Shown: positions 1-64,000 of the stretch, piece by piece
How the letters are laid out: each line of letters begins with the position of its first letter
How positions within the stretch are numbered: position 1 is the first letter of the stretch
The notes under the pieces: model-generated
What the model was told of the DNA's origin: nothing
The model's database searches: none
Seen by the model: the letters and a program-made list of their open reading frames with translations, nothing else
Translations under genes and position numbers: made by a program
DNA from: a bacterium
GTDB lineage: Bacteria > Patescibacteriota > CPR2 > UBA1875 > JAJYID01
Direction of reading: 5' to 3'
NCBI GenBank assembly: GCA_030647205.1
Contig: JAUSJO010000005.1
Coordinates: 74,523 to 138,522 of the forward strand
DNA length: 64,000 nucleotides

Positions 1-480
1 TCCGCCTACGCCAATAGCAAATCCTGGTTTGGAATCGATTGAAGCGGTATTAAGCCCCGAAAATACTAACTACTACTACTTTTTCTCAGGTAAGGATGGA
101 AAGACCTATTTTTCGGAAAATCAGGATCAGCATGAAGCACTAAAGGCAAAGTATTTGTAGGTTTGTCATCCTGAGGTACGAAGAATCTCATCCTGTCATT
201 CCGGGCTTGATCCGGAATCCAGGCTAGTTAAATCTGCTATCGCAGTCATCATCATTTATCTACTTTTTTAGAAAAAGTAGAATCAAAAATCACCGACTAG
301 CACTACGAAATAGATAAAACTAATAAAAATTTATCATTCAAAACACGAAGCGTTTCACTAAAGCGTGCTTTTGTCCTAAAGGAACATTCTAAATTTTTAA
401 GTTTTATTGACTATTTCTTCGTGATGTCGGAGAAAATTAAGATTAAAATTTAGGCGGATTCGTTTGACAAGGGTAAGCTT
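1..480. repeat. Composite intergenic repeat element (type B body, hairpin units at 160-225), truncated by the window edge
   Basis: Positions 245-475 are near-identical to 19855-20100. Positions 170-222 carry GTCATCC/GTCATTCC...GGAATCC hairpins. Positions 60-115 share the 'gaaagacctatttttcg' module with 55980-56000. Confidence 0.8.
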
Positions 481-493
481 GTCGGGGTATAAT
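464..493 (+). promoter_or_regulatory. Sigma70-like promoter: TTGACA (464-469), 18-nt spacer, TATAAT (488-493)
   Basis: Hexamers read directly from the sequence, upstream of the LysM-CHAP gene. Confidence 0.5.
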
Positions 494-562
494 CTTGTTC
501 GTATCTTTAGGGAGGAAGCTTTACTGATATTGATAGAATAAAACCCCTTCAAGTACAAAAAA

Positions 563-1747
563 ATGAAAAAAATCTTTAGGCCTATTGGCCAAAATACTAA
601 AAAAATATTTTCCAAAGCTAAAGCGCCGTTTACAAACGTAAAGATGCCTGACAAGGAAGCATCCTTAGGTTGGGTTTCGGGAAAGAAAGAAGGCGCGGGG
701 AGCATATTTAAGCGTTCAACGAGACGGTTTTCTCATTATGCCGTGATGTTTATATTCCTGATCGTGATTGCTGTTGGGGTCTTTACAAGACCTCACGAAA
801 ATAAAACGGAAAAAAACCCTTATCTTTTCAATAAGGTTGATGAAGAGGTCAATGAGGTAACTTATATGCAGTCGGTAGCGACTATTGGCGGTATAGTTGA
901 CGAGAAGATCAGTCAACAGGTTTATGAAGTAGAAACAAAGAATGATACAGCTCCTGTTTTGGCGGTGGCTGGAAATGGATTTTTGGCGAAACCGGTTTTA
1001 TCAGAAGCGCGAAGTTCGGGGGATAAACCAAAGAATGATATAACCGAGTATATTGTAAAAGATGGAGATACACTCTCAATCATCGCAAACAGTCTTGGGC
1101 TTACAACAGACACCTTAAGGTGGGCAAACAATATCGATGACCCGGACTCTGTAAAGCCCGGAACGAAACTTCTGATACCTCCGACTAATGGTGTTTTATA
1201 TACTGCTCAGGCAGGAGATACCATTGAGTCTATCGCAAGCAGATACAGCGGTAGCGCATCTATGATTATTGCTCAAAATGACTTATATGGAGAAGAGATC
1301 AAGGCCGGGATGAGAATAATGATACCTGATGGTGTAGGACCTGACGTTGTAAAGCCTGAACCTGAGCCAGAACCACAACAAGAGGAAGACGATGCTCCTG
1401 CGCCTCAACCAAGAACGAAAGTGGCTTCATATGGTGGCTCGTCTTACAATAGGTTTCCATATGGCTGGTGCACTTATTATGTCGCATCTAGACGAAATGT
1501 ACCGTGGAGCGGAAATGCAGGAGACTGGTACTGGAATGCTCAAAGAGCCGGATATTCAGTTGGCAGGGCGCCGTCTGCGGGAGCTATCATGGTAACGGGC
1601 GAGTCCGGTTGGGGGCATGTGGCATACGTAGAAAGCGTAAGTGGTGGATCATTCACCGTTTCTGAGATGAACTATGCGGGTTGGGGTGTTGTTTCAAGAA
1701 GGACAATTACAACCGGTCAGGTTCCGTTGTACGGGTTTATTTATTAG
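563..1747 (+). CDS. Secreted or membrane-anchored peptidoglycan hydrolase: N-terminal TM helix, two LysM repeats, C-terminal CHAP domain
   Basis: LysM motifs DGDTLSIIANSLGLTTDTLRWANNI and AGDTIESIASRY. CHAP-like C-terminus (YGWCTYYVASRR...GHVAYVESV) with Cys/His. The start may be an internal ATG at 641. Confidence 0.7.
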   Translation: MKKIFRPIGQNTKKIFSKAKAPFTNVKMPDKEASLGWVSGKKEGAGSIFKRSTRRFSHYAVMFIFLIVIAVGVFTRPHENKTEKNPYLFNKVDEEVNEVTYMQSVATIGGIVDEKISQQVYEVETKNDTAPVLAVAGNGFLAKPVLSEARSSGDKPKNDITEYIVKDGDTLSIIANSLGLTTDTLRWANNIDDPDSVKPGTKLLIPPTNGVLYTAQAGDTIESIASRYSGSASMIIAQNDLYGEEIKAGMRIMIPDGVGPDVVKPEPEPEPQQEEDDAPAPQPRTKVASYGGSSYNRFPYGWCTYYVASRRNVPWSGNAGDWYWNAQRAGYSVGRAPSAGAIMVTGESGWGHVAYVESVSGGSFTVSEMNYAGWGVVSRRTITTGQVPLYGFIY

Positions 1748-1825
1748 CTAATAGTTTTTAGTTTTAATTTTGCAATTTGCAAACCTATCCTCATAAGAGG
1801 ATAATTTATTTTAAGAAAGGTAAGT

Positions 1826-3127
1826 ATGTTTTGTGATAAGGTGACAATTAAACTTACAGCGGGCAAGGGCGGAGATGGGCTTGTCAACTTTTTGCATGAA
1901 AAATATCGTGAAAAGGGAGGGCCGGACGGTGGAAATGGCGGCCACGGAGGAAGTGTTTTCATTGTTACAGATGCGAGCGTCAATACTCTTTATGCCTATA
2001 AAACAAAGAGCCGGTTAAAGGCGGAAAACGGAGAAAACGGCAAAAGAAGAGCAAAGGCGGGCGTCGGAGCAAAAGATTTATACGTAAAGGTTCCGATTGG
2101 AACGGTTATATACGACGAGGAAACAGGAGAAAAAATATTTGATTTAACAGGGGAAAAACAGGCAGTGCTAGCCGCAAAAGGTGGAGAAGGCGGGTATGGC
2201 AACGCTCACTTTGTCTCATCGGTCAGACAAGCACCTCAAGTAGCAGAAATAGGCGAAAGAGGAGAAGAAAGGTTTGTGCGGATGGAGCTGAAACTGATAG
2301 CCGATGTCGGTCTTGTAGGCTTGCCTAACGTCGGGAAATCGACTCTGCTTTCCGTGGTATCTGCTGCTAAACCGAAAATCGCCGACTATCATTTTACAAC
2401 GCTGGTTCCGAACTTGGGTGTTGTTGACGGTTCTAAATTTGGAATAGAAAACTTTAGTTTTGTGATTGCTGATATTCCGGGGCTGATCGAAGGCGCTTCT
2501 CAGGGGAAGGGTTTGGGCGATGAGTTCCTGCGCCACGTTGAGCGGACAAAAGTACTCGTTCATATTATCGAGTCAACGAGCCAAGACTTCGTAAAAGATT
2601 TCGACGATATAAATAATGAACTCGAGGTATTTAATAAGGACTTAATCCAAAAACCGCAGATTGTAGTGCTTTCAAAGGCAGATTTGTCAGCTGATTTCTC
2701 GGCGAGTTTAAAGAAATTCAAGGCGCATTTGAAGAAAGTTAAGGGAATACAAATCGTGAACCAAGAGCCAATCGTGATTTCAGCGCCAACCCACCAAGGT
2801 GTAAAAGCGCTGATGTCGCAAGTTGCCCAAACTTTACAAAAATATCAGCCGAAGGAGGAAGAAGTAATACAAGAAGAGTACAAAGTATTTACGCCGGAGG
2901 ATTTGGTTGGTAATAGATTTTCAGTCGAAAAGGAAGATGACAAGTTCATTATTACCGGGGCAAAAATAGAAAGGTTCGCCCGAAAAACTGACTTTAACAA
3001 TATCCATGCCAAGACGAGATTTGTAGATATTATGAAAAAAACAGGGATCTTGAAGGAACTTGAAAAACAAGGAGCAAGATCAGACTCGAACATTGAGGTT
3101 TCAGGAAAGAAATTTAAGTTAGGATAA
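1826..3127 (+). CDS. obg: GTPase Obg/CgtA
   Basis: Gly-rich Obg fold (GGDGGNGGHGGSV), G1 motif GLPNVGKST, C-terminal OCT/TGS-like domain. Confidence 0.9.
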   Translation: MFCDKVTIKLTAGKGGDGLVNFLHEKYREKGGPDGGNGGHGGSVFIVTDASVNTLYAYKTKSRLKAENGENGKRRAKAGVGAKDLYVKVPIGTVIYDEETGEKIFDLTGEKQAVLAAKGGEGGYGNAHFVSSVRQAPQVAEIGERGEERFVRMELKLIADVGLVGLPNVGKSTLLSVVSAAKPKIADYHFTTLVPNLGVVDGSKFGIENFSFVIADIPGLIEGASQGKGLGDEFLRHVERTKVLVHIIESTSQDFVKDFDDINNELEVFNKDLIQKPQIVVLSKADLSADFSASLKKFKAHLKKVKGIQIVNQEPIVISAPTHQGVKALMSQVAQTLQKYQPKEEEVIQEEYKVFTPEDLVGNRFSVEKEDDKFIITGAKIERFARKTDFNNIHAKTRFVDIMKKTGILKELEKQGARSDSNIEVSGKKFKLG

Positions 3128-3129
3128 AA

Positions 3130-4008
3130 GTGACCATAAAAGAAATTCTAATTTGGAGCACGAAAGAACTCAAAAATAACAATGTTTCCGAACCTGAAAA
3201 GTCGGCAGAGCTTTTGTTGCGGCAAATATTAAATTGGGACAAAGCGAAGTTGATAGCGAATCCGGATTACAAATTGAATTCTGCTCAGGAAAGTAAATTC
3301 CGGGAATTCATTGAAAGACGTAAAAAACATGAACCGGTTTGGTATATCACGGGAAAAATCGAATTTTACGGATTAGATCTGGCAGTAAACCAGGATGTAC
3401 TTATCCCGAGACCGGAAACGGAATTTTTAGTTGAGGAAGTTCTCTCTGTCATTCTGACGAAGGAAGAATCTAAAAAGAGATCCTTCGTGCCTCAGGATGA
3501 CATATTTAGGATATTAGAGCTAGGAACCGGCAGCGGTGCGATTGCATTGTCGTTGGCAAATAAATTAAAGTCAAAAATATTTGCTTCAGATATTTCAAAA
3601 GAAGCTCTAGAAGTTGCAAAGAAAAATACGAAGAAATTAGAATTAGAAAAATACATTGAGTTTAGACAGGGGAGTTTGTTTGAACCGTGGGGCAGTGAGA
3701 AATTCGATTGTTTCGTAGCGAATTTGCCATATATTCCACATGAAGATATGAGCTCGTTAGCTCTAGATATCCATCACTTCGAGCCACGCTTAGCATTAGA
3801 CGGAGGGAAAGAAGGATTAGAAATTTATGAGGAGCTGTTGTCTCAAGCAGGAGATTATTTAAACGAAAACGCTATGATGTTTTTTGAGATAGGAATTGAT
3901 CAGGGAGATAAATTAAAGAAATTAGTAGAAAAATATCTGCCGAAAGCAAAAGTGAGGATTATAAAGGATTATGGCGATATAGATCGCATAGCGGTTATTT
4001 CTACCTAA
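3130..4008 (+). CDS. prmC: Release-factor glutamine N5-methyltransferase PrmC/HemK (GTG start)
   Basis: SAM-binding motif LELGTGSGAIAL and the NPPY-type motif 'NLPYIP'. Confidence 0.8.
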   Translation: MTIKEILIWSTKELKNNNVSEPEKSAELLLRQILNWDKAKLIANPDYKLNSAQESKFREFIERRKKHEPVWYITGKIEFYGLDLAVNQDVLIPRPETEFLVEEVLSVILTKEESKKRSFVPQDDIFRILELGTGSGAIALSLANKLKSKIFASDISKEALEVAKKNTKKLELEKYIEFRQGSLFEPWGSEKFDCFVANLPYIPHEDMSSLALDIHHFEPRLALDGGKEGLEIYEELLSQAGDYLNENAMMFFEIGIDQGDKLKKLVEKYLPKAKVRIIKDYGDIDRIAVIST

Positions 4009-4029
4009 GCTGCTTGCCCCGCCAGAAGA

Positions 4030-4400
4030 GGGTAAACTCTGTGGAGGGATCCCTTTCTCTGTCATCCTGAGGCACGAAGGATCTCAATCCCATCATCCCC
4101 ACCTTCCTCTGTCATTCCCACGGAGGTGGGAATCCAGTCTTTAAAATATTATCCACTTTTTTAGAAAAAGTGGAGTAAAAATCGCGACTTATGGCGGCGA
4201 CAAAGTGTCGGATTTCAGTTCTCTCTCACTTTGAAAAAATGAACTCGCTAGATCGCTCAGACAACATTATTTTCAAAGTCTTCGTTCGCTTTATCCTCTC
4301 TTTGTCTTCGATAGTCGCATTAGAGATTATTCGGCTTATTCTCTTTTTGAAAAAATCATGCCGGGGGGGAAGTCGGATTTGGTAATTACTTTTGTCTTTT
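4030..4400. repeat. Composite intergenic repeat element (type A body, hairpin units at 4040-4140)
   Basis: Positions 4150-4385 are about 90% identical to 55765-55975. Same modules as 13262-13510 and 48880-49100: hairpin ccacttttttagaaaaagtgg, aaaatcgcgact, tttgaaaaaatgaactcgct, cgatagtcgca, tttgaaaaaatcatgccgg. Confidence 0.85.
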
Positions 4401-4406
4401 TAATTT

Positions 4407-4425
4407 TTGATTTGAGATTTATAAT
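4407..4425 (+). promoter_or_regulatory. -10 TATAAT (4420-4425) placed 6 nt before ATG 4432, implying a leaderless mRNA; TTGATT lies 7 nt upstream
   Basis: Read directly. Same architecture as 37841, 43784, 44955, 53630 and 57254. Confidence 0.45.
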
Positions 4426-4431
4426 CAAGTC

Positions 4432-5121
4432 ATGAAAGACAGAATAGAAAAACATACTCATGTAGAGAAAGATCTGCAGAAAAAACTAGTAAGGATCGGG
4501 GAGATTGTACAGAGTAACGAGAGAAACGCAGTTAAAGTATCTCTTATCAATGATATTTTAGGGGAGATGACTGACAAGTTTCTTGATATCCATTATCGGG
4601 CTTTAACGGACGAGATGACCGGTTTTGTGAATCGCTGGTTTTTGAATGAATTCCTAAAGAAAACAATGAAGTCCAGCCAAAGATATGGGCAGGACCTTTC
4701 TCTTGCGATTATGGATATAGATCATTTCAAAACAGTCAATGATACTTTCGGGCATACCGCGGGCGATATGGTTATTAAGGAAATTGCCGTAATAATTACT
4801 AAAAATATTCGTTCATCCGATGTGGTCTCTCGTTATGGCGGAGATGAGTTCATAGTTATCTTTCCTTCCACGAACCTTACTGATGCGAAAATCGTAATGA
4901 ACAGAATAAAACTTGCTGTAGCAGAGTATGAGTTTAGAGGCGGTATAAAGTCCGGGATAAGTTTTGGTATCGCAAATCTAAAGAAAAAGCACAGACTTTT
5001 TGAGGATCTGGTGAAAGACGCTGATGTAAAACTGTATAAAGCAAAAAAACATAGGGTAGACCCAAATGCAGGCGCAAAAAAGAGCCGTTTAAAGAAAGTA
5101 GTATCCCAGGCGAAAAAGTAG
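4432..5121 (+). CDS. Diguanylate cyclase: N-terminal coiled-coil plus GGDEF domain with intact GGDEF and RxxD I-site
   Basis: RSSDVVSRYGGDEF motif and DIDHFKTVND. Confidence 0.8.
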   Translation: MKDRIEKHTHVEKDLQKKLVRIGEIVQSNERNAVKVSLINDILGEMTDKFLDIHYRALTDEMTGFVNRWFLNEFLKKTMKSSQRYGQDLSLAIMDIDHFKTVNDTFGHTAGDMVIKEIAVIITKNIRSSDVVSRYGGDEFIVIFPSTNLTDAKIVMNRIKLAVAEYEFRGGIKSGISFGIANLKKKHRLFEDLVKDADVKLYKAKKHRVDPNAGAKKSRLKKVVSQAKK

Positions 5122-5168
5122 TTTTTCTTCAAAAGGTCGTGAATTCGTGCTAAAATAATTCCCGTTGT

Positions 5169-5244
5169 GGGCCCTTGGCTCAGTTGGTAGAGCGCATCCA
5201 TGGCATGGATGAGGTCACCGGTTCGATCCCGGTAGGGTCCACCA
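5169..5244 (+). tRNA. tRNA-Ala (anticodon GGC), CCA encoded
   Basis: Cloverleaf folded by hand. Anticodon loop ATGGCAT, G3:U70 identity pair, T-loop TTCGATC. Confidence 0.85.
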
Positions 5245-5251
5245 AAATATT

Positions 5252-5593
5252 ATGAGAGCAGTATTAAGATCAAAAATCCAAAACGTGACCGTCACAGAAG
5301 CCAACCTTGAGTATCAAGGTAGTGTTACTATTGATGAATCTCTGATGAAAAAAGCTGATATTTGGGAAGGCGAAAAAGTTCTTATTTCAAGTGTCACAAC
5401 AGGAAGGAGACTGGAAACCTATACGATTAAGGGGGAAATGGATTCGGGTGTAATTTGTATGAATGGTCCAGCCGCACATTTGATTAAAAAAGGCGAGAAT
5501 ATTACTATTATGGCATTTGAATATGTAGACGAGGAGATTACTGCAAAAAAAATACTGGCTGACGAAGAAAATAAATTTCTAAAATATTTATAA
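5252..5593 (+). CDS. panD: Aspartate 1-decarboxylase (pyruvoyl-dependent)
   Basis: Aligns along its full length to PanD (KIQNVTVTEANLEYQGSVTID with the Gly-Ser self-cleavage site; ETYTIKGE...GVICMNGPAAHL). Confidence 0.85.
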   Translation: MRAVLRSKIQNVTVTEANLEYQGSVTIDESLMKKADIWEGEKVLISSVTTGRRLETYTIKGEMDSGVICMNGPAAHLIKKGENITIMAFEYVDEEITAKKILADEENKFLKYL

Positions 5594-5619
5594 AGCTGAC
5601 TTATTAGAAGGAGAGCATA

Positions 5620-6522
5620 ATGGCAATAGAACAACCGCAAGAGCAATTTCTTGAAGATATAGAAGTACAAAAGCCCATTTCTGATGAGTCTAATGTTGAT
5701 ATTGAGAAACCAAACGATCTTGTAAGAAGAGCCGAAAGTGTAATGAGATATATGTTTAGGATCAACTTGCTAGGTGAGGAAAACATTGCAGAAATTCCTA
5801 AGGATAAAAAGGTTATCATAGCGGCAACACACATTTCCGATCAGGATATGCCGCTTGTTATCGCTGCACTAGGTAAACATTTTAAAAACATCGCCGTTGC
5901 TAGAAATGAGAAAGAGTTTGATATAAAGCGCGATCCGCTGCAAAAGGCACTCATTAAGTTTTTAGAAGGCGGTAAGGATTGTAACTTGCCAATCAGCTAC
6001 ACTCAGGGGAACAGACTCAATAGCAGAGGGGTTTTTGATCCGGAAGATTTTGAACAAATGAAGGGCTCCTTAGAAAACAATTCCCCGATAGTTATGGCAG
6101 CACATAAATTTAACAATCCAGGTGAATGGCAGCTTCCTTCAAAGGCGGGGAACGGTGTCGCTTATCTATCTCAAATAACAGAAGATTCGGTTATTTTGCC
6201 GGTTGCTGTCGATGTTAAATCAGACAAGCCAATAGGATATGGTCTCGATTTCCCAAAAATTATAGCCAAAAAACCGAGAGTAGATATAAGGATAGGTAAG
6301 CCTTTTGAGCCTGATAGAGATATCGATACTGAGGCGATAAAAACAACACTCGAGAAACGAGCTATAGGGGGAGATATAAGCAGTGAAGAAAAGAAAGCGT
6401 TTAGGGCATCGACCGAAAAACTAAAGCATCTATCGGAAGCAGTAATGGACAGACTTGCAGACCTTTTGCCTGAGGAGAAAAGAGGAGGGTGGGGAACTCA
6501 TCAAAATATAAGTTCTGAGTGA
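5620..6522 (+). CDS. PlsC-family (lyso)phospholipid acyltransferase-like protein
   Basis: HX4D motif (ATHISDQD). Good RBS 'aggagag'. Confidence 0.5.
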   Translation: MAIEQPQEQFLEDIEVQKPISDESNVDIEKPNDLVRRAESVMRYMFRINLLGEENIAEIPKDKKVIIAATHISDQDMPLVIAALGKHFKNIAVARNEKEFDIKRDPLQKALIKFLEGGKDCNLPISYTQGNRLNSRGVFDPEDFEQMKGSLENNSPIVMAAHKFNNPGEWQLPSKAGNGVAYLSQITEDSVILPVAVDVKSDKPIGYGLDFPKIIAKKPRVDIRIGKPFEPDRDIDTEAIKTTLEKRAIGGDISSEEKKAFRASTEKLKHLSEAVMDRLADLLPEEKRGGWGTHQNISSE

Positions 6523-6536
6523 TTTAAAGGAGAAAA

Positions 6537-6974
6537 ATGCTTAAGTACAAAAAATTAGAGAAGCAAGAACTAAGAATTCACTATGAGATGGTGAAGTCAC
6601 TTTACAGCCAATTAAGCAAAAGAAGTGGAGAACCCTCACTCGAGAGGTTGGAAGCAGTTATAGAAGCGGACCATGTGTTACTGGGTGCATTGGATGGAGA
6701 CAGATTGGTTGGGATAGGTTCCTTGTACATTTTGAAGATGCCAAAGGTTACTAAATGTTTGATAGAAGACATAGTGGTCGATGAATCCGCCAGAGGAAAA
6801 GGGGTGGGCAGATCAATCACAACAAAACTCATAGAGGAGGCTAAAAAGATAGACGCGAACTATGTGGACTTAACTAGCAAGAGAGCAAGAGTTGCCTCAC
6901 ATAAGCTTTACCAGTCGCTGGGGTTTGAAGAAAGAGAGTCAAATATCTACCGCCTACATTTCAAAGGGTATTAG
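6537..6974 (+). CDS. GNAT family N-acetyltransferase
   Basis: Acetyl-CoA binding motif VDESARGKGVGRSI. Confidence 0.7.
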   Translation: MLKYKKLEKQELRIHYEMVKSLYSQLSKRSGEPSLERLEAVIEADHVLLGALDGDRLVGIGSLYILKMPKVTKCLIEDIVVDESARGKGVGRSITTKLIEEAKKIDANYVDLTSKRARVASHKLYQSLGFEERESNIYRLHFKGY

Positions 6975-7064
6975 TGCTTTCTAGGTTTTTGATAAACTAC
7001 CGATAAAATGTTAAAATCTCATTAAGCACCTTAAGCCTCTATAAAATTTTCTCAAGGGAGAGAT

Positions 7065-7511
7065 ATGAAAATCGCGATTGGTTCTGACCACGCAGGTTAT
7101 GAGCTCAAAGAAGAACTCATGGCTCATCTGTCACATCGAGGATTTGAACTTGTGGATTTTGGCACCTATAACGGAGACACCTCCGTTGACTACCCTGACT
7201 ATGCTGAAGCTGTTGCCAGGGAAGTCTCAAACGGTGAGTTTGAAAAGGGAATCCTCGTTTGCGGTACCGGTATAGGCGTGGCGATCGCCGCTAACAAAGT
7301 CAAAGGTATTCGTGCCGCAAACTGTAATGAAGTCGAGATGGCAGTTTTGAGCCGCAGGCACAACGATGCCAACATACTTACTATCGGCGGCAGAGTGGTA
7401 GACCACAAAGATGCCCAAGATATAGCAAGTGTTTGGCTAAGTACTGAGTTTGAGGGAGAGAGGCACATCGGGAGGATCCAGAAGATATCAGATATCGAAG
7501 TATCTTCCTGA
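7065..7511 (+). CDS. rpiB: Ribose-5-phosphate isomerase B
   Basis: MKIAIGSDHAGYELKE...GILVCGTGIGVAIAANK is the typical RpiB/LacAB signature. Confidence 0.85.
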   Translation: MKIAIGSDHAGYELKEELMAHLSHRGFELVDFGTYNGDTSVDYPDYAEAVAREVSNGEFEKGILVCGTGIGVAIAANKVKGIRAANCNEVEMAVLSRRHNDANILTIGGRVVDHKDAQDIASVWLSTEFEGERHIGRIQKISDIEVSS

Positions 7512-7524
7512 GATTGTTCTTTAA

Positions 7525-7560
7525 ATAAAAAAAAGCGCCGCGGTATGCGGCGCTTTTAAA
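7525..7560. terminator. Bidirectional rho-independent terminator between convergent genes
   Basis: A-run, GC hairpin agcgccgcggtatgcggcgct, then T-run. Confidence 0.7.
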
Positions 7561-8140
7561 TCCAATTCATGAGGACATGATGTCCTCTGGCTAGGAATTC
7601 GTAAGTACGCCAATAGGTTTCATTATGAGCTCGCCACTGAGTGCCTTTCGGGTCATAACCCACGACTTCTAGCCCTGGCGGTATGATGACCTCTGCTCCC
7701 AGTTTTTCGAATACTTTCTGCATCCTCCAAACCAAGAGCGGGTGAGTGGCAATAATCACACGTGTCCAGCTGTTTTCTTGCATCCATTTCCAGGTTTGTG
7801 TCTCGATTTCATAGCATGAGACATATTTACCCGAGATATGGTGATGAAAAATTGCTTTCTCCACGTGGATTCCACTTAGTGCCTCAGATTGAACTATTTC
7901 ACCTTGGGCGCTGATGGGCAGACCGGTCTGCTGGTAGACTTTGCGAATTACTTCGCCCAGTCTTTCGTTCGGTGGGCCAGGTATTCTTAGCTCCTCAGAG
8001 ACCTTTTTGGGCCCCCGGAAACTGAAGGCCTGGCCACAGATGCATTGGCCCCTCGAAATGTCTCCTTTGGGATGGTATTCCCAGTTAGTGACTGCCTGAT
8101 ATATGAGTGGCACGTTAAACATTGCTAGCATAGAGAACAC
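7556..8140 (-). CDS. DUF218 (YdcF/ElyC/SanA-like) domain protein
   Basis: C-terminal VIIATHPLLVWRMQKVFEKLGAEVIIPPG resembles the DUF218 core. Matched from memory only. Confidence 0.4.
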   Translation of the reverse strand: MFSMLAMFNVPLIYQAVTNWEYHPKGDISRGQCICGQAFSFRGPKKVSEELRIPGPPNERLGEVIRKVYQQTGLPISAQGEIVQSEALSGIHVEKAIFHHHISGKYVSCYEIETQTWKWMQENSWTRVIIATHPLLVWRMQKVFEKLGAEVIIPPGLEVVGYDPKGTQWRAHNETYWRTYEFLARGHHVLMNWI

Positions 8141-8280
8141 CTCCTCAGGTGTTTGGACGTAGTAGGTGCGAATTCATATAATATAATAATAATTAAGATT
8201 AGTCAAGTTTATTAACGAAAATGATTGATAAGCAAAGCCGATTTGTGCTAAGATTTCCTTATTAAAGAGCGGTTTTTATT

Positions 8281-11187
8281 ATGGCGGAAAAATACAATCA
8301 TAAAAGGATTGAATCTAAATGGCAGGAAGTTTGGGAGAAAACAAAAATCAACCGGACTGATTTGACGTCTGAAAAGCCGAAATTTTATAATCTCATAATG
8401 TTTCCTTATCCAAGCGGGGATTATCTGCATCTTGGCCATGGCTACTCGAACTCTGGGGCCGATGTATATGGCAGATATAAGGCTTTAAACGGTTTTAATA
8501 TTTTTATGCCCATTGGCTATGATTCTTTCGGTCTCCCGGCCGAAAACTTTGCTATAAAAAAAGGTATTCACCCCAGAAAAAGCGTTTCTCAAAATATTGA
8601 ACATGCGCAGAAACAGCTAAAGACTTGGGGTTGCATGTTTGATTTCTCTCGAGAGGTGACGACGTCCGAGCCGAACTATTATAAATGGACCCAATGGCTA
8701 TTTTTAAAGCTGTACGAGCAAGGTTTGGCATACCAGAAAGAGTCGCCGGTGAACTGGTGTCCGAAGTGTATGACCGTTCTCGCCAACGAACAAGTCAAAG
8801 ATGGTTTCTGTGAGAGATGCGAAGCAGAAGTAGTTCAAAAAAATATGAAACAGTGGTTTTTCAAAATCACTGACTATGCAGACAGACTGATTAAAGATTT
8901 GGATAAGGTAGACTGGCCGGAATCATCCGTGACCAAACAAAGAAACTGGATTGGCAGGAGCGAAGGGGTTCAGATGGATATGCCGGTTGCCGACTCGAAA
9001 GAGAAATTATCCGTTTTTACGACCAGAATAGATACAGTTTATGGCATGACGTATGTCGTTTTAGCTCCCGAACATCCTTTAGTTGATAAGGTTACAACTG
9101 CTGATCAGAAGAAAGAAGTTGAAAAGTACAAGATTCAAGCACAAAAACAGACGGAAATAGAACGGCAATCTCTAGAAAAGGAAAAAACAGGGGTATTTAC
9201 CGGCTCATATGCCATAAACCCATTTAACGGCGAAAAGGTACCAATTTGGATAGCCGACTATGTTTTGTTTGGATATGGCACTGGCGCCGTGATGGCAGTA
9301 CCAGCCCATGATGAGAGAGATTTTGAGTTTGCGAAGAAGTATGATTTGCCGATTATCCAGTCGATAGCTCCTGTTTTTGTTGATCCTACAAATCCGCCAA
9401 AAGATGGCATTGAAGATACGGTAAGACATGGCGTAATAGTTTTAGTTAAGCATTGGAGCGAGGACAAATATTTGCTGGATTATTCTCCGAAGTTTGGCTG
9501 GAAATGTCTTTTCTGCGGTGGTGTAGAAGATGGCGAAGATCCACTTGAGGCGGCTGCACGGGAGATCAGAGAAGAAGCGGGGTATCAGAATATCAAAGAA
9601 GTGAGATATATGCCGCTTCATCACATAGATAGATTCCATGCTCCTCACAAGGGAGTAAACAGGTACGCTCACCAAAAAAATATTTATATTGAACTTGCTG
9701 ATGGCGAGTATGTTGAACCGACTGAGGAAGAGAAAGAGCTTCATCAGGTTAGCTGGCATACTAAGGAAGAAATGCTTGAGCAAATAACATTAGTTAACCA
9801 TAAATATATTTTCGAAACGGAACTTATGAGCGGCCAAGCTTGGACAGGTTATGGAGCTCTTGTTGATTCCGCAGAGTTTACTGGACTACTTTCCGAAGAA
9901 GCGAAGAAGAAAATGGCTGAGTGGCTGGAGAAGAAGAAAGCAGGAGAAACGAAGGTTAACTATCGTCTGCATGACTGGTCTATCGGCCGGCAGAGATACT
10001 GGGGCGCTCCTATTCCCATCATTTATTGTGAGAAGTGTGGCGTTGTGCCAGTGCCTGAGAAAGATTTACCGGTTGAGCTGCCTGAAAAAATTAAAGATTT
10101 CAGGCCAAAAGGAACGGGGAAGGGGCCACTCGCCTCAGTTAAAGAATTCGTCGAAACGACATGTCCGAAATGCGGTGGTAAAGCTGAGCGTGAAACTGAC
10201 ACGATGGATACATTTGTAGACTCTAGTTTCTACTATCTCAGATATCCGAGTGTTGGTAATGATAGTGAAATGATGGAAAAGAAAGTCATCGAGAAGTGGC
10301 TGCCGGTAGATATGTATGTCGGCGGGGCTGAGCACGTGACGATGCATCTTCTCTATGCCAGGTTTATCGCAAAGGCTCTTTATGACGCTAAGCTTTTGAA
10401 ATTTGACGAACCATTTTTGAAACTTCGACATCAAGGGATGATACTTGGTCCGGACGGCAAGAAAATGTCCAAGTCTAAGGGAAATGTGGTCATACCGGAC
10501 GCAGTTATCAAGGAGCATGGAACTGATATTTTCAGGACATACATCCTTTTCATGGGCAGATTTGAAGACGGCGGGCCATGGGATCCGAAGGGGATTGTAG
10601 GCATAAAGAGATTTTTAGAAAAATATTGGTCGCTTGCTAACTTGATTTCAGCTGAAAACTTTGATTTAGATCAGTCAGTCGATGGTTCTCAGGATATGAT
10701 AGTAAAGAAAACTATCAATAAAGCTATTAAAAAAGTTGGTGAAGATATAGAAAGTTTTAAGTTTAATACGGCAATAAGCTCTCTAATGGAATGCGTTAAT
10801 GCTTTAAATTTTCTTGAAATGAAATATAAACCTAAACAGAGTATAGAATTATGGAAAAACACGGTAGAAAAATTGACCATCATACTTTCTCCATTTGCTC
10901 CCCATATGACCGAGGAAATTTGGGAGAGTCTAGGAAATACGGAGAGTGTTCATTTACAAAGTTGGCCGAAATACGATAAGGATTTAATAAAAGATGAGAC
11001 AGTAACGGTGGCTGTTCAGATAAATGGCAAGGTGAGAGAGCAGCTTCTGATCAACGTCGAAGCAGAGGAAAAAGAAGTTTTAGAACTAGCAAAAGCGAGT
11101 AAAAAAGTGCAGAATTATTTGCAAGGCAAAGAAATCAAAAAGGTGATTTATATCAAAGGTAAGCTCCTTAGCCTTGTAGTTAGCTAA
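8281..11187 (+). CDS. leuS: Leucyl-tRNA synthetase with an inserted Nudix hydrolase domain
   Basis: HIGH-type motif HLGHGYS, KMSKS (KMSKSKGN), CP1 TTRxDT motif and VNYRLHDW. About 135 extra residues (nt ~9426-9830) carry the Nudix box GGVEDGEDPLEAAAREIREEAGY (nt 9517-9585). Confidence 0.9.
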   Translation: MAEKYNHKRIESKWQEVWEKTKINRTDLTSEKPKFYNLIMFPYPSGDYLHLGHGYSNSGADVYGRYKALNGFNIFMPIGYDSFGLPAENFAIKKGIHPRKSVSQNIEHAQKQLKTWGCMFDFSREVTTSEPNYYKWTQWLFLKLYEQGLAYQKESPVNWCPKCMTVLANEQVKDGFCERCEAEVVQKNMKQWFFKITDYADRLIKDLDKVDWPESSVTKQRNWIGRSEGVQMDMPVADSKEKLSVFTTRIDTVYGMTYVVLAPEHPLVDKVTTADQKKEVEKYKIQAQKQTEIERQSLEKEKTGVFTGSYAINPFNGEKVPIWIADYVLFGYGTGAVMAVPAHDERDFEFAKKYDLPIIQSIAPVFVDPTNPPKDGIEDTVRHGVIVLVKHWSEDKYLLDYSPKFGWKCLFCGGVEDGEDPLEAAAREIREEAGYQNIKEVRYMPLHHIDRFHAPHKGVNRYAHQKNIYIELADGEYVEPTEEEKELHQVSWHTKEEMLEQITLVNHKYIFETELMSGQAWTGYGALVDSAEFTGLLSEEAKKKMAEWLEKKKAGETKVNYRLHDWSIGRQRYWGAPIPIIYCEKCGVVPVPEKDLPVELPEKIKDFRPKGTGKGPLASVKEFVETTCPKCGGKAERETDTMDTFVDSSFYYLRYPSVGNDSEMMEKKVIEKWLPVDMYVGGAEHVTMHLLYARFIAKALYDAKLLKFDEPFLKLRHQGMILGPDGKKMSKSKGNVVIPDAVIKEHGTDIFRTYILFMGRFEDGGPWDPKGIVGIKRFLEKYWSLANLISAENFDLDQSVDGSQDMIVKKTINKAIKKVGEDIESFKFNTAISSLMECVNALNFLEMKYKPKQSIELWKNTVEKLTIILSPFAPHMTEEIWESLGNTESVHLQSWPKYDKDLIKDETVTVAVQINGKVREQLLINVEAEEKEVLELAKASKKVQNYLQGKEIKKVIYIKGKLLSLVVS

Positions 11188-11212
11188 AAAATCTGCTATA
11201 ATTTCTTGGTCA

Positions 11213-11318
11213 ACACTCTTGTCATCCTCGGGCTTGACCCGGGGATCTAGAGCAAAGATATCGGAGGAGAACAGAAGAAAGGAATGGATTCCCGCCTTCG
11301 CGGGAATGACACAAGGAA
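11213..11318. repeat. Two GTCATCC...GGATC / GATTCCC...GGGAATGAC hairpin repeat units
   Basis: Palindromes cttgtcatcctcgggcttgacccggggatc and gattcccgccttcgcgggaatgac belong to the same hairpin family as the other sites. Confidence 0.75.
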
Positions 11319-11320
11319 TA

Positions 11321-11736
11321 TGAAACAAGAACCTTACAAGTTGGACGTCAAAGATTTTCTCGTAAAAGGAGATATTGGCAGCAGAGAAGTTTTTGTTGTT
11401 AAAGCTAAGTTAGACATTGAACTAGATGAAGAAAATGTTTTGAAAAGCTATGAAGGTGAGGTTAAACTGACACTTCTGGAAAATGAAATACTGGCAGAGT
11501 TTAGCATAAATTATATTGCAGAAACTATATGTGCCAGATGTTTGAAAAAGTACAAAAGAGAAGGTAGGTTGTCTTTTGACAGAGAATACGTAATCGGTAG
11601 AAGAGTGGCAGAAGGAGACGAACTACTAGTTGATAAGGAATTTAAAATAGAAATTGGCGGGCCGACTTTAGAAGAAATAGCATTTGATGTACCGATGAAA
11701 CCGCTATGCAAAGAAAGTTGCAAAGGAATTAAATAA
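11321..11736 (+). CDS. yceD: YceD/DUF177 family protein (large-subunit rRNA accumulation), upstream of rpmF
   Basis: Conserved yceD-rpmF synteny and C-terminal Cys cluster (CARC...C..C). The first M of the ORF (11284) lies inside the repeat hairpin, so ATG 11321 is preferred. Confidence 0.6.
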
Positions 11737-11764
11737 TAGTAAATAAATTAAGGATAAGTTTGAA

Positions 11765-12001
11765 ATGGCTGTACCAAAGAGAAAAAAATCGAAAAGAAGA
11801 ACCAGACAGGGAAGATCACACCACGCTTTAACTGCCCCAACTCTTTCGACTTGCTCAAAGTGCGGAGAGCAGATTATGCCGCATAATGCATGCCAGACTT
11901 GCGGATACTATGGCGAAAGAAAAGCTGTAGATGTTGAAACAAAGCTGGACAAGAAACTTAAAAAGAAAGAAAATAAGGAAAACGAAACTAAGGAGAAGTA
12001 A
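11765..12001 (+). CDS. rpmF: 50S ribosomal protein L32 with a Lys-rich C-terminal tail
   Basis: MAVPKRKKSKRRTRQGRSHHAL, Cys4 knuckle CSKCG...CQTCG. Confidence 0.9.
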   Translation: MAVPKRKKSKRRTRQGRSHHALTAPTLSTCSKCGEQIMPHNACQTCGYYGERKAVDVETKLDKKLKKKENKENETKEK

Positions 12002-12513
12002 TGGCCTCGAACCGTCACTTATCAAGGATTATCGCACTGCAGTCTCTTTTTGAGTCAGCTTTTTGCGATTTTAACCTTGAAGCGAAAAGGACTCAAGCTG
12101 AGAAATCTAAAAAGATCAAAGAGACGGTAGAGAGGAATGTAACTGAGTTTGCATCAGGCGAGCAAAACAAAGATTTTGCGCTTTCCATAGCCAAAGGGGT
12201 TATAGATAACGAATCCAGAATTGACGAGATTATCAAACCGGCCGCTCCTGAATGGCCAATAGAACAAATAGCCCTCGTGGATCTTACAATCCTTAGAATG
12301 AGCGTATATGAGCTCCTTTTTGCCAAAGAAGAGGTGCCTCCAAAAGTTGCTATTAACGAAGCCGTTGAACTCGCAAAAGCATTTGGTGGACCGAGATCTA
12401 GCAAGTTTGTAAATGGTGTTTTAGGGACGATTTACCGGGCAAGTGATAAATATAACCCGGCAGACGACAAAAAGCCGCCGGAGAAGAAGGAAGACGAAAA
12501 AGCTAAAAAGTAA
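12001..12513 (+). CDS. nusB: Transcription antitermination factor NusB
   Basis: NusB fold motifs (RIIALQSLF; AINEAVELAKAFGG...FVNGVLG). Confidence 0.8.
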   Translation: MASNRHLSRIIALQSLFESAFCDFNLEAKRTQAEKSKKIKETVERNVTEFASGEQNKDFALSIAKGVIDNESRIDEIIKPAAPEWPIEQIALVDLTILRMSVYELLFAKEEVPPKVAINEAVELAKAFGGPRSSKFVNGVLGTIYRASDKYNPADDKKPPEKKEDEKAKK

Positions 12514-13193
12514 TGAAGGATTTTGCCAAACTACAGAAAAAAATCGGAACTAACTTTAAAGATGAACAGCTTCTAATAAACGCCTTTATCCACCGTTCAT
12601 ACTTAAACGAAAACTCTGATTATGCCCAACACAACGAGCGTCTCGAATTCTTAGGAGACGCGGTTTTGGAGTTGGTGACAACCGAGTTTTTATATCAAAA
12701 CTACCCAAACCCAGAGGGAGACCTTACAAACTGGAGAAGCGCTCTTGTAAAAACCGAAACCATTTCTGATGTTTCAAAGAGCCTTGGATTTGAAGATTAT
12801 CTTTTCTTGTCTCGAGGAGAGTCCAAGAGTAAAGGTAGAGCTAGGCAGCTTATCTTGGCAAACTGTTTCGAAGCGGTCATTGGGGCTACATATTTAGACA
12901 GAGGTTATGATGAAGCAAAGAAATTTATTACAAAACATCTTTTGAAACTACTTCCTGAAATTATCGAAAAGAAACTATATGTTGATGCAAAAAGCCAACT
13001 TCAGGAAATTGCGCAGAGGAATGAGAGTATAACACCGAGGTATGACGTTTTGTCAGAAACTGGCCCGGATCACAAAAGGGTATTTAAAATCGGTGTGTTC
13101 TTAAATGACAAGAAAATCGGTGAGGGTGAAGGGGCATCAAAACAACTTGCCCAGCAGGCAGCGGCTGAGGACGCACTAAAAAGTTATAAATAG
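12513..13193 (+). CDS. rnc: Ribonuclease III
   Basis: RNase III signature ERLEFLGDAVLEL plus a C-terminal dsRBD. Confidence 0.9.
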   Translation: MKDFAKLQKKIGTNFKDEQLLINAFIHRSYLNENSDYAQHNERLEFLGDAVLELVTTEFLYQNYPNPEGDLTNWRSALVKTETISDVSKSLGFEDYLFLSRGESKSKGRARQLILANCFEAVIGATYLDRGYDEAKKFITKHLLKLLPEIIEKKLYVDAKSQLQEIAQRNESITPRYDVLSETGPDHKRVFKIGVFLNDKKIGEGEGASKQLAQQAAAEDALKSYK

Positions 13194-13196
13194 TTC

Positions 13197-13515
13197 TCTT
13201 TCTCTGTCATTCCGACCGAAGCGGAGGAATCCCTTTCTCGTCATTCTGGCTTGTCCAGAATCTATTATTATTTATCCACTTTTTTAGAAAAAGTAGAGCA
13301 AAAATCGCGACTAGACGGCTTCTCAAAGTGTCGCTCAAACCTCATCTCAAATTTGAAAAAGGACAACAAGCCGATTCCGGAAGCCCTTTTCCAAAATTTC
13401 GTCTCGGTTTTCACTCGCTTATTGAACCGATAGTCGCAAATACTATTTATAAAGTTCATTCTCGCTTTGAAAAAAATCATGCCGGAGGACTCTCTTCCTT
13501 TGTGATGCTGGGAGT
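13197..13515. repeat. Composite intergenic repeat element (hairpin units 13200-13265 plus a type A variant body)
   Basis: Same module order as the 4030 and 55603 copies. ORFs at 13251-13561 on both strands lie inside it and are judged spurious. Confidence 0.8.
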
Positions 13516-13589
13516 AAAATTTCAATTTTCGAATCTTTTTTCTTGTGCTACAATAGTTTAGATTTATTTAGGATTTTTTGGAGGCGTAT

Positions 13590-16127
13590 TTGTATTTAAA
13601 AAATATCAATGTAACGGGGTTTAAATCTTTCGGGGCGAAGAACGTCTTGGATTTTCCCCGTGAAGGAAAAGGCAAGCAGCGAAGCTTTACCGCTGTTGTC
13701 GGACCAAACGGAAGCGGGAAGAGCAATATCGCAGATGCTATCCGCTGGGCATTGGGCGAACAATCCTCTAAGTTATTACGAGTTAAGAAAAACGAAGATG
13801 TCATCTTTTTTGGAAGTGCCAAGAAGGGCAAAGGGTCGTTCACCGAGATTTCAATGACTCTTGATAACTCCGACAAGTCCGCGCCGGTTGATCTCACTGA
13901 AATAGAAGTAACTCGCCGTCTCTACAGAAACGGCGACAACGAATATCTTATTAACCGCAAAAAAGTACGGCTTTTAGACGTTCAGGAGTTGCTTGCCAAG
14001 TGTGGCATCGGACGCTCAACTTATACTGTTATCGGCCAGGGGATGGTTGACTCGCTTTTGTTTTATGGCCCCGCAGAAAGAAAGGTTCTCTTTGAAGAAG
14101 CGTCAGGGGTTAAACAATATGAGATTAAGCGGTCGGAATCCATAAGGAAACTGGATGCCACCGATAAAAATATTATCCGCATAAAAGATTTGCTATACGA
14201 ACTCGAGCCAAGGCTGAAGCAGGCAGAGAGACAGAACAAGAAATTCCAGAAAAAGCAGGAGATAGAGACGGAGCTGGATGAACTCAGTCGTAAATACTAC
14301 ACAAATGTCTTATCGGATATTACGGGCAAAAAGTCTGTTTTGGACGCAAAGCTAGAAAAACTGAGAGAGCAGGAAGGTGTCTTAAAGTCAGAAATAGTTG
14401 CCATTGAAGCTCGCATTGCCAAGGGATTAAAAGCACAAGGGAGCGATAAGGAAGAAAAAGAGCTAAAGGCGAAGATTGATGGGTTGTATTCTAAGAAGAA
14501 TGTGATTTCGCAGCAAATTTACAAAATCCAGGCAGAGAGTGAGGCAGTTGTATCGGTTTATGCCAGAGAAAAGGATGGTTTGGTCCGTGAAAAAGAAACT
14601 TGCGAGAGGGAGATCGCTAACCTCAAGGAGCGTTCAGCTAGGATTAGTACCGAAAACGGACAGCTGGCAGAGAGACTAAATGGTGCGAAAAAGGAACTAG
14701 AAGGCATTGATGTAAAAATTGTAGCGGCAAACGAGGAACTTGCAAAAGCGCAGCGGGAAAGCGTGGTCATGGGTAAAGACGACATCTCACGAGAGCTTGA
14801 AAGTGTATCCGCTGACTATAAAAAGATAGTTACGCAAATTAGTACGGTCAAGGACTTAAAATCACTTACAAATCTCAAATCTGGGGCAGAAGAGTTAAGC
14901 CAAAAGATGGACGAGTTGATAAGAAAGATTAAAAAGAGCCAAAATGCCGATACTTCAAATATAGAGAAGAAACAGGAAGAGATTGGAAGATTATCAGGGA
15001 ATAAAGAAATTATTTTGAAAGAGATTCAGGATTTGAGAGTTCGGGAAATATCTCGGGCAGAGACTTTAAAGAATATTGATACTCAGGCCAAAGATTACGG
15101 CTCAAGACTTGAGGTTGCGGGTCAAAAGATTGCAAAGCTGGAAAAACCGGCCGAAAAAGATTCATCAGAGGTGAATAAATTGATTTCAGAGAAAGAAAAG
15201 TTAGAATCAGAAATTACTGGTTTGAAGGCAAAGCTAGAAAAGATCGAGAATGCCAGCGCAAGCGGGGACTACTCGAAAGTTCTTGAAGAAGAAAAGGCAA
15301 AAAGGGCAGAGATTTCTAGAGTTGGGGACGATATTAACTCGGCAATGGTAGAGCTAGCAAGAGTTGAAACAAAGAGCGATGATCTAAAAAGTGAAATTCA
15401 TGAGTTTTTGGGCGAGGCATTTTACAAAGAAATTTCCGATTCTCGTCATTCTGGCAATGTCCAGAATCCATCAGAAAACGTAGAACATCTAATGCCAAAA
15501 ATTCAACGGCTTCGCAAGGACATGTATGCGCTTGGCGAGATAGATCACTTTATCAAGGAAGAGTTTGAAGAACTAGAGGTGAGAGTTGGTGAGCTTTCAA
15601 GTCAGCTTGGGGATTTGGAAAAAGCAAAAACAGATATTTTAAAAATCATCGGTGAGTTGGATATAAGGATCAAAACACAGTTTCAAGCCACTTTTGCTAG
15701 GATTTCTGAAGAGTTTACTAAATATTTCAAAATACTCTTTAATGGCGGCAATGCGACGCTAAATCTGGAGACAGATGAAGAGGGGAACTTTGGAGTAGAA
15801 ATAGGCGCGACACCGCCGGGGAAGAAAAACCAGTCATTGAATTCATTATCAGGTGGCGAAAGAGCGCTGACGTCTATAGCACTTCTTTTTGCAATTCTGT
15901 CCGTCAATCCAAGCCCATTCTGTGTACTTGATGAGGTTGATGCCTCGCTTGACGAAACAAATACAGAACGATTTCTAAAAATATTACAGACGCTTTCTCA
16001 TAAAACTCAGTTTGTCGTGGTTACGCATAACCGCGAAAGCATGAAAAAAGCCGACATTATTTACGGCGTTTCGATGGATGACAACCACGTCTCGCAGGTG
16101 TACTCTTTGAAACTGACGGAAGTTTAG
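13590..16127 (+). CDS. smc: SMC-like chromosome segregation ATPase: short, hinge-less, all coiled-coil between the head halves
   Basis: N-terminal FKSFG...GPNGSGKSNIADAIRWALGEQS (Walker A). C-terminal LSGGERALTSIALLFAI signature and Walker B (CVLDEVDASLD). RBS GGAGG precedes TTG 13590. Only about 845 aa with no Gly-rich hinge visible. Confidence 0.8.
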   Translation: MYLKNINVTGFKSFGAKNVLDFPREGKGKQRSFTAVVGPNGSGKSNIADAIRWALGEQSSKLLRVKKNEDVIFFGSAKKGKGSFTEISMTLDNSDKSAPVDLTEIEVTRRLYRNGDNEYLINRKKVRLLDVQELLAKCGIGRSTYTVIGQGMVDSLLFYGPAERKVLFEEASGVKQYEIKRSESIRKLDATDKNIIRIKDLLYELEPRLKQAERQNKKFQKKQEIETELDELSRKYYTNVLSDITGKKSVLDAKLEKLREQEGVLKSEIVAIEARIAKGLKAQGSDKEEKELKAKIDGLYSKKNVISQQIYKIQAESEAVVSVYAREKDGLVREKETCEREIANLKERSARISTENGQLAERLNGAKKELEGIDVKIVAANEELAKAQRESVVMGKDDISRELESVSADYKKIVTQISTVKDLKSLTNLKSGAEELSQKMDELIRKIKKSQNADTSNIEKKQEEIGRLSGNKEIILKEIQDLRVREISRAETLKNIDTQAKDYGSRLEVAGQKIAKLEKPAEKDSSEVNKLISEKEKLESEITGLKAKLEKIENASASGDYSKVLEEEKAKRAEISRVGDDINSAMVELARVETKSDDLKSEIHEFLGEAFYKEISDSRHSGNVQNPSENVEHLMPKIQRLRKDMYALGEIDHFIKEEFEELEVRVGELSSQLGDLEKAKTDILKIIGELDIRIKTQFQATFARISEEFTKYFKILFNGGNATLNLETDEEGNFGVEIGATPPGKKNQSLNSLSGGERALTSIALLFAILSVNPSPFCVLDEVDASLDETNTERFLKILQTLSHKTQFVVVTHNRESMKKADIIYGVSMDDNHVSQVYSLKLTEV
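15443..15470. repeat. Hairpin repeat unit (tcgtcattctggcaatgtccagaatcc) inserted in-frame inside smc
   Basis: Near-identical to the intergenic unit at 13237-13263. It is read through as ...SDSRHSGNVQNPSE.... Confidence 0.7.
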
Positions 16128-16141
16128 TCCAAGCATAAATG

Positions 16142-16170
16142 TTGACAAACAAGATGTTATCTTCTATAAT
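16142..16170 (+). promoter_or_regulatory. Perfect sigma70 consensus promoter: TTGACA, 17-nt spacer, TATAAT
   Basis: TTGACA 16142-16147 and TATAAT 16165-16170. A leader of about 130 nt and RBS AGGAGG follow before ATG 16301. Confidence 0.65.
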
Positions 16171-16300
16171 TTAGTTCTTATTCTGTCATAAAAATAATTT
16201 TTGGCGATTATATTTAGGAGAGTGGGCGGTTGAATAGTTCTTTTAACATCTTAAGTTCTGAATGATTTAGCAATTCAAAGTCAAACAATCCTAGGAGGCA

Positions 16301-17005
16301 GTGATGCAGGTTGTTACAGAGTCATATCGCAAGGCGGATAGTACAGAAAGAAGCGAGGACTTTGCTGCAATGAAGGCGAGAAGGGCCAAGATGTGTGAGG
16401 CTCTTAATCTGCAAGCTCAGGTTTCAGCACAGGCAATAGCCGAAGAAGCAGCTATTTTCTACAAAGAGATCACTGGCTACGAGCTCGCGATGTGGCGTGA
16501 ATTCCTCCCGACTGCTTATGAGGACTTCGCTGAATACAGTTACGATGTTATTCCGGAGGTTGCTCTCGAAGACATCGTTACTGCCAACAATATGAACATT
16601 TTCAGCACTATGGAAATATGGACCCCCGAGATCGAGGTCAACTCTATGGACCCTATGGCGGTTGGTATAACCGGTGTAGGGCGTGACAGGCGTTTCTTCC
16701 CGATTGTTCGTTGGGGAGCAGAGAAACTGCTCACACCTGAACAGATCGAAAGGGTAGTTGCACGCAGGCAACAAGATAGGTGGCGTTCATATGGTGTAAA
16801 CAGTGTTCCAGAAACCATCCTTGATCATATTGTAGCGAAGTTTCGTGAATCGGAAGGTGTCTACGAATACGGCATAAGGCGTGCAAGTGGAGGATTTATG
16901 CGGATGCGTCGCTGCTGTGGCAAGAAGATGTATGCCCTGAGATGGTTTGGAGAGCATCCGGACGAAAATGTCTGCGCTGAATGCGGAAATGTCCGAGAAA
17001 CCTGA
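16301..17005 (+). CDS. Hypothetical protein with a C-terminal zinc ribbon (CCGKK...CAECG); GC-richer than its surroundings
   Basis: Strong RBS, consensus promoter upstream, terminator downstream. No family recognised. Confidence 0.5.
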   Translation: MMQVVTESYRKADSTERSEDFAAMKARRAKMCEALNLQAQVSAQAIAEEAAIFYKEITGYELAMWREFLPTAYEDFAEYSYDVIPEVALEDIVTANNMNIFSTMEIWTPEIEVNSMDPMAVGITGVGRDRRFFPIVRWGAEKLLTPEQIERVVARRQQDRWRSYGVNSVPETILDHIVAKFRESEGVYEYGIRRASGGFMRMRRCCGKKMYALRWFGEHPDENVCAECGNVRET

Positions 17006-17054
17006 TCAGCAAGGATATATAAGTCAGCACCCAGAAGCGGGGCGCGCGAGCGCC

Positions 17055-17086
17055 CCGCTTTTTCATTCCAAGTTATTCCAAGCATA
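17055..17086 (+). terminator. Rho-independent terminator
   Basis: Hairpin gcggggcgcgcgagcgccccgc followed by ttttt. Confidence 0.75.
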
Positions 17087-17102
17087 GAAACATTGACGAA
17101 AT

Positions 17103-17131
17103 CTAATCTTCATGATATACTTTTGTTCAAT
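17103..17131 (+). promoter_or_regulatory. Sigma70-like promoter: TTGACG, 17-nt spacer, TGaTATACT (extended -10)
   Basis: Read directly. Confidence 0.55.
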
Positions 17132-17155
17132 TTACATCGGTAATGTAACTTCAAA

Positions 17156-17830
17156 ATGAAGGAGGCGGCTTTGCCGGAAAAACCGACAAAAATGGCACTT
17201 GCAGTAAGGGGTGGCAAGGTTAGTATTTCACCTCCCATATGGCCGGATCGTGAGCTCAAGGTCCAACCCGGCGATCTTTCACAAATCGTTCCTTATGGGA
17301 ATGGTATATATGGTTACCAGGATCATGAAGGCAAAGACCCGTTTAAAAGCGCGCCCTCTCAGGAAGCTTCCGGAGGAGTTATGTACTTCGACAATAGGGT
17401 TTCCAGGGAGGATTTCGAAGCACTCATGCGTATCCTGGGGGTTCAGCCTGCGCATAGGGTTAATCCTTCGAAAGATTTCGCAGTGTTTACTGCCGAGTCT
17501 GAGAGACCGGGCGAAGACGGATATCTTGCGCAGATGCGCGTGGTATCCAAGTTCGGGCTTCGTTATATGTTCAATGCGCTTGATAATAGTGAATACGAGG
17601 AGTTCCCCGAGCAGGAGCTGACCATGGTAGAAGCGCTATGGTCATTCATCGAGTATGAGTGTGGTCGCTGGGGAACGAGTTTCTCACAGGATGGCCAGAA
17701 TGGGTTACGGGGCCTCTTTGGAGGTGATGGTGACTACGCTCGTGAGGAACTATCCTTTGGCTTCATGGTGGAGAATGACTACCATAGCGTGTATCGCATA
17801 TGGTCACGAGCATGGCTAGTTACAAAGTAG
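17156..17830 (+). CDS. Hypothetical protein (GC-rich orphan); start uncertain (ATG 17156, TTG 17170 or ATG 17192)
   Basis: RBS AAGGAGG at 17158. Terminator at 17841. No family recognised. Confidence 0.45.
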   Translation: MKEAALPEKPTKMALAVRGGKVSISPPIWPDRELKVQPGDLSQIVPYGNGIYGYQDHEGKDPFKSAPSQEASGGVMYFDNRVSREDFEALMRILGVQPAHRVNPSKDFAVFTAESERPGEDGYLAQMRVVSKFGLRYMFNALDNSEYEEFPEQELTMVEALWSFIEYECGRWGTSFSQDGQNGLRGLFGGDGDYAREELSFGFMVENDYHSVYRIWSRAWLVTK

Positions 17831-17840
17831 ATAGTTTATT

Positions 17841-17872
17841 CCGGCGATCCCTCAGGGGGTCGCCGGTTTTCA
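17841..17872 (+). terminator. Rho-independent terminator
   Basis: Hairpin ccggcgatccctcagggggtcgccgg followed by tttt. Confidence 0.7.
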
Positions 17873-17890
17873 TTTCGCAAAACATTTTAA

Positions 17891-17919
17891 TTGACTTTTG
17901 GGTCGTAATTGACTATAAT
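17891..17919 (+). promoter_or_regulatory. Perfect sigma70 consensus promoter (TTGACT, 17-nt spacer, TATAAT) for rpsP
   Basis: TTGACT 17891-17896 and TATAAT 17914-17919. Confidence 0.65.
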
Positions 17920-17964
17920 ATTTCAGTAAATCATTAAATCAGTTAATTTGCAGAAGGAGCAGGA

Positions 17965-18456
17965 TTGGTAGTAATCAGACTCACCCGTGTCGGTAAGAAA
18001 AAGCAGGCACACTATAGAATCGTAGTAGCAGAATCAAAACGAGCAGTACAAGGCAAGTTTATTTCAATATTGGGTTGGTATAACCCGCATACAAAAGAGC
18101 TACAGGTAAAGAAAGACGAGTTACAAGCTTGGTTCGATAAAGGAGCCATGCCTTCTAATACTGTGGCAAAATTACTGAAAAAAGAAGGTGTCAAGTTGCC
18201 TAAATGGGTGAAAATAACAGAGAAGAAAAGAGCACCAAAGAAAGCCGAAGAAGAAAAGAAAGAAGCGCCTAAGGCGGAGGCAAAATCTGAGGAAGGAGTA
18301 GAAGCAGAGGAAACTACTGAAGCTCCGGCGGAGGAAGCGAAAGAAGAGGTAGCCGAAGAAGCACCGGCAGAAAATACTGAGGTAGAAGCAGTAGAGGAAG
18401 AAAAAACAGAAGAAGTTGCAGAAGAGGTAACTGAAGAAAATAAAGAAGATAAATAA
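17965..18456 (+). CDS. rpsP: 30S ribosomal protein S16 with a long acidic/Lys-rich C-terminal extension (TTG start)
   Basis: MVVIRLTRVGKKKQAHYRIVVAESKRAVQGKFISILGWYNP. RBS AAGGAG. Confidence 0.85.
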   Translation: MVVIRLTRVGKKKQAHYRIVVAESKRAVQGKFISILGWYNPHTKELQVKKDELQAWFDKGAMPSNTVAKLLKKEGVKLPKWVKITEKKRAPKKAEEEKKEAPKAEAKSEEGVEAEETTEAPAEEAKEEVAEEAPAENTEVEAVEEEKTEEVAEEVTEENKEDK

Positions 18457-18457
18457 C

Positions 18458-18532
18458 CAATTTTGTCATTCTGAAGCACGACTTCAGAATCCAGAAAATA
18501 TAGATTCTCAGGTCAAGCCCGGAATGACAGAT
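18458..18532. repeat. Two hairpin repeat units (gtcattctgaagcacgacttcagaatcc; gattctcaggtcaagcccggaatgac)
   Basis: Same GTCATTC...GAATCC family, in opposite orientations. Confidence 0.7.
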
Positions 18533-18591
18533 TAGGATAATTTAATAAAATTAAGTAAAGACCCCGCATACGCAGGGCAAGGGAGGCCAAG

Positions 18592-18993
18592 ATGGCAAAA
18601 GAAAAAGATCAGGAATTCGTTGAGTACGTTGTAAAGGAAATCGTATCAAACAAAGACGCGGTAAAAGTTGTTAGGAGTATTGATGAAAAAGGTGTCCTAC
18701 TTGAGCTTACAGTAGATCCTGAGGATATGGGTGTAGTTATTGGTAAAGAAGGAAAAACTGCTAAATCTATCCGAACTTTGCTTCGTGTTTTGGGCGCAAA
18801 GAACGATTCACGTGTTAACTTAAAAATTGTTGAGCCTGAAGGTTCTGAAAGACCCGCTAGAAAAGAAGAAGCTAGTGAAGAGTCTGCAGCTGAAGTAACA
18901 GAAGAAGTAGAAGAAGCTCCTGTCGGAGAAGAAGCTTCAGAAGTCGTTGAGGAAGAAACAGAAGAAGAGCCAATGGCAGACCTTGATATCTAA
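18592..18993 (+). CDS. KH-domain RNA-binding protein (KhpA/YlqC-like) with an acidic tail
   Basis: KH motif VIGKEGKTAKSIRTLLRVLGA. Conserved position between rpsP and trmD. Confidence 0.7.
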   Translation: MAKEKDQEFVEYVVKEIVSNKDAVKVVRSIDEKGVLLELTVDPEDMGVVIGKEGKTAKSIRTLLRVLGAKNDSRVNLKIVEPEGSERPARKEEASEESAAEVTEEVEEAPVGEEASEVVEEETEEEPMADLDI

Positions 18994-19009
18994 TCAAATC
19001 GAAACTAAA

Positions 19010-19040
19010 GAAAAAAGCCACACTCGTGGCTTTTTTTGAT
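19010..19040 (+). terminator. Rho-independent terminator
   Basis: Hairpin aagccacactcgtggctt followed by ttttttt. Confidence 0.6.
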
Positions 19041-19051
19041 AAAATAAAACT

Positions 19052-19720
19052 ATGAAATTTAATGTAATTACACTTTTCCCGGAAACGATTCATAGCCTGA
19101 CAGACTACAGTATTCTTGGACGGGGCATAAAATCAAAAATTATAGAGATTGAAACCTACAATCTCCGTGACTTTGGATTAGGCAAATATAAGCAGGTAGA
19201 TGATACGCCGTATGGCGGTGGTGCTGGCATGCTTCTGAAAGTTGATATTCTGGACAAAGCGATAGAAAAGGTGAGAGCCCAAAACAAGGGCACATTCGTT
19301 ATTCTCCTTACTCCGAAAGGGCAGAAATATGGCCAAAGCCAAGCTAAAAAATTATCAAGAAAAGATAATATTACCTTTGTTTGCGGACATTATGAAGGAT
19401 TTGATGAGAGGATTCGCGAGTTGGTTGATGCAGAAATATCTATCGGTGACTATGTTTTATCTGGTGGGGAGATTGCAGCTGCGGCCATCATTGACTCTGT
19501 TAGCCGTTTGATCCCCGGAGTTTTAGGCAAAGAGGAGTCGCACAAAGATGAATCTTTTGAAGATGGAATGCTAGAATACCCTCACTATACAAACCCGAGG
19601 GAGTATAAAGGTATGAGTGTGCCGGAGGTGCTACTATCCGGGAATCACGGAGAGATTGAGAAGTGGAGAAAAGAGCAGGCTCAGAAAGTTACAAAGGATA
19701 AAAGACCGGATTTAAAATAG
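19052..19720 (+). CDS. trmD: tRNA (guanine37-N1)-methyltransferase
   Basis: MKFNVITLFPE...; SPOUT knot motifs (GGGAGM; GHYEGFDERI). Confidence 0.9.
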   Translation: MKFNVITLFPETIHSLTDYSILGRGIKSKIIEIETYNLRDFGLGKYKQVDDTPYGGGAGMLLKVDILDKAIEKVRAQNKGTFVILLTPKGQKYGQSQAKKLSRKDNITFVCGHYEGFDERIRELVDAEISIGDYVLSGGEIAAAAIIDSVSRLIPGVLGKEESHKDESFEDGMLEYPHYTNPREYKGMSVPEVLLSGNHGEIEKWRKEQAQKVTKDKRPDLK

Positions 19721-19727
19721 CAAGATT

Positions 19728-20110
19728 AATCTTGTCATTCCGACCGATACCACGCTAGTGGAAAGCGGAGGAATCCCTTTCTCCGTATGTCATTCCCGCA
19801 CTGGATCTAGTTCAGCGTAAACATCCGGCGGGAATCTAGTCTTTAAAATATTATCCACTTTTGTTTGGGCAAAAGTGGAGCAAAACCCACCGACTAGCAC
19901 TACGAAATAGATAAAACTAATAAAAATTTATCATTCTTGCGCACGAAGCGTTTCACTAAAGCGTGCTTTTGTCCTAAAGGAGCATTCTAAATTTTTAAGT
20001 TTTATTAGCGACGTAAGGTGAGTGGTATGAAAAGGTAATCCTTTTTTATATCTGAGCCGAGGAGCTAAAATATTTTAACTATTTCTTCGTAATGTCGGGA
20101 AGAGAACAAA
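19728..20110. repeat. Composite intergenic repeat element (hairpin units 19730-19850 plus a type B body)
   Basis: The body is near-identical to 245-475. Confidence 0.85.
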
Positions 20111-20231
20111 AAATCACGCCGGACGAGATACTGTGACGTTGGGAGGAGAGAAAAATTTTCCACTTTACACGGAGTCAAAAAATATCTATTATTTATCTAT
20201 AAAACTAAAATATTGAGGGAGTTTATTTAAA

Positions 20232-20414
20232 ATGCCAAAGTTAGAAGTTGATGAAAACCTTTGTTCAGGTTGCGGAACTTGCGTAAGCGAATGTCCGGAC
20301 TGTTTTGAAATGGGCGATGATTTCAAATCTCATGTCAAAAAAGAAACTTGTGACGGTTGCGATCTGGGTAATGTCGCGGCCGACTGTCCTATGGGGGCTA
20401 TAAGCTATGAATGA
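20232..20414 (+). CDS. Small single-cluster ferredoxin
   Basis: CSGCGTCVSECP ... CDGC...CP cysteine pattern. Confidence 0.65.
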   Translation: MPKLEVDENLCSGCGTCVSECPDCFEMGDDFKSHVKKETCDGCDLGNVAADCPMGAISYE

Positions 20415-21174
20415 TCCGATGAATCCAATGCAGCCGCCGCAGGGCCCTGTTGATCCGATGAATCAGAGTTTCGAGAACAATGATCCGATGCATCCTGTTT
20501 ATGAAGAGACAACACATCTCTCCAAACTATACAAAATTATTATTGGAGTTATGGGTTTTGTTATTTTTGTCCTATTGATTTTGCTGATCATCTTTATCGT
20601 TAAATCTAACGATAGTCAGGCTCGCATAAATGCTGCAGTAGAGAAGGCAACAGAGAAGAAGGAAAAAGAAATTCGAGATGCTTGTGAGCTTGAAAAGAAA
20701 GAAATTAGGGAAAACCCTTGGGCTGACTTCAAAGCTCGTGAGGACTTTGGAACATTTAAGTTTATTGTTCCGCGAAACTGGGCATATTATGAACATTTTG
20801 ATATCAATGCCAACAACCCTTACAGCTTGTACTTCAACCCGGATATGGTTAGGTATGATTCAAACGAGAACATAAGAGAGACACATGCTGCTCTGGAAGT
20901 AACAATTACAAAGAAGCTTTATGCTCAGGAAGTCAAAGATCTTAAAGAGAAAATCAAGAATTCAAAGGACAAAAGCGCAACTGAAGAAACTGTTAATATC
21001 TCCAACTTTACCGGAACCAAGTTTACCTATAAAGACAAGGACCTTGGCAGGAAAGTCGGCGTTATCATCTTGCCATACAGAGACAGAGCATTTTTCATCA
21101 GGACTGATGACTATGATCAGTGGAATGATAAATACTACGATAAGTTTTTCAAATCTTTCGCCATAACTCCGTAG
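20407..21174 (+). CDS. Hypothetical membrane-anchored protein (Pro/Met-rich N-terminus, one TM helix)
   Basis: ORF overlapping the ferredoxin stop. No family recognised. Confidence 0.45.
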   Translation: MNDPMNPMQPPQGPVDPMNQSFENNDPMHPVYEETTHLSKLYKIIIGVMGFVIFVLLILLIIFIVKSNDSQARINAAVEKATEKKEKEIRDACELEKKEIRENPWADFKAREDFGTFKFIVPRNWAYYEHFDINANNPYSLYFNPDMVRYDSNENIRETHAALEVTITKKLYAQEVKDLKEKIKNSKDKSATEETVNISNFTGTKFTYKDKDLGRKVGVIILPYRDRAFFIRTDDYDQWNDKYYDKFFKSFAITP

Positions 21175-21249
21175 GCTAGAACAGAAATCGTGATTCTTTA
21201 AGAGGCTTGAGCTGGAGTTTGAGTCTCTTTTAGGTTATAATAAGTCGCT

Positions 21250-23298
21250 ATGGATAAGTTTGTATTAAAAAGCAAATACGCACTCACCGGCGACCAACCT
21301 GATGCTACGGCAAAGCTGATTCGCGGTTTGGAAAAAGGTCTGGATAAGCAGATTCTTTTAGGCGTGACCGGTTCGGGCAAGACTTTCACGGCGGCAAATG
21401 TCATTGAAAAGATCAACAAGCCAACAATAGTTATCTCTCACAACAAAACTCTTGCTGCTCAGTTATATTCAGAATTCAAAGAGTTTTTCCCCGATAATGC
21501 CGTCCGCTATTTCGTCAGTTATTATGACTACTACCAGCCGGAGGCGTATATCCCTAGAACTGACACATACATTGAAAAAGATTCTAGTATAAATGAAGAA
21601 ATTGATCGTCTGAGGAATGCTGCAACGGCGGCGCTTCTTTCGCGTCCTGACACCCTCATAGTCGCCAGTGTTTCCTGTATCTATGGTCTTGGCTCGCCGG
21701 AGGACTACATAAATATGAAACTGGATTTTGAGGTGGGTAAAGAGCTAAATCAAGAGAAAGTAATGAAAAAGCTCCTTGCCGTACAATATGAGCGCAATGA
21801 TCAGGCGTTTGAACGGGGAAAGTTTCGTGTTCGCGGAGATGTTCTCGATATATTCCCTGTGTATGAAGAAAAGGCTATTCGTATAGTATTTGATGGCAAT
21901 GTTGTAGAGTCCATTCGCGACTTAAATCCTTTGACTGGCGAACTGGGTAAAAAAACGGATAAGATTTCTATCTTTCCGGCGAAGCATTTCGTAACTCCAA
22001 GAGAGAAACTGCTTGGTGCAATCCCTGAAATAATGAAGGAGCTGCAGATACGATTAAAGATATTAAAGAAAGAAGGAAAGCTTCTGGAAGCGCAAAGGCT
22101 GGAACAGCGCACCAAGTTCGATATGGAGATGATCAAAGAAACCGGCTATTGTTCAGGGATAGAGAACTATTCTCGCTACTTGGCGGGTAGAAATCCCGGT
22201 GAACCGCCGGCAACGTTACTGGACTTCTTTCCTGATGACTTCCTTATGCTTATTGACGAGTCGCATATGAGCGTCCCGCAAGTCAGAGGGATGTATAACG
22301 GCGACCGGTCCAGAAAAGAAACTCTCGTCGAACATGGATTCCGTCTCCCATCGGCACTAGATAACCGCCCGCTTCATTTCTCAGAATTTAAGAAATTCAT
22401 GGATAAAACTATCTTTATCTCAGCAACACCTGGCGATTATGAATTCAGAACAGCGAGCGACCATAAAATAGGTTCTAGCGATGAGTATTATGAAAAGGCG
22501 AGAAAAGGTGCAAACTTCGACTGGATATCCGAGCAGGTTATCCGTCCGACAGGACTTTTGGATCCCGAAGTTGAAGTGAGAGGTACGAAACATCAGATAG
22601 ATGACCTTATGAATGAGATCCAGATGCGGGTGAAGAAAAAGCAGCGTGTGATAGTCACAACACTTACAAAGCGGATGGCGGAGGACTTAAGCGAGTATCT
22701 ACAGGAGCTAAATATCAAAGTGACTTATATCCACTCGGAAATCAACACTCTGGAGCGCCCTGAAATTCTGCGTGATCTCCGAAAAGGGATTTATGACGTG
22801 GTAATCGGTGTGAATCTCCTTCGTGAAGGGTTGGATCTCCCCGAAGTTTCATTAGTAGTTATTCTAGATGCAGATAAAGAGGGATTCTTGAGGGGTGAAA
22901 ATGCCCTGATCCAAACTATTGGCAGGGCAGCACGGCACTCCGAAGGAAAGGTCATAATGTATGGTGACAAGATGACGAGGTCTATGAAGAAAGCGATATC
23001 AGAGACGGCGAGAAGGCGAAAAATACAGGAAGAATATAATAAAAAACACGGCATCACACCGACAACTATCAAAAAATCTATTCGTGAAGATATAGCCTCG
23101 TCTAAGAAAAGCAAAAAAGAAGAAAAGTTCGATATTATCGATATGCCGCCGGATGAGCTGGAAAGAATTATTAAAGATATGCGAAAGCAAATGGTGATTG
23201 CCTCAAATAACTTAGAGTTTGAGCAAGCCGCTAAACTCCGCGACCAAATACGTGAGATTAGAGACCGCTTGGAATCTCAACGCAAATTTAAGCCTTAA
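21250..23298 (+). CDS. uvrB: Excinuclease ABC subunit B
   Basis: Walker A GVTGSGKTFT, helicase motifs, C-terminal UVR motif (EFEQAAKLRDQIREI). Confidence 0.95.
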   Translation: MDKFVLKSKYALTGDQPDATAKLIRGLEKGLDKQILLGVTGSGKTFTAANVIEKINKPTIVISHNKTLAAQLYSEFKEFFPDNAVRYFVSYYDYYQPEAYIPRTDTYIEKDSSINEEIDRLRNAATAALLSRPDTLIVASVSCIYGLGSPEDYINMKLDFEVGKELNQEKVMKKLLAVQYERNDQAFERGKFRVRGDVLDIFPVYEEKAIRIVFDGNVVESIRDLNPLTGELGKKTDKISIFPAKHFVTPREKLLGAIPEIMKELQIRLKILKKEGKLLEAQRLEQRTKFDMEMIKETGYCSGIENYSRYLAGRNPGEPPATLLDFFPDDFLMLIDESHMSVPQVRGMYNGDRSRKETLVEHGFRLPSALDNRPLHFSEFKKFMDKTIFISATPGDYEFRTASDHKIGSSDEYYEKARKGANFDWISEQVIRPTGLLDPEVEVRGTKHQIDDLMNEIQMRVKKKQRVIVTTLTKRMAEDLSEYLQELNIKVTYIHSEINTLERPEILRDLRKGIYDVVIGVNLLREGLDLPEVSLVVILDADKEGFLRGENALIQTIGRAARHSEGKVIMYGDKMTRSMKKAISETARRRKIQEEYNKKHGITPTTIKKSIREDIASSKKSKKEEKFDIIDMPPDELERIIKDMRKQMVIASNNLEFEQAAKLRDQIREIRDRLESQRKFKP

Positions 23299-23487
23299 AA
23301 TAGTAGTGCAAGCTTGCCGACTGAAATCTCATAATTTCGGCTACAAGCCACTCAAATCTCGTCAGAATATTCTAATATTCTTTCTCGATTTTCACGTCTT
23401 TCGCTCGGAATTCTGAAATTTCAGTTCGACATGAGATTCCGCGCAGTCTCTGAGAGAAAATAGAGTCAAAAAAGATTAAATAAGGCG

Positions 23488-24345
23488 TTAACCTTCCTCT
23501 TTACTTTTCGTAATGCCTAGTGCAGAGAAGACAACCAAAGAACCTCCAAGCACCATATTCCACGTTACCGCTTCACCAAGTATTATTGCCGCAAGCGCTA
23601 TGGCACTCACCATCTCCAGATAAGAAAGTAGCGATGTTTTGATTACTCCTATTTTCTTTAGTGCAGAAAAGAAAAGCACATAGCCCACAAGTCCGATTAC
23701 AATCGAAAATGCAGTGCCTAAAAGCATTTGGTTGACTGTTGGGAAGGGTTTATTTATAAAAACAAAGGGTAAAAAGATGATAGCACCCAAAAAATTATAA
23801 TAAAAAACAGTCTCATATTTTGAATATCTTTCAAGACCCGGTTTCAAGATTGTCGTCGTGAAGCCCATGATGATAGCTTCCAAAGTCACGGCCACCATAC
23901 CTATAAAGTCCTTACTGTCCAAGGAAAATTGTTTGTTTGCATATATCAAAACGGCGCCCAAAAAAGATATGGCGACAAGACACAACGTTCTAAGGTTTAC
24001 TTTTTCTTTTAGAATTATAATGCTAAATAGTACGGCAAATATAGGCCATGTGTAATGGATAATGACGGCGTTTCCCACAGAGGTAAAGAGGAAAGCTATT
24101 GTATAAAGGTATATTCGAAGAGCCGTTAAGGCGGAAGAGGCTAGAACTACTTTGTTGTCGCCGCGGAAAAGTTTGGTTTTTTTATAGACAAGATAACCAC
24201 CCAAAATAATGGTGGGGAAGAGGAGCCGAAAAAATGAGATAGTTGTTGCGGGAAGCGCCAAAATTTTTACAAGTATACCACTGCTTCCCCACAGAGTTGC
24301 AGCTACAATAATTTCAAAATATCCGCTTTTTATGTTTTTAACCAT
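23488..24345 (-). CDS. EamA/DMT-family transporter (10 TM)
   Basis: Two EamA-like hydrophobic halves. Confidence 0.6.
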   Translation of the reverse strand: MVKNIKSGYFEIIVAATLWGSSGILVKILALPATTISFFRLLFPTIILGGYLVYKKTKLFRGDNKVVLASSALTALRIYLYTIAFLFTSVGNAVIIHYTWPIFAVLFSIIILKEKVNLRTLCLVAISFLGAVLIYANKQFSLDSKDFIGMVAVTLEAIIMGFTTTILKPGLERYSKYETVFYYNFLGAIIFLPFVFINKPFPTVNQMLLGTAFSIVIGLVGYVLFFSALKKIGVIKTSLLSYLEMVSAIALAAIILGEAVTWNMVLGGSLVVFSALGITKSKEEG

Positions 24346-24377
24346 AAAAGCTATTATAAAGCTATTCGGATCAAAGG

Positions 24378-24407
24378 AAAAGCCCCGCTAGAGCGGGGCT
24401 TTTTTGA
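24378..24407. terminator. Bidirectional hairpin terminator
   Basis: aaaagccccgctagagcggggctttttt. Confidence 0.6.
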
Positions 24408-24642
24408 AACCTTCAGAGCTGGGGACAAAGGTCCATGTCATCCTTCCGTTTAGTTCAACCTTTTTTACTATGAATCCTTTTTTGCCCATAGCTTTCAAGG
24501 CAAAGTGAACGGGGATTAGGATGATCATGCGCACAAGGACGATGAATGCGAAGATTGAGTATAGAAAGATAGATGGCCACTTTACAAGTGGATTTTTACT
24601 CCAACATCCCATGTAAGTTTTTTTGATGATGTGCTTTATCAC
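24388..24642 (-). CDS. Small membrane protein (hypothetical)
   Basis: ORF with two hydrophobic segments. Confidence 0.4.
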   Translation of the reverse strand: MIKHIIKKTYMGCWSKNPLVKWPSIFLYSIFAFIVLVRMIILIPVHFALKAMGKKGFIVKKVELNGRMTWTFVPSSEGFKKAPL

Positions 24643-24675
24643 TTACTTCCTTTCCTTTCATGTATGCCATGTTTT

Positions 24676-25080
24676 TTAGGAAGCGATGCTGACCCTCTCC
24701 CGGTTTTCTACATAAACCGACACAGGGCTTAAGAAGGCGGTTATGAAACCCTTCTCCGGATTGATCCCGCATGTTTCTTTGATCTTTTGCACGATATTCT
24801 CGAGAAGACGGTGCTCTTTATCTTCAAGCGCCGGGTAACATTCCCAGAGATCGTCAGAGATCTGCACTTCAACATTCACTTTTGAGAAGAGGGGATCGTC
24901 AGAGTTTTCATATCGGACCTCTATGTCGGTCCTCGGATCCCGCATAACCTTATCAAGGTTGTGAGCATAGTAAACTGTGTACTTGATATGATCTCTGAGC
25001 TCAGCTTTCAGACCCTCTATATCTTCCACCTTTGCTCTTTCAAAGAGCTTTTGTGCATTCGTGATTATAATGCGTAGCAC
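24676..25080 (-). CDS. Hypothetical protein
   Basis: ORF only. No family recognised. Confidence 0.4.
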   Translation of the reverse strand: MLRIIITNAQKLFERAKVEDIEGLKAELRDHIKYTVYYAHNLDKVMRDPRTDIEVRYENSDDPLFSKVNVEVQISDDLWECYPALEDKEHRLLENIVQKIKETCGINPEKGFITAFLSPVSVYVENRERVSIAS

Positions 25081-25179
25081 GATAGGTCCTTTCGATAGAC
25101 TTTGTAGATTCCATCAAATAAGTAAGGGTAATTTTAACATGTTATCTATAAGTTGTAAATGAAATATCCGTAACATAGG

Positions 25180-25208
25180 AAAAGCCCCGCTCTGCAGCGG
25201 GGCTTTTG
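25180..25208. terminator. Hairpin terminator (gccccgctctgcagcggggc flanked by A/T runs)
   Basis: Read directly. Confidence 0.55.
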
Positions 25209-25226
25209 GGGTGCGTAGCATGATAA

Positions 25227-25988
25227 CTAGAGCCGGTAGTAAGTAGATGTATAGTCGATAGCTTCTTTTATGTTGAGCTTGTCGGTAATCGGGTCACGGA
25301 GTTTGCCCTCGGCATCTGTACCTGTGTTTGGAAAGCGCCTTAGAATGGGGGCAACTATGTTACTATTTTTACCGTAGAGCCCGCCCGCAAGTACGACTCC
25401 GACGTCCAGGTTAGCCGTCTCTATCGCCTCAATGTGTCTCATAATGAGATCCGGGTTTAGCTCTTTCCCGAGTCCGCCACTCAGATCAAGTATCAGGTAG
25501 TCCACTTCTCCGTTTGGAAATGCAGTTTGGAAGCCGTTTACCAGCTTTTCTGCCGACTCATCTGTATTTTTGAGAGTGCGTGTACCTGCTTGTAGGACTA
25601 TCTGCATTTCAGGATACTTTTCCTTGAACTCGGTAATCTCTCTAGCCTCAGGCCATGTCATATTCAGCTGAAAGCCGTGGAGATTTGGGCCGCCGTACTC
25701 TCTGGTGATAGAGATAAGAACCTTCCCGAGGCCTTCATGATGCTTCATGCCATCGCCATAGTGGACCAGGTTTAAGGCTCGCTCATCGTCTGAGGTTATC
25801 TTTGCGATATCCCTCGTTATTGGATATCTCTCCGGCCATTTGTTTGGCAGGCCGGCTATCGTCTTCTGGCTTGCAAGTATTCCGACCATGAACTTTTTTG
25901 TTGATCCCTCGGGTATGGCGCTCATTACCTCATCGACTTCTTCGCGTGTCATAAAACCGGTAATGCCAATGTACGGTTCGCGTTTCAT
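25227..25988 (-). CDS. TIM-barrel protein resembling phosphoribosylanthranilate isomerase (TrpF-like)
   Basis: IGITGF N-terminus; DYLILDLSGGLGKELNPD; VVLAGGLYGKNSN; GTDAEGKLRD. These parallel TrpF landmarks, matched from memory. Confidence 0.35.
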   Translation of the reverse strand: MKREPYIGITGFMTREEVDEVMSAIPEGSTKKFMVGILASQKTIAGLPNKWPERYPITRDIAKITSDDERALNLVHYGDGMKHHEGLGKVLISITREYGGPNLHGFQLNMTWPEAREITEFKEKYPEMQIVLQAGTRTLKNTDESAEKLVNGFQTAFPNGEVDYLILDLSGGLGKELNPDLIMRHIEAIETANLDVGVVLAGGLYGKNSNIVAPILRRFPNTGTDAEGKLRDPITDKLNIKEAIDYTSTYYRL

Positions 25989-26146
25989 TTTTTGCCTCCT
26001 TTTGTTATCAAGTTGCTAGTAAACCTATAATATCCATGTTGTATGCATGTTGATATTGCGTTATGTGGTCAGGATTAGGCGACATTTTAAGTTAAAAATA
26101 ATAAAATTAAGTTGAAACATATCTATTTATATGTCAATATGTTGAT

Positions 26147-26593
26147 ATGATAAAGTGTCCATATTGCAGAAAAGATTTCAATGACGTCAAAAACAGCCGT
26201 TCTACTTTTGGTAGTTCACAAATCTGGAGAAGGCGTTTGTGTAGGAAATGCGGCAAAACTTTCACCACGTATGAAAAAGTGCGGCCGGACTTCCTATTTG
26301 TTATTAAAAGATCAGGCAAGAAAGAGAGGTATTCCAGAGAGAATATTTACTCCGGTATATATCGCGCTGCTCTTGACTGGGAAGATAAGGAGCGCATAGT
26401 CAACAAAATAGTAAATGTTGTCGAGTCAAGAATACTGGATCTTGGCAAGAAAGAGGTTAAAACATCGGATATATCGGATATTGTTCTTAAAGTCTTGAAA
26501 CATAGGAATATAAAGACGTTTGTCCGTTTTCTGGCATACAACAAACAACCAAAAGGCGAAGAGGAGTTCTTGAGTCTTTTCCGCAAGTACTAA
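26147..26593 (+). CDS. nrdR: Transcriptional repressor NrdR (zinc ribbon plus ATP-cone)
   Basis: CPYC...DVKNSR...RRRLCRKCGKTFTTYE. Confidence 0.8.
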   Translation: MIKCPYCRKDFNDVKNSRSTFGSSQIWRRRLCRKCGKTFTTYEKVRPDFLFVIKRSGKKERYSRENIYSGIYRAALDWEDKERIVNKIVNVVESRILDLGKKEVKTSDISDIVLKVLKHRNIKTFVRFLAYNKQPKGEEEFLSLFRKY

Positions 26594-26675
26594 AACTTTA
26601 CTTTATTTATAAAAAATTTTATAATTTTTATATAAAATAAAGCTTACGTAAAAATAAAATGAAGGAGACTATAAA

Positions 26676-27914
26676 ATGTCAGAGGGGAATGTGACACCGG
26701 AAGGAATATATAGCGACCATAAGGAAGCTGCGGGCATGTTAGAGTCGTCAGCCGAGAGGCACGAAGCAGCAAAGGCTGATCTTAAAGATGCTCGAGAACT
26801 CTACAACATGACGGAAGGAAGCGGTCTTAACGAGGGGGTTATCGCCAAGGCAAAGGATATTCATGAGTCTGCAAAAGCCGAGAATACCGCCGCCAGGAAT
26901 GAAAGCAAAGAGGTCAAAGGTTTATATGATGATAATCTCGAAATGGCTAAACAGTCAGTAACTCCTGAACTTGTAGATAGGGCAGAGTATGAAAACGAAA
27001 TGCGCGACAAAATTATAAGCGCCATAGATGAACATAACTATGGGATAGCAAAAGGTTTACTAGAAGAGCTTTTCAAAAAGGAAACAGGGATATCAATGGG
27101 GTCGGAAACTGAAGAAAACACGGTCATCACAGAGATTCCGATAGAGAAAGTAGATTCTCCGAAAGTATCGATACCCGTTAGAGAAGCAAAAGATACAGCA
27201 GAAAGTCCGGTTATCGAGATACCGGTAGAAAAGAAAAGTTCTCCTGAAGTGTCGATACCGGTTAGAGAGGCGGCAAACACAACTTCTGATCTGGATGATT
27301 TGAATCCTGAAGTTAAGGAATGTATCGATCTTATAAATATTGAAACAAGAAACTGCTTCAAGCCGGAGAACTTATCACCGGAAGAACTAAAGAGGCTTGC
27401 AGACTTGTTGGAAAACTCTACTCAGGAAGAAGTGATGGAGATAGTGAGGACTAGAGCGCATGAGATGAAGCTGATAGACTATGTCGCCACTCCCACCGCT
27501 TTTGAGAAAAACATGCACAAAAGCAATTATGGGAAAATGGGGCAGAGAGATCTGACAGATGATGTTTTGAATGCAAGGCTTTCAAGAGAAATATTAACTG
27601 AAGGGGAACAGAAAGAGCTTGAAGAAGCATTGGAGCAAAAGGGTGATAGTATTGAGATCAATGAAGAAGATAAAAGGCTTTTAGAGCTGGTAGTAAAAGC
27701 ATATAGGATCTTAAAAAGAGGCGAGCAGGATCCGGGAGGCGTAACAAAAGATCTTTATGCAACCGGCTACAGTAACATTGGCGATATGAAGAATGACTAC
27801 TCTGCTGATAATTTGTTAAAGATTATACAGACAAGCGACTATGTACTTACAGCCGTAAGACATGACAGAATCTTAAAGGATAGGATCAAGGACACTCTGG
27901 CAAAAGCCAAATAA
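26676..27914 (+). CDS. Acidic hypothetical protein with an internal ~30-aa tandem repeat
   Basis: RBS AAGGAG. Repeats IPIEKVDSPKVSIPVREAKDT / IPVEKKSSPEVSIPVREAANT. Confidence 0.5.
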   Translation: MSEGNVTPEGIYSDHKEAAGMLESSAERHEAAKADLKDARELYNMTEGSGLNEGVIAKAKDIHESAKAENTAARNESKEVKGLYDDNLEMAKQSVTPELVDRAEYENEMRDKIISAIDEHNYGIAKGLLEELFKKETGISMGSETEENTVITEIPIEKVDSPKVSIPVREAKDTAESPVIEIPVEKKSSPEVSIPVREAANTTSDLDDLNPEVKECIDLINIETRNCFKPENLSPEELKRLADLLENSTQEEVMEIVRTRAHEMKLIDYVATPTAFEKNMHKSNYGKMGQRDLTDDVLNARLSREILTEGEQKELEEALEQKGDSIEINEEDKRLLELVVKAYRILKRGEQDPGGVTKDLYATGYSNIGDMKNDYSADNLLKIIQTSDYVLTAVRHDRILKDRIKDTLAKAK

Positions 27915-27927
27915 AGGGAAAAAAGAG

Positions 27928-27970
27928 AAAGAGGAAGTATCTTTTAAGGGGATACTTCCTCTTTTTTTGT
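27928..27970 (+). terminator. Rho-independent terminator
   Basis: Hairpin gaggaagtatcttttaaggggatacttcctc followed by ttttttt. Confidence 0.7.
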
Positions 27971-27993
27971 TGAGATCTATGCTTTGTTAGCGG

Positions 27994-28320
27994 TCAGGCT
28001 GACCAGCTATATACAAATGCATAGTTCTCAGATGGTGTTTCTGCTACGGCCTTAGACTCGAAATATTCATCAAAGGCCGATACTACGGTCTGATCCTCAT
28101 CGGTCAGACCTAAAACGAAACTCGTGCTGTCTGAATGGATGATTTGCGCTATATTTTCTTTGTTTGCGCCGTAGAAAAAGCATTCTCCACAGTCATCGTT
28201 CCAGTTGATGTCCACTCCGTGGCGTCTTAGGATCCTCACCACTTCGTAAGTGTCCACCATTGAGAACTTCGATGACTCGAAGTCGCAAACTGGAATCTTC
28301 TTTTCGGACATTGTTATCAC
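27994..28320 (-). CDS. Hypothetical protein
   Basis: ORF only. Confidence 0.4.
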   Translation of the reverse strand: MITMSEKKIPVCDFESSKFSMVDTYEVVRILRRHGVDINWNDDCGECFFYGANKENIAQIIHSDSTSFVLGLTDEDQTVVSAFDEYFESKAVAETPSENYAFVYSWSA

Positions 28321-28440
28321 ACCCTCTATTTTTTTAGGTACACAGCTGTGTCAGCTGATAATGTCGTGATATAGTAACATAAAAATAATGTTGTGTAAAG
28401 GGCTTTATTTACAGTCTATCCCTTTTTCTTTTATTCTAAT

Positions 28441-28532
28441 CGTGCTATAGTAAGCACTCAAATTAGCTACGAAAGTTAGGGGGTAGCCTCTAACTTTTTA
28501 AAAGCTCGAACTTTGAAACGAGGTGAACTAAG
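28441..28532 (+). promoter_or_regulatory. Extended -10 promoter (TGcTATAGT) plus an ~85-nt conserved leader, copy 1
   Basis: About 80% identical to 29553-29642 upstream of a different gene. Confidence 0.6.
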
Positions 28533-29492
28533 TTGACAGCTCATTCAGAAAGAGGCCGGCGAGGTACTTTTTGGAATGGCAGAAAGCCGGTGGTATTAGT
28601 AAATGGAGCCGCCAGGAACGGTAAAAAGTTCGGACAAGAGTTGGTCTCATATCTAACCGCGGAAAAACTGGAACCTGCTGTGGTAGAGACAGGAAAGCCC
28701 GGAAATGCATCCATGATTGTCAGTGAATTGATGAAGGAGGCAAATGCTATATTTGTGGTTGGAGGCGATGGCACTTTGACTGAAGCGGCTGGGGGAGTTG
28801 TCACGGCCCAAAGGAAGAATGAAAAAGCAGTTCTTATTTTTGTGCCCGGTGGCACCGCTAACCTCATTTCCCGGAAAGTCATTCCCGGCGGCTTAAAAAG
28901 CATAAAGGAAATGATTCAGCGGGACGCAATTTCTCCTGACAAAATGGATGCTTTGAAAATAAGGTTGGTTGAAAGAGACGGGAGAGTCAAAGAACTGGTA
29001 GTACTAGGCCATATTGGCTTTGGCGTTACGGCGAAAGGTGCCGAAATCATTATGGAGAAAAGGCCGGGGAATCGTCTGACCGAATTAAAGGCTGTAACTG
29101 CTGCCCTGAAAAAACCGGTAGAGATAACGATGGAAGGAAGAGACTTAAAAGTAAGACACTTGCTTCTAAACAACGTTGGTGTTTCCGGCAGGTATATAAA
29201 GACGAGTAATTCTCTGATTGACGATGGCCTGATGGAAGTGGTTATAAACAATGGCAACCTCTTGTCGCTGTTTGGAGACGGCCTTCGAGCATTTATCAAG
29301 GGGATTAAGGGGGAACAGAGGAAAACTCTGTCTTTTGAAATACCGGACGGTACTATTGCTCAGATAGATGGGGAGATTCTCAGCATAGCGCCAAAGACAG
29401 AGGTTGTAGTAAGTGTTTTACCGGGGGCAATCCCGATGGTTACGGATAAATGCTTCTGTTTATCATTTTCGAAACAGCCGAATCGTTACTGA
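28533..29492 (+). CDS. Lipid kinase of the DAGK-catalytic / YegS / BmrU family (TTG start)
   Basis: DAGK_cat signature VVGGDGTLTEAAGGVV. N-terminal RKPVVLVNGAARNGK. Confidence 0.75.
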   Translation: MTAHSERGRRGTFWNGRKPVVLVNGAARNGKKFGQELVSYLTAEKLEPAVVETGKPGNASMIVSELMKEANAIFVVGGDGTLTEAAGGVVTAQRKNEKAVLIFVPGGTANLISRKVIPGGLKSIKEMIQRDAISPDKMDALKIRLVERDGRVKELVVLGHIGFGVTAKGAEIIMEKRPGNRLTELKAVTAALKKPVEITMEGRDLKVRHLLLNNVGVSGRYIKTSNSLIDDGLMEVVINNGNLLSLFGDGLRAFIKGIKGEQRKTLSFEIPDGTIAQIDGEILSIAPKTEVVVSVLPGAIPMVTDKCFCLSFSKQPNRY

Positions 29493-29493
29493 A

Positions 29494-29546
29494 AGGAGAG
29501 GACGTGAGATTTGTCTCACGTGAAGTACCTCTCCTTTTTCTTTTTC
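29494..29546 (+). terminator. Strong rho-independent terminator
   Basis: Long hairpin aggagaggacgtgagatttgtctcacgtgaagtacctctcct followed by ttttcttttt. Confidence 0.75.
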
Positions 29547-29552
29547 AAATTT

Positions 29553-29642
29553 TGTGCTATAATAAACACTCAAATTAGCTAGGAAAAGTTGGAGGGTATC
29601 TTCAGCTTTTTAAATGCTTGAACTTTGAAAAAGGAGACGGTA
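29553..29642 (+). promoter_or_regulatory. Extended -10 promoter (TGcTATAAT) plus the conserved leader, copy 2
   Basis: Paralogous to 28441-28532. Confidence 0.6.
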
Positions 29643-29831
29643 ATGTACAAACTATTTAAGTGGCTAACTTTCATATCGGTAGCCGGTTTGGCATTTTTAC
29701 TGCTATTGATAGTCTTTCTTAAGCCGACATCTGACAATGGACTTTGGGCGGCAATTGGCGGATATTTCTGTCTTGGCTGTTTCGCACTTTTTGCCGGAAT
29801 AACGCTCTATTTGCGTGAGGAAAGAGCCTGA
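29643..29831 (+). CDS. Small two-TM membrane protein (ORF could also start at TTG 29625)
   Basis: RBS AAGGAG sits 6 nt before ATG 29643. Confidence 0.5.
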   Translation: MYKLFKWLTFISVAGLAFLLLLIVFLKPTSDNGLWAAIGGYFCLGCFALFAGITLYLREERA

Positions 29832-30141
29832 GGAAATAAATTTCAAATCATGGAATGGGGTGAATGGAATGGAAAAGCTAGTGAGCGAGCCGCAGAACAG
29901 CCAAGAGTTTCGATATATCAAGATTCAGTTGCCGTCACGTTGCGCGGTTTGTGATGTGACTCAAGACTTCTCATGGCTAAAGCAGAAGTGTGGGGAAGTT
30001 CTATTTGGTCCGCATCTTTCTACGGTTTGTGGCAAGGTGGAGGAAAAGAACTTCGATCAAGTCATAGCTGCTATCAGAAGAGGATTCATAGTTGAGGAGA
30101 TATCCGAAAACGAGTATGCAGCTTTTTCCTGGGGCCTTTAG
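29815..30141 (+). CDS. Hypothetical protein (probable start ATG 29872)
   Basis: ORF only. Confidence 0.35.
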   Translation: MRKEPEEINFKSWNGVNGMEKLVSEPQNSQEFRYIKIQLPSRCAVCDVTQDFSWLKQKCGEVLFGPHLSTVCGKVEEKNFDQVIAAIRRGFIVEEISENEYAAFSWGL

Positions 30142-30158
30142 AGCAAACATGAAAAATA

Positions 30159-30428
30159 ATGGAGGTGGATGAGTTGGCTGAAGCTGTTGCAATAATCTTA
30201 AAAGGCGGATGGAACTGGAAGAGTTCGGTTCCGTATATGGCGGTGGCCTGTTTCTTAAAGATCATCATCATCGGCTGTATCGGTGTGATTGCTTCCGATA
30301 TGTCAGGTCCGACGATTGATCGGGTAGAAAGCACCATTATCGTGGCTGCTTTGCTCGATGCCCCGATCAGTATACTTGCGGTCAAGCTGTTTGTTGATGA
30401 GTTGAGGGATATCAGGAGAGGGAGGTAG
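30159..30428 (+). CDS. Small hydrophobic protein 1 of a four-gene overlapping operon
   Basis: ORF. Stops and starts overlap through 31274. Confidence 0.4.
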   Translation: MEVDELAEAVAIILKGGWNWKSSVPYMAVACFLKIIIIGCIGVIASDMSGPTIDRVESTIIVAALLDAPISILAVKLFVDELRDIRRGR

Positions 30429-30433
30429 CTAAA

Positions 30434-30634
30434 ATGCAAGTGATCATATCCGTAGTGCTTATTGTCTGGGCTGTAATAGTTACGTTCATAATCCAGCCTC
30501 ATATCGGTCAACCGGTGAATCCCTCTTATGTCGTTTGGCTTTTCTTCGGTCTCATGCCCGGTAGTATCGGTGCCGGTCTTTTGGCTGCCAGCCTTAGATC
30601 TAGTATATTGCCCAATGCAAAAAAAGGTGGTTGA
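30434..30634 (+). CDS. Small two-TM protein 2
   Basis: ORF, hydrophobic. Confidence 0.4.
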   Translation: MQVIISVVLIVWAVIVTFIIQPHIGQPVNPSYVVWLFFGLMPGSIGAGLLAASLRSSILPNAKKGG

Positions 30635-30990
30635 TCATGGGAATCTTCAAACCAAATGCTCCGAAAAGTTCCAAGATACTTCTGTACGGCTTTGCACTTG
30701 CGTTTATCGGGGTGTTGGCATGCACACTTTCCAGTATTATCTTTCCCAATAACTGGGACTTACTACTGATTTCAATGCTGGCACCTGGTATTCCGGGCAT
30801 GACGCTAATGCTGTATTTCTGGTTCAAATACGCGCCGGAACTTGCTTGCCCATATGACAGAGGCGAGTGCGATGGCGAGTGCGTTAGCAAAGACCAGAGC
30901 ATCATTTGCGGCCGGTATTGTAAATGCTGGGGGGAAAATGTAACAGATGGTCCCAGAACTGCTCTGGTCAGACTGAATGGAGGTGAGTGA
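30631..30990 (+). CDS. Membrane protein 3 with a Cys-rich C-terminus (CPYDRGECDGECVS...CGRYCKCWGE)
   Basis: ORF. ATGA overlap with both neighbours. Confidence 0.45.
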   Translation: MIMGIFKPNAPKSSKILLYGFALAFIGVLACTLSSIIFPNNWDLLLISMLAPGIPGMTLMLYFWFKYAPELACPYDRGECDGECVSKDQSIICGRYCKCWGENVTDGPRTALVRLNGGE

Positions 30991-31274
30991 AGATGCAGAC
31001 GGTATATGCTATTCTGGCAGCTGTAGTACTTGGCCTTTTGTTCATAGGTTACTTTCTGGTGGGTATAGGGATAGTTGCTATAAGCAAGACTAAGTATTTT
31101 CGCTGGCTTGCATCAGAGAGATATTGGAGGCGTTGTGACATGCGTGGCATCAATGAAGCCGATATCGATCTCCTTTGGCCGTTTACGCTAATTGTTTTGC
31201 CAAGCCTTGTCCTTCTAAAGGGTTCACAAATCTTGATAAGAAGGTGGGGACTGGACAACAGTTTTATTAGATAG
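30987..31274 (+). CDS. Small membrane protein 4
   Basis: ORF. Confidence 0.4.
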   Translation: MKMQTVYAILAAVVLGLLFIGYFLVGIGIVAISKTKYFRWLASERYWRRCDMRGINEADIDLLWPFTLIVLPSLVLLKGSQILIRRWGLDNSFIR

Positions 31275-31380
31275 TGATAAAGGCATTTTGGCGGGGACAA
31301 GAGAAAGTAATCTTGTCCCCGCAAAAGGGGACTTTTTGAAAAAAGAGTCCTTTTTTCTTTTGTTTGTTTTGCAAAAACCC

Positions 31381-31409
31381 TTGAAACTTCCGAAAAAATT
31401 CTGTATACT
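31381..31409 (+). promoter_or_regulatory. Sigma70-like promoter (TTGAAA, 17-nt spacer, TATACT) for uvrA
   Basis: Read directly. Confidence 0.5.
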
Positions 31410-31489
31410 ATTTAGGTTTCTAGATTTGGGCTTAAAGCAGGCTTTTTATTGTTATAGATTCCCGTTTGAGCGGGAGTAAAGGATGGGTT

Positions 31490-34315
31490 ATGCAGGATAA
31501 AATCATAGTCAGGGGTGCTCGCGAGCACAACCTAAAAAATATAGATGTTGAAATCCCTAGGGATAAATTAGTCGTGTTTACAGGACTTTCCGGTTCAGGA
31601 AAGTCCTCTTTGGCCTTTGATACCATTTATGCTGAGGGCCAGAGGCGCTACGTGGAGAGTCTTTCCTCATATGCGCGCCAGTTCCTCGGCCTCATGGAAA
31701 AACCCGATGTGGACCAGATAGAGGGCCTCTCACCGGCTATTTCTATCGATCAGAAGTCTACCACCCGCAACCCGCGCTCCACAGTCGGCACCGTTACTGA
31801 GATTTACGACTATTTGAGAATACTTTATGCACGCATCGGCGTTCCACACTGTCCTTTGTGTGGGAAAGAGATTAGAAAGCAGACCATACCTCAAATCATT
31901 GAACAGATAATGGCGATGAAAAAGGGCACCAAGTTCATGATACTGGCACCTATCATCCGTGATAAGAAAGGCGTTCATAAGTATGTCTTTGCCGAGCTGC
32001 AAAAGGCCGGCTATGCAAGGGTGCGCGTGGACGGCAAGGTCTATGAAGTTGAGGATACGCCCGTTTTAGATAAGAACAAAAAGCATACGATAGATGCGGT
32101 TATAGACCGATTTACTTTAGATAAAGAAATAGAAAAGCGCATATCCCAGTCGGTAGAAAGTGCCGTAAATCTTGGCGAGGGAGTAATAATTTTGTTCAAC
32201 TCCGAGACCAAAGAAGAGAAAATATTTTCCCAGCACTTTGCATGCCTCGACTGCGGCATCAACCTTCCTGAAATATCACCGAGAAGCTTCTCGTTTAACT
32301 CTCCATACGGCGCGTGCCCGTACTGCACGGGACTTGGCGTCAAGCTTGAAATAGACCCGAAACTTGTCGTTCCAAACGCAAATCTTAGTATTCCAGAAGG
32401 CGCTATCCGCCCTTGGTCCAGAACCGCCAGCAAGATGGGTTGGTACATCAAACTGCTCTACGGAGTTGCCGAGAAGCACGGATTTGATATAAACGCGCCC
32501 TACAAAGACCTGCCCAAAAAGGCAAAAGACATCGTGATGTACGGCACGGGTGACGAAACCTACAACGTTCACATGGGGCTTCGAGAGTACACCTCAGACT
32601 ATGAAGGCGTAGTTGCTAATCTTGGCAGACGTCACAAAGAAACCGACTCTGATTATGTCAGAAAAGAAATAGAAAGGTATATGAGTGAGAAGGAGTGTCC
32701 GAAGTGTAAAGGAACTCGCCTCAAGCCTGAAATAGCCGCAGTTACAGTTGGCGGTAAGACAATAGTCGAGATAGTCACTATGTCACTCGATAGGGCACAC
32801 GAGTTTTTTGAAACCATGAAACTTTCAGATAGAGATCAGCAAATAGCTGTTCAAGTCCGCAAAGAGTTGTCAGAGCGAATAAATTTTTTGCTCAATGTCG
32901 GACTTAACTACCTGACACTCGACCGTTCTGCGACGACCCTTTCCGGCGGAGAAGCCCAACGTATAAGATTAGCCACACAGATCGGTTCATCCCTCATGGG
33001 CGTGCTTTATATACTAGACGAGCCGTCCATCGGCCTTCACCAGCGTGACAATATACGCCTCATCGAGACATTAAAGCGCCTTCGTGACCTTGGAAACACC
33101 GTCATCGTCGTAGAGCACGACGAGGAAACCATGCTGAACTCAAACTGGATTCTCGACATTGGTCCCGGAGCAGGGGAAGCTGGCGGACGCATCATCGCCC
33201 AGGGCACACCGGAGCAGATTATGAAAGACCCGAAGTCCATCACAGGACTCTACCTTTCAGGCAAGAAAACCGTAGATTCACCAGAAAAGCGCCGAAATGG
33301 ACACGGAAACTCCATCACCATAGAGGGCGCCACCGAGCATAACTTACGTGACGTCACAGTAGACATCCCACTCGGCAAGCTCGTTCTCTGTACAGGCGTC
33401 TCTGGCTCAGGCAAGTCATCTCTCATTAACGACATCCTAGCCAAGAAGCTCTCCCAAGTATTCCACCGGGCACAGGCGCTACCGGGCAAACACAAGAGCA
33501 TCAAAGGCCTCACCAATCTCGACAAAGTCATCGACATCGACCAGTCGCCGATAGGCAGAACCCCTAGAAGCAACCCCGCCACCTACACAGGCGTATTTAC
33601 GGAAATCCGCGACCTTTTCGCATCCGTTCCCGAGGCAAAGATACGCGGGTACAAGCCGGGACGCTTCAGTTTCAACGTCAAAGGCGGCCGATGTGAGGCG
33701 TGTCGCGGTGAAGGTATCCTGAAGATTGAGATGCACTTCCTCCCCGACGTCTACATCACTTGCGAGGAGTGTAAGGGCAAGCGCTACAACGCGGAAGTTC
33801 TCGATATCAAATACAAAGGCAAAAATATCTCTGATGTTCTGGAAATGACGGTCTCAGAGGCGCTCCAATTCTTTAAAAATATTCCTAAAATCCAAATGAA
33901 GCTGGAAACGCTTGAACGAGTAGGCTTGGGTTACATACGACTTGGCCAGCCGGCAACGACACTTTCCGGCGGTGAATCTCAAAGGGTGAAATTATCGACC
34001 GAATTATCTAAGAAATCTACCGGCAAGACGCTCTACATTCTGGATGAGCCGACTACCGGCCTGCACATGGACGATGTAAATCGCCTAATGAATATCCTAA
34101 ACGCGCTTGTTGACATGGGAAATACCGTGCTTGTTATCGAGCACAATCTGGAGGTTATCAAGGGCGCGGACTGGATTATAGATCTCGGGCCTGAAGGCGG
34201 GGATAAAGGGGGAGAAGTGGTTGCCGAAGGAACCCCGGAACAAGTGGCACGAAATAAAAAATCTTATACAGGGCAATACTTGGCTGAGATCTTGAAGAAA
34301 GGAGCTATTAAATGA
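31490..34315 (+). CDS. uvrA: Excinuclease ABC subunit A (start chosen at ATG 31490; the ORF extends to TTG 31466)
   Basis: [18 protein letters not shown]; two ABC modules; Zn fingers. The C-terminal tail after ...EGTPEQV is a lineage-specific extension. Confidence 0.95.
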
Positions 34316-34545
34316 ATTGGCTCAGTGCTTTAGCTGATATATTTACAATTTTAGGATTCCCAATAGCTGTTATTTTAGTAATAAAAGAGTTTCGTAAAGA
34401 GGGGAAAATTCTAAATAACATTGAAAGCTCAATTTCTAGTGGGAATATTTCTGCTGACAAGATAAACAATAAAGGTGATATTATAAATTATACAGTCAAT
34501 AATCATATTAGCAGCGAACTAAAGGAAAAAAGCAATGAAAAATGA
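34312..34545 (+). CDS. Small membrane protein (hypothetical) in the AT-rich segment
   Basis: ORF overlapping the uvrA stop. Confidence 0.4.
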
Positions 34546-34870
34546 AAACAAATTTGATATCAAAGAAGGGACTGTTAGTTTTTGGACAAAACCTGGGCAA
34601 ATCGATTTTTCAGGTAATCAGATTATGCCGATGATACAATTCGACTCTCCAAATGGATCAATTTTTATTGTCAAGGATGATGATAAGAAGATTAAATTTT
34701 TCCACGTTTACTTAGGTAAGGGAAGAACTGATGTAGAACATGATGTTTCGGGTTTAGACCCAAAAACTGAACATATGTTTGCTTTTACGTGGAGCATAAA
34801 AGAGAGATCTCTAAATATTTATATTGATGGCGAGCTGAAAAATACAACAAAGATTGACTATATAAAGTAA
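34535..34870 (+). CDS. Concanavalin-A-like (Laminin_G_3-type) jelly-roll domain fragment
   Basis: GTVSFWTKPGQ...MFAFTWSIKERSLNIYIDGEL matches LamG_3 hallmarks. Confidence 0.45.
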   Translation: MKNENKFDIKEGTVSFWTKPGQIDFSGNQIMPMIQFDSPNGSIFIVKDDDKKIKFFHVYLGKGRTDVEHDVSGLDPKTEHMFAFTWSIKERSLNIYIDGELKNTTKIDYIK

Positions 34871-34872
34871 TT

Positions 34873-34922
34873 GGGGCGGGGAAATAGTGGCAGAAGGAAC
34901 TCCGGAACAAGCGGCAAAATAA
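34873..34922 (+). pseudogene. Degraded duplicate of the uvrA 3' end (encodes ...[11 protein letters not shown])
   Basis: Aligns to uvrA 34193-34257 (ggcgggga.aa...gaaggaac.ccggaacaag.ggca..aaataa). Confidence 0.7.
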
Positions 34923-34984
34923 CTTCCTTTTCTATTGACAAAAACCCCAATTAGAACTAATATTTGTTTTAAGAAAGGGATTTT

Positions 34985-35767
34985 ATGAAATCCAGGATTT
35001 GTTTACTAATTTTTGCTCTCGCACTAATGGCCTTTCCATTAGGAAATGTTAATGCCGCTGTTAAAGTTAATGGCTATATTAGAGATGGAAAGTGGGTTAG
35101 CAGTTATGTTCGTTCCGAACCAAATGCATTAAAATATGACAATTATAGCTATAAATCCGGTGATGATCTTTACAACAAGAGTTATTCTTCTTCCACTAAG
35201 AGTTATTCTTCAAAATGGTATACGCCCTCATATAGCTGGGACGATGATTATTACACTGGTCTTTCTTGGTACAATACTTACGGTGGAGGAAGTAAAACTA
35301 AAACTTATAGTTCATCATATTCCCCGTCTTTAAGTAGTTATACTTTTCCCAGCACAAGTAGTTATTCACTAGATAATGATAACTATTACTCAAGTTATTG
35401 GACTTCTAGATATAAACCTTCATATTCTTCCAGCACTTATAAATCGTTATTTGATGATTCTGAAGACGATAATAATAGTTATACGCCTTCATATAATTCA
35501 ACATATAAACCCTATACTCCTAGTTACACCCCAAGCTACAAACCTTACACACCCAGTTACACAACACCGAGTTACACCACTCCAAGCTATAAACCCTATA
35601 CTCCTAGTTACAGTACGCCGAGCTACAATTCTTACGCACCAAGCTATGGGTCTTCAAGTTATGGTAGCTCTGGAAGTTCTTATGGCGGATATGGTTCTTC
35701 GAGTTATGGCAGTTCGTATGGTTCTGGAAGTTATGGTTCAAGCTATGGATCATCATATAATTATTAG
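34985..35767 (+). CDS. Secreted Ser/Tyr/Gly/Pro-rich low-complexity repeat protein
   Basis: Signal peptide MKSRICLLIFALALMAFPLGNVNA; repeats (TPSY/KPYTPSY)n and GSSYG. Confidence 0.55.
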   Translation: MKSRICLLIFALALMAFPLGNVNAAVKVNGYIRDGKWVSSYVRSEPNALKYDNYSYKSGDDLYNKSYSSSTKSYSSKWYTPSYSWDDDYYTGLSWYNTYGGGSKTKTYSSSYSPSLSSYTFPSTSSYSLDNDNYYSSYWTSRYKPSYSSSTYKSLFDDSEDDNNSYTPSYNSTYKPYTPSYTPSYKPYTPSYTTPSYTTPSYKPYTPSYSTPSYNSYAPSYGSSSYGSSGSSYGGYGSSSYGSSYGSGSYGSSYGSSYNY

Positions 35768-35783
35768 TTAAGTAGGAGTATTT

Positions 35784-36092
35784 ATGAAAAAATCAGAAAA
35801 ATTTTTAGTTGTTGTTGGAGTACTTTTTGTTGTTGCATTTACTTTTTCAGCAGTTCTTAATTACCTAGATTACAAATTAAAGAAAGAAGGGTATATAACA
35901 ACTCTTTTTCAAACATATACCAGTAATGTAGAAGCATGTCGGGAAGCAGTTAATAAAGCTAACGAGAAGGCTTCTGATCAAGAAAAGAAAGACGCAGTTA
36001 AAAAGACATGTATTGATGAAATCAACAATAACAGCAGAGAAGCAAAGCTTTTGAAAAATTGGGGACAGAGTAGTCTTTTAAGTAAGGAATAG
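35784..36092 (+). CDS. Small membrane-anchored hypothetical protein
   Basis: RBS AGGAG. ORF. Confidence 0.4.
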   Translation: MKKSEKFLVVVGVLFVVAFTFSAVLNYLDYKLKKEGYITTLFQTYTSNVEACREAVNKANEKASDQEKKDAVKKTCIDEINNNSREAKLLKNWGQSSLLSKE

Positions 36093-36103
36093 GAAATTTT
36101 AAT

Positions 36104-36511
36104 ATGGACTTAGTGAAGGCTAGTAAAGATGATTGTATTTTTAAATGTAGAGATTACAAAAAAGTATTAACTCATTTTACAAAAAAAAATTATTATCGTC
36201 ATGCAAAAAAAAGACCAATTTTGCTAGATAAAACCTTCCTTCCCCCAAGAGTCAAAGAGGCACTCGTTAATCCATCAATAATAATGCCGAGTCACAACGA
36301 TAAAGACGCTCATTGTTATTACCATCACGAGATAAGCGTTAATAGGAATATTAACTGGTATACAAAAGTCGTTGTTCATATTGGACATACGGACGTTGAC
36401 ACTAAAGAGAGAGTGAACTATATTAAAACTGCATGGAGAGTAAACTTAATCAAAGAATTAGCATATAATAAAAAACCAATATATTATGATGGCACCAGTC
36501 CCAAAAGTTAA
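36104..36511 (+). CDS. Hypothetical protein (possible DUF4258-like toxin partner)
   Basis: ORF adjacent to and overlapping a DUF2283-like gene. Weak support. Confidence 0.3.
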   Translation: MDLVKASKDDCIFKCRDYKKVLTHFTKKNYYRHAKKRPILLDKTFLPPRVKEALVNPSIIMPSHNDKDAHCYYHHEISVNRNINWYTKVVVHIGHTDVDTKERVNYIKTAWRVNLIKELAYNKKPIYYDGTSPKS

Positions 36512-36920
36512 ATTAGATATTGATAAAATCAAAGACCAATTAGCTAGTCTGATGAAGATAGCAAAGACAAAAAGTTGGAAATTTGCTTATGATGAAGAAT
36601 TGGATTGTCTTTATTATTCACCTGAAGAATTAAAGGGTAATTTGATAACATTTAGCTTTGACAAGGAATTTACATTTTATATTGACACAAAGTCCAATAT
36701 ACATGGTTTTTTTATTGAATACTTCTCTACGAACTTTCTTGAGCATGAGAAAAAATTCAAAGAACTACCTGGGATGATGACTAAAGAAGAGAATGGCCTT
36801 AAAGTTGTTCCCAAAAAAGACCAAGAAAAATCAGAACTAGTAGAAACGGCTTTAGTCTCAGAAGTTATGTCGGGTTTTTTTCAAAATACTAAAAATCTAA
36901 AAGATTTAGTAGTAGCTTAG
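36486..36920 (+). CDS. Hypothetical protein with a DUF2283-like motif (FAYDEELDCLYYSP)
   Basis: Motif match from memory. Confidence 0.35.
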   Translation: MMAPVPKVKLDIDKIKDQLASLMKIAKTKSWKFAYDEELDCLYYSPEELKGNLITFSFDKEFTFYIDTKSNIHGFFIEYFSTNFLEHEKKFKELPGMMTKEENGLKVVPKKDQEKSELVETALVSEVMSGFFQNTKNLKDLVVA

Positions 36921-37033
36921 TTTGAAACCTCGCCCTAAAGTCTAGTGAAGTTTTGTATACTTGTCTTGGTTTAATAAAAGGAATAAAATACTAATGAGGG
37001 TGAGGCCCTTATTTTTTATTAGTATTCTAAATA

Positions 37034-37756
37034 ATGGATAAAGAGACAATAAAACTTTTAATAAGTCCAGAGGCTATACAAGCGATAACGGTTGGAATTT
37101 TTCTGATTATAATAATATTTACGTTAAAGAAAATAGTATCTTCAGAAGATCGCAATTTTGAAATAACCCTACAAAAAATTATTGGCGGTTTGAGCGTGTT
37201 TATCATCGCGGTTATATCTCAAAATACCTATGTCTTTTTATTGTCTCTTTTTATAGGAGGCTTAATTATTGCTAGTGAGGATTTCATGAAAGTTTTTGCA
37301 GCAATTCTTCGATCAGACCCAGAAAAAATACATGAAATTATCAATGCTGATATTGGTAGAAAAAAACCATCTGAAGTACAGCCTTCAAAGGAGGGAATTG
37401 AAGCGAGGGCTAGTGATGCCGGCAAGGTTATTGACGAGAAAGATAATGAAAAGACAAAACTGCAAATTGAGTTGGATTTCGAAAGAATTTATAATTTTAT
37501 TTTTGGTAGTCAAATATTCTTATTAAGAGAGATAAAAAGTAGGAATGGGGTAGGGTGGGATTATGTAAGTGATTATTTTGATTCTCTTAGAAGAGAATAT
37601 TCAGTCTTCAACAGTTGGAATTTGAATACTTATCTTGAATTCCTAAAAACTCATAGTTTAATTGAAATGAAAGATAATTTTATAACAGTTAGCCAGAAGG
37701 GAGAAACCTTTATAAGTTATATTGATTATATGAACTATCAAAAGTATGGTCTTTAG
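37034..37756 (+). CDS. Hypothetical membrane protein
   Basis: ORF with N-terminal TM helices. Confidence 0.4.
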   Translation: MDKETIKLLISPEAIQAITVGIFLIIIIFTLKKIVSSEDRNFEITLQKIIGGLSVFIIAVISQNTYVFLLSLFIGGLIIASEDFMKVFAAILRSDPEKIHEIINADIGRKKPSEVQPSKEGIEARASDAGKVIDEKDNEKTKLQIELDFERIYNFIFGSQIFLLREIKSRNGVGWDYVSDYFDSLRREYSVFNSWNLNTYLEFLKTHSLIEMKDNFITVSQKGETFISYIDYMNYQKYGL

Positions 37757-37837
37757 TTTAATTCTCAACCCCACCGCCTTTGGCGGGGCAGGCCCTGGAT
37801 TTTCTCGGGCAGGCAAACCCTCAAATTAAAATAATTG

Positions 37838-37846
37838 TGCTATAAT
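37838..37846 (+). promoter_or_regulatory. Extended -10 (TGcTATAAT) 7 nt upstream of ATG 37854, implying a leaderless mRNA
   Basis: Read directly. Confidence 0.45.
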
Positions 37847-37853
37847 TTTGCTT

Positions 37854-38957
37854 ATGGAAGAAGAAGAGCTAAAGAAACCTAATTTCTTTAAAAGACACTG
37901 GAAGCTTTTGATGATAGTTTTCGGGATACTTATTATTCTGGCTGTTGGTACTATTGTCGGCCTTAATAAACTAGATAGGTATTATAAAGAAAAGTCCGGA
38001 GAGGTCGCCCCAAAAGTCGAGACAGAGTGCAAAAAGCCCGAGTTCACTCATCCCATGACTGATCTATCAAAGATTGCTTCTATCGGGAAGCTGGGTGGTT
38101 TTGGCTGTGGTTCGCCGGCGAGAAGCTACCTTACGATTAAGGGAGGTGAAGTTCCTGTATATGCGCCGATGGATGCTACTCTCGAGACCATTATTTATAC
38201 ACCGAGAGGTGGACCGGAAACTCCGCCGGAATATGGACTGTATTTTAATGCCGGTTGTAATGTGACATTTCTGTTGGATCATATAGACAGAGTGACTGAT
38301 GAGCTGAAGGCACTAGCGCCACAGCAGCCGGCTGAGTCTACCAGGACTGAGCTTGGAACGCGTCCGAACAAGAAGATTAAAGCAGGGACACTAGTCGGCT
38401 ACTCTGATGGTACACCACAGGCGAAGACATTTGACTTTCTGGTGATGGATATGTCAAAAGTGGGGGAGCATATAAATCCTTCTCGTTGGGAGACTGACCA
38501 GGCTAAGTATGGGGTTTGTCCGTACGACTACTACATTGCCCCTTATAAGGAGCAGTTTATGGAGAAGATAGGGATTAGTAGTGATACTGGTTTCACACCG
38601 GAGGATAGCTGTGGAATACCTTCTCAGGATGTGGTGGGCACACTCTCGGGAGGTTGGTTTAAGGGTACGGGTACCAATATGAAAGGCGAATTTTTAGGTA
38701 TCGGCCAGAACATACTAAGGGTTGAAGTGGCCTTGCGTAAGGATGGTAACTTTGACTTTAGTCTGCAGGACTGGGATATGGGGAAGAAAAAGCCGAAAGA
38801 CGTGAAGGTAGGGGAACAAATCTGCTACAGCGACCAAGGTAGTAATCTCTGGGCATGGATAAGGTTAGTTTCCCAAGATAAAATCTCGTTTGCGAAGGGC
38901 AGCGGGAAGTGTCCGGCCGCTTTTCCGGAATCTCAGGCGGAAATTTGGGAAAGATAG
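37854..38957 (+). CDS. Hypothetical membrane-anchored protein
   Basis: ORF. Leaderless start MEEEELKKPNFF with a TM anchor. Confidence 0.5.
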   Translation: MEEEELKKPNFFKRHWKLLMIVFGILIILAVGTIVGLNKLDRYYKEKSGEVAPKVETECKKPEFTHPMTDLSKIASIGKLGGFGCGSPARSYLTIKGGEVPVYAPMDATLETIIYTPRGGPETPPEYGLYFNAGCNVTFLLDHIDRVTDELKALAPQQPAESTRTELGTRPNKKIKAGTLVGYSDGTPQAKTFDFLVMDMSKVGEHINPSRWETDQAKYGVCPYDYYIAPYKEQFMEKIGISSDTGFTPEDSCGIPSQDVVGTLSGGWFKGTGTNMKGEFLGIGQNILRVEVALRKDGNFDFSLQDWDMGKKKPKDVKVGEQICYSDQGSNLWAWIRLVSQDKISFAKGSGKCPAAFPESQAEIWER

Positions 38958-38981
38958 TTTCAATGTAGAACAGTTTCTGTG

Positions 38982-39167
38982 CTATTTTTTATTTATATAT
39001 TTCCACAATGCGGCGATACCGAGAATTAGGGCGACTATGACGAGTATGTAGCCAATCCACATAAAAATCATGGCTCCGCCATAGCTTCCACCCATCATGT
39101 TTTGATAGGAATCGTAGTTGTACATCATTGTAAATCTCCTTTGTTTAGCTTGAGTATAGGTAAACAA
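38982..39167 (-). CDS. Tiny single-TM protein, paralog of 42520-42708 (real start probably MMYNYDSY...)
   Basis: About 85% amino-acid identity to the paralog. RBS AAAGGAG precedes ATG ATG. Confidence 0.55.
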   Translation of the reverse strand: MFTYTQAKQRRFTMMYNYDSYQNMMGGSYGGAMIFMWIGYILVIVALILGIAALWKYINKK

Positions 39168-39558
39168 TGATGGATTTACTATGGGCAGGAATACAAAAGA
39201 ATCAGAACATTTTCGTGGCTATTTTTTAGCTAAATCCAGCAAGTTTTTGAAAAGAGTTAAGGCCGCCCTTGCGGGCGGCCTTGTTGGTACGTGTTTTCGC
39301 GTTGTTTTCTTGCAGTTTCTGGTTGTCAGCCTTGGGAGCTAATTATCAAGAGCATTAACGCGATGCAGAAGATAGCTATGGGGAGCCAGTTTCTTTTGAT
39401 GTCTCTCCCGAGCTCAAACAAGGGCCAGAACATCTCGTCGCGATTCGCCACCTTCTTGATTCTTGTCATTCTTGTCGTCATTGCGATAACCTCCTTGAGA
39501 TGTTACGTGGTTAGTAACATGCCGATTGACTGGGGTGCAGGTGTACATGGAAGTTGGC

Positions 39559-39951
39559 CTATACGGCCAGAGATTCCTTTTTTGAGCGGAGTCGTTCGAG
39601 TGTTTGCTGGAGCCTAGCGAGCTCAGGTCTGACTGCCTTGATTGCATAAAGGCGCTGAGAAGCAGTGAGCGGAGGATCGTTCGTGATTTCTTCAAGCCGC
39701 GGTGCTGAGCCGAGAGGGAAAAGGGGAGGGGTAGTAAATCCAGGTATATCCATTGCGCATAAACCCTCCTTATTGATAACCAGATTTCCCCGCTCATCCG
39801 ACTCGAAAGTAATTGCCTTAAAGTAAGAATCAGCGAGTTCAGCTGTGATCTCTTTGATGAGCTTGTCTGCCTGAAGCGCGAGCTCATCCTCTGTTCCTTT
39901 TTCGGCCGCTTCATCCCAGGTCATCTCAGTTTTTTGTTCTGACGACATCAA
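39559..39951 (-). CDS. Acidic hypothetical protein
   Basis: Strong RBS AGGAGG. GC-rich. Confidence 0.5.
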   Translation of the reverse strand: MMSSEQKTEMTWDEAAEKGTEDELALQADKLIKEITAELADSYFKAITFESDERGNLVINKEGLCAMDIPGFTTPPLFPLGSAPRLEEITNDPPLTASQRLYAIKAVRPELARLQQTLERLRSKKESLAV

Positions 39952-40058
39952 AACCTCCTAGGGTAGTTACGCTTTTTGAAGCTCATCCTAACTTACAAAA
40001 GTCTGAAGATTATAATACTTTTAAGATAAATTCTCAACCCAAACCTCGAATTTTTCCA

Positions 40059-40092
40059 AAAGAAAAAGACGGGTGACTAGCACCCGTCTTTT
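40059..40092. terminator. Bidirectional terminator
   Basis: aaaaagacgggtgactagcacccgtctttt. Confidence 0.65.
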
Positions 40093-40110
40093 GGATTGGA
40101 ATCCTCCTTG

Positions 40111-40587
40111 CTATACCGAAGAAAGCCGCTCTGTTAATGCTTTTTCCTCGCGGATTTTCCGGAGTATTTTCCGCACGCGCCGGAGAGAAGGCTTGAATCT
40201 CCTGATTGCTGCTTCTCGCTGAAAATCGTACGGTAATGCATCTATGGCATGAGGGTACATGATCGATAGCCCTTGGCTCGCAACGACCAGTCTGTTTCCG
40301 TCTTTCTTCATCAGATCGACGATCTTGCCCTCTCCGGCAAGTTCCGAAATCATCTTCTGGATAATAAGGTCGACTTCATATGCAAGCTGTTGTTCGTACT
40401 GAGGGCTGTCGGCCTTGTCCCAAGTTAGTTCGAATTCGCGATCGAGAATAGCTTGATAACCTTTGTCTACCTCCTTAAGGTCAATAGTCCCGGCCAGAAT
40501 TCGATTTCGAATTTCTGTTTCCTTTCTGTAAATGGCCAACATCAGATCGTCCTCGACAGCTTTTTTGTCTTTCGCCGTCATCGACAA
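40111..40587 (-). CDS. Hypothetical protein
   Basis: RBS AAGGAGG. Confidence 0.5.
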   Translation of the reverse strand: MSMTAKDKKAVEDDLMLAIYRKETEIRNRILAGTIDLKEVDKGYQAILDREFELTWDKADSPQYEQQLAYEVDLIIQKMISELAGEGKIVDLMKKDGNRLVVASQGLSIMYPHAIDALPYDFQREAAIRRFKPSLRRVRKILRKIREEKALTERLSSV

Positions 40588-40723
40588 CCTCCTTTGGATA
40601 CGTACCTCTAGCGGAGGTATTCGCCTTATCTCGATATGAGACGACCCCTAAGCGGATAGGGGAATTAGGCATTCATTCTAACATAATTATTATGTATTGT
40701 CAATAAAATCTCAAAAAGGATTT

Positions 40724-40751
40724 TTAGAAAAAGCAAAAAGGCCCCTTGCGG
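40724..40751. terminator. Bidirectional terminator
   Basis: aaaaaggccccttgcggggccctttt. Confidence 0.65.
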
Positions 40752-40774
40752 GGCCCTTTTAAAATCAGGTGTTG

Positions 40775-41017
40775 TTACTTAGGAGGAATAGAGATTGGTG
40801 ATGCATCCGGTGTTCCGGTGTCACCGTCCCAGGGGGGTTCATCTGATCTTTGGATGGCGATATCGTACAACCCCGGTCCTGTCTTGAAGATGATTGTCTG
40901 AGTGTGTTCGATTTTCGGACTCGTTGCTGTCCCGTTTTGGTTGCCGCAACTTGCGATCAGAACGAGACTGACCAGAAGGGCAACTACCAGCAGGATCCTC
41001 TGTACGTTTATTGACAT
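40775..41017 (-). CDS. Small lipoprotein
   Basis: Signal peptide plus lipobox LIASC. Confidence 0.5.
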   Translation of the reverse strand: MSINVQRILLVVALLVSLVLIASCGNQNGTATSPKIEHTQTIIFKTGPGLYDIAIQRSDEPPWDGDTGTPDASPISIPPK

Positions 41018-41220
41018 GACTCCTCCTTGAGTCTCTGTTTTCCAGAATATTTTTTACCGCTTCGTTAGAAGCGGAGTAACCTGATTTAATGTATGGTTCA
41101 CTCTAAAGCCAAAATTTCTGCTTAAGAGAATAATGTATACTACCATAGAATATCTTTTTTGTCAATAGTTATTTAAACCCCAAATTCTCACCTTCGCAGT
41201 AGAAAATAGGGGAAACTACA

Positions 41221-41254
41221 GGCACGAGATTTTGCTATCGCACAATCTCGTGCC
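41221..41254. promoter_or_regulatory. 34-bp palindrome ggcacgagattttgctatcgcacaatctcgtgcc (copy 1)
   Basis: Perfect 11-bp arms. The second copy lies 167 bp downstream. Confidence 0.5.
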
Positions 41255-41387
41255 ACCTCACTCCTAAAACTCAGGATTATAAAGTAAAACTCAGAAATAT
41301 TGATGATATTTGCTTTTGTATACTTGTTTCTCATTTCTGAAAGGCATTAAAATATTTAGCACAAAGACAAAGTTAACGGCACGAGTT

Positions 41388-41421
41388 TTTGCTATCGCTC
41401 AAACTCGTGCCTTATAAAGGA
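41388..41421. promoter_or_regulatory. 34-bp palindrome ggcacgagtttttgctatcgctcaaactcgtgcc (copy 2), immediately before the PaaX-like gene
   Basis: Read directly. Confidence 0.5.
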
Positions 41422-41426
41422 AACAA

Positions 41427-41960
41427 TTGAAAAAGAAAAGAAAGATATATTTAGGGAAGAATGAGAGAGAAATTCTAAGGATGGTGGGAACAGGAGCTTT
41501 GGTGGCTGCTTCTTTGGTCGCGCCGAACTTGCCAAGTGCCTTTGCGGGCAAGAAAAAGAAATCTTATCGGCAGAGTTTCCAGAGGGCGTACGATAAAAAC
41601 CTAATTTATTTGAGCGGTGAGAAGGTTCAGCTCTCGGAAAAGGGACAGAAGCTGATGGAACAGATACTTAGCGAGGATATTGAAATTAAAAAGCATGAAT
41701 GGGATGGGATTTGGCGGATTGTTTCGTATGACATTCCGGAAGATCCGCTGAAAAAAGAACGAAGTTATTTCAGGCGAAAACTTGAGAGTTTAGGATTTGT
41801 GGAACTGCAGAAAAGTATGATGGTGATACCTTATGAATGCAAAGAAGAGATAGCGGTAATTGCACAGAATTTGCGGATCTCGCCATATGTCATGCATCTC
41901 ATCACCGATAACCTGCCTAGACAGAATGAGTTTGTTAAGAGATTTGGATTGGAAGAATAA
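41427..41960 (+). CDS. PaaX-like domain protein (putative transcriptional regulator)
   Basis: WDGIWRIVSYDIPE...RSYFRRKLESLGFVELQKSMMVIPY parallels the PaaX core. Confidence 0.45.
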   Translation: MKKKRKIYLGKNEREILRMVGTGALVAASLVAPNLPSAFAGKKKKSYRQSFQRAYDKNLIYLSGEKVQLSEKGQKLMEQILSEDIEIKKHEWDGIWRIVSYDIPEDPLKKERSYFRRKLESLGFVELQKSMMVIPYECKEEIAVIAQNLRISPYVMHLITDNLPRQNEFVKRFGLEE

Positions 41961-42044
41961 TTCTCAACATTTTGCTACCTGTCCGCCCGTAGCTTCAGCG
42001 AAGGAGGATCGCTCAAAGTTGAGAATTTATAAGACATGTTTTGA

Positions 42045-42497
42045 TTATTTTTTAGCTAAATCGAGCAAGTGCTTGTGCTGCCACTCTCGTTCTTTGGCAA
42101 CATCTCCGCCTGCTCTATGAATAGCTTGTAATGCGTAAATTGCACTGCCGATGGCGTGAGTGGGGACGTGCGCGGTTGCCGCTGCCTGGCCTGCGGCTCG
42201 GGCGGCAGAACGGGCTGAGCTATCCTTGTTTACATCACGGGCGGCAGCATGAGATGCAAGGGAAGCGCCGCGGATAACAGACATTTTAAATACACCTGTA
42301 TCTAGCCATGTTTGCAATGTTTCCAGAGCTTGTTTGGGTCGTTTATCATTTGGAAAACTATCTTCAAAATAGGGCAGAACCCGCTCAGCACAGTCAACAG
42401 CCCAGACAGCCAAGGTTTTCTGGTCAGCTTTACTGACTATGTCTATAAAATATTCCTTCTGCTCCGCGAGTGAAAAACTAGATTTCATACCTCTCAT
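42045..42497 (-). CDS. Helical Ala-rich protein resembling predicted immunity-protein families
   Basis: AAARDV..SSARSAARAAGQAAATAHVPTHAIGSAIYALQA. GC-rich. Weak family call. Confidence 0.3.
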   Translation of the reverse strand: MRGMKSSFSLAEQKEYFIDIVSKADQKTLAVWAVDCAERVLPYFEDSFPNDKRPKQALETLQTWLDTGVFKMSVIRGASLASHAAARDVNKDSSARSAARAAGQAAATAHVPTHAIGSAIYALQAIHRAGGDVAKEREWQHKHLLDLAKK

Positions 42498-42519
42498 TAT
42501 ACACCAGGGCAGAATGTGG

Positions 42520-42708
42520 CTATTTTTTGTTTAGATATTTCCACAACGCGGCGATACCGAGGATTAAAGTAACTATGACTAGTATGTATCCAAGCCACAT
42601 GAAGAGCACGGCTCCACCTGTGCTCCCACCCATCATATTTTGATAGGAATCGTAGTTGTACATCATCATAAATCTCCTTTGTTTAGTTTGAGTATGGATT
42701 AAAAGCAA
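42520..42708 (-). CDS. Tiny single-TM protein, paralog of 38982-39167
   Basis: See the paralog entry. Confidence 0.55.
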   Translation of the reverse strand: MLLIHTQTKQRRFMMMYNYDSYQNMMGGSTGGAVLFMWLGYILVIVTLILGIAALWKYLNKK

Positions 42709-42765
42709 TGATTTTCCTATGGGCAGGAATACAAAAGAATCAGAACATTTTTGTGGGCGGTCTCG

Positions 42766-43206
42766 TTATACTTGAGCTTGCTTTTCGGGTATAAACCTCG
42801 TAATGTACAGGCAAAAGACCATGGTAAAAAGGCCCAAGTAATAAAAGAAGTTGGTTATAGGGAATACGCCCACCTTGAGCCAGATGAAAAGAGGGGCATG
42901 AATAGACAAGAAGCCTAAGACAAACAGTATAAGAATCACTTTCTTTTCTAAGAGCTTTTTTGTAAAGAATCCGGGTATCATTATATCCAGTCCGAGAATT
43001 GCGGATATCTTATAAATCTCCATCGAGGGGTAATGGCCGCTTTTGAACAGTGCAATAGTTGGTATAAAAAAGGCAGCGCTTATTCCAAGGGCGATGAATA
43101 TCTGCCGTTTGTAAAGCTGTATTTTCATCTTCATATTTTCCATATACAAGAGAATACCATAAAAAGAGAAAGTAGGACATTTCCGTGGTCGTTTTAAAAA
43201 AAGCAA
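42766..43206 (-). CDS. Membrane protein (4 TM); real start probably an internal Met
   Basis: ORF, hydrophobic. Confidence 0.45.
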   Translation of the reverse strand: MLFLKRPRKCPTFSFYGILLYMENMKMKIQLYKRQIFIALGISAAFFIPTIALFKSGHYPSMEIYKISAILGLDIMIPGFFTKKLLEKKVILILFVLGFLSIHAPLFIWLKVGVFPITNFFYYLGLFTMVFCLYITRFIPEKQAQV

Positions 43207-43228
43207 AAAGCCGGCTTACGCCGGCTCT
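43190..43228 (-). terminator. Terminator for 43245-43595 on the - strand
   Basis: agccggcgtaagccggct followed by ttttgcttttttt (read on the - strand). Confidence 0.65.
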
Positions 43229-43244
43229 TCGCAAACAAACATTT

Positions 43245-43595
43245 TTACCCCCTGGGCTCAAGGTAGGCGCCCATTGCCGCGATGATCTCATCGAGTTCCT
43301 CAGAGAGAACATGCTGGTACTTGCCCGTAGGCAACTGGATTGCCATGATATAACCCGGTGATAAGGTCGCCTTGCAGAATGAGCCCCGTATTAAAGGAAA
43401 TCGGGAATAAACGTGTCTGCATGGTACGACCGCGACTTTTGAGTCGGCGTTGTGTTCCACTAGCTCAGTCACTGCCTCCTTACTGAAGTATATCTTTCCC
43501 TGCAAGTCTGGCAGGGTGAGGCTGCAGATGGCGAAATGCTCGGTGTCTTCATCTGCCGGTCCAACTACAGGTTTTTCTATAATTTCTGTCGCCAT
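43245..43595 (-). CDS. Hypothetical protein (start MATEIIEK after RBS GGAGGTG)
   Basis: ORF plus RBS. Confidence 0.45.
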   Translation of the reverse strand: MATEIIEKPVVGPADEDTEHFAICSLTLPDLQGKIYFSKEAVTELVEHNADSKVAVVPCRHVYSRFPLIRGSFCKATLSPGYIMAIQLPTGKYQHVLSEELDEIIAAMGAYLEPRG

Positions 43596-43780
43596 GATCA
43601 CCTCCAAATAGCTTGTTTGCGTTTGAGATCTAAACCTGCCATTTAGCAAAAACTTATTTCGGCCAAATGTCAGGTCTAGAGAGAGCTGGAAAGGTACGAT
43701 AGTGATTTATAATAGCATGAAAGATATAAAATATCAATTCTGAAGTCGTCACAATATAACATTCTCGTGAGCGGTTTTTG

Positions 43781-43789
43781 TGCTATAAT
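43781..43789 (+). promoter_or_regulatory. Extended -10 TGcTATAAT 6 nt before ATG 43796, implying a leaderless mRNA
   Basis: Read directly. Confidence 0.45.
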
Positions 43790-43795
43790 TCTGCC

Positions 43796-44260
43796 ATGGA
43801 AATCATCAAGAAAATAGATATTCATAAGGAATCAGAAAATTTTCTAAAAGAGTGTTCGCCTCCATCGGTAGGATATCTAGAAAGAGCCTTTAATAAGTAT
43901 AAGTTTTGGTATCAAATCTCTGTAGATGAAGATGATTTTAGTAAAATTATGATTGGCGGTTCTCCTTTAAAAGATGAACCTTGTTTTCTCAAGGAAGCGG
44001 TTGAAGAGCTAGTCCAAAATAAGCACTTACTAGAGGTTGAGCAAGAGGGGGTTAACACAAAACATGTTGGGAAATATCTAGAAGCGAACTATTTAGGTGA
44101 TATATTTCTAATACAGAAAGACTTTATAACCAAGAACGATCTCTATGTTATAGACGGGATGCATAGACTTTTAGCGTATGGGCTGAGGCTAAAGGAAGGT
44201 GAGAAGTTTCAGGATTTCATCGCTTATCTTGGTTGGAATGAAAAACTCTTAGTGGAGTAA
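43796..44260 (+). CDS. Hypothetical protein
   Basis: ORF only. Confidence 0.4.
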   Translation: MEIIKKIDIHKESENFLKECSPPSVGYLERAFNKYKFWYQISVDEDDFSKIMIGGSPLKDEPCFLKEAVEELVQNKHLLEVEQEGVNTKHVGKYLEANYLGDIFLIQKDFITKNDLYVIDGMHRLLAYGLRLKEGEKFQDFIAYLGWNEKLLVE

Positions 44261-44297
44261 GGAGCAAGGCAGAACATTCTTGTGATATCATTGATAT

Positions 44298-44915
44298 ATG
44301 AAAAAAGTTTATAAACAAACCCAGGCGGTCTATGAAAAGCTTGCCAAAAAATATGTCGAAAATATTAAGGATCTAACACCAGATGATCTGTATAGGTTTA
44401 TAGAACTTCTTCCGAGTGGTGCCTCGATCTTGGAAGTTGGTTGTGCTGGCGGGAGGGACGCGAGGATATTTCTAGATAAGGGATTTAAGGTTGCCGGCAT
44501 AGATTTAGTTAAAGCATTCATCGATATTGCCAGAGAAGAATGTCCAGATGGCGACTTCTATCAAATGGATGTGCTGGATTTAGATTTCCCTGACAGCAAA
44601 TTTGATGCTGTTTGGGCCTATGCGTCTCTTTTGCACTTGGATGATGAGGATATGCTAAAGGCACTAGTTAATATCAACAAGGTTTTGAAGTCGCAAGGAA
44701 AAATATTTCTTGGTCTTAAGCTAGGGGATAAAGAATCTATTGTTTCTGATAAGTTGTCAGATGGGGAAGAGAGGTACTTTAACTTTACAACCAAAGAGAG
44801 AGTGTTTGAGTATCTTCAGGAAAGCGGATTTAAAGTGTTAAAATATTTTCTTGTTGCAGATAAGGCGGGAAGAGATGATGTGAAATGGATATACGTATTT
44901 GCGGAAAAATCTTAA
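44298..44915 (+). CDS. Class I SAM-dependent methyltransferase
   Basis: Motif I LEVGCAGGRDA; motif post-I KVAGIDL. Confidence 0.7.
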   Translation: MKKVYKQTQAVYEKLAKKYVENIKDLTPDDLYRFIELLPSGASILEVGCAGGRDARIFLDKGFKVAGIDLVKAFIDIAREECPDGDFYQMDVLDLDFPDSKFDAVWAYASLLHLDDEDMLKALVNINKVLKSQGKIFLGLKLGDKESIVSDKLSDGEERYFNFTTKERVFEYLQESGFKVLKYFLVADKAGRDDVKWIYVFAEKS

Positions 44916-44951
44916 AGTAGAACATCTCCGTGGTCGATTTTGTGATATCTC

Positions 44952-44960
44952 TGCTATAAT
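44952..44960 (+). promoter_or_regulatory. Extended -10 TGcTATAAT 6 nt before ATG 44967, implying a leaderless mRNA
   Basis: Read directly. Confidence 0.45.
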
Positions 44961-44966
44961 AGGGCA

Positions 44967-45482
44967 ATGAAAAGGGCGATTATCATACATGCATGGGACA
45001 GTGCTCCGGAGCAGCACTGGTACCAGGAGGAGAAGAAACTTCTGGAAGAGAAGGGCTACTCTGTTGATTTACCAAAAATGCCCGGCGGTCTCTGGCCGAA
45101 GCAGGGTGAATGGCTGAAAGTTATTGAAGGCCTAAAACCTGATAAAGATACGATCATGATCGGTCATAGTTTGGGTGTCCCAGCTATACTTAGATATTTG
45201 GAAGATACTGGCAGTAAAGTCGATAAGCTATTTCTCATTGCTGCTTTTGCCGTAGATCTGGGGATAGAGGAGACTAGCAACTTTTTTGAAAAGCCCTTTG
45301 ATTGGGAGAAAATTAAGGGTGACACTAGCGAGTCCTATGTGATAAATGAACAGAATGATCCGTATGTTCCGTTGGAAAAAGGTAAAGAAGTCGCTGATGG
45401 ACTAGGAGCTGAATTTAGTGCTGTAGAAAGTAATATCCATTTTGATAAAATGGATTTGGATTTAATAAATTCGAGATTATGA
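44967..45482 (+). CDS. Serine hydrolase of the YdeN/RBBP9 (DUF1234) alpha/beta-hydrolase family
   Basis: IIHAWDSAPEQHW ... MIGHSLG. Confidence 0.6.
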   Translation: MKRAIIIHAWDSAPEQHWYQEEKKLLEEKGYSVDLPKMPGGLWPKQGEWLKVIEGLKPDKDTIMIGHSLGVPAILRYLEDTGSKVDKLFLIAAFAVDLGIEETSNFFEKPFDWEKIKGDTSESYVINEQNDPYVPLEKGKEVADGLGAEFSAVESNIHFDKMDLDLINSRL

Positions 45483-45742
45483 AAAAAGATTTAGAGAGTG
45501 AGATAAATGACATCAAGGAAAGAAACAAACGGGTTGAGGCAGATAAGGCCTGGGAAACGAGCCTGTTTCGAAAGGTTTTGATCATGGCCTTTACTTATAT
45601 AATAACTGCCATGGTTTTTTACCTATTAGGAGTAGATAATTATCTGGCAAGCGCGCTAATACCAACCATAGGTTACTTTTTATCAGTACAGTCGCTACCG
45701 TTTATCAAAAAGTGGTGGATTGATAAACATTATAAAGTTTGA
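45479..45742 (+). CDS. Small membrane protein
   Basis: ORF. Confidence 0.4.
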   Translation: MKKDLESEINDIKERNKRVEADKAWETSLFRKVLIMAFTYIITAMVFYLLGVDNYLASALIPTIGYFLSVQSLPFIKKWWIDKHYKV

Positions 45743-45762
45743 ATAAATAATTTATTCTGATT

Positions 45763-47190
45763 ATGGATTTGAAAAAGACAGTTCAAAAACTTCCAACGAC
45801 TCCCGGCGTCTATATCTACCGAAACGCGGGAGGGAAGATTATATACATCGGAAAAGCTATCAACCTGCGTGCCAGGGTGAGGTCGTACTTTCAGGATTCT
45901 CCGCAAGAGCCCAAAACTCAGAAATTAGTTAGAAATATCGCCACATTAGAGCATATGAAGACGGGTTCTGAGATAGAAGCACTAATCCTTGAAGCTGAGC
46001 TTATAAAGCGCTATAAACCGAGGTTTAATATCATTTGGCGTGATGACAAAAACTATATCTACATCAAGATTACGAACGAAGATTACCCACAAGTTTCGCT
46101 AGTACGCCAGATAGTAGACGATAAGGCGAAGTATATCGGGCCTTTTGTGAGTGCCGGTGCTGTACGAGGATTACTCCGCTATATAAGGAAAATATTCATG
46201 TTCCGGCATTGTGAAAACCTGCCTCAGAAAGTTTGTCTTCAATATTCCATCGGAAACTGTTCAGGACCTTGTGAGAAGTTTATTACGAAGGTAGAGTATA
46301 AAAAAAGTATTCGCCAGATGGAGAAGCTCTTTCAAGGAAAGACGAAGGAGATAGAAAAAGAGTTCAAGCGTGAGATGAAGCTTGCTGCTAAGGGTGAGGA
46401 CTTTGAGAAGGCGGCTTTGTACAGAAATCGGCTGATGTGGCTAAAGAAGATTAAAACCATAGAACTGGGCGAGGAAGAGAGGGATTTGAAGCGGGATAAG
46501 GCACTAGTTGGGCTTCGCGATGCGCTAAATCTAGGTGCCGTGCCGAAAAGGATAGAGTGCTACGACATTTCCAATATTTTTGGTAAGGCGGCTGTGGGCT
46601 CAATGGTGGTTTTTGTGGACGGGATTCCGGAGAAAAACCATTACCGTAGATTTGAGATTAAAACAGTAGACAAGATTAGTGATACGGATATGATACGTGA
46701 AGTTTTGGGGCGCAGATTCAAGAAATTTGGCAACATAACCAAGCCGGACGATTCATTCTCGCAGATTCCTGACCTCCTTATTATAGACGGAGGGAAAGGA
46801 CAATATTCGGCGGCCGAAAAAGCACTTGCGCAATATGGACTAAACTTGAATTTAATATCTTTAGCGAAACAGCGCGAGGAAATATTCAGAAGGAATCCGG
46901 AAACAGGCGAGTTCTATAAAACTATGCTGGAGGAAGGTTCGGAGAGCTTGTATCTGGTCCAAAGAATTCGTGATGAGGCACACAGATTTGCCATTACATA
47001 CCATAGAAGCAAGAGGGGGAAGGAAATGGCAGTTTCAAATCTGGATGTTGTTGATGGTATCGGCCCAAAAACAAAGAAAGTGCTTCTCAAAACTTTCGGT
47101 TCGGTAGAAAATGTCAGAAACACATCAGTTGAAGATTTGTCAAAAATAGTCGGTGAAAAATTAGCAAAAAAGATTAAGGAAACTTTATGA
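45763..47190 (+). CDS. uvrC: Excinuclease ABC subunit C (compact, 475 aa)
   Basis: GIY-YIG (GVYIYRNAGGKIIYIGKA), UVR motif, endonuclease V-like domain, C-terminal (HhH)2. Confidence 0.9.
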   Translation: MDLKKTVQKLPTTPGVYIYRNAGGKIIYIGKAINLRARVRSYFQDSPQEPKTQKLVRNIATLEHMKTGSEIEALILEAELIKRYKPRFNIIWRDDKNYIYIKITNEDYPQVSLVRQIVDDKAKYIGPFVSAGAVRGLLRYIRKIFMFRHCENLPQKVCLQYSIGNCSGPCEKFITKVEYKKSIRQMEKLFQGKTKEIEKEFKREMKLAAKGEDFEKAALYRNRLMWLKKIKTIELGEEERDLKRDKALVGLRDALNLGAVPKRIECYDISNIFGKAAVGSMVVFVDGIPEKNHYRRFEIKTVDKISDTDMIREVLGRRFKKFGNITKPDDSFSQIPDLLIIDGGKGQYSAAEKALAQYGLNLNLISLAKQREEIFRRNPETGEFYKTMLEEGSESLYLVQRIRDEAHRFAITYHRSKRGKEMAVSNLDVVDGIGPKTKKVLLKTFGSVENVRNTSVEDLSKIVGEKLAKKIKETL

Positions 47191-47705
47191 AAAAACCGAT
47201 TTGCATTCTAACTGCCGGTCCGCCAGGGGCATCGAAGACTCCGGTTGCTTATTATTTGTCTTGGAATTTGGGCTTAGGGATGTTTAGTACGGATGCAATC
47301 CGGTTGGAAGTACTTGAAGATATTCTAGAAAATGATCTGGAGAATGAGCAAATAAATCAGCGAATAGACGAAAGATTGGAAAAACTTATAAACTCGAAAA
47401 GAAGCTTTATCTATGATGCAAGTATTGATAGAAAGTGGCCAAAAATTAAAAAGCAGCTTGAAGACAATGGTTATAGATATTTCATAATCAGCTTTGACTT
47501 AAACCCTGAACTTTTAGAAAAAATGGCGAAAGCCAAAAGATATGGTTCGGGCCAAGAACTCGTAGACAGGTGGTACAACGACCATCAGAATTTCTTGGAG
47601 GAATATGGGCAAGAGGTAGCTCTTTCAATCAAGAATAATAATTTTTCAAACAGGCTAGACATTTCATTAAAAGCAGTAGAAAAATTTCTGAAGGAAAGTT
47701 TATGA
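47187..47705 (+). CDS. P-loop NTPase/kinase-like protein (position analogous to RapZ/YvcJ upstream of yvcK)
   Basis: Walker A GPPGASKT. Confidence 0.45.
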   Translation: MKKPICILTAGPPGASKTPVAYYLSWNLGLGMFSTDAIRLEVLEDILENDLENEQINQRIDERLEKLINSKRSFIYDASIDRKWPKIKKQLEDNGYRYFIISFDLNPELLEKMAKAKRYGSGQELVDRWYNDHQNFLEEYGQEVALSIKNNNFSNRLDISLKAVEKFLKESL

Positions 47706-48676
47706 AAAGGAAAAAAGTTGTTGTTATCGGAGGTGGGACAGGGAACTTTACCGTTCTCTCTGGTCTAAAAAAGTATGACATTGATCTTTCCGCAATAGTA
47801 AGTATGGCAGATGACGGAGGCTCAACCGGTATCTTGCGTGATGAGATGGGGGTACTTCCTCCCGGAGATGTCAGGCAGTGTTTGATAGCCTTATCCGAAT
47901 CATCGGAAGAGTTGAGAGACCTTTTTAACTACCGGTTTGAAAATGGCAGTTTAGGAGGGCATAACTTCGGCAATCTTTTTCTATCCGCTTTGGAAAAAGT
48001 GGCAGGAAGTTTTGAAAAAGCTGTTGAGGAGGCGGGGAGAATTCTTTGCTGTAAGGGGAGAGTGCTGCCGGTAACGTATGATGAAGTGGTGCTTCAGGCA
48101 GATCTCGGTAATGGCAAGACCATAAAGGGTCAGGTCAATATAGATAAAGCGGGTATGTATAAGTACCCCTTAAAGAGGCTCTTCATCGAGCCCAAGGCGA
48201 AGGTTAATCCAAAGGCAGAAAAAGCCATAAAAGAAGCTGATCTAATAGTTGTCGCTCCCGGATCTTTGTATTCCAGTTTGCTCCCAAATCTACTAGTTGA
48301 GGGAGTGCCGAAAGCGTTGCAAGAGACAAAGGCAAAGATTCTCTATATCTGCAATCTGGTAAACAAGCCGCATGAAACAGCCGGATACACAGTTTGTGAC
48401 TATGTGATGGAGCTAGAGAAGGCAGGAGGCAGAAAGATTGACTACGTTCTCTATAATACGAAAAAGCCGAGGAATAAAGTTCTTGAAAAATATATTAAAC
48501 AAAATGAGCTATTGGTCGGTGAATGCCGCGCATCATCTAACTATAAGATTATCGAAGGTGATATTTTGAAAGATGCGGTCTCGTCTCAAAAAAAAGGAGA
48601 TCTGATGAACAGATCTTTTATCAGGCATGACAGTGAAAAACTGACATCTGCCATAATAAAAATTCTGGAGAAATGA
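47702..48676 (+). CDS. yvcK: YvcK/CofD-like gluconeogenesis factor (UPF0052)
   Basis: VVIGGGTGNFTVLSGLK...AIVSMADDGGSTGILRDEMGVLPPGDVRQCLIAL. Confidence 0.8.
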   Translation: MKRKKVVVIGGGTGNFTVLSGLKKYDIDLSAIVSMADDGGSTGILRDEMGVLPPGDVRQCLIALSESSEELRDLFNYRFENGSLGGHNFGNLFLSALEKVAGSFEKAVEEAGRILCCKGRVLPVTYDEVVLQADLGNGKTIKGQVNIDKAGMYKYPLKRLFIEPKAKVNPKAEKAIKEADLIVVAPGSLYSSLLPNLLVEGVPKALQETKAKILYICNLVNKPHETAGYTVCDYVMELEKAGGRKIDYVLYNTKKPRNKVLEKYIKQNELLVGECRASSNYKIIEGDILKDAVSSQKKGDLMNRSFIRHDSEKLTSAIIKILEK

Positions 48677-48829
48677 AATGAAACAGAAATGGGAGGAGGA
48701 AGAAGAGAGGCTCCGCAAAAATAGAAAGAGCAAGAAAAAGCCCGTGCAAAAGATGAAAGTTTCGGGAAAGAGTGTTTTTGGTATTGCCAAAGAACTTAAG
48801 AAAAAATAATCTTTCTACTTTTTGACAGC

Positions 48830-49100
48830 AAAAATTCACTTATCTACTTTTTTAGAATCTATTTTCAACTTTTGGCAGCAAAAATTTATTTATTACTTTT
48901 TTAAAAAAAGTAATGCAAAAATCGCGGCTTAGGCGGTCTCTCAAAGTATCATCTGGTTCGCTCTCTCATCTTTAAAAAAATTAACTCGCTTCTCTCAAAC
49001 AAAATTCTTTTTAAAGGTTCGTTCACTTCCAGACTTTCTTTTCGAGCCGATAGTCGCAAGAGAGCTCCCTTTGAAAAAATCATGCTAGGAATTAGATTGG
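48830..49100. repeat. Composite intergenic repeat element (type A variant with a duplicated 5' module)
   Basis: Shares caaaaatcgcggcttaggcgg...cgatagtcgcaagagagctccctttgaaaaaatcatgc with 56030-56080. Confidence 0.75.
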
Positions 49101-49121
49101 ATTTACTTATCTGCTAAATTC

Positions 49122-49130
49122 TGATAGAAT
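49122..49130 (+). promoter_or_regulatory. Extended -10 TGaTAGAAT 7 nt before ATG 49138, implying a leaderless mRNA
   Basis: Read directly. Confidence 0.4.
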
Positions 49131-49137
49131 TGCACTC

Positions 49138-49359
49138 ATGCAAAAAGAAATACTTACAAGCATTATCATAGCTTCTGCGGTCGTTCTCATCATTTCAGTG
49201 CTACTTCAGAAAAAAGACGGTGGACTTGGCGCGACATTCGGTAGCAGTGGAGGCGCATATATGAAAAAAAGGGGTGCGGAAAAGGTTATTTTCTTTGTGA
49301 CTATTATCTCGGCTATAGTTTTTGGCGGGACTATCTTGGTCAGTCTCATTCTTAAATAA
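49138..49359 (+). CDS. secG: Preprotein translocase subunit SecG
   Basis: LLQKKDGGLGATFGSSGG motif and two TM helices. Confidence 0.75.
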   Translation: MQKEILTSIIIASAVVLIISVLLQKKDGGLGATFGSSGGAYMKKRGAEKVIFFVTIISAIVFGGTILVSLILK

Positions 49360-49363
49360 AAAA

Positions 49364-51133
49364 ATGAAATTCAAAAGATTTTTCTTAAGACACTCTCTCA
49401 ATTTCCAAAAGATTAAAATAAAGGCGAGAAATCTGGATGCGGAGGATTTCCAGAAGGCCTATATTGTCGTTTCAAAGAGACTGTATAGGGTTATTCATCT
49501 TCGTAATCTAGTGGCGTTTTGCCTTGTGTTTATAATAGTTGTTTTTTCGATGTTTATATCGTCTTTTAATACCATTGAGGCGTTCTACAATAAAGACAAT
49601 CCGTTATCCGGCGGTACATATGCGGAAGGGAATCTGGGGAAGTTCTCGAGGATAAACCCTCTGTATTCACAGACAAACCCTAACGATGAAGATGCGGTAA
49701 ATCTAATCTTCAGCGGGCTGATGAAACGGGGTGATAACAGAAGTTTAAAGACAGACATGGCGAGTAAGTGGACTCTTTCTGAGGATAAGAAAACTTATAC
49801 ATTTGAACTGAAAAAGGGCGTGAAGTGGCATGACGGAGTAGAGTTTAGCGCTGATGACGTGCTTTTTACTATAGAACTTATCCAAAACCCTGATGCCAGA
49901 AGCTCACTTTATGAGGCGTGGAAAGGGGTTAAAGCGGAAAAAACAGAAAAAGGGGAAGTGAAGTTTACCTTGGGAGAGCCATCTGACTCATTTCTAGAAA
50001 ACACAACATTAAAAATCCTACCGAAACATATTTTGGCAAAAATCCCTCCGGCAAGCATTCAGACTGTGGACTTTAATACCAAACCTGTAGGTACCGGACC
50101 ATATGAGTTTGACAGCCTGACGAAGGAGTCCGGCAGGGAAACTCTGATAATGAGCCTAAACGATAAATATTATGATAAGAAACCTTATCTGACAAAAGTA
50201 ATGCTCGAAAGTTTTCTGGACGAAAAAGAAATGATGGACGAGTATAACAAAAGAAATATCAAGGGGATAGGAAATCCGACTCAAGGATTAGTAGATAAAA
50301 TCGGTAAAGAAGGGAGCACCAGTCTCCACGAATATGCCCTGCCGAGATATGTGGCAATGTTTTTCAATGTTGAGAGCGAGAAACTGAAAGAAAAAAATTT
50401 GCGTGTCGCAATAAACCAGGCTGTTGATAGAAAAGACATTTTGGAAAAAGCGGCAGAGGGAAGAGCTCTCCCGGCTTATTATCCGATAGCTCCGGGGCTT
50501 GCGAGTCAAACAGGAATAAAAGTTGAAAGCAAAGGAGACATCGGTAAAGCGAGTGAAACTCTAAAAGGCGCGAGCTATACGCTAGAATCCGGTCAACTGA
50601 AATATCAAGGCAAGGATGTTACATTAAAAATTGCTACGGGGGACACAGTTGAGCTGAAGAAAACTGCTGAGATAGTTGCAGATGAACTAAAAAAACTAGG
50701 CATAAAGACAGAAATAAAGTCTGAAAATATGAATGTTTTGCAGAAAGATTATATAAGGCCCAGAAATTATGACATTCTGATAATCGGTGAAGATTTAGGC
50801 CTTACACCGGATCTTTTCAGCTTTTGGCATTCATCTCAAGTAAACGACCCGGGACTGAACTTTTCGAAGTATAAGGATAGAAAACTGGACAAGTTCATCG
50901 AGGTTGCCAGAAAGACAACAGATGCAACAGAAAAAAAATCAAAGCTGGAAGAGATTCAAAAAATAATCCTCGAGGATGTGCCGGCTGTCTATCTGTATAA
51001 TCCTTTTTATGTTTTCATAACTTCCGATAAAGTGAAGGGAGTGCGTGACGGCAAGATGATATCTCCGTCTGATAGATTCGAAGATATAGAAAACTGGTAC
51101 CTAAAAGCCGATCGTGTGATGATTGACGGCTAG
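49364..51133 (+). CDS. Membrane-anchored solute-binding protein, ABC-type family 5 (oligopeptide/nickel binding-like)
   Basis: SBP_bac_5 N-terminal signature; N-terminal TM anchor. The ORF extends upstream to 49322, overlapping secG. Confidence 0.65.
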   Translation: MKFKRFFLRHSLNFQKIKIKARNLDAEDFQKAYIVVSKRLYRVIHLRNLVAFCLVFIIVVFSMFISSFNTIEAFYNKDNPLSGGTYAEGNLGKFSRINPLYSQTNPNDEDAVNLIFSGLMKRGDNRSLKTDMASKWTLSEDKKTYTFELKKGVKWHDGVEFSADDVLFTIELIQNPDARSSLYEAWKGVKAEKTEKGEVKFTLGEPSDSFLENTTLKILPKHILAKIPPASIQTVDFNTKPVGTGPYEFDSLTKESGRETLIMSLNDKYYDKKPYLTKVMLESFLDEKEMMDEYNKRNIKGIGNPTQGLVDKIGKEGSTSLHEYALPRYVAMFFNVESEKLKEKNLRVAINQAVDRKDILEKAAEGRALPAYYPIAPGLASQTGIKVESKGDIGKASETLKGASYTLESGQLKYQGKDVTLKIATGDTVELKKTAEIVADELKKLGIKTEIKSENMNVLQKDYIRPRNYDILIIGEDLGLTPDLFSFWHSSQVNDPGLNFSKYKDRKLDKFIEVARKTTDATEKKSKLEEIQKIILEDVPAVYLYNPFYVFITSDKVKGVRDGKMISPSDRFEDIENWYLKADRVMIDG

Positions 51134-51154
51134 GTGACTTTACAATTAGAAATT

Positions 51155-51186
51155 AAAAAAATCACTAGGTAATGGTGATTTTTTCA
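51155..51186. terminator. Bidirectional terminator between the SBP gene and the tRNA operon
   Basis: aaaaaaatcactaggtaatggtgatttttt. Confidence 0.5.
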
Positions 51187-51342
51187 TTGGTGCTTGCTGC
51201 GAGGGCTTGAAGCAGTATCACTGCTTTTGATTTTTCTATTTTCTGTTCGAAATTTCTAGATTGTTTCTTCAATACACCGATATCTTAAATTTCTTGGCAG
51301 TTACAGGAGGTTCTGCGTTCCTCTCGCATTAAACAATTTTAT

Positions 51343-51430
51343 TGGTGCTGCGGAGAGGACTTGAACCTCCACGACCTAAGCGGTCACTAGCCCCTCAAGC
51401 TAGCGCGTCTACCAATTCCGCCACCGCAGC
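51343..51430 (-). tRNA. tRNA-Leu (GAG), type II long variable arm, CCA encoded
   Basis: Hand-folded cloverleaf. Anticodon loop TTGAGGG. Confidence 0.8.
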
Positions 51431-51447
51431 ATAATATTTATTTTTCT

Positions 51448-51534
51448 TGGTGCCTAGGGGGGGACTCGAACCCCCAAGGTCGTAAGACCAACGGATTTTA
51501 AGTCCGTCGCGTATACCAATTCCGCCACCCAGGC
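51448..51534 (-). tRNA. tRNA-Leu (TAA), long variable arm, CCA encoded
   Basis: Anticodon loop CTTAAAA. T-loop TTCGAGT. Confidence 0.8.
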
Positions 51535-51539
51535 ATATT

Positions 51540-51613
51540 TGGAGGCCTCGCCCGGAATTGAACCGGGGTAAACGGTTTTGCAGACCGCTGCGTAACCACT
51601 CCGCCACGAGGCC
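51540..51613 (-). tRNA. tRNA-Cys (GCA), CCA encoded
   Basis: Anticodon loop CTGCAAA. Confidence 0.75.
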
Positions 51614-51696
51614 ATATAACAAGGTATATTTTACAGTATTTTAGCCCCAAAGTCACCCCATAAACGAAAATAAAGCCGATTCTCTCGACTTCATTT

Positions 51697-51773
51697 TGGA
51701 GCGGGAAACGAGATTCGAACTCGCGACCTCATCCTTGGCAAGGATGCGCTCTAGCCAACTGAGCTATTCCCGC
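51697..51773 (-). tRNA. tRNA-Gly (GCC), CCA encoded
   Basis: Anticodon loop TTGCCAA. Confidence 0.8.
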
Positions 51774-51774
51774 A

Positions 51775-51850
51775 TGGTGGCGAGACCCGGAATCGAACCG
51801 GGGACGCAAGGATTTTCAGTCCTTCGCTCTACCAACTGAGCTACCTCGCC
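51775..51850 (-). tRNA. tRNA-Phe (GAA), CCA encoded
   Basis: Anticodon loop CTGAAAA. Confidence 0.8.
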
Positions 51851-51878
51851 GTATGTTAAAAAATCTCAGTAATTTATT

Positions 51879-51955
51879 TGGTGGGCGCTGAGGGATTCGA
51901 ACCCCCGACCCTCTCGGTGTAAACGAGATGCTCTAGCCAACTGAGCTAAGCGCCC
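51879..51955 (-). tRNA. tRNA-Val (TAC), CCA encoded
   Basis: Anticodon loop TTTACAC. Confidence 0.8.
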
Positions 51956-51972
51956 TAAATATTTACCAAAAC

Positions 51973-52000
51973 ATTATACTATAAAACGGTGATTTGTAAA
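51973..52000 (-). promoter_or_regulatory. Promoter of the six-tRNA operon on the - strand (TTTACA, 16-nt spacer, TATAAT)
   Basis: - strand reads ttttacaaatcaccgttttatagtataat, about 17 nt before the tRNA-Val 5' end. Confidence 0.55.
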
Positions 52001-52399
52001 AGGAAAATTGGCAGAATAGACTATTTTCAATGTTGACACAAGTAGTATAATAAATGTGTAAGGAAAACATCCTTGCTAGTACCACCCTAGTAAACTCCTC
52101 CTACCGGGCAATTTGGCACCCCGGCCAATGCAAGCTGCTACCTTGGTTTGACGACTCAACTAAGGGCTTTGTTAGCAAACGGCGCGCCGTTAACAAAGTA
52201 TCATGATCTAGTAGCCCATTGGGCATCCGTCTTACCAGCGGAGGGAGAAGAAAAAATAAAAGGAATCTCACGACACTTGAAATCCCAAACCCATTTAATA
52301 AAAAAACCCGAGATTCCTAAAACCCTCTACGGGCCGTCGCATTTGACGGCCCACTTCTTTTTATTCCAAAATGTTGCAAAGTTTCATATAATAAAACCC

Positions 52400-53599
52400 A
52401 TGAAACGTTTATTTAAATATATTGTCCCGGTTATTCTAGTTGCCATTATAGTTGGCATCGCATACAAAGCCGGTTTTATAGACTTAAGAAGATATCCAGT
52501 GGCTACTGGACCGAAACAGGTAGTTTTAAATTGTACCTACCATGGCCAGAAGCTCACAATCAACGAAAATCTTTATCAAAGCGTTGATGAATATTACGCT
52601 TCTGATCCGAGAAAAATGAGGCTAGACTATAAGTCTTTTGTATCCTCGAATTCAAAAGATCTGACTATTAAAGACCTAACCCAAAAAATAAAGGTAAAGG
52701 GGACAGAGCTTGGCTTGTCCAGTGACCAGACGATGGATCTGGCGACTTGCTTTGTCCAAAATATTCCTTATGATACTGAAAAAGCAAAAATAGTTCTTTC
52801 CCAGAATCCCGGCGATAAACTCACAAGGGTTACCCAGCGGGAGTATTATGACCGTTTTCCATACGAAACTTTGTATGAGAACAAGGGTATCTGCACAGAT
52901 AAATCATATCTGGAGGCCGCAATATTAAAAGAAATGGGGTATGGGGCATCGATACTTACATTTAATACCGAAAAGCACATGGCAGTTGGAGTACAAACCC
53001 CGAAAGGGTATACATCTTTTAATACCGACTATAGTTATGTCGAAACGACCAGCCCGGGATATAAGGTCGGGCAGTTGCCGTCAATAGATAAAAATACCGG
53101 TGGGGCGAAAAAGGCAGAGCTTGATAAAGTATCAGGCAGCCAGGGCAATGAGCTAATCCCGCAGTTTCCGGAGTCTGACTTTTCTCCGCCAAGCGAAATT
53201 ATCAAAATATCAGACGGAAAAGAATATCAAAGAATTATAGAAATTACAAACGACATAAACCGGCTGAAAAGTCTGGTGGCAGAGATCAATAGTGCAAATA
53301 CGGGTATAGCAGCATATAAAACGGAGCTAAAAAATGCCGAGGGTCAGGCCCAGTCAGCAAGAGACGAGCTCTCCCAAGCCGAGTCAAAAGTTAACAATGC
53401 AAAAAATATCTACAAATCAGATTCGACCGAGGGAAACTATGCTTCATATACTGCCGCGTATGATGAATATCAGAGCGTTTATAAAAATACGAGGTCAGTT
53501 ATAAATGGCTATAACTCCAAAGTTAATCAGTATAACTCTGCCATTGGCCAGCTAAACGGGCTTATTGATGAATACAATAAACTGATAAAGAGTGACTAA
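52400..53599 (+). CDS. Hypothetical membrane-anchored protein with a C-terminal coiled-coil (start ATG 52400, 7 nt after TATAAT 52387-52392)
   Basis: TM anchor MKRLFKYIVPVILVAIIVGIAY. The upstream part of the listed ORF (52148-52399) spans a terminator hairpin and is judged non-coding. Confidence 0.5.
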   Translation: MKRLFKYIVPVILVAIIVGIAYKAGFIDLRRYPVATGPKQVVLNCTYHGQKLTINENLYQSVDEYYASDPRKMRLDYKSFVSSNSKDLTIKDLTQKIKVKGTELGLSSDQTMDLATCFVQNIPYDTEKAKIVLSQNPGDKLTRVTQREYYDRFPYETLYENKGICTDKSYLEAAILKEMGYGASILTFNTEKHMAVGVQTPKGYTSFNTDYSYVETTSPGYKVGQLPSIDKNTGGAKKAELDKVSGSQGNELIPQFPESDFSPPSEIIKISDGKEYQRIIEITNDINRLKSLVAEINSANTGIAAYKTELKNAEGQAQSARDELSQAESKVNNAKNIYKSDSTEGNYASYTAAYDEYQSVYKNTRSVINGYNSKVNQYNSAIGQLNGLIDEYNKLIKSD

Positions 53600-53626
53600 T
53601 TGCAAGCTTGTTGCGTTTGCATTTTG

Positions 53627-53635
53627 TGATATAAT
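53627..53635 (+). promoter_or_regulatory. Extended -10 TGaTATAAT 6 nt before ATG 53642, implying a leaderless mRNA; TTGCAT lies 7 nt upstream
   Basis: Read directly. Confidence 0.45.
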
Positions 53636-53641
53636 GAAGCC

Positions 53642-54097
53642 ATGAAAAAGCCACAACTATCAACCTCTCTAAGTGAGGATTTGAAAAAGCATTCAAAAAA
53701 TGACAAGAAAAGGCGTATTGTCGCTAATGTCTCTGTGGTCTTAGTTATAGCACTTTTCGTGATTTTAGCTAAAGTATATGTTTTCAAAGGTGATATAAAA
53801 ATAAATAGCGAACAAACAAAAAGCCCAAGTGAAAAAATAGAAAACCAGCCGGCAGCGGAGGATAGCAAGGCTCCTGCGCCGGCAGCTGCAACACCGGCTG
53901 CTCCGGCTCCGGCCACTCCGGCACCGGCACCAGCAGCGGATAGCGGGTTTACGACATACGTTATTAAAGAAGGTGATACTTTGAGCACCATTGCGAACTC
54001 AAACGGGATGACCTCAAAACAACTCATGGATTATAACGGGATAGTCGATCCTGCCAGCATAATGCCTGGTCAGAACATAAAAATACCAAAAAGTTAA
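53642..54097 (+). CDS. Membrane-anchored LysM domain protein with an (AP)n linker
   Basis: TM helix; PAPAAATPAAPAPATPAPAPAA; LysM YVIKEGDTLSTIANSNGMTSKQLMDYNGI. Confidence 0.7.
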   Translation: MKKPQLSTSLSEDLKKHSKNDKKRRIVANVSVVLVIALFVILAKVYVFKGDIKINSEQTKSPSEKIENQPAAEDSKAPAPAAATPAAPAPATPAPAPAADSGFTTYVIKEGDTLSTIANSNGMTSKQLMDYNGIVDPASIMPGQNIKIPKS

Positions 54098-54138
54098 AAT
54101 TAAAAAGTAGCCCCATTAGCGGGATATAAGGAGACGCC

Positions 54139-54699
54139 ATGATAATGTTTATAGTATTAGGTTTAGTAGTAGTTTTGGTTGCCGGTGTGATTTTCATTTA
54201 TAACGGCCTCATAAGAGCAAAAGTCAGAGTTGACGAGGCTTGGAGTGATATCGATGTCCAGCTAAAAAGAAGATATGATCTTATTCCAAACTTGATAGAG
54301 ACGGTAAAAGGTTATGCGAAGCACGAGAAGGAAGTTTTTGAGAAAGTCACTGCGCAGAGAACTCAAGCCATGAATGCGACAGGTCCGGTAGAGAAGGAGA
54401 AGGCTGAAAATATGCTTTCCGGGACACTAAAGAGTCTTTTTGCGGTAGCTGAGAATTACCCCGACCTTAAGGCAAACCAGAACTTTCTGGAGCTTCAAAA
54501 AGAACTGACTGACACAGAAGATAAAATCCAGGCAGCCAGAAGATTTTACAACGGTAATGTCCGCGACTTCAACACAAAAATTCAGGTATTTCCAAATAAT
54601 ATTTTGGCTGGGATACTTGGGTATAAAGACAGGGAATTTTTCCAGGCTGACGAAGGCGACAAAGAGCCGGTAAAGGTTGACTTTAGCGAAGAGAAATAA
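54139..54699 (+). CDS. lemA: LemA family protein
   Basis: N-terminal TM helix plus LemA core (DEAWSDIDVQLKRRYDLIPNLIETVKGYA). Confidence 0.75.
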   Translation: MIMFIVLGLVVVLVAGVIFIYNGLIRAKVRVDEAWSDIDVQLKRRYDLIPNLIETVKGYAKHEKEVFEKVTAQRTQAMNATGPVEKEKAENMLSGTLKSLFAVAENYPDLKANQNFLELQKELTDTEDKIQAARRFYNGNVRDFNTKIQVFPNNILAGILGYKDREFFQADEGDKEPVKVDFSEEK

Positions 54700-55602
54700 A
54701 TGGCACTGGTCTATAACGAAATAGGTTCCAACAAAAGAAAAACGGTCTTTTTTATGGCCGGTTTTCTTATTTTCATCATTGGTCTCGGCTGGATCTTTTC
54801 TCGGGTCTTGGGGATGTTCTGGATATTGCCGGTTGCAGTTGCCTTTGCCTCGATCCAAGCAGTTGTAAGCTACTGGTATAGCGACAGGATAACGCTTGGA
54901 ATATCAAAGGCTCATGAGATTACACATGAAAACAACAAAGACCTTTTTCATATTGTTGAGAATCTTTGTATTACAGCGGGCTTGCCTATGCCGCGGATTT
55001 ACATCATAGAAGATTCGGCCCCAAATGCCTTTGCGACAGGACGTGATCCGGAGCATGCGGTTATCTGCTATACAACGGGAATCATAGAGAAGTTGGATAA
55101 GCCGGAGCTGGAAGGTGTGACGGCGCATGAACTTTCGCATATTGGTAACTATGATATTCGCTTGATGACGGTAATAGTGGTTTTGGTTGGTATTGTTGTG
55201 CTTTTATCCGATTGGTTTTTGAGAATCAGTTTCTGGGGCGGAGGAGATGATGATAGTGATAATGGTCAGTTGGGTCTAATTCTGATGATAGCAGGAATAG
55301 TCCTTGCGATACTGGCGCCGGTTATTGCCATGATTATACAGCTTGCTCTATCTAGAAACAGGGAATATCTGGCCGACTCAAGCGGGGCTCTTTTGACCCG
55401 TTATCCGGAAGGCTTAGCAAGGGCGCTTGAGAAAATATCTGCAGACACCGAGCCTCTCGAAGCGGCAAACAAAGCAACGGCCCATCTCTATATTGCAAAT
55501 CCACTGAAAGAGCACAAAGGAAAACCGCGAGGATGGTTTAGCGGGCTTTTTGACACGCATCCGCCTATAGAGGAGAGAGTAAAAAAACTTAGGGAAATGT
55601 GA
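54700..55602 (+). CDS. htpX: M48 zinc metalloprotease HtpX-like
   Basis: HEXXH (VTAHELSHIGNYD); four TM segments; conserved LemA-HtpX pairing. Confidence 0.8.
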   Translation: MALVYNEIGSNKRKTVFFMAGFLIFIIGLGWIFSRVLGMFWILPVAVAFASIQAVVSYWYSDRITLGISKAHEITHENNKDLFHIVENLCITAGLPMPRIYIIEDSAPNAFATGRDPEHAVICYTTGIIEKLDKPELEGVTAHELSHIGNYDIRLMTVIVVLVGIVVLLSDWFLRISFWGGGDDDSDNGQLGLILMIAGIVLAILAPVIAMIIQLALSRNREYLADSSGALLTRYPEGLARALEKISADTEPLEAANKATAHLYIANPLKEHKGKPRGWFSGLFDTHPPIEERVKKLREM

Positions 55603-56110
55603 GGTAAATCTCTGTCATCCTGAGGTACGAAGGATCTCTTTTCTTCTGTCATTCCGACCGATACCACGCTAGTGGAAAGCGGAGGGATCCCTTTTCCCGT
55701 ATGTCATTCCCGCCCGCCAAAGGTCGGATAAACTCCGGCGGGAATCCAGTCTTTTTAAAATATTATCCACTTTTTTAGAAAAAGTGGAGTAAAAATCGCG
55801 ACTTATGGCGGCGACAAAGTGTCGGATTTCAGTTCACTCAGGTTTGAAAAAATGAACTCGCTAGAGAGCTCAGACAACATTCTTTTCAAAGTCTTCATTC
55901 ACTTTATCCTCGCTTTGTCTTCGATAGTCGCAAGAGATCCTTTGCTTTCAAGCTTTCTTTATTAAAACCATGCCAGGAGGGGGAAAGACCTATTTCTTCG
56001 TGATGTCGGGAATACAAAATCCTCGCTTTTCGAGCCGATAGCCGCAAGAGAGCTCCCTTTGAAAAAATCATGCCGGGGAGAGAAAGACCTATTCTTCTTG
56101 GTTGCGGGAG
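55603..56110. repeat. Largest composite intergenic repeat element (hairpin units 55605-55760, type A body, duplicated tail modules)
   Basis: 55765-55975 is about 90% identical to 4150-4385. Tail modules recur at 48990-49100 and 60-115. Confidence 0.85.
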
Positions 56111-56200
56111 GAAATTTTATTTTATTAAAACTTGTTGTTTTATTTTTTTCCTTTGGTATTATATAAGTATTATAAAGTATTTTTTGATCTAGGAGGGTAA

Positions 56201-57205
56201 ATGGGTATTTTAATCGGAATTATAATAGGAACGCTAGTTATTGCTGGTGCTGGTGGCGGTGTTTACGTTCTTGTATTTAGAGCGAAGCACAAGAAAGAGC
56301 TTCTCGCAAATTCACAGATGGGGAATAATCTTCCAACCTTAGGGGCGGAACCTGCTCAGCAAAATCAAACACAAGGACTACCTAACTTAGGTGGAGTCCC
56401 AAATCAAGGCCAAGGGAGTCCCATGGCTAGTCCAGTCATGAATGATATTACTGGTGGAGGATTGCCGCAAGTCCCTCAGGCGCCGGCTGCACCGATGCAG
56501 GAGGAACCTTCTTTTATGAGTCCCCAAGAACCGCCGACAATAAATCGCAGTTTTCCGGATACGCCTCAGGTGCCAGAAGCCCCGGTTGCTGACAGTCTAG
56601 GTATGATACCTGAAGCACCTGCTGCACCAGCCAATACATTTGATTTAAGTCAAATGGATCAGAGTACAATCGGCTCAGGGAGTTTGCTTGATGATACAGA
56701 AACCGTAGGGCCTGTTGCCGGAATGGCAGAAGACTCGTTAAGCAATGCAACTGATGTTGATATAAGCGATTCTACAGTACCGGTTACAAGAGAGAATGAA
56801 TCTTTGGAACAAGTAGAGTCTGAACTTGGTGATGTCTCAGTATCTGCTCAGACAGAGGAAAGAGAAGAGCAAAATGCAGCTCCGGAAGTTCCTGTCATGT
56901 CTTCAGTACCGCAGCCTGATCCGGTTAGTGCCCCAGAACCTGTTGTACAGCCTGAACCACCGGTTACTCCAGAACCATCTATAAGTATCCCTGTACAGGA
57001 TTTTCCGAATATTGGTCAGTCGTCAGAACCTCAAAATACACCGAGCGAACAAATTCCTGACGTGCCAATCGCTTCTCAAGGAAATATGTCGCCAATGCCA
57101 GGGATTTCTACTGTATCAGACTTTCCGTCAATCCCGTCAGCACCACAGGCGGCAGGATCACCTGAAAACAATACTGATTCTGGTACACAGGAAATGCATA
57201 TTTAA
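56201..57205 (+). CDS. Membrane-anchored Pro/Ser/Gln-rich low-complexity protein
   Basis: RBS AGGAGG; N-terminal TM; P-rich repeats. Confidence 0.5.
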   Translation: MGILIGIIIGTLVIAGAGGGVYVLVFRAKHKKELLANSQMGNNLPTLGAEPAQQNQTQGLPNLGGVPNQGQGSPMASPVMNDITGGGLPQVPQAPAAPMQEEPSFMSPQEPPTINRSFPDTPQVPEAPVADSLGMIPEAPAAPANTFDLSQMDQSTIGSGSLLDDTETVGPVAGMAEDSLSNATDVDISDSTVPVTRENESLEQVESELGDVSVSAQTEEREEQNAAPEVPVMSSVPQPDPVSAPEPVVQPEPPVTPEPSISIPVQDFPNIGQSSEPQNTPSEQIPDVPIASQGNMSPMPGISTVSDFPSIPSAPQAAGSPENNTDSGTQEMHI

Positions 57206-57220
57206 CTAAACTATTTTCTC

Positions 57221-59248
<2,028 letters not shown>

Positions 59249-59303
59249 TTTGTAATTTAGCCCAGTAATGAGATAATATTCAGTAGTTAAATAAGGAGAA
59301 ACT

Positions 59304-59705
59304 ATGGTAAGTAAAAATTTAGAGAGGTATATCCATACTGAGGATGATGAAGCTGCAGGCGCAAAGAAAGGCTATGTAAAGGACAAAGAAATTGCAGAAG
59401 ATACAGCAGAGTTTCTGGAACAGATCAATGATTTAGCGTCGCCAGAGGAGTTAAATCGAAAGGCTGAAGGAAATATTGGAAGGATGATTGCTGAAAAAGA
59501 AGCCCTAAGAAATATAAAAAGTTCTATTGCAGGCAGTAACCTGGACTACTTCCATGAAAATCCTGATCGTGCTGGACTTGCAATGAAAGAGGATATTTCC
59601 GAAGGTAAAAAGGTTGGAGAGGAATACAAAGAATTTGTGAAAAGGAGTGATAGTGAGGAATTAGACAGATTGAGAAAAAAAATGCGAGAAGAAGGCCAGA
59701 ACTAA
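59304..59705 (+). CDS. Acidic hypothetical protein
   Basis: RBS AAGGAG. Confidence 0.45.
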   Translation: MVSKNLERYIHTEDDEAAGAKKGYVKDKEIAEDTAEFLEQINDLASPEELNRKAEGNIGRMIAEKEALRNIKSSIAGSNLDYFHENPDRAGLAMKEDISEGKKVGEEYKEFVKRSDSEELDRLRKKMREEGQN

Positions 59706-59708
59706 GTT

Positions 59709-60005
59709 ATGGCAGAAAAAATATCAAAAGAAGAGGTTGAATATTTGGCGAAGCTGGCGAGAGTCGGTTTGACGGATGCTGAGATTACAAAATACCGGAA
59801 AGATCTGGCGGATATTTTGGGCTATGTAGAAAAGCTGAATGAAGTAAATACTGACAATGTGGAGCCGATGGCACAAGGGATTAAAGCGAAGAACGTCACA
59901 CGAGAGGACCGAATCGAGATACTGGAAGGTACGCCGGCAGAGCTTCTCTCTGAAGCGCCATCAAAAGAAGATGGATTTATTAAAGTAAAGTCGATATTTG
60001 AATAG
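59709..60005 (+). CDS. gatC: Asp/Glu-tRNA(Asn/Gln) amidotransferase subunit C
   Basis: ISKEEVEYLAKLARVGLTDAE...; precedes gatA. Confidence 0.8.
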   Translation: MAEKISKEEVEYLAKLARVGLTDAEITKYRKDLADILGYVEKLNEVNTDNVEPMAQGIKAKNVTREDRIEILEGTPAELLSEAPSKEDGFIKVKSIFE

Positions 60006-60066
60006 CTGTCATCCTGAGGAGGCACGACGAAGGATCTCGAGATTCTTCCTGCGTCAGAATGACGGA
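60006..60066. repeat. Two hairpin repeat units between gatC and gatA
   Basis: gtcatcctgaggaggcacgacgaaggatctc and cgtcagaatgacggaata. Confidence 0.7.
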
Positions 60067-60084
60067 ATACAAACAAAATAAGAA

Positions 60085-61509
60085 ATGGAATTTATAAACA
60101 AAACAATTAAAGAGTTAAGTAAAAAAGACAAAAGGGAAGTTCTTTCTGATTGTTTTAGCAGAATCAAGGAAGTTGAGCCGAAACTTCATGCTTTTGTGAC
60201 TGTTTTAAGCGGTCTGGAAGAGGTAGATAGAAAAGACAATCCGAAAAGTATATTGAATGGGATTCCTGTGGGGATAAAAGATGTTCTTTGCACGAGGAAT
60301 TTACGGACAACTGCTAGTGCAAAAATGCTCGATGGATTTACCCCGCCATATAACGCAACTGTTGTTAAAAAGCTAAAAGATGCAGGAGCGATAATAGTCG
60401 GCAAAAACAACTGTGATGCTTGGGCGCATGGAGCTTCAACAGAGAACTCTGACTATGGGGTTACGCCAAATCCTTGGGATTTGGAGCGTGTTTCCGGCGG
60501 ATCTTCCGGAGGTTCGGCAGCAGCTGTGGCAGCGGGTGAAGTACCTTACTCTATAGGTACAGATACAGGCGGGTCTATCCGCCAGCCGGCAAGTTTCTGT
60601 GGCGTGGTAGGATTAAAACCGACTTATGGACGAGTTTCTCGTTATGGACTTATAGCCATGGCGTCATCACTGGATTGCCCGGGACCGATAACGCATACAG
60701 TAGAAGACGCGGCCATTGTTCTAAATGTCATTGCAGGGAAAGATGAAAAAGATGCTACGACATCTGATTCACAGGTTCTTGATTACACTAAAGATTTAAA
60801 TAAAGATATCAAAGGTTTAAAGATTGGCGTTCCAAAAGAGTATTTTGGCTTAGGGTTGTTTGATGAGGTTGGTGAAGTATTTAAAAAATCCTTGGAAACT
60901 TTTGAGAAAATGGGTGCAGAGGTCGTCAATATAACGTTACCTCATACGGAATATGGCGTGGCGACTTATTATATTATTCAAACGGCAGAAGTATCATCAA
61001 ACTTAGGAAGATATGATGGGGTGAAATATGGATTTTCGGCTAAAGATTCAAAGGATTTAATCGATTCATATTTCAAGACGCGTGACGAAGGTTTTGGTGA
61101 TGAAGCGAAGAGAAGAATCATGCTTGGAACATACGTACTTTCAAGCGGATATTATGATGCGTACTACTTGAAAGCAGCGAAAGTTCGCAGATTGATTCAT
61201 GATGACTTTGTGAAGGCATTTGAAAAAGTAGACATTATTCTTACTCCAACCGCGCCGACTCCGGCTTTTAAAATCGGCGAGAAGGCAGATCCGGTTTCTA
61301 TGTATATGGCAGATGTCTTTACGGCTCCGGTGAGCTTGGCGGGACTTCCGGCGATATCAGTTCCGGCCGGATTTTCTGCTGATAAGCTGCCTGTTGGAAT
61401 CCAGATAGTCGGTCCGCATTTTGAAGAAAACAAAATATTGAACGTAGCACACATGTTTGAAAAAGAAGCGGCAAATGCAGATTGGCGTAAAAATAAGGTG
61501 GCAGTGTAA
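60085..61509 (+). CDS. gatA: Glutamyl-tRNA(Gln) amidotransferase subunit A
   Basis: Amidase signature GGSSGGSAAAVAAG; Ser-cisSer-Lys triad context. Confidence 0.9.
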   Translation: MEFINKTIKELSKKDKREVLSDCFSRIKEVEPKLHAFVTVLSGLEEVDRKDNPKSILNGIPVGIKDVLCTRNLRTTASAKMLDGFTPPYNATVVKKLKDAGAIIVGKNNCDAWAHGASTENSDYGVTPNPWDLERVSGGSSGGSAAAVAAGEVPYSIGTDTGGSIRQPASFCGVVGLKPTYGRVSRYGLIAMASSLDCPGPITHTVEDAAIVLNVIAGKDEKDATTSDSQVLDYTKDLNKDIKGLKIGVPKEYFGLGLFDEVGEVFKKSLETFEKMGAEVVNITLPHTEYGVATYYIIQTAEVSSNLGRYDGVKYGFSAKDSKDLIDSYFKTRDEGFGDEAKRRIMLGTYVLSSGYYDAYYLKAAKVRRLIHDDFVKAFEKVDIILTPTAPTPAFKIGEKADPVSMYMADVFTAPVSLAGLPAISVPAGFSADKLPVGIQIVGPHFEENKILNVAHMFEKEAANADWRKNKVAV

Positions 61510-61943
61510 TGAAAATGTTGGATAGTAAATCCATGGTAAATGGACTCTTGAATTTTTTTCTGATTACCCTTTTAACTCCATTATCCGGACTTTTAATTTT
61601 GTTCTTTGGCATTATCCTGAAGCCATTTTTCCCGATGACAGATGCCATAAACTGGTATGCTGTCATGATCCCTTACAGCCTGAGCCTAACAGTAATCATT
61701 TTCATTATTAGATTTATCATCCAGAAAAGAGTAAAGGATAAACTGGTCGCGACTTGGACATTATTGCCCGTAGCTACTGTAGCATTGTGTTCATACTTAG
61801 CTTGGTTTGTTCTGTCGTCACGAGATGACATGTCGGCGGTATTGCCGGCATCTTCTGCTTTCTTGATGACTGTTTATATGGTTACGATTTTTGTCTTTAC
61901 CGGGAAGTTTTTTATTAAAACTAAAAATACGAAGAAGGCCTAA
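61509..61943 (+). CDS. Hypothetical 4-TM membrane protein
   Basis: ORF, hydrophobic. Confidence 0.4.
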   Translation: MKMLDSKSMVNGLLNFFLITLLTPLSGLLILFFGIILKPFFPMTDAINWYAVMIPYSLSLTVIIFIIRFIIQKRVKDKLVATWTLLPVATVALCSYLAWFVLSSRDDMSAVLPASSAFLMTVYMVTIFVFTGKFFIKTKNTKKA

Positions 61944-62693
61944 ATGGGAAAAAATCAAAAAATAAAGTTAGAGAGAAAGCTTGGACAGATTAAAAGGGAA
62001 AAGCAGAAGAAAGAAAGGCGAAAAAACTTTTTGAAAACTTTTTTCGTGGGATTTGCAGTGATTATGTTGGGATTAGTAGGGGCTTATGGGTACAAGGAGT
62101 TTGTACTAAAGAAAGGTGATCGAAATCAGGCGAATAAATCTAATGAAATAAAAAAGGAGAACAGCGTGAAAAAATATGACAAATATCCGGATATGGTGAT
62201 AGATGCAAACAAAAAGTATACTGCACTTCTCAAAACAAGTAAGGGTGACATTACGGTAGAGCTTGACGCAAAGAATTCTCCCAAAACCGTAAACAACTTT
62301 GTTTTTCTCTCTAAAAAAGGTTTCTATGACGGGTTAACGTTCCATAGAGTTATCAAAGATTTCATGATACAGAGCGGCGATCCGAATGGAAATGGCACAG
62401 GTGATCCGGGGTATAAGTTTGACGATGAACCAATTGTGAAAGACTATCTGCCTGGGACTTTGGCGATGGCGAACTCCGGGAAAAACACAAATGGGTCGCA
62501 ATTCTTCATAATGACCGCTGACTACTCAGGAGGCAAGCTGCCAAAAAACTATGTAATCTTTGGCAATGTGATTACGGGTATGGATACGGTAAAGAAGATT
62601 GCAGAGACACCGGTAGAGCAAAGTAGCGGAGGGGAATCGTCCAAACCAAAAGAGAAAGTCACCATAGAAACAATTACAATCGAGGAGAAATAA
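61944..62693 (+). CDS. Membrane-anchored cyclophilin-type peptidyl-prolyl cis-trans isomerase
   Basis: FHRVIKDFMIQSGDP...MANSGKNTNGSQFFI. Confidence 0.8.
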   Translation: MGKNQKIKLERKLGQIKREKQKKERRKNFLKTFFVGFAVIMLGLVGAYGYKEFVLKKGDRNQANKSNEIKKENSVKKYDKYPDMVIDANKKYTALLKTSKGDITVELDAKNSPKTVNNFVFLSKKGFYDGLTFHRVIKDFMIQSGDPNGNGTGDPGYKFDDEPIVKDYLPGTLAMANSGKNTNGSQFFIMTADYSGGKLPKNYVIFGNVITGMDTVKKIAETPVEQSSGGESSKPKEKVTIETITIEEK

Positions 62694-63148
62694 TGGATAC
62701 AACATTTCTGTACTTAACATTCTGGGCGGCTATTTTCGGAGTTGTTTTCGCAATCCTTATAAGAAAAGGATGGATACTCGGTGGTGTGAAAAAGAAAACC
62801 GGTGCAAGGGGATCTTTGGATTTAAACTTTGTTAGTAGCAAATGGCAGGAGATAGAGCAGCTTATAGGTCAGGGCAAGCCCAGCACATATAAAGTAGCGA
62901 TTATGGAAGCTGATAAACTAGTGGATTACGTTTTAAAGGCGAAGGTTGGCAGTGACGGGACTATGGCGGATCGTATGAAGAAGGCGCAGAAATTTTTCTC
63001 AAGTTATAGTGATTATCAAAATCTATGGAGTGCCCATAAAACCCGAAATATGATTGCTCATGAGGCAACCCATGATCTTCTTTTCCCTGAAGTTAAAAGA
63101 ACAATGACCTATTTTGAGAAATCTCTGAGAGATTTAAAAGCGTTATAA
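62693..63148 (+). CDS. Membrane-anchored HEPN-like (DUF4145-type) protein
   Basis: Rx4H motif (KTRNMIAHE) in a helical domain after an N-terminal TM. Confidence 0.4.
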   Translation: MDTTFLYLTFWAAIFGVVFAILIRKGWILGGVKKKTGARGSLDLNFVSSKWQEIEQLIGQGKPSTYKVAIMEADKLVDYVLKAKVGSDGTMADRMKKAQKFFSSYSDYQNLWSAHKTRNMIAHEATHDLLFPEVKRTMTYFEKSLRDLKAL

Positions 63149-63218
63149 CTTATTTATCTAAAAAATAATTGTCATTATTCATAATGTTTTTACGCCTTTA
63201 TTCCTATATCCTTTTGGT

Positions 63219-63689
63219 ATGGAAAAGTTGCCAAAAGATATCGCCGCAAAGTTAGATCACGCTCTTGAATTCGATGAGCACATTCTTGATTTTCGTAAAG
63301 AGCCCTGGAGCTTATATAAAAGAAATAGGTGGGTTGTTTTAACAAGTAAGAGAATTTATCTTATCAAAAAAGTCTTTTTTGGCATGAGTTTTGATATTAT
63401 CCAGATTTTGCTGGGTCAGGGTCACTTTGAACTGGTTGAGGGGATTGTCTTTGACACGATATTTATAAGAGTTTCCAGTGAGCCTGAACATATAATCCAG
63501 TTTTTCCCATCAGAAAGAAAAAAAACGGTGGATTTTTTTGAGAAAATTGAAAAAGCAAGAGAGGGTGACCCGGAAGCAACGGTGGTTACTCAGGCAGAGT
63601 TAGAGGCATTAGCTCAGATTTTTTATGAAAAATTGATTACAAAAAAAGAATATGAGAAAAAGAAGAAAGAGCTCCTCGATAAGTTATAA
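63219..63689 (+). CDS. bPH (PH-like) domain protein with a C-terminal SHOCT motif
   Basis: KEPWSLYKRNRWVVLTSKRIYL; C-terminal LEALAQIFYEKLITKKEYEKKKKELL. Confidence 0.45.
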   Translation: MEKLPKDIAAKLDHALEFDEHILDFRKEPWSLYKRNRWVVLTSKRIYLIKKVFFGMSFDIIQILLGQGHFELVEGIVFDTIFIRVSSEPEHIIQFFPSERKKTVDFFEKIEKAREGDPEATVVTQAELEALAQIFYEKLITKKEYEKKKKELLDKL

Positions 63690-63780
63690 CTTCTAAATAA
63701 TAATGCTTCATTTTGTCAAATATTCTAATGTTTTTGTACCATCCTGAGTCCATAATCTTATTAAGAAAAGGGGGTGGATT

Positions 63781-64000
63781 ATGAACATTAAATTACCAAA
63801 AGTAGTGCAGGCGCACTTGGACGATGTTTTAGAAGAGGGTGAAAAAGTGGTCGATATTGTCAAGGAGCCATGGAGCTACGCAAAGTGGCATCGTTGGACG
63901 GTGCTGACAGATAGAAGGATCGTAGTGCTTGTTAGGTGGCCTCTCGGGATATCTCATGATGTTTGGCCGATGTATTTAGGTGCGCTGAGTGTGGATATGA
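63781..64000 (+). CDS. Paralog of 63219-63689 (partial, runs off the window)
   Basis: KEPWSYAKWHRWTVLTDRRIVV parallels the previous gene. Confidence 0.4.
   Translation, partial: MNIKLPKVVQAHLDDVLEEGEKVVDIVKEPWSYAKWHRWTVLTDRRIVVLVRWPLGISHDVWPMYLGALSVDM

Follow-up and report, generated by a model that had tools for sequence, protein, structure and literature searches.

A mosaic repeat family in the intergenic DNA of the window

Positions 4030–4400 of the 64,000-nt stretch of DNA analyzed here (the window) are one copy, designated c2, of a mosaic intergenic repeat. The window contains six of these composite repeats (c1–c6), all on the + strand and 286–508 nt in length, which sum to 2,218 nt, or 3.5% of the window and ~21% of its ~9.2 kb of intergenic DNA. 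Composite repeats fill five of the 12 intergenic gaps of ≥200 nt, with the sixth copy falling outside this count since the ORF-based gene set splits the c3 gap into pieces of <200 nt. Read 5′ to 3′, a copy is composed of zero to three short GTCATYC...GRATC hairpins, a conserved hairpin (H1, YYACTTTTTTAGAAAAAGTRR), an A-rich linker, an imperfect rod of 130–210 nt that is either type A or type B, and a 3′ mini-hairpin (Table 1). H1, linker and rod form the core unit of the wider family, and the 3′ module is found in c2–c6 and in related loci. In c5 the GTCATYC hairpins are absent and two degenerate partial H1-linker units are positioned at 48805–48885; the tail of c6 (55932–56046) is built of nested rod fragments, from the 3′ part of type B and of type A. 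The consensus promoter of the gene following c1 lies 3′ of that copy, at 464–493.

Table 1 Features of copy c2, of the other composite repeats and of an empty site in the window
Feature	Position	Strand	Details
Copy c1, type B	160..445	+	hairpins 165-187, 195-219; linker 285-291; rod 292-431
Short REP-like hairpin GTCATCCTGAGGCACGAAGGATC, copy c2	4061..4083	+	GTCATYC..GRATC pattern; 97% identical unit at 55609-55638
Short hairpin GTCATTCCCACGGAGGTGGGAATC, copy c2	4111..4134	+	matches 20-bp pattern ATTCCC-N8-GGGAAT
H1 CCACTTTTTTAGAAAAAGTGG, copy c2	4153..4173	+	AU-rich, 10-bp stem, UAG loop; motif scan, covariation
A-rich linker AGTAAAAATC, copy c2	4174..4183	+	reads GATTTTTACT on the - strand, immediately after helix P1
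Type-A rod, copy c2	4184..4318	+	long imperfect hairpin closed by P1; predicted fold
P1 of c2 rod, GCGACT paired with AGTCGC	4184-4189, 4313-4318	+	predicted fold
H3 apical hairpin of c2 rod, TTTGAAAAAATG...CATTATTTTCAAA	4230..4277	+	motif scan, compensating subtypes
Internal-loop motif GAACTCG..CTCAGACA within c2 H3	4241-4263	+	common to whole family
3′ module of c2, TTTGAAAAAATCATGCCGG + mini-hairpin	4347..4380	+	linker-like A-run, then short stem-loop
Copy c3, type A gamma subtype	13197..13515	+	hairpins 13206-13231, 13240-13262; rod 13307-13437; 3′ module 13468-13512
Copy c4, type B with extra branch	19728..20150	+	hairpins 19734-19775, 19789-19836; rod 19889-20099; 3′ module 20105-20145
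Copy c5, type A beta subtype	48800..49110	+	rod 48924-49057; 3′ module 49071-49104
Copy c6, type A alpha subtype	55603..56110	+	hairpins 55614-55636, 55648-55689, 55703-55746; rod 55798-55931; 3′ module 56059-56100
H1, copies c1, c3 and c6	260-280, 13276-13296, 55767-55787	+	motif scan
Compensated H1 variant CCACTTTTG...CAAAAGTGG, copy c4	19855-19878	+	motif scan
H1 variant TTAC...GTAA, copy c5	48893-48913	+	motif scan
GATAGYCGCA	4310, 13429, 49049, 55923, 56037	+	motif scan
Type-B body CACGAAGCGTTTCACTAAAGCGTGC	344 and 19942	+	motif scan
Empty site	19030..19045	.	between T-run of KH-domain gene terminator and TrmD start; alignment with L014

The six loci given in the initial annotation are real and all of the motif strings it quoted are present on the + strand, with two boundaries revised: c1 spans ~160–445 rather than 1–480, and c5 starts at ~48800. 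Its view of a modular structured repeat family with ordered modules holds, since module matches lie far above the expectation from dinucleotide shuffles of the window: 6 versus 0.11 for the H1 17-mer with ≤2 mismatches, 5 versus 0.02 for CGATAGYCGCA, 6 versus 0.14 for AAAAAAYCAYGCYRG and 21 versus 0.71 for the GTCATYC...GRATC hairpins. Copies were said to abut the last of these, which is the case for five of the six, c5 being the exception. The family was put at ~4% of the window, against the measured 3.5%, and the word "saturating" overstated its share of intergenic DNA. The 3′ module had been misidentified; the near-universal one is AAAAAATCAYGCYRG plus the mini-hairpin, and the "gactatttcttcgtgatgtcggga" quoted belongs to the type-B rod, as its 3′ arm. 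No pair of copies fits the claimed 85–95% identity over 200+ nt as stated. The best are c2/c6, at 87% over 248 nt (94% for the core by itself), and c1/c4, at 86% over 170 nt, and the remaining pairs share 66–72%. Modules have been gained, lost and recombined as claimed, for example in c4, a mosaic that joins c6-like hairpins and H1 to a c1-like rod. The copies are also non-coding, as had been reported: stop codons occur in all six frames of every copy except c3, in which a single + frame is open across its 319 nt and is not retained in the other copies. The 26 substitutions between c2 and c6 are distributed 5, 9 and 12 by codon phase, a weak bias at most.

Fold and covariation

The fold of the element is under selection, and the structure suspected earlier is borne out by compensatory changes in H1, in P1 and in a minimal form from Sulfurovum. 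The gcgact...agtcgc symmetry that had been assigned to the repeat flanks is the closing helix P1 of the internal rod-shaped hairpin. Among 105 distinct H1 sequences, the outer three pairs are paired in 97.3% of cases versus 84.5% in shuffles, with 137 double-change cells versus 43 in shuffles and all four Watson-Crick pair types represented; CTAC/GTAG inside the H1 stem covaries with CCAC/GTGG, GCC/GGC and others. The minimal Sulfurovum form shows double changes at 8 pairs, and its pairing of 97.2% drops to 40–57% when the partners are slid. At column 39:198 of type-A P1, 20 copies carry AU (10), GC (9) or GU (1), and the H3 subtypes are related by compensating changes (ATG/CAT, ATT/AAT, TGAC/GTCA and CCAC/GTGG). 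An apical internal loop, RAACUC/UCARACA, is present in many rods (41 of the 142 listed instances by strict pattern). Both H1 and the A-rich linker were in the exact search pattern, so that their invariance across loci, including the conservation of the linker, is in part a product of ascertainment. An extended H1 helix, pairing a U-rich leader with the A-rich linker, is plausible in Sulfurovum and in the broad family and is absent from c2 and c6.

G.U-type and A.C-type mismatches are about equally frequent in the rods (66 versus 84, that is, 66 G.U on the + strand and 84 on the - strand), a balance that fits a constraint at the DNA level, or on both strands, better than an RNA made from one strand. 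The - strand has the better folding energy in 41 rods and the + strand in 21, and 55 of the 142 listed instances have T.G (U.G) as the fourth outer pair of H1. Assignment of a functional strand from the G.U/A.C mismatches and folding energy was abandoned, the evidence being weak and partly contradictory. No consistent promoter of the element itself was found on either strand. Candidate boxes, -35/-10-like after c2 and c3 (- strand) and TTGAAT-N15-TTTAAT (+) in the inserted element of one relative, were dropped because they are not conserved among copies. Resemblances to the Cas12a repeat stem (UCUAC/GUAGA), the tRNA-Leu(UAG) anticodon arm, a DnaA box (TTATCCAC), IHF sites and single-strand promoters were judged coincidental because the relevant bases covary or occur in a subset only.

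Distribution and turnover among relatives

A search for further copies, as the initial annotation had suggested, found them across phyla, with presence differing between related genomes. Exact-pattern scans detected the H1-linker-rod unit in Patescibacteria, Sulfurovum, Flavobacteriales and a probable giant-virus contig, and H1 is common to three phyla, Patescibacteria, Campylobacterota and Bacteroidota. The metagenome scan yielded at least 120 loci, with host GC of 24–57% among the matches listed, and the element is also present in the complete genome of Sulfurovum sp. CS9 (NZ_CP180410.1). The bodies of type A, type B and the Flavobacterial form are wholly different, with H1 and the linker alone in common.

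The element is non-coding and multicopy, and its presence varies between related genomes. One relative (L014) contains a 224-nt insertion with a type-A element, adjoining the existing terminator, at the site that is empty in the window (Table 1). Because ~39 nt 5′ of H1 in this indel are not common to other copies, a patch introduced by recombination, or loss of the segment from the lineage of the window, would explain it equally well. The empty site reads CTTTTTTT/GATAAAATA and the filled site shows no repeat of >1 nt, so the target-site duplication that the initial annotation had proposed looking for is absent at this one clean junction. Copy c4 is missing from the orthologous TrmD–ferredoxin spacer of the same relative. 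Elsewhere, the element separates two genes that abut in the window, or sits between two short hairpins that are neighbors in another MAG, and one locus (L010) carries tandem copies truncated at the 3′ end. Paralogous copies are 90–94% identical, whereas copies at orthologous sites share 67–73% and flanking genes ~77–82% (DNA). The core of c6 is 94% identical to that of c2 versus 67% to the orthologous-site copy in L020; c3 shares 73% with a delta-subtype copy at the orthologous site of a relative, and c5 shares 91% with a copy that MAG DS4.bin43 carries at a non-orthologous position. These identities show copying within genomes that is more recent than the divergence of those genomes.

Gene context and search for a partner enzyme

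The element occupies the gap from the end of one gene to the promoter of the next: most copies are positioned 30–190 nt past a co-oriented stop codon, and the promoters of downstream genes lie 3′ of the element. For the listed copies, the upstream gene is co-oriented in 84 cases versus 24, and the spacers are convergent in 16 versus divergent in 6; Sulfurovum loci show a mixture of gene arrangements (>> 9, << 6). At 74 of 92 loci the GC skew has a positive sign in the element orientation, a bias confounded with gene direction, and loci coding mostly on the opposite strand show positive skew in 4 versus negative in 8 (7 versus 5 for GC3 skew).

Clustering of neighboring proteins (714 ORFs) returned housekeeping synteny only and no linked gene, the clusters being synteny groups together with GT4 glycosyltransferases, UvrC, HemN and OTCase. 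No transposase domain was found in the 64 window ORFs scanned and no tnpA or tnpB near any of the ~140 listed copies, and tblastn with an approximate IS608 TnpA query, a weak test, gave no match at E<1 in 1.04 Mb. The enzyme search covered the 64 kb plus ~1 Mb of fragments. An autonomous copy with a gene inside the rod was rejected, as a long-range closing arm is absent within 4 kb. A phage vector was likewise rejected: the type-A 3′ motif matched one viral contig, by chance because the match falls within a coding region, the Sulfurovum core had no match among viral sequences, and c6 had none among annotated phages and plasmids ("distant" BLAST mode). The initial annotation had been unable to assign the repeat to a named element, and Rfam 15 agrees. 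At gathering scores the window matched tRNAs only, and five loci, L136 and window positions 4030–4431, at E≤1 to E≤10, gave chance-level matches far under gathering scores, which rules out a known RNA family. A literature search did not find the H1 sequence in print, on either strand or in either alphabet, or anything relevant on repeats, MITEs or REP elements in Patescibacteria.

Comparison with known repeat classes

The initial annotation had called the family MITE-like or a structured-RNA repeat. Its modular, non-coding and structured character is confirmed, and the copies are short and multicopy as in MITEs, but a strict MITE is rejected. The two termini of the 224-nt insertion (ATAATTTGAATG... 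and ...CATCAGAGAAAG) do not form an inverted repeat, this one clean junction shows no target-site duplication, and the unit carries H1 on one side alone and is therefore asymmetric.

Neisserial intergenic mosaic elements (NIMEs) are non-coding and dynamic between strains; short, GC-richer inverted repeats alternate in them with AT-richer modules of 50–150+ nt from many families, and 20-bp dRS3 inverted repeats (ATTCCC-N8-GGGAAT) flank each RS module on both sides (PMC1797815). The window family also arrays short hairpins with modules in intergenic, non-coding DNA, and two window hairpins match the dRS3 pattern exactly, with 21 related hairpins. Its modules, however, are not hairpin-bracketed. 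Short hairpins precede H1, and only in some related loci (L012) does the array end in a hairpin of reverse orientation. Additionally, the modules themselves are structured and covarying and carry H1, which is not described for RS elements, the host phylum differs, the core unit crosses phyla, and a dRS3-targeting recombinase is not seen here. As dRS3 repeats do not stand on both sides of each module, NIME membership was rejected.

Similarity to REP, BIME and REPIN elements is broader. These too are non-coding, intergenic and present in many copies, act as folded hairpins with compensatory stem evolution, lack terminal inverted repeats and target duplications, and lie at the 3′ ends of transcription units; REPINs form long hairpins from inverted halves and BIMEs form mosaic clusters. 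The window unit differs in being an asymmetric H1 plus rod rather than a doublet of one REP, in its rod with a conserved asymmetric internal loop, and in that no RAYT (Y1 HUH transposase) gene was found in the 64 kb and ~1 Mb of fragments. Compensated, intergenic, many-copy hairpins are common to both. REP families have lineage-specific sequence with a conserved tetranucleotide by the palindrome, whereas H1 is found in three phyla and its CTAC/GTAG lies inside the stem, and the assignment was rejected.

ERIC/IRU and Correia (CREE/NEMIS) elements, MITEs that form long hairpins within mRNA, are bounded by terminal inverted repeats with duplication of a TA target, and each is known from one bacterial group. 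They resemble the window family as imperfect palindromes of 100–200 nt in intergenic, co-transcribed positions, with size variants by internal insertion and possible effects on transcript stability or processing; the window family differs in that its one clean junction shows neither inverted repeats nor a duplicated target, and in having a conserved hairpin outside the rod. Pneumococcal BOX elements (boxA-boxB(n)-boxC) share ordered sub-units of variable number, predicted stable structure and intergenic location, but their module sequences are not known to be related to those of the window family, and BOX is restricted to streptococci, with no single hairpin described across phyla. Palindrome-associated elements (PATEs), derived from IS200/IS605, share asymmetric ends, the lack of inverted repeats and duplications, and hairpin recognition, and would be expected to show a bias to one replication strand comparable with the confounded skew above. 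They carry similar hairpins at both ends, in contrast to the single H1 here, and were rejected as no second H1-like hairpin lies at the 3′ end and no tnpA-like match was obtained (the weak test above). Integron attC sites likewise work as single strands folded into long imperfect hairpins, and combine a variable sequence with a conserved structure and one orientation. By inspection, the R″/R′ core sites (RYYYAAC/GTTRRRY) are absent, as are cassettes and an integrase, and the neighbors of the window copies are core housekeeping genes.

Interpretation

We tentatively favor, at somewhat less than even confidence, a hairpin-dependent element, mobile or recombining and not autonomous, that is an analog of REP/REPIN, BIME and NIME and a member of none of them. 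The element may spread as folded single-stranded DNA whose H1 is recognized by a trans-acting enzyme, through ectopic recombination between the common modules (short GTCATYC hairpins, H1, linker), or by both routes, which would explain the mosaics and fuzzy boundaries. Its reverse strand would read as a GC-closed hairpin followed by GAUUUUU, resembling an intrinsic terminator. The orientation tolerated in the co-directional gene arrays of Patescibacteria might then be the one that does not terminate sense transcription, which would account for the orientation bias. As a by-product, a transcribed rod would give the upstream message a stable double-stranded RNA structure on its 3′ side. On the other side of the ledger for mobility, no mobilizing enzyme turned up in the sequence searched, the insertion boundaries are not sharp, and an asymmetric internal loop with a near-invariant H1 over 24–57% GC is more typical of a ligand- or protein-binding RNA than of selfish DNA. 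One orthologous intergenic site of Sulfurovum holds the element in five species, which looks like host retention.

The main rival is a host-functional structured RNA, either a transcribed sRNA gene or a 3′-UTR element, in which H1 and the RAACUC/UCARACA loop would bind a conserved protein for processing, stabilization or sequestration and multiplicity would arise by duplication. We consider this possible but doubtful. Every helix tested shows compensatory changes, the internal loop is conserved between variable stems, and U.G is frequent at the fourth outer H1 position. The five-species Sulfurovum site is retained between flanking proteins of 70–95% identity, the copies mostly follow a co-oriented stop, and + strand terminator hairpins lie 3′ of some of them (L005, L006 and L014). 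Against an RNA, neither the G.U counts nor the folding energies give a single-strand signature, gene orientation is mixed in Sulfurovum, and there is no consistent promoter. A density of six copies per 64 kb, accompanied by fragments and nesting, is unlike a regulator gene family, the body differs wholly between types, and presence varies among close relatives.

A terminator or insulator cassette, which we regard as improbable, would use the long - strand hairpin, its GC-rich closing stem, GAUUUUU and a second AU hairpin to stop antisense transcription in Patescibacteria and sense transcription at part of the Sulfurovum loci; the minimal form might act weakly in both directions. All copies have a P1 of 6–8 bp followed by GATTTTT on the - strand, but the U-run was in the search pattern, so this ubiquity is imposed. 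Enrichment by gene 3′ ends and in convergent spacers, the slightly better - strand folding, the 224-nt insertion beside a pre-existing terminator, and several Sulfurovum copies that directly follow a - strand gene (e.g., L023, L002 and L003) are consistent with termination. However, in most copies (49 >> arrangements, as well as the six of the window) no annotated gene would be terminated, because the terminator-like strand is antisense to both neighbors. The 17-nt conserved H1 and conserved internal loop are unneeded for termination, rods of 130–210 nt far exceed known intrinsic terminators (- strand hairpins are 45–210 nt overall), and the fragments and mosaics are left unexplained.

Collapsed-repeat mis-assembly or a hidden small conserved protein, for which the stop-free frame of c3 might speak, is refuted for practical purposes: the copies are 66–94% identical to each other, unlike collapsed repeats, similar elements occupy orthologous sites in assemblies produced independently by other studies (L020/L094 and L089) and occur in a complete genome, and, besides the stops in all frames outside c3, lengths ignore codons and substitutions track base pairs.

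Beyond the mobile or recombining element favored above, the family could belong to an undescribed, ancient, pan-bacterial (possibly viral) class of structured elements with a dedicated partner, a system on a par with REP-RAYT or attC-integrase, although we give this rather limited credence. The partner would be a new kind of hairpin-guided mobilization enzyme, or an RNA-binding factor that reads H1 and the RAACUC/UCARACA loop. Patescibacteria genomes are streamlined, at ~1 Mb, so a repeat, selfish or functional, that takes up 3.5% of a core housekeeping region and roughly one-fifth of the intergenic DNA there is unexpected. The near-invariant 17-nt H1, with covarying outer pairs, spans at least three phyla and 24–57% GC and is not in Rfam. 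If the element is mobile, an undescribed hairpin-recognizing mobilization system acts across phyla; if it is an RNA, it represents a new and widespread class of structured RNA that offers a protein-sized surface for recognition. In practical terms, metagenome assemblies break at these repeats, which also serve as markers of strain-level variation in uncultured bacteria and can change the boundaries of transcription. If Sulfurovum sp. CS9, with its complete genome, is a cultured isolate, it would allow a direct test of the question.

Architecture of the repeat copies

Self-BLAST of the window recovered all six long copies described in the initial annotation, each on the + strand, and the motifs listed there are present in place, in counts far above shuffled expectation. 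Copies c2 and c6 are 87% identical over 248 aligned nt and c1 and c4 86% over 170 nt, with 66–72% for the remaining pairs over various aligned lengths. The copies sum to 2,218 nt, equal to 3.5% of the window and ~21% of its ~9.2 kb of intergenic DNA. In order, the modules are zero to three short hairpins (GTCATYC...GRATC), the conserved AU-rich hairpin H1 (YYACTTTTTTAGAAAAAGTRR), an A-rich linker (RYAAAAATC), a rod-shaped imperfect hairpin of type A or B, and a 3′ module (AAAAAATCAYGCYRG) with a mini-hairpin. The type-A rod is composed of a closing helix P1 (GCGRCT...AGYCGC), conserved inner strands (TCTCAAAGTGTCG and CTCGCTTTTCGANCCGAT) and an apical hairpin H3 (TTTGAAAAA-nnn...nnn-TTTTCAAA), and the type-B rod of c1 and c4 is closed by CCGAC...GTCGG, with an interior unlike type A. 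Copy c4 has a c1-like rod behind hairpins and an H1 that resemble those of c6, two degenerate H1-linker stubs precede c5, and 3′ fragments of both rod types are nested in c6; this mosaic makeup shows that modules recombine.

Features of the window and of related loci (window coordinates unless a locus outside the window, L, is named)
Feature	Position	Strand	Remarks
c1	160-445	+	type B
c2	4030-4400	+	type A
c3	13197-13515	+	type A
c4	19728-20150	+	type B
c5	48800-49110	+	type A
c6	55603-56110	+	type A
Downstream-gene promoter (example)	464-493		TTGACA-18-TATAAT
Convergent hairpin-unit pairs	3448/3501, 11221/11310, 18465/18528, 60008/60063		forward and reverse, no H1-rod between
PrmC ORF	3130-4008		pair at 3448-3501 encodes ...SVILTKEESKKRSFVPQDD..., between N-domain and methyltransferase domain
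SMC ORF	13578-16127		single unit at 15445-15468 encodes ...SRHSGNVQNP...
Same SMC position, H41 relative	L089 6990-7040		different tandem palindrome, ATAGGGTGCGACCCTAT twice
LeuRS	8281-11187		NUDIX insertion (residues 386-502) follows editing domain
77-nt repeat, 79% identical	28442-28518, 29554-29630		upstream of two + strand genes; unrelated to H1-linker-rod family
Low-GC region	34000-38000		GC 32-36% vs ~42%; small genes, mostly without Pfam match, one with laminin-G/concanavalin-like domain
238-nt direct repeat, 85% identical	38981-39218, 42519-42756		each with ~48-codon - strand ORF resembling small membrane peptide; enclose 3.3 kb
Hairpin GGCACGAGATTTTGCTATCGCACAATCTCGTGCC	41200-41254, 41357-41411		157 nt apart; unrelated to H1-linker-rod family
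PaaX/Cas2-like protein	41427-41960	-	between 238-nt repeats
Imm5-like immunity protein	42045-42497	-	between 238-nt repeats
Six tRNA genes	51343-51955	-	Leu, Leu, Cys, Gly, Phe, Val; region otherwise + strand
Tandem viral units	L031 764-857, L032 1599-1692		divergent intergenic region
Flavobacteriales long form	L010 1831-2360		~290 nt after H1
Type-A copy with nested palindrome	L092 7097-7284		GCCTGCCTGCCGGCAGGCAGG in rod
Hairpin GTCATTCC	L029 about 880-910	reverse	GCCTGCCTGCCGGCAGGCAGG as loop

Structural conservation

The covariation test that had been proposed for the structure revealed compensatory changes in H1, in the minimal form and in type-A P1 and H3, and these comparisons indicate that the structure of the element is under selection. 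Across 105 distinct sequences among the matches listed, all four Watson-Crick combinations occur among the outer three pairs of H1, and the helix pairs at 97.3% vs 84.5% in shuffles, with 137 double-change cells vs 43, and slid controls pair at 57–66%. The inner H1 stem was set by the search pattern, and its compensated variants are known from copies found in other ways (CCACTTTTG/CAAAAGTGG in c4; GCAAC/GTTGC and GTTAC/GTAAC in L010; GTTTTTTT/AAAAAAAC in L038). The minimal form has double changes at eight pairs and pairs at 97.2% vs 40–57% when slid. Type-A P1 covaries (A-U 10, G-C 9, G.U 1), and compensating triplets distinguish the H3 subtypes.

Distribution beyond the window

A first scan for an exact pattern (H1 core, 2–4 nt, AAAATC; one genome per species) found 30 loci in Sulfurovum (including the complete genome of strain CS9), Flavobacteriales, Chryseobacterium, Lacihabitans and several Patescibacteria, among them a Saccharibacteria MAG. 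A metagenome scan gave at least 120 loci, with hosts of 24% to 57% GC among the matches listed; in such exact-pattern searches the conservation of H1 and linker is partly imposed by the query. A hairpin of 44–290 nt directly follows H1 and linker in every group, closed by a 7-mer in 64 of 136 instances and by a 9-mer in 36 of 135 (vs 7 for reversed-arm controls) among the matches listed. The Sulfurovum element is the minimal form, an 8-bp P1 around CTCTCGAATCGCTTCGCTTTCAAGGGCGTTC, and its conserved strands are similar to the type-A inner strands. An apical internal loop (5′ RAACUC, variable hairpin, UCARACA 3′) recurs in many rods; a strict pattern found it in 41 of 142 instances among the matches listed, and c2 and c6 carry it as GAACTCG...CTCAGACA.

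The Flavobacteriales long form also occurs at L007, L008, L011 and L018. L010 contains two 3′-truncated copies, each cut near ...CCCTAGGC, after which a complete 5′ end begins anew, and in one H1 an inserted hairpin separates GAGC from the A-run. Two viral-classed contigs, both from one virus, contain a tandem pair of H1-linker-short-hairpin units and further CCACC...GGTGG hairpins; the gene set (GDP-mannose dehydratase, epimerases, lipase 3, DHFR, DUF7197) suggests a giant virus.

Genomic setting

The window has ~41–42% GC, with positive GC skew in 31 of 32 two-kb windows and nearly all genes on the + strand, which places it on one replication arm. Its genes are of the core housekeeping kind and include Obg, PrmC, a GGDEF protein, PanD, RpiB, LeuRS, YceD, NusB, RNase III, SMC, S16, a KH-domain protein, TrmD, ferredoxin, UvrA/B/C, NrdR, CofD, LigA, GatA and cyclophilin, and the closest public relatives are groundwater Patescibacteria MAGs (H41-bin225_1, DS4.bin43, DBS2-1 bins), whose genes have ~77–82% DNA identity. 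The low-GC region may be a foreign island. Short hairpin units number 21 vs 0.71 expected; those in frame within PrmC and SMC resemble the in-frame palindromic elements of Rickettsia.

Comparison with known repeats

The element matches no Rfam family, no match to c6 was found in annotated phages and plasmids, its sequence was not found in the literature searched, and no linked protein family was found near copies. Its array architecture is closest to Neisseria NIMEs (PMC1797815) and REP/BIME/REPIN elements, and its fold is like that of ERIC or Correia elements. Unlike a NIME module, it is not generally flanked by short hairpins on both sides; unlike REP/RAYT systems, no RAYT was seen in the window and the relatives' fragments examined; and unlike REP families, the H1-linker-rod repeat is not lineage-specific. 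Since each comparison fails on a defining feature, we filed the element among structured interspersed intergenic repeats; that it forms a separate system is rather unlikely.

Turnover and proposed mode of spread

In L014 a terminator T-run is separated from the TrmD start by a 224-nt insertion, which contains a type-A element oriented antisense to the genes; the window is empty at that site. The MITE-like reading of the initial annotation loses ground here, as the junctions of this one clean case, unlike those of MITE-type elements, have neither terminal inverted repeat nor target duplication. L014 in turn lacks c4 at the orthologous site, two genes that directly adjoin in the window are separated in L029 by hairpins and an element, and in L012 an H1-rod element lies exactly between convergent forward and reverse short hairpins that are adjacent in L029. 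Paralogue cores are 90–94% identical (c2/c6; H41 delta-subtype copies) and orthologous-site copies 67% (c6/L020) and 73% (c3/L089); c5 shares 91% identity with a DS4.bin43 copy whose site is not orthologous. The palindrome shared by the L092 rod and the L029 hairpin loop, in different MAGs, suggests that small hairpins insert into larger elements.

We tentatively favor, at somewhat short of even chances, a mobile or recombining element, non-autonomous and dependent on its hairpins, that occupies terminator-to-promoter gaps. A host-functional RNA binding a conserved partner, the main rival, is rather unlikely. Speaking for it are the conservation of the internal loop and, across phyla, of H1 (partly imposed by exact-pattern search), and the fact that five Sulfurovum species retain the element at one site. 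Rods of the - strand fold slightly better (41 vs 21) and G.U-type pairs are similar on both strands (66 vs 84) among the matches listed, so there is no clear sign of an RNA transcribed from just one strand.

A terminator or insulator role is improbable.

The reverse strand presents a rod with a GC-rich base, then GAUUUUU, and downstream-gene consensus promoters sit past the elements. Among the matches listed, the upstream gene is co-oriented with the element in 84 cases vs 24, neighboring genes are arranged >> in 49, << in 12, convergently in 16 and divergently in 6, and Patescibacterial copies are nearly always co-oriented (19 vs 3), with Sulfurovum copies mixed. GC skew along the element is positive at 74 of 92 loci among the matches listed and is inseparable from gene direction.

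The copies are, for practical purposes, neither an artefact nor coding sequence: diverged copies are found at orthologous sites in assemblies made independently, and also in one complete genome, c2/c6 substitutions have at most a weak codon-phase bias, and the earlier description of non-conserved ORFs holds with stops in six frames in five copies and is qualified by one open + frame in c3, which the other five do not retain.

For the favored mobile or recombining element, the step from a structured, presence-variable, recently copied element to a given mobilisation chemistry is one that we infer. H1 would likely be the recognition hairpin, copies would spread as folded single-stranded DNA, by ectopic recombination among the modules they share, or both, and the terminator-like reverse strand would filter element orientation.

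Follow-up and report, generated by a model that had tools for sequence, protein, structure and literature searches.

The smc gene of this Patescibacteria genome holds a short hairpin that is also found, nearly unchanged, between genes 2.2 kb upstream. This raises the question of whether the segment is ordinary coding sequence or a copy of a dispersed repeat that has settled inside an essential gene, and, in the latter case, how it came there and why it is tolerated. The question was addressed using a 64-kb stretch of DNA from a metagenome-assembled genome, referred to here as the window, together with orthologous loci from related genomes.

The in-frame unit in smc and its intergenic twin

The gene, encoding an smc-type SMC_N ATPase, lies in an ORF of 849 codons on the plus strand (13578–16127) and shows the conserved rnc-smc synteny. 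The called SMC protein (P0001) starts at a TTG at 13590 and is 845 aa long. The hairpin unit occupies positions 15441–15470 (+) and comprises 30 nt, TCTCGTCATTCTGGCAATGTCCAGAATCCA, the letters at 15443–15470 being tcgtcattctggcaatgtccagaatcca. As single-stranded DNA it is predicted to fold into a 7-bp stem, ATTCTGG/CCAGAAT (15448–15454 pairing with 15461–15467), with the 6-nt loop CAATGT, at −5.2 kcal/mol. A preliminary description of the locus had called it a palindromic unit of 28 nt. The palindrome is confined to the 7-bp core, whereas the ends are oriented and non-palindromic (5′ TTCTC-GTC, 3′ C-CAT).

Read by codon, the unit is TCT CGT CAT TCT GGC AAT GTC CAG AAT CCA, encoding SRHSGNVQNP, residues 618–627 of P0001. 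The ORF runs across it as ...KEISDSRHSGNVQNPSENVEH..., and the SMC signature LSGGERALT and the Walker B motif FCVLDEVDASLD are both intact on its 3′ side, which bears out the original observation of a hairpin repeat lying in frame inside an intact smc gene. Since the unit is in frame and free of stop codons, it should be translated through as SRHSGNVQNP. The tryptic peptide across the insert is ...EISDSRHSGNVQNPSENVEHLMPK. P0001 is present in NCBI and Logan alike, and the allele of a related protein with the same hairpin, P0008, was found on two JGI contigs, each from a different sample. The insert is therefore no assembly artefact. A role as terminator, weighed for the intergenic copies, was rejected for the smc copy, as a T-run is absent after the hairpins and the copy lies within an intact ORF.

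The closest sister of the smc copy, a member of the same 'CTGG' subfamily, is located at 13235–13263 (+), between genes and 42 nt past the rnc stop codon. It stands in tandem with another family copy, GTCATTCCGACCGAAGCGGAGGAATCC, at 13206–13232 (+). The smc copy and this intergenic twin match exactly over 16 + 11 nt and differ solely in the loop, CAATGT in smc being one base longer than CTTGT in the twin. In all other short copies of the subfamily (10/10), the loop has 5 nt, CTTGN. The pattern TTCTCGTCATTCTGGC-N(1-2)-TGTCCAGAATC has two matches in the window, at 13235–13262 and 15440–15468, and 0 in 100 dinucleotide-preserving shuffles, in agreement with the near-identity to the intergenic unit at 13237–13263 reported earlier.

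Hairpin copies across the window

A search with GTCATYC-N(6-30)-GRATCY gave 20 matches in the 64-kb window against 0.41 expected. The match at 24437 is not a hairpin, the copy at 19789–19836 is shortened by the pattern, and the copy at 55703–55746 was missed and recovered separately; the curated total of oriented hairpins is also 20. Their layout consists of a Y-rich tract, GTC, a palindrome beginning AT(T/C)C, and then C-YRN. GTC precedes AT[TC]C in 20/20 copies, and six copies have the full C-YRG end. Stem pairs 6–8, which were outside the criteria used to select copies, are paired in 71–76% of 63 copies, by GC, CG and AU types. The plus strand holds 16/20 copies, and the same strand has a positive GC skew throughout and 55 of the 66 genes. 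Coding sequence makes up 82% of the window but only 3/20 copies lie in confirmed CDS, and the family is thus strongly depleted in coding DNA.

All sites of the family listed in the preliminary description were recovered (170–222, 4040–4140, 11213–11318, 13200–13265, 18458–18532, 19730–19850, 55605–55760 and 60006–60066). Absent from that list was a convergent pair located in frame within prmC (gene 3130–4008), at 3448–3471 (+) and 3478–3501 (−). Tandem copies fitting the family pattern are found on the plus strand at 165–220 (165–188 and 195–220) and at 4061–4135 (4061–4084 and 4111–4135), the latter downstream of a long, degenerate copy lying directly next to the stop codon of prmC. Two long-loop copies follow trmD (19734–19776 and 19789–19836, +), and three copies in tandem are located at 55614–55637, 55648–55690 and 55703–55746 (+), the middle one being 96% identical to 19733–19799. 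Further convergent pairs lie in the leuS/yceD interval (11221–11248, +, and 11286–11310, −), after rpsP (18465–18492, +, and 18502–18528, −; conserved at the corresponding site of L001 and L033) and at 60008–60037 (+) and 60040–60063 (−), beginning 3 nt past a stop codon. In all four convergent doublets (3448/3478, 11221/11286, 18465/18502 and 60008/60040) the partners come from different subfamilies. The smc copy is a singleton.

The minus copy upstream of yceD, TGTCATTCCCGCGAAGGCGGGAATCCAT, equals the NTS consensus of Neisseria, discussed below, except for two differences, both terminal (compared over 11284–11311, −), and the segment 11277–11318 (−) folds at −8.9 kcal/mol (z = −3.9). It had been described as overlapping the first listed Met of yceD at 11284. 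The copy at 11286–11310 does overlap that ATG, but the likely true start is the ATG at 11320. This start gives a protein of 138 aa, compared to 139 aa for the YceD orthologue of L031, so the copy probably lies just upstream of the gene.

Rfam searches of the whole window at the gathering threshold returned tRNAs only, leaving the hairpins and a repeat of ~300 nt without a family, and E-value mode applied to 13150–15600, 4000–4440 and 38900–42800 likewise returned only tRNAs. Scans of viral contigs gave the smc-type hairpin in 3 contigs and the core of the ~300-nt repeat in 3 contigs, and were not informative.

Orthologous coding sites in relatives

Some hairpin is present at exactly the same smc codon in 9/14 alleles examined, and these hairpins belong to three families. 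L028/L029 have the same hairpin as the window. Six orthologues have either a long variant or a hairpin from one of two other families: L002 has a long variant of the window family, L001 and L031 have a second family, TCTGCAKAGGGT...ACCCTATGCAGG, and L033 and L003–L005 have a third, CAAGGGTCTGACCCTTG. Five relatives (P0002/L030, P0006, P0009, P0012 and L007) have a shorter, hairpin-free linker, as had been predicted for an alignment of SMC orthologues. DNA folding gave hairpins for the filled alleles and none for the empty ones. The proposed insert of ~9 aa is confirmed in that extra residues are present, but the hairpin takes the place of most of the ancestral linker, and alleles with it are longer than the empty ones by a net 5 aa. 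A target-site duplication, a clean insertion junction and TIRs were sought by comparing filled and empty smc sites, and none were seen. As the filled alleles replace most of the ~24-nt linker of the empty ones, the comparison does not demonstrate a simple insertion.

The same peptide in unrelated lineages had been named as the observation that would point to ancestral coding sequence. The more distant SMCs P0013–P0030 are without the peptide. The sole other carrier is P0008, 75% identical to P0001, where the hairpin is common at the DNA level and the resemblance is not one of peptide alone. Despite the common hairpin, P0008 groups apart from the clade of P0001, which has 100% support. The history of the smc hairpin needs an old insertion followed by many losses and replacements, or parallel insertion, or recombination. 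The smc site is a hotspot taken by three hairpin families in different lineages.

An AlphaFold (AF2) model places the site in a loop (residues 621–633) between two helices (609–620 and 634–648), with pLDDT <50 at 622–625. The model thus puts the insert where a permissive, non-helical stretch interrupts the C-terminal coiled-coil arm. A second insertion hotspot in smc is the head-domain loop LDNSDKSAPVD (13860–13892, +; residues 91–101), modelled between strands 84–92 and 104–112. It is empty in this genome and carries in-frame hairpins in L030, L031, L033 and L001. The hairpins thereby mark two insertion-tolerant loops of SMC, the head β-hairpin loop and the break in the C-terminal arm. In prmC the hairpin pair is read as VILTKEESKKRSFVPQDD, in the linker joining the PrmC_N and methyltransferase domains. 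The protein has a 12-aa surplus compared to T. maritima HemK, and further inserts are found in the prmC of L033. UvrB is 94% identical to that of L031 apart from a 62-aa insert with the NTS-encoded peptide VIPAEAGIQ. In SMC, PrmC and UvrB alike, the surviving coding copies occupy loops or linkers.

Differences in presence or absence at orthologous coding sites (two sites in smc, and sites in prmC and uvrB) and at intergenic sites, as well as near-identical copies at separate loci, support the earlier suggestion that the family is, or was, mobile, or at least that it undergoes turnover. The empty, filled and replaced states at the coding sites provide a handle on how the hairpins move.

Kinship and possible origin of the hairpins

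Judged by its motifs, the family of the smc copy appears to fall among the NTS/dRS3-like 'Ssn-related motifs' (SRM), which are spread across bacteria and serve as cognate sites of the GIY-YIG ssDNA nucleases called Ssn (Chenal et al., Nat Commun 2025, PMC11893778). SRMs are imperfect palindromes of 20–50 nt, abundant in reduced-genome symbionts, and Ssn is a single-domain GIY-YIG protein (cd10448) of about 94 aa that is usually flanked by the motif (PMC11893778). In the published NTS, CGTCATTCCCGCGMAVGCGGGAATCYRG, the oriented GTC flank and the C after the palindrome are critical for SsnA, the three bases upstream of the palindrome being critical for cleavage and the C being the most critical for binding (PMC11893778). 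The hairpins studied here share the 5′ (C)GTC, a palindrome beginning ATTC/ATCC, a C directly after it and then often YRG. Like SRMs, they are predicted to form ssDNA hairpins, as the smc copy does, and occur in tens of copies, in non-random clusters near genes and often in arrays. The flank of the smc copy, C-GTC-ATTCTGG..., fits the orientation-giving (C)GTC of NTS/SRM, and in its end, ...CCAGAAT-C-CAT, the C is present, Y and R match and the final G is replaced by T. Furthermore, relatives carry GTCATTCCCGCG[C/G/A]AGGCGGGAATC, an exact match to the NTS core. The published SRM search string, HGTCWYN(0-2)YYVSBRHN(0-5)WNVSBRGN(0-2)RNCYNB, hand-built from 29 genomes in 4 phyla, matches 2/20 window copies, at 11220–11250 (+) and 11284–11311 (−), the smc copy being excluded, and the string is therefore too narrow as a membership criterion.

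The SRM family, recently described, would now reach ultra-small genomes of the Patescibacteria, a group unmentioned in PMC11893778. NTS are rarely intragenic, 2% in N. meningitidis (PMC11893778), whereas 3/20 copies are intragenic here and the relatives have many more, in frame and within essential genes. SRM-type hairpins thus seem able to live in essential genes, while the Neisseria copies are reported as almost purely intergenic. The 64-kb window and the relatives' gene tables showed neither a GIY-YIG/Ssn gene nor a transposase, and tblastn of a relative's small GIY-YIG protein gave no match in the window. This protein, closest to UPF0213 structures and located beside a tRNA without flanking hairpins, was rejected as evidence for an Ssn. 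The small GIY-YIG genes of L033, L018 and L022 look UPF0213-like, are tRNA-adjacent and have no flanking hairpins. With no cognate nuclease seen in the window, the mechanism of spreading is one that we infer.

The preliminary description had compared the smc unit to Rickettsia palindromic elements (RPEs). The likeness is one of behaviour: both occur in frame in unrelated housekeeping genes (here smc, prmC and uvrB), at permissive, fold-compatible positions and in a reduced genome, and the smc case is a small-scale parallel to the gene-colonising elements of Rickettsia, not a new kind of system. It does not extend to family membership, which lies with the NTS/dRS3-like SRMs instead. RPEs (Ogata et al. 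2000, as reviewed in PMC10969869) are elements of about 100–150 bp, with a conserved peptide encoded by each family. The unit in smc is of ~30 nt (10 aa), does not fit that size or a described family, is read in a frame that varies by gene and belongs to another lineage, with no sequence relationship shown.

REP/REPIN sequences are mobilised by RAYT (IS200/IS605-like Y1 transposases) and are essentially extragenic. The present hairpins resemble them as imperfect palindromes of 20–40 nt with an asymmetric conserved end, located mostly just 3′ of genes, with mosaic clusters and presumed recognition of the ssDNA hairpin, but the conserved flank is GTC here and GTAG in REP. The frequent convergent doublets may be a further likeness to REPINs, whose unit is an inverted doublet, but the partners here come from different subfamilies and the smc copy stands alone. 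Pfam families of RAYT/Y1 transposases were not detected in the genes called at the relatives' loci or in the window proteins that were scanned. MITEs (Correia, ERIC, Nezha and others) are also small non-autonomous repeats able to make in-frame fusions; unlike them, the hairpins lack terminal inverted repeats derived from a parent IS, show no target-site duplication and are far shorter. A literature search for in-frame palindromic elements in Patescibacteria gave nothing specific.

We consider it likely that the 30-nt smc segment is a copy of a dispersed, oriented SRM-like hairpin repeat, tolerated in a permissive break of SMC, and we propose that it spread via ssDNA. The spread may involve a single-stranded intermediate on the lagging-strand template. 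The hairpin and its asymmetric flanks would be read by a trans-acting enzyme with a gene elsewhere, for which an Ssn-type GIY-YIG ssDNA nuclease or some other hairpin-specific enzyme is plausible. Incoming hairpins may prefer to land at, or replace, existing hairpins, which would account for the tandem and convergent clusters and for the turnover of three families at one smc codon. Selection would clear insertions elsewhere in genes, and the smc insert would be a tolerated passenger at the protein level.

It is more speculative, and in our view unlikely, that SRM/NTS-type hairpins and the two further families are true mobile elements aimed at existing hairpins or hairpin-prone ssDNA, one replacing another at a fixed site. 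Such a reading is suggested by the occurrence of three families at a single smc codon, by NTS units nested as 'half + full' and by mosaic arrays. If it were true, the coding copies of Patescibacteria, whose flanks stay alignable owing to protein constraint, would be the first natural empty/filled/replaced series for reconstructing the chemistry of Ssn/NTS transposition.

The presence of hairpins of three unrelated families at the exact codon in 9/14 alleles could also speak for a domesticated signal, in which the DNA or RNA hairpin is useful, e.g. as an Ssn-type ssDNA tag limiting replacement of smc by transforming DNA or as an mRNA structure, the peptide being a by-product. Consistent with this, SsnA restricts NTS-flanked DNA in transformation of N. 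meningitidis (PMC11893778), and the window and L028 agree at 7/7 third codon positions of the stem, where the figure for the whole gene is 53.6% (p about 0.013). This nucleotide-level conservation also speaks for the hairpin-repeat reading given above, and is equally compatible with a recent common origin. Five lineages are hairpin-free at the site, the three families have no common sequence, so that one sequence-specific reader cannot serve all of them, and the prmC and uvrB loops behave alike, as filtering for permissive sites predicts. We therefore regard a domesticated signal as quite improbable.

Import of the segment by homologous recombination or gene conversion, from a relative's allele or from the intergenic copy 2.2 kb upstream, would explain why P0001 and P0008, although of different clades, share the subfamily, the codon position, the flanks (ATT TCC GA. 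TC. ... GAAAACGTAGA) and the unusual 6-nt CAA... loop, which the other 10 short subfamily copies, all with a 5-nt CTTGN loop, do not have. The loop of the intergenic twin differs in length, though, and sliding-window identity to L028, compared with clade-A genes, gave no clear raised tract beyond the hairpin, a test made uninformative by the uniform conservation of the head domains. Such import seems very doubtful. That the stretch is ordinary ancestral coding sequence with an accidental likeness to the repeat can virtually be dismissed: its sole point in favour is that linker length varies in all SMCs examined. Against it, the stretch agrees letter for letter with the intergenic copy over 16 + 11 nt (0 in 100 shuffles), folds into the family's hairpin and is absent from five close orthologues and all more distant ones.

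As tolerated copies of a dispersed repeat, the hairpins account for the odd peptides RHSG..QNP, VIPAEAGIQ and SRLRGND and for the varying lengths of the SMC, PrmC and UvrB proteins in this clade. Hairpin repeats also break short-read assemblies. The matches to proteins at the window edges were short Logan contigs ending at repeats.

Hairpin unit inside smc and its family

The sequence tcgtcattctggcaatgtccagaatcca at 15443–15470 lies in frame within the ORF 13578–16127, which encodes an SMC_N-type ATPase identical to P0001 (MDO8507595.1, encoded on a 279,812-bp MAG contig). The LSGGE signature and Walker B motifs are intact 3' of the hairpin, as claimed in the preliminary description. The proposed likeness to an intergenic unit was also borne out: the pattern TTCTCGTCATTCTGGC-N(1–2)-TGTCCAGAATC matches exactly twice in the window (13235–13262 and 15440–15468) and never in 100 dinucleotide-preserving shuffles of it. 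Since the smc copy also folds as single-stranded DNA, with a 7-bp stem and a 6-nt loop, the observation is real and far beyond chance.

The looser string GTCATYC-N(6–30)-GRATCY gave 20 matches in the window against 0.41 expected. One spurious match was dropped and long-loop copies were added, resulting in a curated total of 20 copies, 16 on the plus and 4 on the minus strand. These include every site listed in the preliminary description, as well as a convergent pair within prmC (3448–3501) that it had overlooked. Copies consist of a pyrimidine-rich tract, GTC, a palindrome starting with ATTC or ATCC, then C and often YRG; the upper stem and loop vary between copies. The first five stem pairs were demanded by copy selection, and pairs 6–8, which are independent of it, are paired in 71–76% of the 63 short copies compared (window plus relatives; types GC, CG and AU).

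Intergenic copies begin 3–53 nt past the preceding gene's stop codon and are arranged as tandem arrays or convergent doublets. The family is strongly depleted from coding DNA; confirmed CDS holds only 3 of the 20 copies, with a coding fraction of 82% for the window. The plus strand shows positive GC skew throughout the window, and carries 55 of the 66 genes. Most hairpins thus have their forward sequence on the strand exposed as single-stranded template for lagging-strand synthesis; this is also the mRNA-sense strand, and the two cannot be told apart here. Copies are concentrated at 0.1–20 kb and 55.6–60.1 kb; the central 35 kb (20000–55600) has none, despite intergenic regions of 200–1000 nt.

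Alleles of smc, prmC and uvrB among relatives

The 12 closest SMC proteins (P0002–P0013, 83–48% identical) were aligned, and DNA was obtained for most. In this comparison, which the preliminary description had proposed, five alleles (L030/P0002, L007, P0006, P0009 and P0012) have no hairpin and a shorter linker, e.g. KEILHSKPDSKEDVE. The same hairpin subfamily occupies the same codon in L028/L029 (P0008; SESRHSGKDQNPAE), and a long-loop variant of the family in L002 (P0007). A second hairpin family (TCTGCAKAGGGT..ACCCTATGCAGG) is found there in L001 and L031, and a third (CAAGGGTCTGACCCTTG, stems up to 19 bp) in L033 and L003–L005. Filled alleles fold and empty ones do not (z about 0). The hairpins take the place of most of the ~24-nt linker found in empty alleles, and no target-site duplication was seen between filled and empty smc sites, so the data do not establish a simple cut-and-paste insertion.

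A neighbour-joining tree puts P0008 outside a 100%-supported clade that contains P0001. The smc copies of both have a 6-nt loop beginning CAA, and all 10 other short copies of the subfamily have a 5-nt CTTGN loop; the extra base brings the smc unit to 30 nt, i.e. ten codons. The shared hairpin reflects either an old insertion with several later losses or replacements, or parallel origin, or recombination, and a sliding-window test on smc did not discriminate between the three. The window and L028 agree at the third position of 7/7 stem codons, compared with 53.6% gene-wide at identical residues (p about 0.013), which suggests constraint at the nucleotide level or a younger common origin.

A second smc hotspot, in the N-terminal head (LDNSDKS|APVD; 13860–13892), is empty in the window. 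It holds a reverse-oriented NTS-like hairpin (SRLRGND) in L030 and L031, two hairpins in L033 and a long palindrome in L001. In an AlphaFold2 model from an 18-sequence alignment (mean pLDDT 76.6) this hotspot is the loop joining strands 84–92 and 104–112. The hairpin-encoded insert (residues 618–627) lies at a break in the C-terminal coiled-coil arm, ~90 residues ahead of the C-terminal head, where helix 609–620 is followed by loop 621–633 (pLDDT below 50 at 622–625) and helix 634–648. Judged from the model, both sites are plausibly permissive for insertion.

P0001 (13590–16127, 845 aa) is without a Pfam SMC hinge domain, as are its 120 best database relatives in precomputed Pfam lists. Its modelled helices run to a short break near residues 419–423 (RESVVMGKDDI), the expected place of the hinge.

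In prmC (3130–4008; PrmC_N and methyltransferase domains) two hairpins are translated through in the inter-domain linker, which has 12 residues more than that of T. maritima HemK. The L033 orthologue has further hairpin-encoded inserts, e.g. SFPRRRESS and SSRAERSGVEG. The uvrB of L031 is 94% identical to that of the window apart from a 62-aa insert with VIPAEAGIQ, encoded by GTCATTCCCGCGGAGGCGGGAATCCAG. As smc, prmC and uvrB show, in-frame hairpins are general in this clade. The uvrB insertion point, after ...SSDEYYE.., is hypervariable (L031:13407–13676 versus window 22462–22545): the extra residues of L031 include an NTS hairpin with a truncated 5' half-hairpin ahead of it, L033 has an insert of 24 aa that differs from it, and none is present in the window.

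Relation to known repeats and possible spread

A full-text search with the repeat sequence identified a study by Chenal et al. 2025 (PMC11893778). The Neisseria NTS described there, CGTCATTCCCGCGMAVGCGGGAATCYRG, includes dRS3; SsnA, a 94-aa GIY-YIG nuclease, binds it in single-stranded form and cleaves a few nucleotides upstream. Critical positions are the three bases preceding the palindrome and the C that follows it. Ssn-related motifs (SRM) are spread across phyla and abundant in symbionts, NTS are seldom intragenic (2% in N. meningitidis), and the authors speculated that NTS-ssnA-NTS is IS-like (PMC11893778).

The unit at 11284–11311 (minus strand) mismatches NTS at only two terminal positions, and relatives contain exact NTS cores. 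The smc copy shares with NTS the oriented GTC, the ATTC...GAAT base and the C after the palindrome, but does not match the strict degenerate SRM string of PMC11893778. On this anatomy we file the family as NTS/SRM-like, with a putative link to the enzyme. The parallel to Rickettsia palindromic elements drawn in the preliminary description holds for behaviour; the unit is, however, five times shorter, the lineage unrelated and the element type NTS/SRM. New for this type is the setting, inside essential genes of Patescibacteria.

A tblastn search with the GIY-YIG protein of a relative, itself not counted as evidence of an Ssn, found no GIY-YIG gene in the 64-kb window. The small GIY-YIG genes of L033, L018 and L022 look UPF0213-like, neighbour tRNA genes and have no flanking hairpins. 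Small single-domain GIY-YIG genes of Patescibacteria relatives directly adjoin tRNA genes or partial tRNA duplications (L033:1924–2223; L018:3567–3809, minus; L022:2464–2688, minus; L024:20150–20224). Direct repeats of ~120 nt that end in a tRNA 3' end lie on both sides of the L018 gene. The surroundings of these genes suggest tRNA-associated mobile cassettes.

A composite unit, GTCATTCCCRCC-(Y-rich 7–9 nt)-GTCATTCCCGCGNAGGCGGGAATC, recurs in relatives (L001:13138–13180, 14428–14470 and 4865–4906; L033:445–487 and 13110–13152; L031:13521–13565). In it, a 5' half-hairpin precedes an entire NTS-like hairpin, as would result from insertion of one copy into another.

Spread may depend on a trans-acting enzyme that recognises the hairpin as ssDNA. 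New hairpins would land preferentially at or beside existing ones. Such a preference would account for arrays and convergent doublets, for the nesting of NTS units ("half + full") in relatives and for the turnover of hairpins at a single smc codon. Selection would keep frame-preserving, stop-free copies in permissive loops. These loci are of value mainly because their empty, filled and replaced sites form a natural series from which the movement of the hairpins could be worked out.

Other repeats in the window

A second dispersed repeat of ~250–300 nt is located at 4140–4431, 13263–13577, 55754–56200 and 48880–49321, with a variant form at 250–562 and 19850–20230. At four of the six sites it follows the last hairpin of a cluster and precedes the next gene; the exceptions are 48880, without an upstream hairpin, and 250, with different spacing. 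It starts with TTATCCACTTTTTTAGAAAAAGTGGAG.AAAAATCGCGACT, and its conserved blocks include CAAAGTGTCG, CGATAGTCGCA and CTTTGAAAAAATCATGCC. The copies at 4140 and 55754 are 92–93% identical; the repeat matches no Rfam family and contains no conserved ORF. The rnc-smc spacer holds one form in the window and L031 and the variant in L033, only the smc promoter in L028, and is 15 nt long in L030.

Hairpins and the ~300-nt repeat break short-read assemblies. The prmC hairpin pair is precisely where L041 (window about 379–3470), an independent Logan contig of this organism, ends; another, L040 (about 56047–64374), starts within the ~300-nt repeat.

A 238-nt direct repeat (38981–39218 and 42519–42756, 85% identity), with no Rfam match above noise, is intergenic on either side of a minus-strand gene block. 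A 77-nt repeat (GTGCTATAGTAAGCACTCAAATTAGCTACGAAAGTTAGGGGGTAGCCTCTAACTTTTT..., 79% identity) containing a hairpin and then a T-run lies upstream of two neighbouring genes (28442–28518 and 29554–29630). Finally, a 30-nt repeat (CAASMTAYAAACCYTAYACWCCYAGTTACA) occurs three times at 35499–35612, with spacings of 33 and 51 nt, inside the ORF 34985–35767, where it presumably encodes a repeated peptide.

Follow-up and report, generated by a model that had tools for sequence, protein, structure and literature searches.

A duplicated promoter-plus-5'-leader module, possibly an attenuator, on either side of a lipid-kinase gene in a lineage of Patescibacteria

In the 64-kb stretch of bacterial DNA analysed here (the window), a gene for a DAGK_cat-family lipid kinase stands between two copies of a short non-coding element, the second of which precedes a run of small genes upstream of uvrA (Table 1). 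An earlier reading made from the sequence alone had described an element of about 90 nt, about 80% identical, ahead of two unrelated genes, and this was borne out: a repeat finder gave an ungapped 77-nt direct repeat of 79% identity (28442-28518 versus 29554-29630), gapped blastn gave 84.6% over 78 nt (E=8e-7), and the two proteins encoded downstream, the DAGK_cat kinase and a 62-aa membrane protein, show no kinship. By a 15-mer search the window holds exactly two copies; a covariance model run over all 64 kb with the filters off scored them at 61.4 and 60.5 bits, the next best match reaching 15 bits. By alignment both copies open with an extended -10, and a T-rich stretch 5' of it, CCTTTTTCTTTT, is also common to them. 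The likeness ends just past ...GAACTTTGAAA, ahead of the SD sequences and start codons, and does not enter the genes; since, in addition, the downstream proteins are unrelated, a segmental duplication that includes coding sequence is rejected. On the other side of copy 1, a 108-aa protein shows 25% identity over 56 aa (E=0.005) to the 90-aa reading at 29869-30141, the gene next after the 62-aa gene. A dispersed repeat of the REP or MITE type was also considered and is rejected, there being two copies per 64 kb and one per relative locus that has the module. Inspection found no terminal inverted repeat common to both copies, and a weak one in copy 2 only.

The module consists of the extended -10, a 5' segment of about 14-19 nt, a hairpin of 12-13 bp that ends in an invariant CTTTTT(T)AAA, and a 3' block, GCTCGAACTTTGAAA, that leads to the SD. 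The copies differ at 9 of about 30 positions in the stem, where pairing is preserved, and at 4 of about 47 in the flanks.

Table 1. Features of the two module copies and the genes around them, in window coordinates; L-numbers denote the relatives treated in the text.
Feature	Position	Strand	Basis or remark
Copy 1 extended -10, TGCTATAGT	28443..28451	+	read from the sequence; TGCTATAAT in L066, L067 and L003
Copy 1 5' leader segment, AAGCACTCAAATTAGCTAC	28452..28470	+	matches copy 2 at 17/19 positions
Copy 1 hairpin, form A, arms GAAAGTTAGGGG / CCTCTAACTTTT, loop GTAG	28471..28499	+	RNAfold, 12 bp, -14.7 kcal/mol
Copy 1 T-run, then AAAA	28495-28499	+	
Copy 1 3' block, AAAAGCTCGAACTTTGAAA	28500..28518	+	conserved in all pairwise copy comparisons
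Copy 1 SD GAGGTG (28520-28525) and TTG start (28533) of the kinase	28520..28535	+	same start in the gene call of the Logan contig
DAGK_cat-family lipid kinase gene, between the copies	28533..29492	+	Pfam PF00781, E=4.9e-15
Kinase-gene terminator, GGAGAGG...CCTCTCC and T-run	29495..29545	+	T-run is the T-rich stretch shared upstream of the copies
Copy 2 extended -10, TGCTATAAT	29555..29563	+	read from the sequence; motif recurs in the window
Copy 2 5' leader segment, AAACACTCAAATTAGCTAG	29564..29582	+	alignment; identical in L003
Copy 2 hairpin, form B, arms GAAAAGTTGGAG / CTTCAGCTTTTT, loop GGTAT	29583..29611	+	RNAfold, 12 bp, -11.5 kcal/mol
Copy 2 T-run, then AAA	29607-29611	+	
Copy 2 3' block, AAATGCTTGAACTTTGAAA	29612..29630	+	alignment
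Copy 2 SD AGGAGA (29632-29637) and ATG (29643) of the 62-aa membrane protein	29632..29645	+	
Small-gene run, first gene that of the 62-aa membrane protein			ends before uvrA (31466)

The extended -10 at the head of both copies (TGCTATAGT and TGCTATAAT), already pointed out in the sequence-only reading, matches a motif, TGNTATAAT, that recurs before genes across the window as the standard promoter of this genome, and the TGCTATA(A/G)T of the element is accordingly read as a real promoter. In several genes an ATG follows 7 nt past TGNTATAAT (positions 19037, 43781, 44952, 53627 and 57251), which implies leaderless mRNAs. Transcription of the module would start some 5-7 nt past the -10; the stem follows the extended -10 by 19-20 nt, and the SD and start codon lie 20-35 nt past the stem. 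A -35-like hexamer, at a spacing of 16 nt, is found in one of the relatives (L067) too. The leaders of the kinase and 62-aa genes, about 80 nt long and with an SD, are unusual in this window. On inspection, no AUG, GUG or UUG frame with an SD, such as might encode a leader peptide, was seen in the leader. Two protein-binding sites were considered and set aside, both by comparison with consensus sequences: an NrdR box, for which the match is poor (about 8/16; nrdR itself lies 2 kb upstream), and a LexA/Cheo box (CGAAC...), of which there is one half-site only.

A search with UvrA placed the window in Patescibacteria (CPR): the nearest named matches carried the label 'Patescibacteria group bacterium', alongside CPR2 and Howlettbacteria at about 71%. 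One 13.5-kb Logan contig, and no other, was found to hold the exact kinase and 62-aa proteins. Direct pattern scans gave three chance matches in the GTDB genomes (Shewanella, Pedobacter), 58 matches in JGI metagenomes, all of them unrelated (for example in coding regions of abundant organisms), and nothing among viruses; the source organism is apparently in neither the GTDB nor the JGI collection. The relatives treated below were found by way of their proteins. Three homologues of the DAGK protein were found, one of them a 92% relative and the next (L004) at 32%, from a high-GC organism and without a similar leader.

The 92% relative belongs to a near strain represented by two contigs of sample SRR22388055, L003 and L076. 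L003, which carries the kinase gene, begins and ends inside the element, while L076, whose UvrA is 99% identical, starts inside the element ahead of the 62-aa gene; taken together, they indicate that repeat, kinase gene and repeat follow one another in the near strain as in the window. Each of its copies has the copy-1 type of hairpin together with the GCTCGAAC block, and a single hairpin form in the two copies points to gene conversion between them. Such conversion blurs comparison within a genome.

Three more distant relatives, with UvrA 92-94% identical, have one module copy each: L066 (4549-4639) before a 78-aa gene, L067 (4140-4232, with L068 the same) before a 151-aa gene, and L070 (1-68, the contig beginning in the hairpin) before a 102-aa gene. 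No homology links these first genes with one another or with genes of the window. The covariance model, built from a structure-guided alignment, scored the three copies at 52, 54 and 45 bits and gave no further match in about 95 kb of the relatives' DNA. The set of small genes headed by the module lies between uvrB and uvrA in L066 and L067, and directly upstream of uvrA in L070; the kinase was not found upstream of uvrA in the available L066 and L067 sequence, and L070 begins inside the element. The module was not found in L071, L073, L074 and L075 (in the last over only 240 nt upstream of uvrA), and in such module-less loci uvrB and uvrA are 447 nt apart (L073) or adjacent (L074). Gene-island content differs even between strains with 99% identical UvrA. 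The module is a lineage-specific promoter-plus-5'-leader of a small clade of Patescibacteria. It is normally present once per genome, at the head of a group of small genes beside uvrA whose make-up varies; the two copies are the state of the window lineage, a lineage-specific duplication flanking one gene and not a dispersed regulon motif.

As RNA, copy 1 forms the stem-loop GAAAGUUAGGGG-GUAG-CCUCUAACUUUU and copy 2 GAAAAGUUGGAG-GGUAU-CUUCAGCUUUUU, the stem ending in both with five U, followed by AAA. In 5/5 lineages the leader hairpin has 12-13 bp, a predicted energy of -11.5 to -14.7 kcal/mol and a U5-6 run after the stem. It occurs in two forms: form A, GUUAGRGG/CCUCURAC, is carried by copy 1, L003/L076 and L070, and form B, GUUGGAG/CUCCAAC, by copy 2, L066 and L067. 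The stem of copy 2 differs from that of L066/L067 (GTTGGAG/CTCCAAC) by two transitions, both of which result in G·U pairs. In a structural alignment of six sequences, 97% of the cells of the 13-pair helix hold standard pairs, falling to 66-82% when the 3' partner is shifted by one column. At one pair, half of the six sequences have A-U and the other half G-C; a further base pair is found in only three of them, the rest lacking it on both arms, a difference that sets form A apart from form B; and five pairs vary by G·U wobble alone. Because a G·U pair would be an A·C mismatch on the opposite strand, the constraint lies on the + strand RNA and not on the DNA or an antisense RNA. The covariation is supportive and not statistically strong, there being only five independent hairpins from one narrow clade.

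Of the two foldings suggested from the sequence alone, gttag...ctaac is thus real, a compensatory change keeping it paired in relatives, while agct...agct does not keep its register in the other copies. An outer helix of the latter kind (agct...agct, UCAAA/UUUGA) can form with 3-4 bp everywhere; its 5' partner, however, shifts between lineages, and L003 breaks one of its pairs, so that it is treated as unproven. Two further structures were dismissed. A pseudoknot of GCUAC with the loop GUAGC is, by inspection, possible in copy 1 only, and a switch between SD and anti-SD pairing, in which the 3' arm (CCUC / CUCC) would pair with the SDs by 3-5 bp, is trivial for arms so rich in purines and pyrimidines and shows no covariation. 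The sequence-only reading had proposed a covariance-model search and a check for compensatory changes, and had named as fatal to its claim a duplication including coding sequence or a lack of further copies and covariation; what was found is a likeness confined to non-coding DNA, with more copies in relatives and covariation among them.

Conservation of the module was set against that of third codon positions. Between the window and the near strain, 138 of 142 non-coding positions are identical (P<=5e-8; module plus kinase terminator, minus the copy-2 hairpin and 3' block), as against third-codon-position identities of 75.7% (uvrA) and 82.5% (kinase gene). Of the four differences, two form a compensatory pair in the inner stem of the kinase terminator (window versus L003). 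At the distance of L066, L067 and L070, where uvrA third codon positions have dropped to 54-62% identity, the hairpin retains 73-87% and the 3' block 75-90%. All pairwise copy comparisons of the 3' block, that of copy 1 with copy 2 included, give 15-19 identical positions of 19-22, with the consensus AAA(A/U)GCU(C/U)GAACUUUGAAA. The 5' segment is 58-67% identical between lineages (copy 1 matches L066 and L067 at 11-12 of 18-19 positions). Hairpin and 3' block, both conserved above the synonymous level, are thus under purifying selection. The 5' segment stands at about the neutral level, which leaves the -10, the hairpin plus U-run and the 3' block as the functional core. That the two window copies have nearly the same 5' segment, given a rate close to the synonymous one, is best put down to recent copying or gene conversion and not to constraint.

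These figures bear on two other accounts of the module. If it were a neutral relic of a recent duplication, a copied promoter whose leader has no function, one would expect what is seen in the window, namely copies close together in one genome that exchange sequence by gene conversion. Against this, however, the module is found at the corresponding place in relatives near synonymous saturation with its hairpin and 3' block kept, the near strain shares 138 of 142 non-coding positions where third codon positions stand at 76-82%, and the differences between copies are concentrated in a stem that still pairs; we regard this account as very improbable indeed. The second holds that the main product is a trans-acting small RNA of about 45-50 nt, running from the promoter to the hairpin as its terminator, with the downstream genes expressed by read-through. 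An extended -10 and a hairpin with a U-run some 45 nt apart are indeed the standard layout of a small-RNA gene, but the single-stranded 5' segment, at 58-67% against 54-62% for synonymous positions, lacks a conserved seed, and past the hairpin there is conserved sequence that abuts the SD, with no second promoter. A small RNA as the main product is decidedly improbable.

The reading we favour, at a probability of roughly 0.45, is that the module, duplicated around the lipid-kinase gene, combines in one leader an intrinsic terminator close to the promoter (an attenuator) and a conserved translation-initiation region. From a strong extended -10 promoter, transcription would start about 14 nt ahead of the 12-13-bp stem-loop ending in UUUUU; a fraction of the transcripts would stop there (attenuation), and RNA that reads through would present the conserved AU-rich block GCUCGAACUUUGAAA, leading to a strong SD, for the initiation of translation. 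Promoter activity, the start site, termination at the hairpin, any regulation of it and the role of the 3' block are inferred from sequence. The stem-loop is designed like the ordinary intrinsic terminators of this genome, so that a partial stop of transcription is to be expected: terminators at 3' ends here have an A-run, a GC-containing stem of 5-7 bp and a T5-7 run, as in AAAAAAGCCAC-ACTC-GTGGCTTTTTTT before 19037 and AAAAAAGAGAGGTC-AAG-ACCTCTCTTTTTT before 57251, with further sites at 27946 and 31315. The full-length fold, like every other, pairs the T-run with the A-run upstream of it, which is why a simple terminator scan flags copy 1 only, and that as a truncated stem. The invariance of the T-run could come from pairing alone, A-to-G being tolerated and U-to-C not. 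The A-U pairs at the base of the stem have never become G-C in the five lineages. Folding gave no convincing antiterminator in the leader: an alternative hairpin in which the stem's 5' arm pairs with the 5' segment reaches just -1 to -5 kcal/mol and is absent in L066, and the 5' segment is about neutral. Termination, if it occurs, may be constitutive.

The same hairpin and block can be taken differently, as a leader for high expression in which the stem-loop stabilises or processes the mRNA, the AU-rich block and an extended SD boost translation, and the T-run is there only as partner of the A-run. This fits the position of the best-conserved sequence, the 3' block, beside the SD, and the pairing of A-run and T-run in all folds; GAAA before GGAGG would, moreover, lengthen pairing with the 3' end of 16S rRNA (for the textbook anti-SD tail, the organism's own 16S gene lying outside the window), AACUUU ahead of the SD recalls the enhancer of T7 gene 10, and a long leader where most genes seem leaderless suggests a special need for expression. 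However, the hairpin lies some 14 nt from the probable 5' end, too far for shielding of that end on general grounds, and a GC-containing stem with U5 directly after it should cause some termination, which selection for stability would be expected to avoid; the A-U pairs at the stem base have, moreover, stayed clear of G-C throughout. A stability or translation function accounts well for the 3' block but badly for the U-run, and it seems rather unlikely.

The T7 gene-10 leader used in expression vectors has a 5' stem-loop, the AU-rich 'epsilon' enhancer UUAACUUUA and a strong SD. The present leader has the same order of parts, from a strong promoter through a stem-loop and an AACUUU-containing AU-rich block to a GGAG SD; in T7, however, the stem-loop is at the very 5' end, which it is not here, and here U5 follows the stem. 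The two are alike over a short stretch only, and nothing points to common descent with the T7 leader.

Among leaders known to regulate, riboswitches had been suggested from the sequence alone, along with the idea of a cis-acting leader shared by the two genes. The latter holds as far as a common promoter and a predicted, transcribed leader go; the riboswitch part lacks support. In an Rfam 15 cmscan of the window only tRNAs passed the gathering threshold, and at E<=10 the region 28330-29700 gave chance-level matches far below the cut-offs. Like the expression platforms of riboswitches in Rfam, the module places a terminator-type hairpin in a 5' leader common to unrelated genes, but it has no conserved region of aptamer size, the upstream segment being about 14-19 nt long and evolving at about the synonymous rate. 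Since Rfam offers no match, the leader leaves too little space for an aptamer and the antiterminator is unconvincing, a riboswitch is not supported. The further suggestion, that the element is the target of an sRNA, is likewise unsupported, nothing having been seen for or against it.

Premature termination in 5' UTRs has been mapped by Term-seq (PMC7815308), and 5'-leader attenuators have been predicted by PASIFIC (PMC5314783). With such attenuators the module has in common a stem-loop on the coding strand with a U-run, conserved in structure, between promoter and start codon; it differs in its very short leader, with about 14 nt before the stem, and in having no conserved antiterminator, leader peptide or known effector, its terminator being a predicted one. 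The attenuator of Bacillus subtilis pyrG is equally minimal in layout, the initially transcribed bases, with a GGGC start motif, and the terminator hairpin being sufficient there. That motif, however, is not conserved here (AAGGGC in L066, AAGCAC and AAACAC in the window), the purine-rich 5' arm of the terminator makes pairing of the pyrG kind with poly-G impossible, and the downstream genes are unrelated to pyrimidine metabolism.

As to how the module came to be present twice, copy 2, before the small-gene operon, occupies the position of the single copy in relatives. On the simplest account, a terminator-bearing kinase gene would first have come to lie behind the module; a duplication of the module would then have let the operon retain both promoter and leader; and patches would later have been exchanged by gene conversion. 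With the module on either side of the kinase gene, both this gene and the small-gene operon keep promoter and leader.

The layout also invites a reading at the level of DNA, in which the module is a recombination or landing site, the entry point of the gene island, and its repeats are scars of cassette insertion (Campbell-type or site-specific). The order of repeat, single gene with its own terminator, and repeat would suit this, as would a first gene behind the module that is different in every relative, an island whose content varies even at 99% UvrA identity, and a hairpin form swapped between copies in one strain. Yet Pfam scans of the window neighbours and the gene tables of L066, L067 and L070 show no adjoining integrase or recombinase, no such repeat separates the other island genes, the G·U pairs are valid on the + strand only and so speak for RNA and not for a DNA cruciform, and the module contains a consensus promoter and abuts the SD. 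We consider a landing site improbable. Integron cassette arrays and the Correia elements of Neisseria are comparable in having a repeat that flanks one gene, or a promoter-bearing repeat that heads variable genes, but here there are no integrase and no terminal inverted repeats, copies number one or two per region, and the constraint is at the RNA level.

A bolder version of the attenuator reading, for which we would give long odds, makes the module a portable promoter-attenuator cassette and the fixed expression gate of a hypervariable island: genes would be captured behind it, it would be duplicated when a terminator-bearing gene lands, and its hairpin would answer to a protein or nucleotide signal. 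If this were true, the module would be a compact device for regulation and gene capture with no described counterpart in these reduced genomes.

The kind of element is already familiar, a 5' leader with a terminator-type hairpin, and its mechanism is conventional; what is new is a narrowly distributed element of Patescibacteria, small, clade-restricted and heading a fast-changing gene island. Given the narrow clade and the resemblance to ordinary terminators, it is probably of limited importance more widely. The module also marks the region 5' of uvrA (uvrB-uvrA where uvrB is on the contig) as a hotspot of gene turnover. Patescibacteria (CPR) have few regulators, the control of their gene expression is scarcely understood, and no transcript-level study of them was found in the literature searched. 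Against this background the leader, sequence-defined, with a conserved hairpin and measurable purifying selection, and standing ahead of unrelated genes, counts among the few candidate regulatory RNAs that have been defined in Patescibacteria, and gives a small but testable way into attenuation of transcription and initiation of translation in these organisms.

Immediately 5' of uvrA lies a gene-turnover hotspot. The distance from uvrB to uvrA, taken only from contigs on which uvrB is present, is 94 nt and 447 nt in L074 and L073, two relatives without the promoter-leader module, and about 2 kb, with small genes, in the more distant relatives L066 and L067; in the window it reaches 8.2 kb and holds an EamA transporter, NrdR, the DAGK_cat-family lipid kinase and small membrane proteins. 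Because the contigs of L070 (a further distant relative) and L076 (a near-strain) start inside the element, what they show of this region is limited to the small genes ahead of uvrA. Gene content upstream of uvrA varies even among strains with 99% identical UvrA, and in L066 and L067 restriction-modification genes lie directly 3' of uvrA.

Features in the window, or on the contig named, with their coordinates
Feature	Position	Strand	Remark
uvrA-upstream regions compared	window 23299-31465; L066:3898-6000; L067:4032-6000; L070:1-1665; L076:1-3212; L073:5064-5510; L074:5907-6000		
108-aa protein, divergent from copy 1	27994-28320	-	
Second gene after copy 2, product ~90 aa	29860-30141	+	compared as 29869-30141 reading
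Kinase terminator inner stem	window 29503-29521; L003:1021-1040		
Mosaic repeat regions	160-560, 3443-3472, 4056-4430, 13263-13577, 19733-20406, 48820-49320, 55609-56200		repeat finder
238-nt direct repeat	38981-39218, 42519-42756		
Imm5-like immunity gene	42045-42497		
Family D16 unit	41200-41254, 41357-41411		repeat finder; two copies 157 nt apart
TGNTATAAT-to-ATG genes	19037, 37838, 43781, 44952, 49122, 53627, 57251		among others

The 108-aa protein encoded divergently from copy 1 and the ~90-aa product of the second gene after copy 2 both lack a Pfam match and may be distant paralogues, judging from a weak C-terminal likeness (25% over 56 aa, E=0.005; ...SENYAFVYSWSA in the former and ...SENEYAAFSWGL in the latter). 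In the kinase terminator, the inner stem reads ACGTGAGA...TCTCACGT in the window and ATGTGAGA...TCTCACAT in near-strain L003, a double change that is compensatory.

The repeat finder also showed that long intergenic regions of the window, at least six of them and each of 300-600 nt, are built as mosaics of common repeat modules (families D2-D6, D8-D11, D13, D17 and D20), which is unusual in a compact CPR genome. Examples of these modules are TGTCATCCTGAGGxACGAAGGATCTC, TGTCATTCCGACC...GGAATCCC, and a hairpin, TTATCCACTTTTTTAGAAAAAGTGGAG, with the DnaA-box-like TTATCCAC within it. The mosaic regions have no Rfam match at the gathering threshold, and the genes downstream of them are unrelated: LysM/CHAP, GGDEF, SMC, SBP_bac_5 and two of unknown function. 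A separate direct repeat, 238 nt long and 85% identical, seems to consist of two copies of a small gene on the minus strand, the conserved region upstream of it included; the putative product, read off the reverse complement of the alignment, is hydrophobic and about 48 aa long (MMYNYDSYQNMMGG...), and one copy adjoins the Imm5-like immunity gene. The D16 unit contains a strong hairpin, GGCACGAG(A/T)TTTTGCTATCGC(A/T)CAA(T/A)CTCGTGCC, and both of its copies are intergenic, ahead of the gene at 41427.

Many genes of the window lack an SD and begin with an ATG that lies 7 nt (in one case 8 nt) 3' of TGNTATAAT. From this pattern, leaderless mRNAs seem to be common in the source organism, and the extended -10 seems to be its main promoter signal.

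Follow-up and report, generated by a model that had tools for sequence, protein, structure and literature searches.

Islands that an integrase inserts into gene 3' ends include the tRNA and tmRNA islands, SCCmec at rlmH and the dusA-specific elements. The concept of integrase-free hotspots of horizontal transfer between core genes is said to have been put forward by Oliveira, Touchon and Rocha in 2017; turnover in such hotspots is ascribed to recombination within their flanks. [quoted passage not shown] Insertion with long target duplication is found for restriction-modification units (Nobusato et al., 2000; Furuta et al., 2010, PMC2853133).

CPR/Patescibacteria have tiny genomes with few recognisable mobile elements, and their acquisition of accessory and defence genes is poorly understood. 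Within a 64-kb stretch of DNA from a bacterium of this group (the window), the uvrA locus provides a sequence-level trace of apparently integrase-free gene acquisition. The trace consists of a split uvrA-uvrC operon, fossil uvrA tails that are stacked in several lineages, the allelic nature of these fossils and a mosaic uvrA gene. We propose that a 48-nt piece of uvrA-like sequence downstream of the intact gene is probably the scar of an insertion at the 3' end of uvrA that was anchored by homology and needed no integrase, that is, of sequential displacement. The locus reveals no new kind of machine, and the window is a further instance of a process already known elsewhere. It suggests a testable mechanism of entry for foreign cassettes, and a simple marker for hotspots elsewhere: a core gene followed closely by a partial copy of its own 3' end. 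The features of the locus are summarized in Table 1.

Table 1. Features of the uvrA-uvrC interval and its flanks, in window coordinates.
Feature	Position	Strand	Remarks
uvrA, intact	31490..34315	+	941 aa from ATG; full canonical C-terminus
Live uvrA segment matching the remnant	34208..34257	+	codons G907-N922
Last uvrA codons, KGAIK and stop	34298..34315	+	unique to window genome; read from sequence
Cassette 1, two genes	34312..34870	+	G+C 31%
Small membrane protein, 77 aa	34312-34545	+	first gene of cassette 1
Mini LamG-jellyroll protein, complete, 111 aa	34535-34870	+	Pfam Laminin_G_3, E = 9.5e-8
Remnant of the uvrA 3' region	34875..34922	+	15 codons, then TAA; allelic (L163/P0002-like); truncated on both sides
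Near-consensus sigma-70-type promoter, TTGACA-17-TAATAT	34935..34963	+	consensus match only
Block 2, low-G+C segment	34985..37756	+	32% G+C
Right edge of low-G+C segment	37757..37762	.	similarity to L167 restarts at 37762
Rest of variable uvrA-uvrC interval	37848..45742	.	normal G+C
uvrC	45763..47190	+	right-hand conserved flank

Ancestrally, uvrA, uvrC and yvcK form a tight operon. In two relatives, L082 (75% UvrA identity) and L004 (71%), only 4-8 nt separate the uvrA stop from the uvrC start, and yvcK follows uvrC; the corresponding spacing between uvrA and uvrC in the window is 11.4 kb. The empty sites of these relatives bear out the claim of an earlier, sequence-only reading of the window that DNA was inserted at the uvrA 3' end; the partial uvrA copy is a footprint of this event. 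The short stretch behind uvrA has turned, in the CPR lineage of the window, into the place where a hypervariable island takes up DNA. Different genes follow uvrA in L162 (99% identity), L163 (94%), L164 (93%), L167 (92%), L002 (89%) and L173 (86%), and the cargo of the relatives includes restriction-modification systems, toxin-antitoxin pairs, Fic and Imm5 genes. Even the best whole-locus relative, with 99% identity of the UvrA protein and 91% nucleotide identity, carries different cargo. GTDB genomes, JGI metagenomes and the protein collection yielded no strain-level relative (>95% nucleotide identity over the whole locus), whether carrying cassette 1 or lacking it, and exact sequence look-ups with UvrA, the 77-aa ORF and a 369-aa ORF returned 0 contigs.

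The interval is polar, with the newest material adjoining uvrA. Of the genes in the window's interval, only those near uvrC are also found in L162, its closest relative (72-98% protein identity), and the uvrA-proximal genes of the interval are not shared with relatives; the unique stretch next to uvrA measures 6.5 kb for the window and 4.2 kb for L162. The uvrC-proximal genes common to relatives code for a lipoprotein, a PaaX_M regulator, an Imm5-like protein, a methyltransferase, a Ser_hydrolase protein and ORFs of 134 and 87 aa. What had been taken for a decayed island of ~3.5 kb is rather the uvrA-proximal part of a compound hypervariable interval that extends over the full distance between uvrA and uvrC. 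As in the hotspots between core genes, each close relative has its own set of accessory and defence genes in this interval. Unlike in those hotspots, tail fossils and polarity here point to the flank with the uvrA 3' end as the side of entry.

The remnant reads in frame with uvrA. Positions 34875-34916 match uvrA 34208-34249 without gaps (81% over 42 nt), and 40/48 positions match in a local alignment that contains one 2-nt gap and runs to 34257 and 34922. The blastn raw score of 47 compares with 28.1 +/- 2.2 (maximum 38) when the uvrA-uvrC interval is block-shuffled 200 times (z about 8.7), which rules out chance similarity and confirms the repeat previously placed near 34873-34922. Besides the remnant, no further uvrA-like pieces were found in the 64-kb window. 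A metagenome assembler that fused two strains differing downstream of uvrA could have created a false partial duplicate; the window does come from a metagenome-assembled genome, and strain heterogeneity could explain why a Logan contig ends within cassette 1, at 34377. However, the same independent Logan assembly (L001, SRR13727527) is 100% identical to the window over 34377-39208, including the remnant and both its junctions. Similar remnants also occur elsewhere, and one set is identical in L164, L165 and L166, three assemblies made independently from different samples. An assembler is moreover unlikely to have been misled, because the two uvrA copies in the window have no long exact word in common (the longest identical run is 10 nt), and we consider an artefact of this kind highly improbable.

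The intact gene is identified as uvrA by its full-length protein together with the canonical ...GTPE...SYTGQYL... end; an alternative start, TTG at 31466, lies upstream of the ATG. Full-length matches of the protein include P0001 (99% identity) and L002 (89%). A tail of the type ...GTPE..(K)SYTGQYL... ends UvrA in 80/80 relatives examined, and in the closest relatives consists of the conserved stretch plus 6-7 K-rich residues. The window genome stands apart only in the last ~6 residues, KKGAIK, which differ even from those of the 99%-identical P0001. Homology to relatives at the DNA level continues into the uvrA 3' end, with blastn alignments stopping at 34300 (L002) and 34290 (L162). Together with the canonical tail, this homology rules out that the tail was supplied by the island. 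The tail of the live gene is native, and not the novel C-terminus that it had been described as.

The last codons of uvrA are probably the left junction of the inserted DNA. The Shine-Dalgarno sequence of the membrane-protein gene (AAAGGAG, 34298-34304) sits inside these codons, and the ATG of that gene (34312) overlaps the uvrA TGA. The 5' UTR of the cassette with the membrane protein and LamG genes, compared with distant homologues to pin the left junction, is not conserved among them. Further upstream, uvrA itself is a mosaic: the window is 71-85% identical to L164 in the 5' 2 kb of the gene but 96-99% identical at gene positions 2025-2400. Such a profile shows homologous recombination between lineages within the anchor gene.

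The two genes of cassette 1 form a discrete and complete unit. Homologues of the mini-LamG protein (n = 46) are 91-128 aa long, nearly all of them 106-128 aa, and nearly all cover 92-99% of the query; the protein is therefore a complete small protein of ~110 aa. It had been read as a LamG-like fragment, and the about equal lengths of the 46 homologues also rule out that the gene was truncated by the junction. The pair of membrane-protein and LamG genes recurs in other CPR genomes, in unrelated contexts. Pacebacteria contigs with this pair also hold a serine recombinase and, beside the pair, ORFs of the same sizes as the 102-aa and 240-aa ORFs of block 2. Synteny with those ORFs was rejected, since the lengths coincide without any sequence similarity.

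Remnants of the uvrA 3' end are present in several other genomes, in the same orientation as uvrA and 0.04-1 kb beyond the live stop. L162 carries one remnant (79 nt at 86%) and L164 carries two, of 78 and 114 nt, which belong to the set found in three assemblies. In L152, from a lineage with 61% identity, a hicB/hicA cassette lies between 43-nt repeats at 88%. The cassettes that precede remnants are 0.6-1 kb long. The distance from the end of the last cargo gene to the remnant is 0-4 nt in each of the three close cases; such spacing is tidier than random illegitimate joints predict, which speaks against an anchored insertion.

The remnants are alleles that diverged as functional genes, and not decayed duplicates. 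Identity between remnant and live copy is 76-88% in the relatives, with repeat lengths of 43-114 nt; of the 70 nucleotide differences pooled over remnants and live copies, 49 are at third codon positions, and all 10 of the 10 changed codons in L162 are synonymous. The reading frame is open in every remnant, with 0 frameshifts and 0 internal stops. The remnant in the window, earlier called a degraded copy of the resident uvrA, is closer to the uvrA allele of L163 (91%) than to the resident gene (78-81%; 78% in frame).

These properties bear directly on a local duplication followed by decay. Such a duplication would leave direct repeats of >30 bp that are single-copy in empty-site genomes, around an insert without a mobility gene, as seen here, and would fit the published insertion with long target duplication (PMC2853133). 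The locus resembles the published cases in its small low-G+C units without mobility genes, located beside or in a gene 3' end, and in direct repeats, from 40 to several hundred bp long, of which the empty-site genome has one copy. However, the published repeats are near-identical (e.g. 44/46), whereas those described here differ more, and mostly synonymously, as expected of alleles; also, the window cassette is not a restriction-modification system. An excess of third-position differences, entirely synonymous changes in L162 and the intact frames are unexpected for a non-coding, decaying relic, as is a remnant nearer to a foreign allele than to the resident one. Local duplication is already disfavoured on these grounds, and we regard it as improbable.

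The sequence-only reading had interpreted the repeat as a classic attL/attR footprint. An element with an integrase would have used an attB in the uvrA 3' end, leaving attL and attR, and the integrase would have been lost or would act in trans. The locus does share with integrase-mediated islands an insertion at a gene 3' end, a gene that is kept intact and a partial copy of the gene end at the far side. Direct repeats of the gene 3' end flank inserted DNA of low G+C, the same uvrA end was used repeatedly in relatives, and the stretch coding for GTPEQ is highly conserved and a good attB candidate. In contrast to those islands, no recombinase family was found in a Pfam scan of the uvrA-uvrC interval of the window (18 ORFs of at least 77 aa), in line with the earlier remark that no integrase gene remains, and no integrase, recombinase or transposase matches are listed for the intervals of five close relatives (L162, L163, L164, L167 and L173); in L002, the scan covered its two ORFs. 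These negatives apply to the intervals, and a trans-acting recombinase could lie outside the 64 kb.

The repeats themselves also differ from attachment sites. Their lengths vary, as do the start points of the remnants (D904, G907, E916 or V919, depending on the genome), and the remnants of the window and L162 overlap by just 3 codons, so that there is no common core. The pair in the window has no identical run beyond the 10 nt mentioned above, the cassettes are small, and no uvrA-like repeat closes the low-G+C block at 37757. In addition, the remnant in the window breaks off at codon 921, which is 20 codons before the uvrA stop; it lacks the true end of the gene, which is present in the remnants of L162 and L164, and is therefore not simply a displaced 3' end. 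Of the proposed integration footprint, the insertion at the uvrA 3' end stands, with the empty sites of L082 and L004 and recurrence in L162, L164-166 and L152, and the attL/attR pair does not. Site-specific integration is an unlikely origin of the repeat.

We favour a homology-anchored insertion. DNA from a related strain, perhaps taken up by transformation, would arrive with the 3' portion of uvrA and its downstream neighbours, and would pair with the resident uvrA via homologous recombination. The far end may then be joined illegitimately, by homology-facilitated illegitimate recombination; alternatively, the fragment may circularise and enter by a single, Campbell-type crossover. The outcome would be an intact uvrA with the incoming tail, followed by the new cassette and by a stranded piece of the other uvrA 3' end. 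Repeated rounds would stack tail fossils and push older cargo toward uvrC. In the window, cassette 1 would be the newest addition. A single anchored insertion would keep the tail and the stop context, as in L162 and L164, and a second junction or a deletion is therefore assumed for the window: the stranded piece may have been cut at codon 921 afterwards, or may have been cut already, where the S/Y-rich low-G+C block joins.

The locus displays the features of sequential displacement, with partial 3' copies in the same orientation, foreign cargo between them, allelic copies and exchange within the anchor. As in the T6SS and rhs systems, a conserved upstream coding region is the homology anchor, the incoming DNA brings a new 3' end with its cargo, and old 3' ends and cargo pile up downstream in the same orientation, with no integrase. 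In contrast to those systems, the anchor is a housekeeping repair gene, of which the tail function is invariant, and the displaced pieces comprise only 15-37 codons without a toxin domain. The cargo is miscellaneous (membrane/LamG, restriction-modification, toxin-antitoxin) and does not consist of cognate effector-immunity pairs, and the host belongs to a CPR/Patescibacteria lineage.

A more speculative and rather doubtful possibility is that the first bases after uvrA form a dedicated cassette-capture site, similar to the attI of integrons, at which an unrecognised trans-acting or host-encoded activity would drive capture. Cassettes of 0.6-1 kb would then always enter beside uvrA, bringing or regenerating the uvrA tail, and older cassettes would shift toward uvrC. 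The tail fossils would be a readable chronological record of acquisitions.

G+C drops from about 47-49% to 31-32% across 34316-37757, which agrees with the AT-rich stretch that had been noted to about 37760. Block 2 codes for a secreted, S/Y-rich protein of 260 aa and also has ORFs of 102, 135, 144 and 240 aa; no homologue of these genes is present in any of the loci compared. The gene previously called DUF2283-like has no DUF2283 match at E <= 0.1. The comparison with phage and plasmid databases that had been suggested for the island ORFs was negative: there were 0 nucleotide matches of the low-G+C block among 50,697 phage and 72,556 plasmid records, no relatives of the 240-aa ORF on viral contigs, no PHROG matches below E = 0.002 and no convincing match in a PADLOC search. 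A phage or plasmid origin of the block was rejected on these negatives, and an RNA element on 0 Rfam families over 30000-47000. An 11-mer, TTCTCAACCCC, is common to the right edges of the islands in the window and L002, at a level not above chance. At the other end of block 2, the putative sigma-70-type promoter lies directly 3' of the remnant, upstream of the gene for the S/Y-rich protein.

The interval between uvrA and uvrC is a hypervariable, integrase-free hotspot in CPR bacteria, in which fossil uvrA tails are stacked behind small cassettes. The organism belongs to the CPR/Patescibacteria, and its best UvrA matches come from Patescibacteria, Saccharibacteria and Kazan MAGs. The empty site is found in relatives L082 (75% UvrA identity) and L004 (71%), with only 4-8 nt from the uvrA stop to the uvrC start and yvcK directly after; in the window, 11.4 kb separates the two genes. 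We examined six closer relatives (UvrA identities: L162, 99%; L163, 94%; L164, 93%; L167, 92%; L002, 89%; L173, 86%), and the gene set of the interval is different in each. Their cargo includes an N6/N4 methylase with a MutH-like protein, a C5 methylase with ThaI, Gp49/HTH, Fic, HepT/MNT, Imm5-like, Peptidase_M78 and assorted other genes. No integrase, recombinase or transposase family is present in the interval of the window or listed in those of the five relatives with gene tables, and the two inserted ORFs of L002 have no such match either. The genes common to the window and L162 are uvrC-proximal only (lipoprotein, 72%; Imm5-like, 77%; 134-aa ORF, 98%; Ser_hydrolase, 90%; 87-aa ORF, 94%), and the uvrA-proximal DNA is unique to each (6.5 kb in the window, 4.2 kb in L162). 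By this distribution, the uvrA side appears to be where new DNA enters.

Downstream of the live gene lies a short uvrA-like copy, the remnant. A repeat finder returned an ungapped 42-nt pair with 81% identity, which local alignment extends, across a single 2-nt gap, to positions 34257 and 34922 (40 matches out of 48). The remnant is in frame and reads (W) plus 15 residues, followed by TAA. Chance similarity is excluded by block shuffling of the uvrA-uvrC interval (real uvrA match score 47, compared with 28.1 ± 2.2 and a maximum of 38 in 200 shuffles), and a tblastn search with whole UvrA found no further uvrA-like pieces in the rest of the window. The copy noticed in the sequence-only reading is borne out; it is also present in contig L001, an independent Logan assembly of SRR13727527, which is 100% identical over 34377-39208, both remnant edges included. 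L001 starts 62 nt past the uvrA stop, within the gene for the 77-aa membrane protein; strain heterogeneity at the newest junction could be behind this break.

Other genomes carry comparable remnants. In L162, a remnant of 79 nt (86% to its own uvrA end, 23 residues read) directly follows a 309-aa cargo gene, ~1 kb beyond the live stop. L164 has two, remnant A (25 residues) 36 nt past the live stop and remnant B (37 residues) after a DUF5674 and 110-aa pair. In L152, from a distant lineage (61% UvrA identity), 43-nt uvrA 3'-end repeats (88%) flank a hicB (UPF0150)/hicA toxin-antitoxin cassette inserted after uvrA; hicA contains an internal stop. A weak match in L173, 31 nt after the stop, may be a remnant trace and is not significant (E = 0.04-0.09), and L163, L167 and L002 have no uvrA remnant. 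An assembly artefact as the source of such copies is disfavoured, since the two copies in the window share no long word, the second assembly agrees, and the L164 arrangement is reproduced in three independent assemblies (L164, L165 and L166; 99.97-100% identical) from different Hainich groundwater samples.

The window remnant had been described as degraded, but it is allelic instead, with 91% identity to the L163 allele versus 78% in frame to the resident uvrA (81% over the ungapped 42 nt). Pooled over four remnant/live pairs, third codon positions hold 49 of the 70 nucleotide differences; all 10 changed codons of the L162 remnant are synonymous, and every remnant keeps an open reading frame. 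So both copies diverged inside working uvrA genes of different lineages, and recombination later placed them adjacent. The remnants are alleles and not decayed duplicates; duplication in place followed by decay is disfavoured, as the divergence is biased towards synonymous changes and a foreign allele matches better than the resident gene. The live uvrA is itself mosaic. Its identity to L164 is 71-85% across the first 2 kb and 96-99% at gene positions 2025-2400, a high-identity tract also present in L162, and homologous exchange among these lineages within the 3' third is therefore directly visible. This tract, in a gene that is elsewhere 71-91% identical, is a recent inter-lineage gene-conversion patch.

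A novel tail had been proposed for the live uvrA, yet its ending is canonical: each of the 80 UvrA relatives taken from the genome collection has ...GTPE..(K)SYTGQ(Y/F)L.. and then a short basic tail at its end, in the closest ones as a 14-residue ending followed by 6-7 K-rich residues, and DNA homology extends to 34300 (versus L002) and 34290 (versus L162). The last ~6 codons are the sole part peculiar to this genome, and within them lies the Shine-Dalgarno sequence (AAAGGAG) for the following gene, the ATG of which overlaps the TGA of uvrA.

The copy is a true footprint left by DNA that inserted at the 3' end of uvrA, as proposed, but not a classic attL/attR pair. Integrase-mediated integration is disfavoured: no integrase was detected, the remnants have no common core, their endpoints vary, and the island is not closed by any repeat, with no second uvrA-like repeat at 37757, where the low-G+C block ends. 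Remnants start at D904 (L164 B), G907 (window), E916 (L164 A) and V919 (L162), with an overlap of only three codons between those of the window and L162. The window remnant ends at K921 and misses the last 20 uvrA codons; those of L162 and L164 continue through the stop codon. There is no fixed attachment site. Just 0-4 nt separate the end of the last cargo gene from the remnant in each of the three close cases, a spacing tidier than random joints predict.

In the window, the remnant (...GCA AAA TAA) is followed by a near-consensus promoter (TTGACA-17-TAATAT) and the S/Y-rich secreted-protein gene. Possibly, the S/Y-rich low-G+C block first joined a resident, L163-like uvrA at codon 921, and a later anchored event restored the full uvrA and added cassette 1 (the 77-aa membrane-protein and mini-LamG genes). 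It is also possible that a deletion took away the tail of the remnant.

The mechanism that we consider most likely is insertion at the 3' end of uvrA, anchored by homology and independent of an integrase. DNA from a related strain would bring a uvrA 3' portion together with whatever was downstream there, and this portion would pair with the resident uvrA. The other end would be joined by homology-facilitated illegitimate recombination, or else the fragment would circularise and enter by a single crossover. By either route, uvrA would end up intact and be followed by new cargo and a partial uvrA 3' end left stranded, and repeated rounds would produce the L164 stack and the polarity with the newest DNA next to uvrA. 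The same model, sequential displacement, has been put forward for Vibrio cholerae T6SS effector-immunity arrays and rhs loci (PMC5361080). The arrangement also resembles 'insertion with long target duplication', as described for restriction-modification units (PMC2853133), although the repeats at uvrA are allelic, not duplicated. The uvrA-uvrC locus is a fresh instance of an already known kind of process; no strain-level relative was found for reconstructing a single insertion event.

The G+C content falls from ~47-49% to 31-32% in the inserted DNA next to uvrA. The mini-LamG gene, previously taken for a LamG-like fragment, is complete: nearly all of its 46 homologues are 106-128 aa long, nearly all cover 92-99% of the query, and the protein is a full member of a ~110-aa mini LamG family. 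It and the preceding membrane-protein gene make up a two-gene unit, which turns up again in other CPR genomes, where its contexts are unrelated. In two Pacebacteria contigs (L170 and L171), a homologous pair and a large serine recombinase of 506 aa are ~3.4 kb apart, a hint that in other genomes integrative elements can carry the pair. For the gene suggested to be DUF2283-like, no DUF2283 match was found.

Coordinates of features in the window and in loci of other genomes
Feature	Sequence	Coordinates	Strand	Remark
uvrA	window	31490-34315	+	941 aa counted from ATG; alternative start TTG at 31466
High-identity uvrA tract	window	33490-33940		gene positions ~2025-2400
Ungapped repeat pair	window	34208-34249 / 34875-34916
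Shine-Dalgarno sequence	window	34298-34304
Low-G+C DNA	window	34316-37757
Mini-LamG gene	window	34535-34870
Remnant	window	34875-34922
Promoter	window	34935-34963
~235-nt direct repeat	window	38978-39208 / 42515-42746
55-nt element	window	41200-41254 / 41357-41411
PaaX_M/Cas2-like regulator gene	window	41427-41960
uvrC	window	45763-47190		475 aa
uvrC	L002	14531-16084		517 aa
172-aa ORF	window	47187-47705
Six-tRNA cluster	window	51343-51955	-	Leu, Leu, Cys, Gly, Phe, Val
Palindromic repeats	window	256-286, 4108-4174, 13205-13265, 55753-55788
Palindromic repeat	L164	13830-13890
hicB/hicA	L152	4071-4750
TM + mini-LamG pair	L170	790-2310
TM + mini-LamG pair	L171	844-2364

The 172-aa ORF between uvrC and yvcK, a second and smaller insertion in this operon, is also present in L162 and missing from L002, L082 and L004, in which uvrC directly adjoins yvcK. 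UvrC of L002 is ~42 aa longer than that of the window (L163 also has 517 aa) and contains a GQARMT(R/K) motif three times (SGQARMTRDKG, SGQARMTKQRD, YGQARMTRVGK), as if small repeats had been inserted in frame into a core gene. Within the variable interval, the two copies of the ~235-nt repeat (~85% identity) lie 3.5 kb apart, each with a small minus-strand membrane ORF (MMYNYDSYQNMMGG...WKY(I/L)NKK) and its upstream region. The two 55-nt elements (76% identical), each terminating in a 35-nt hairpin-forming arm (GGCACGAG...CTCGTGCC), stand just upstream of the regulator gene, possibly as operator-like sites. The window, L164 and L002 (several sites) have in common short, dispersed palindromes (GTCATTCC...GGAATCC / GTCATTCTG...CAGAATC type) that are repeated, often at intergenic or cassette borders. 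The tRNA cluster is ordinary-looking.
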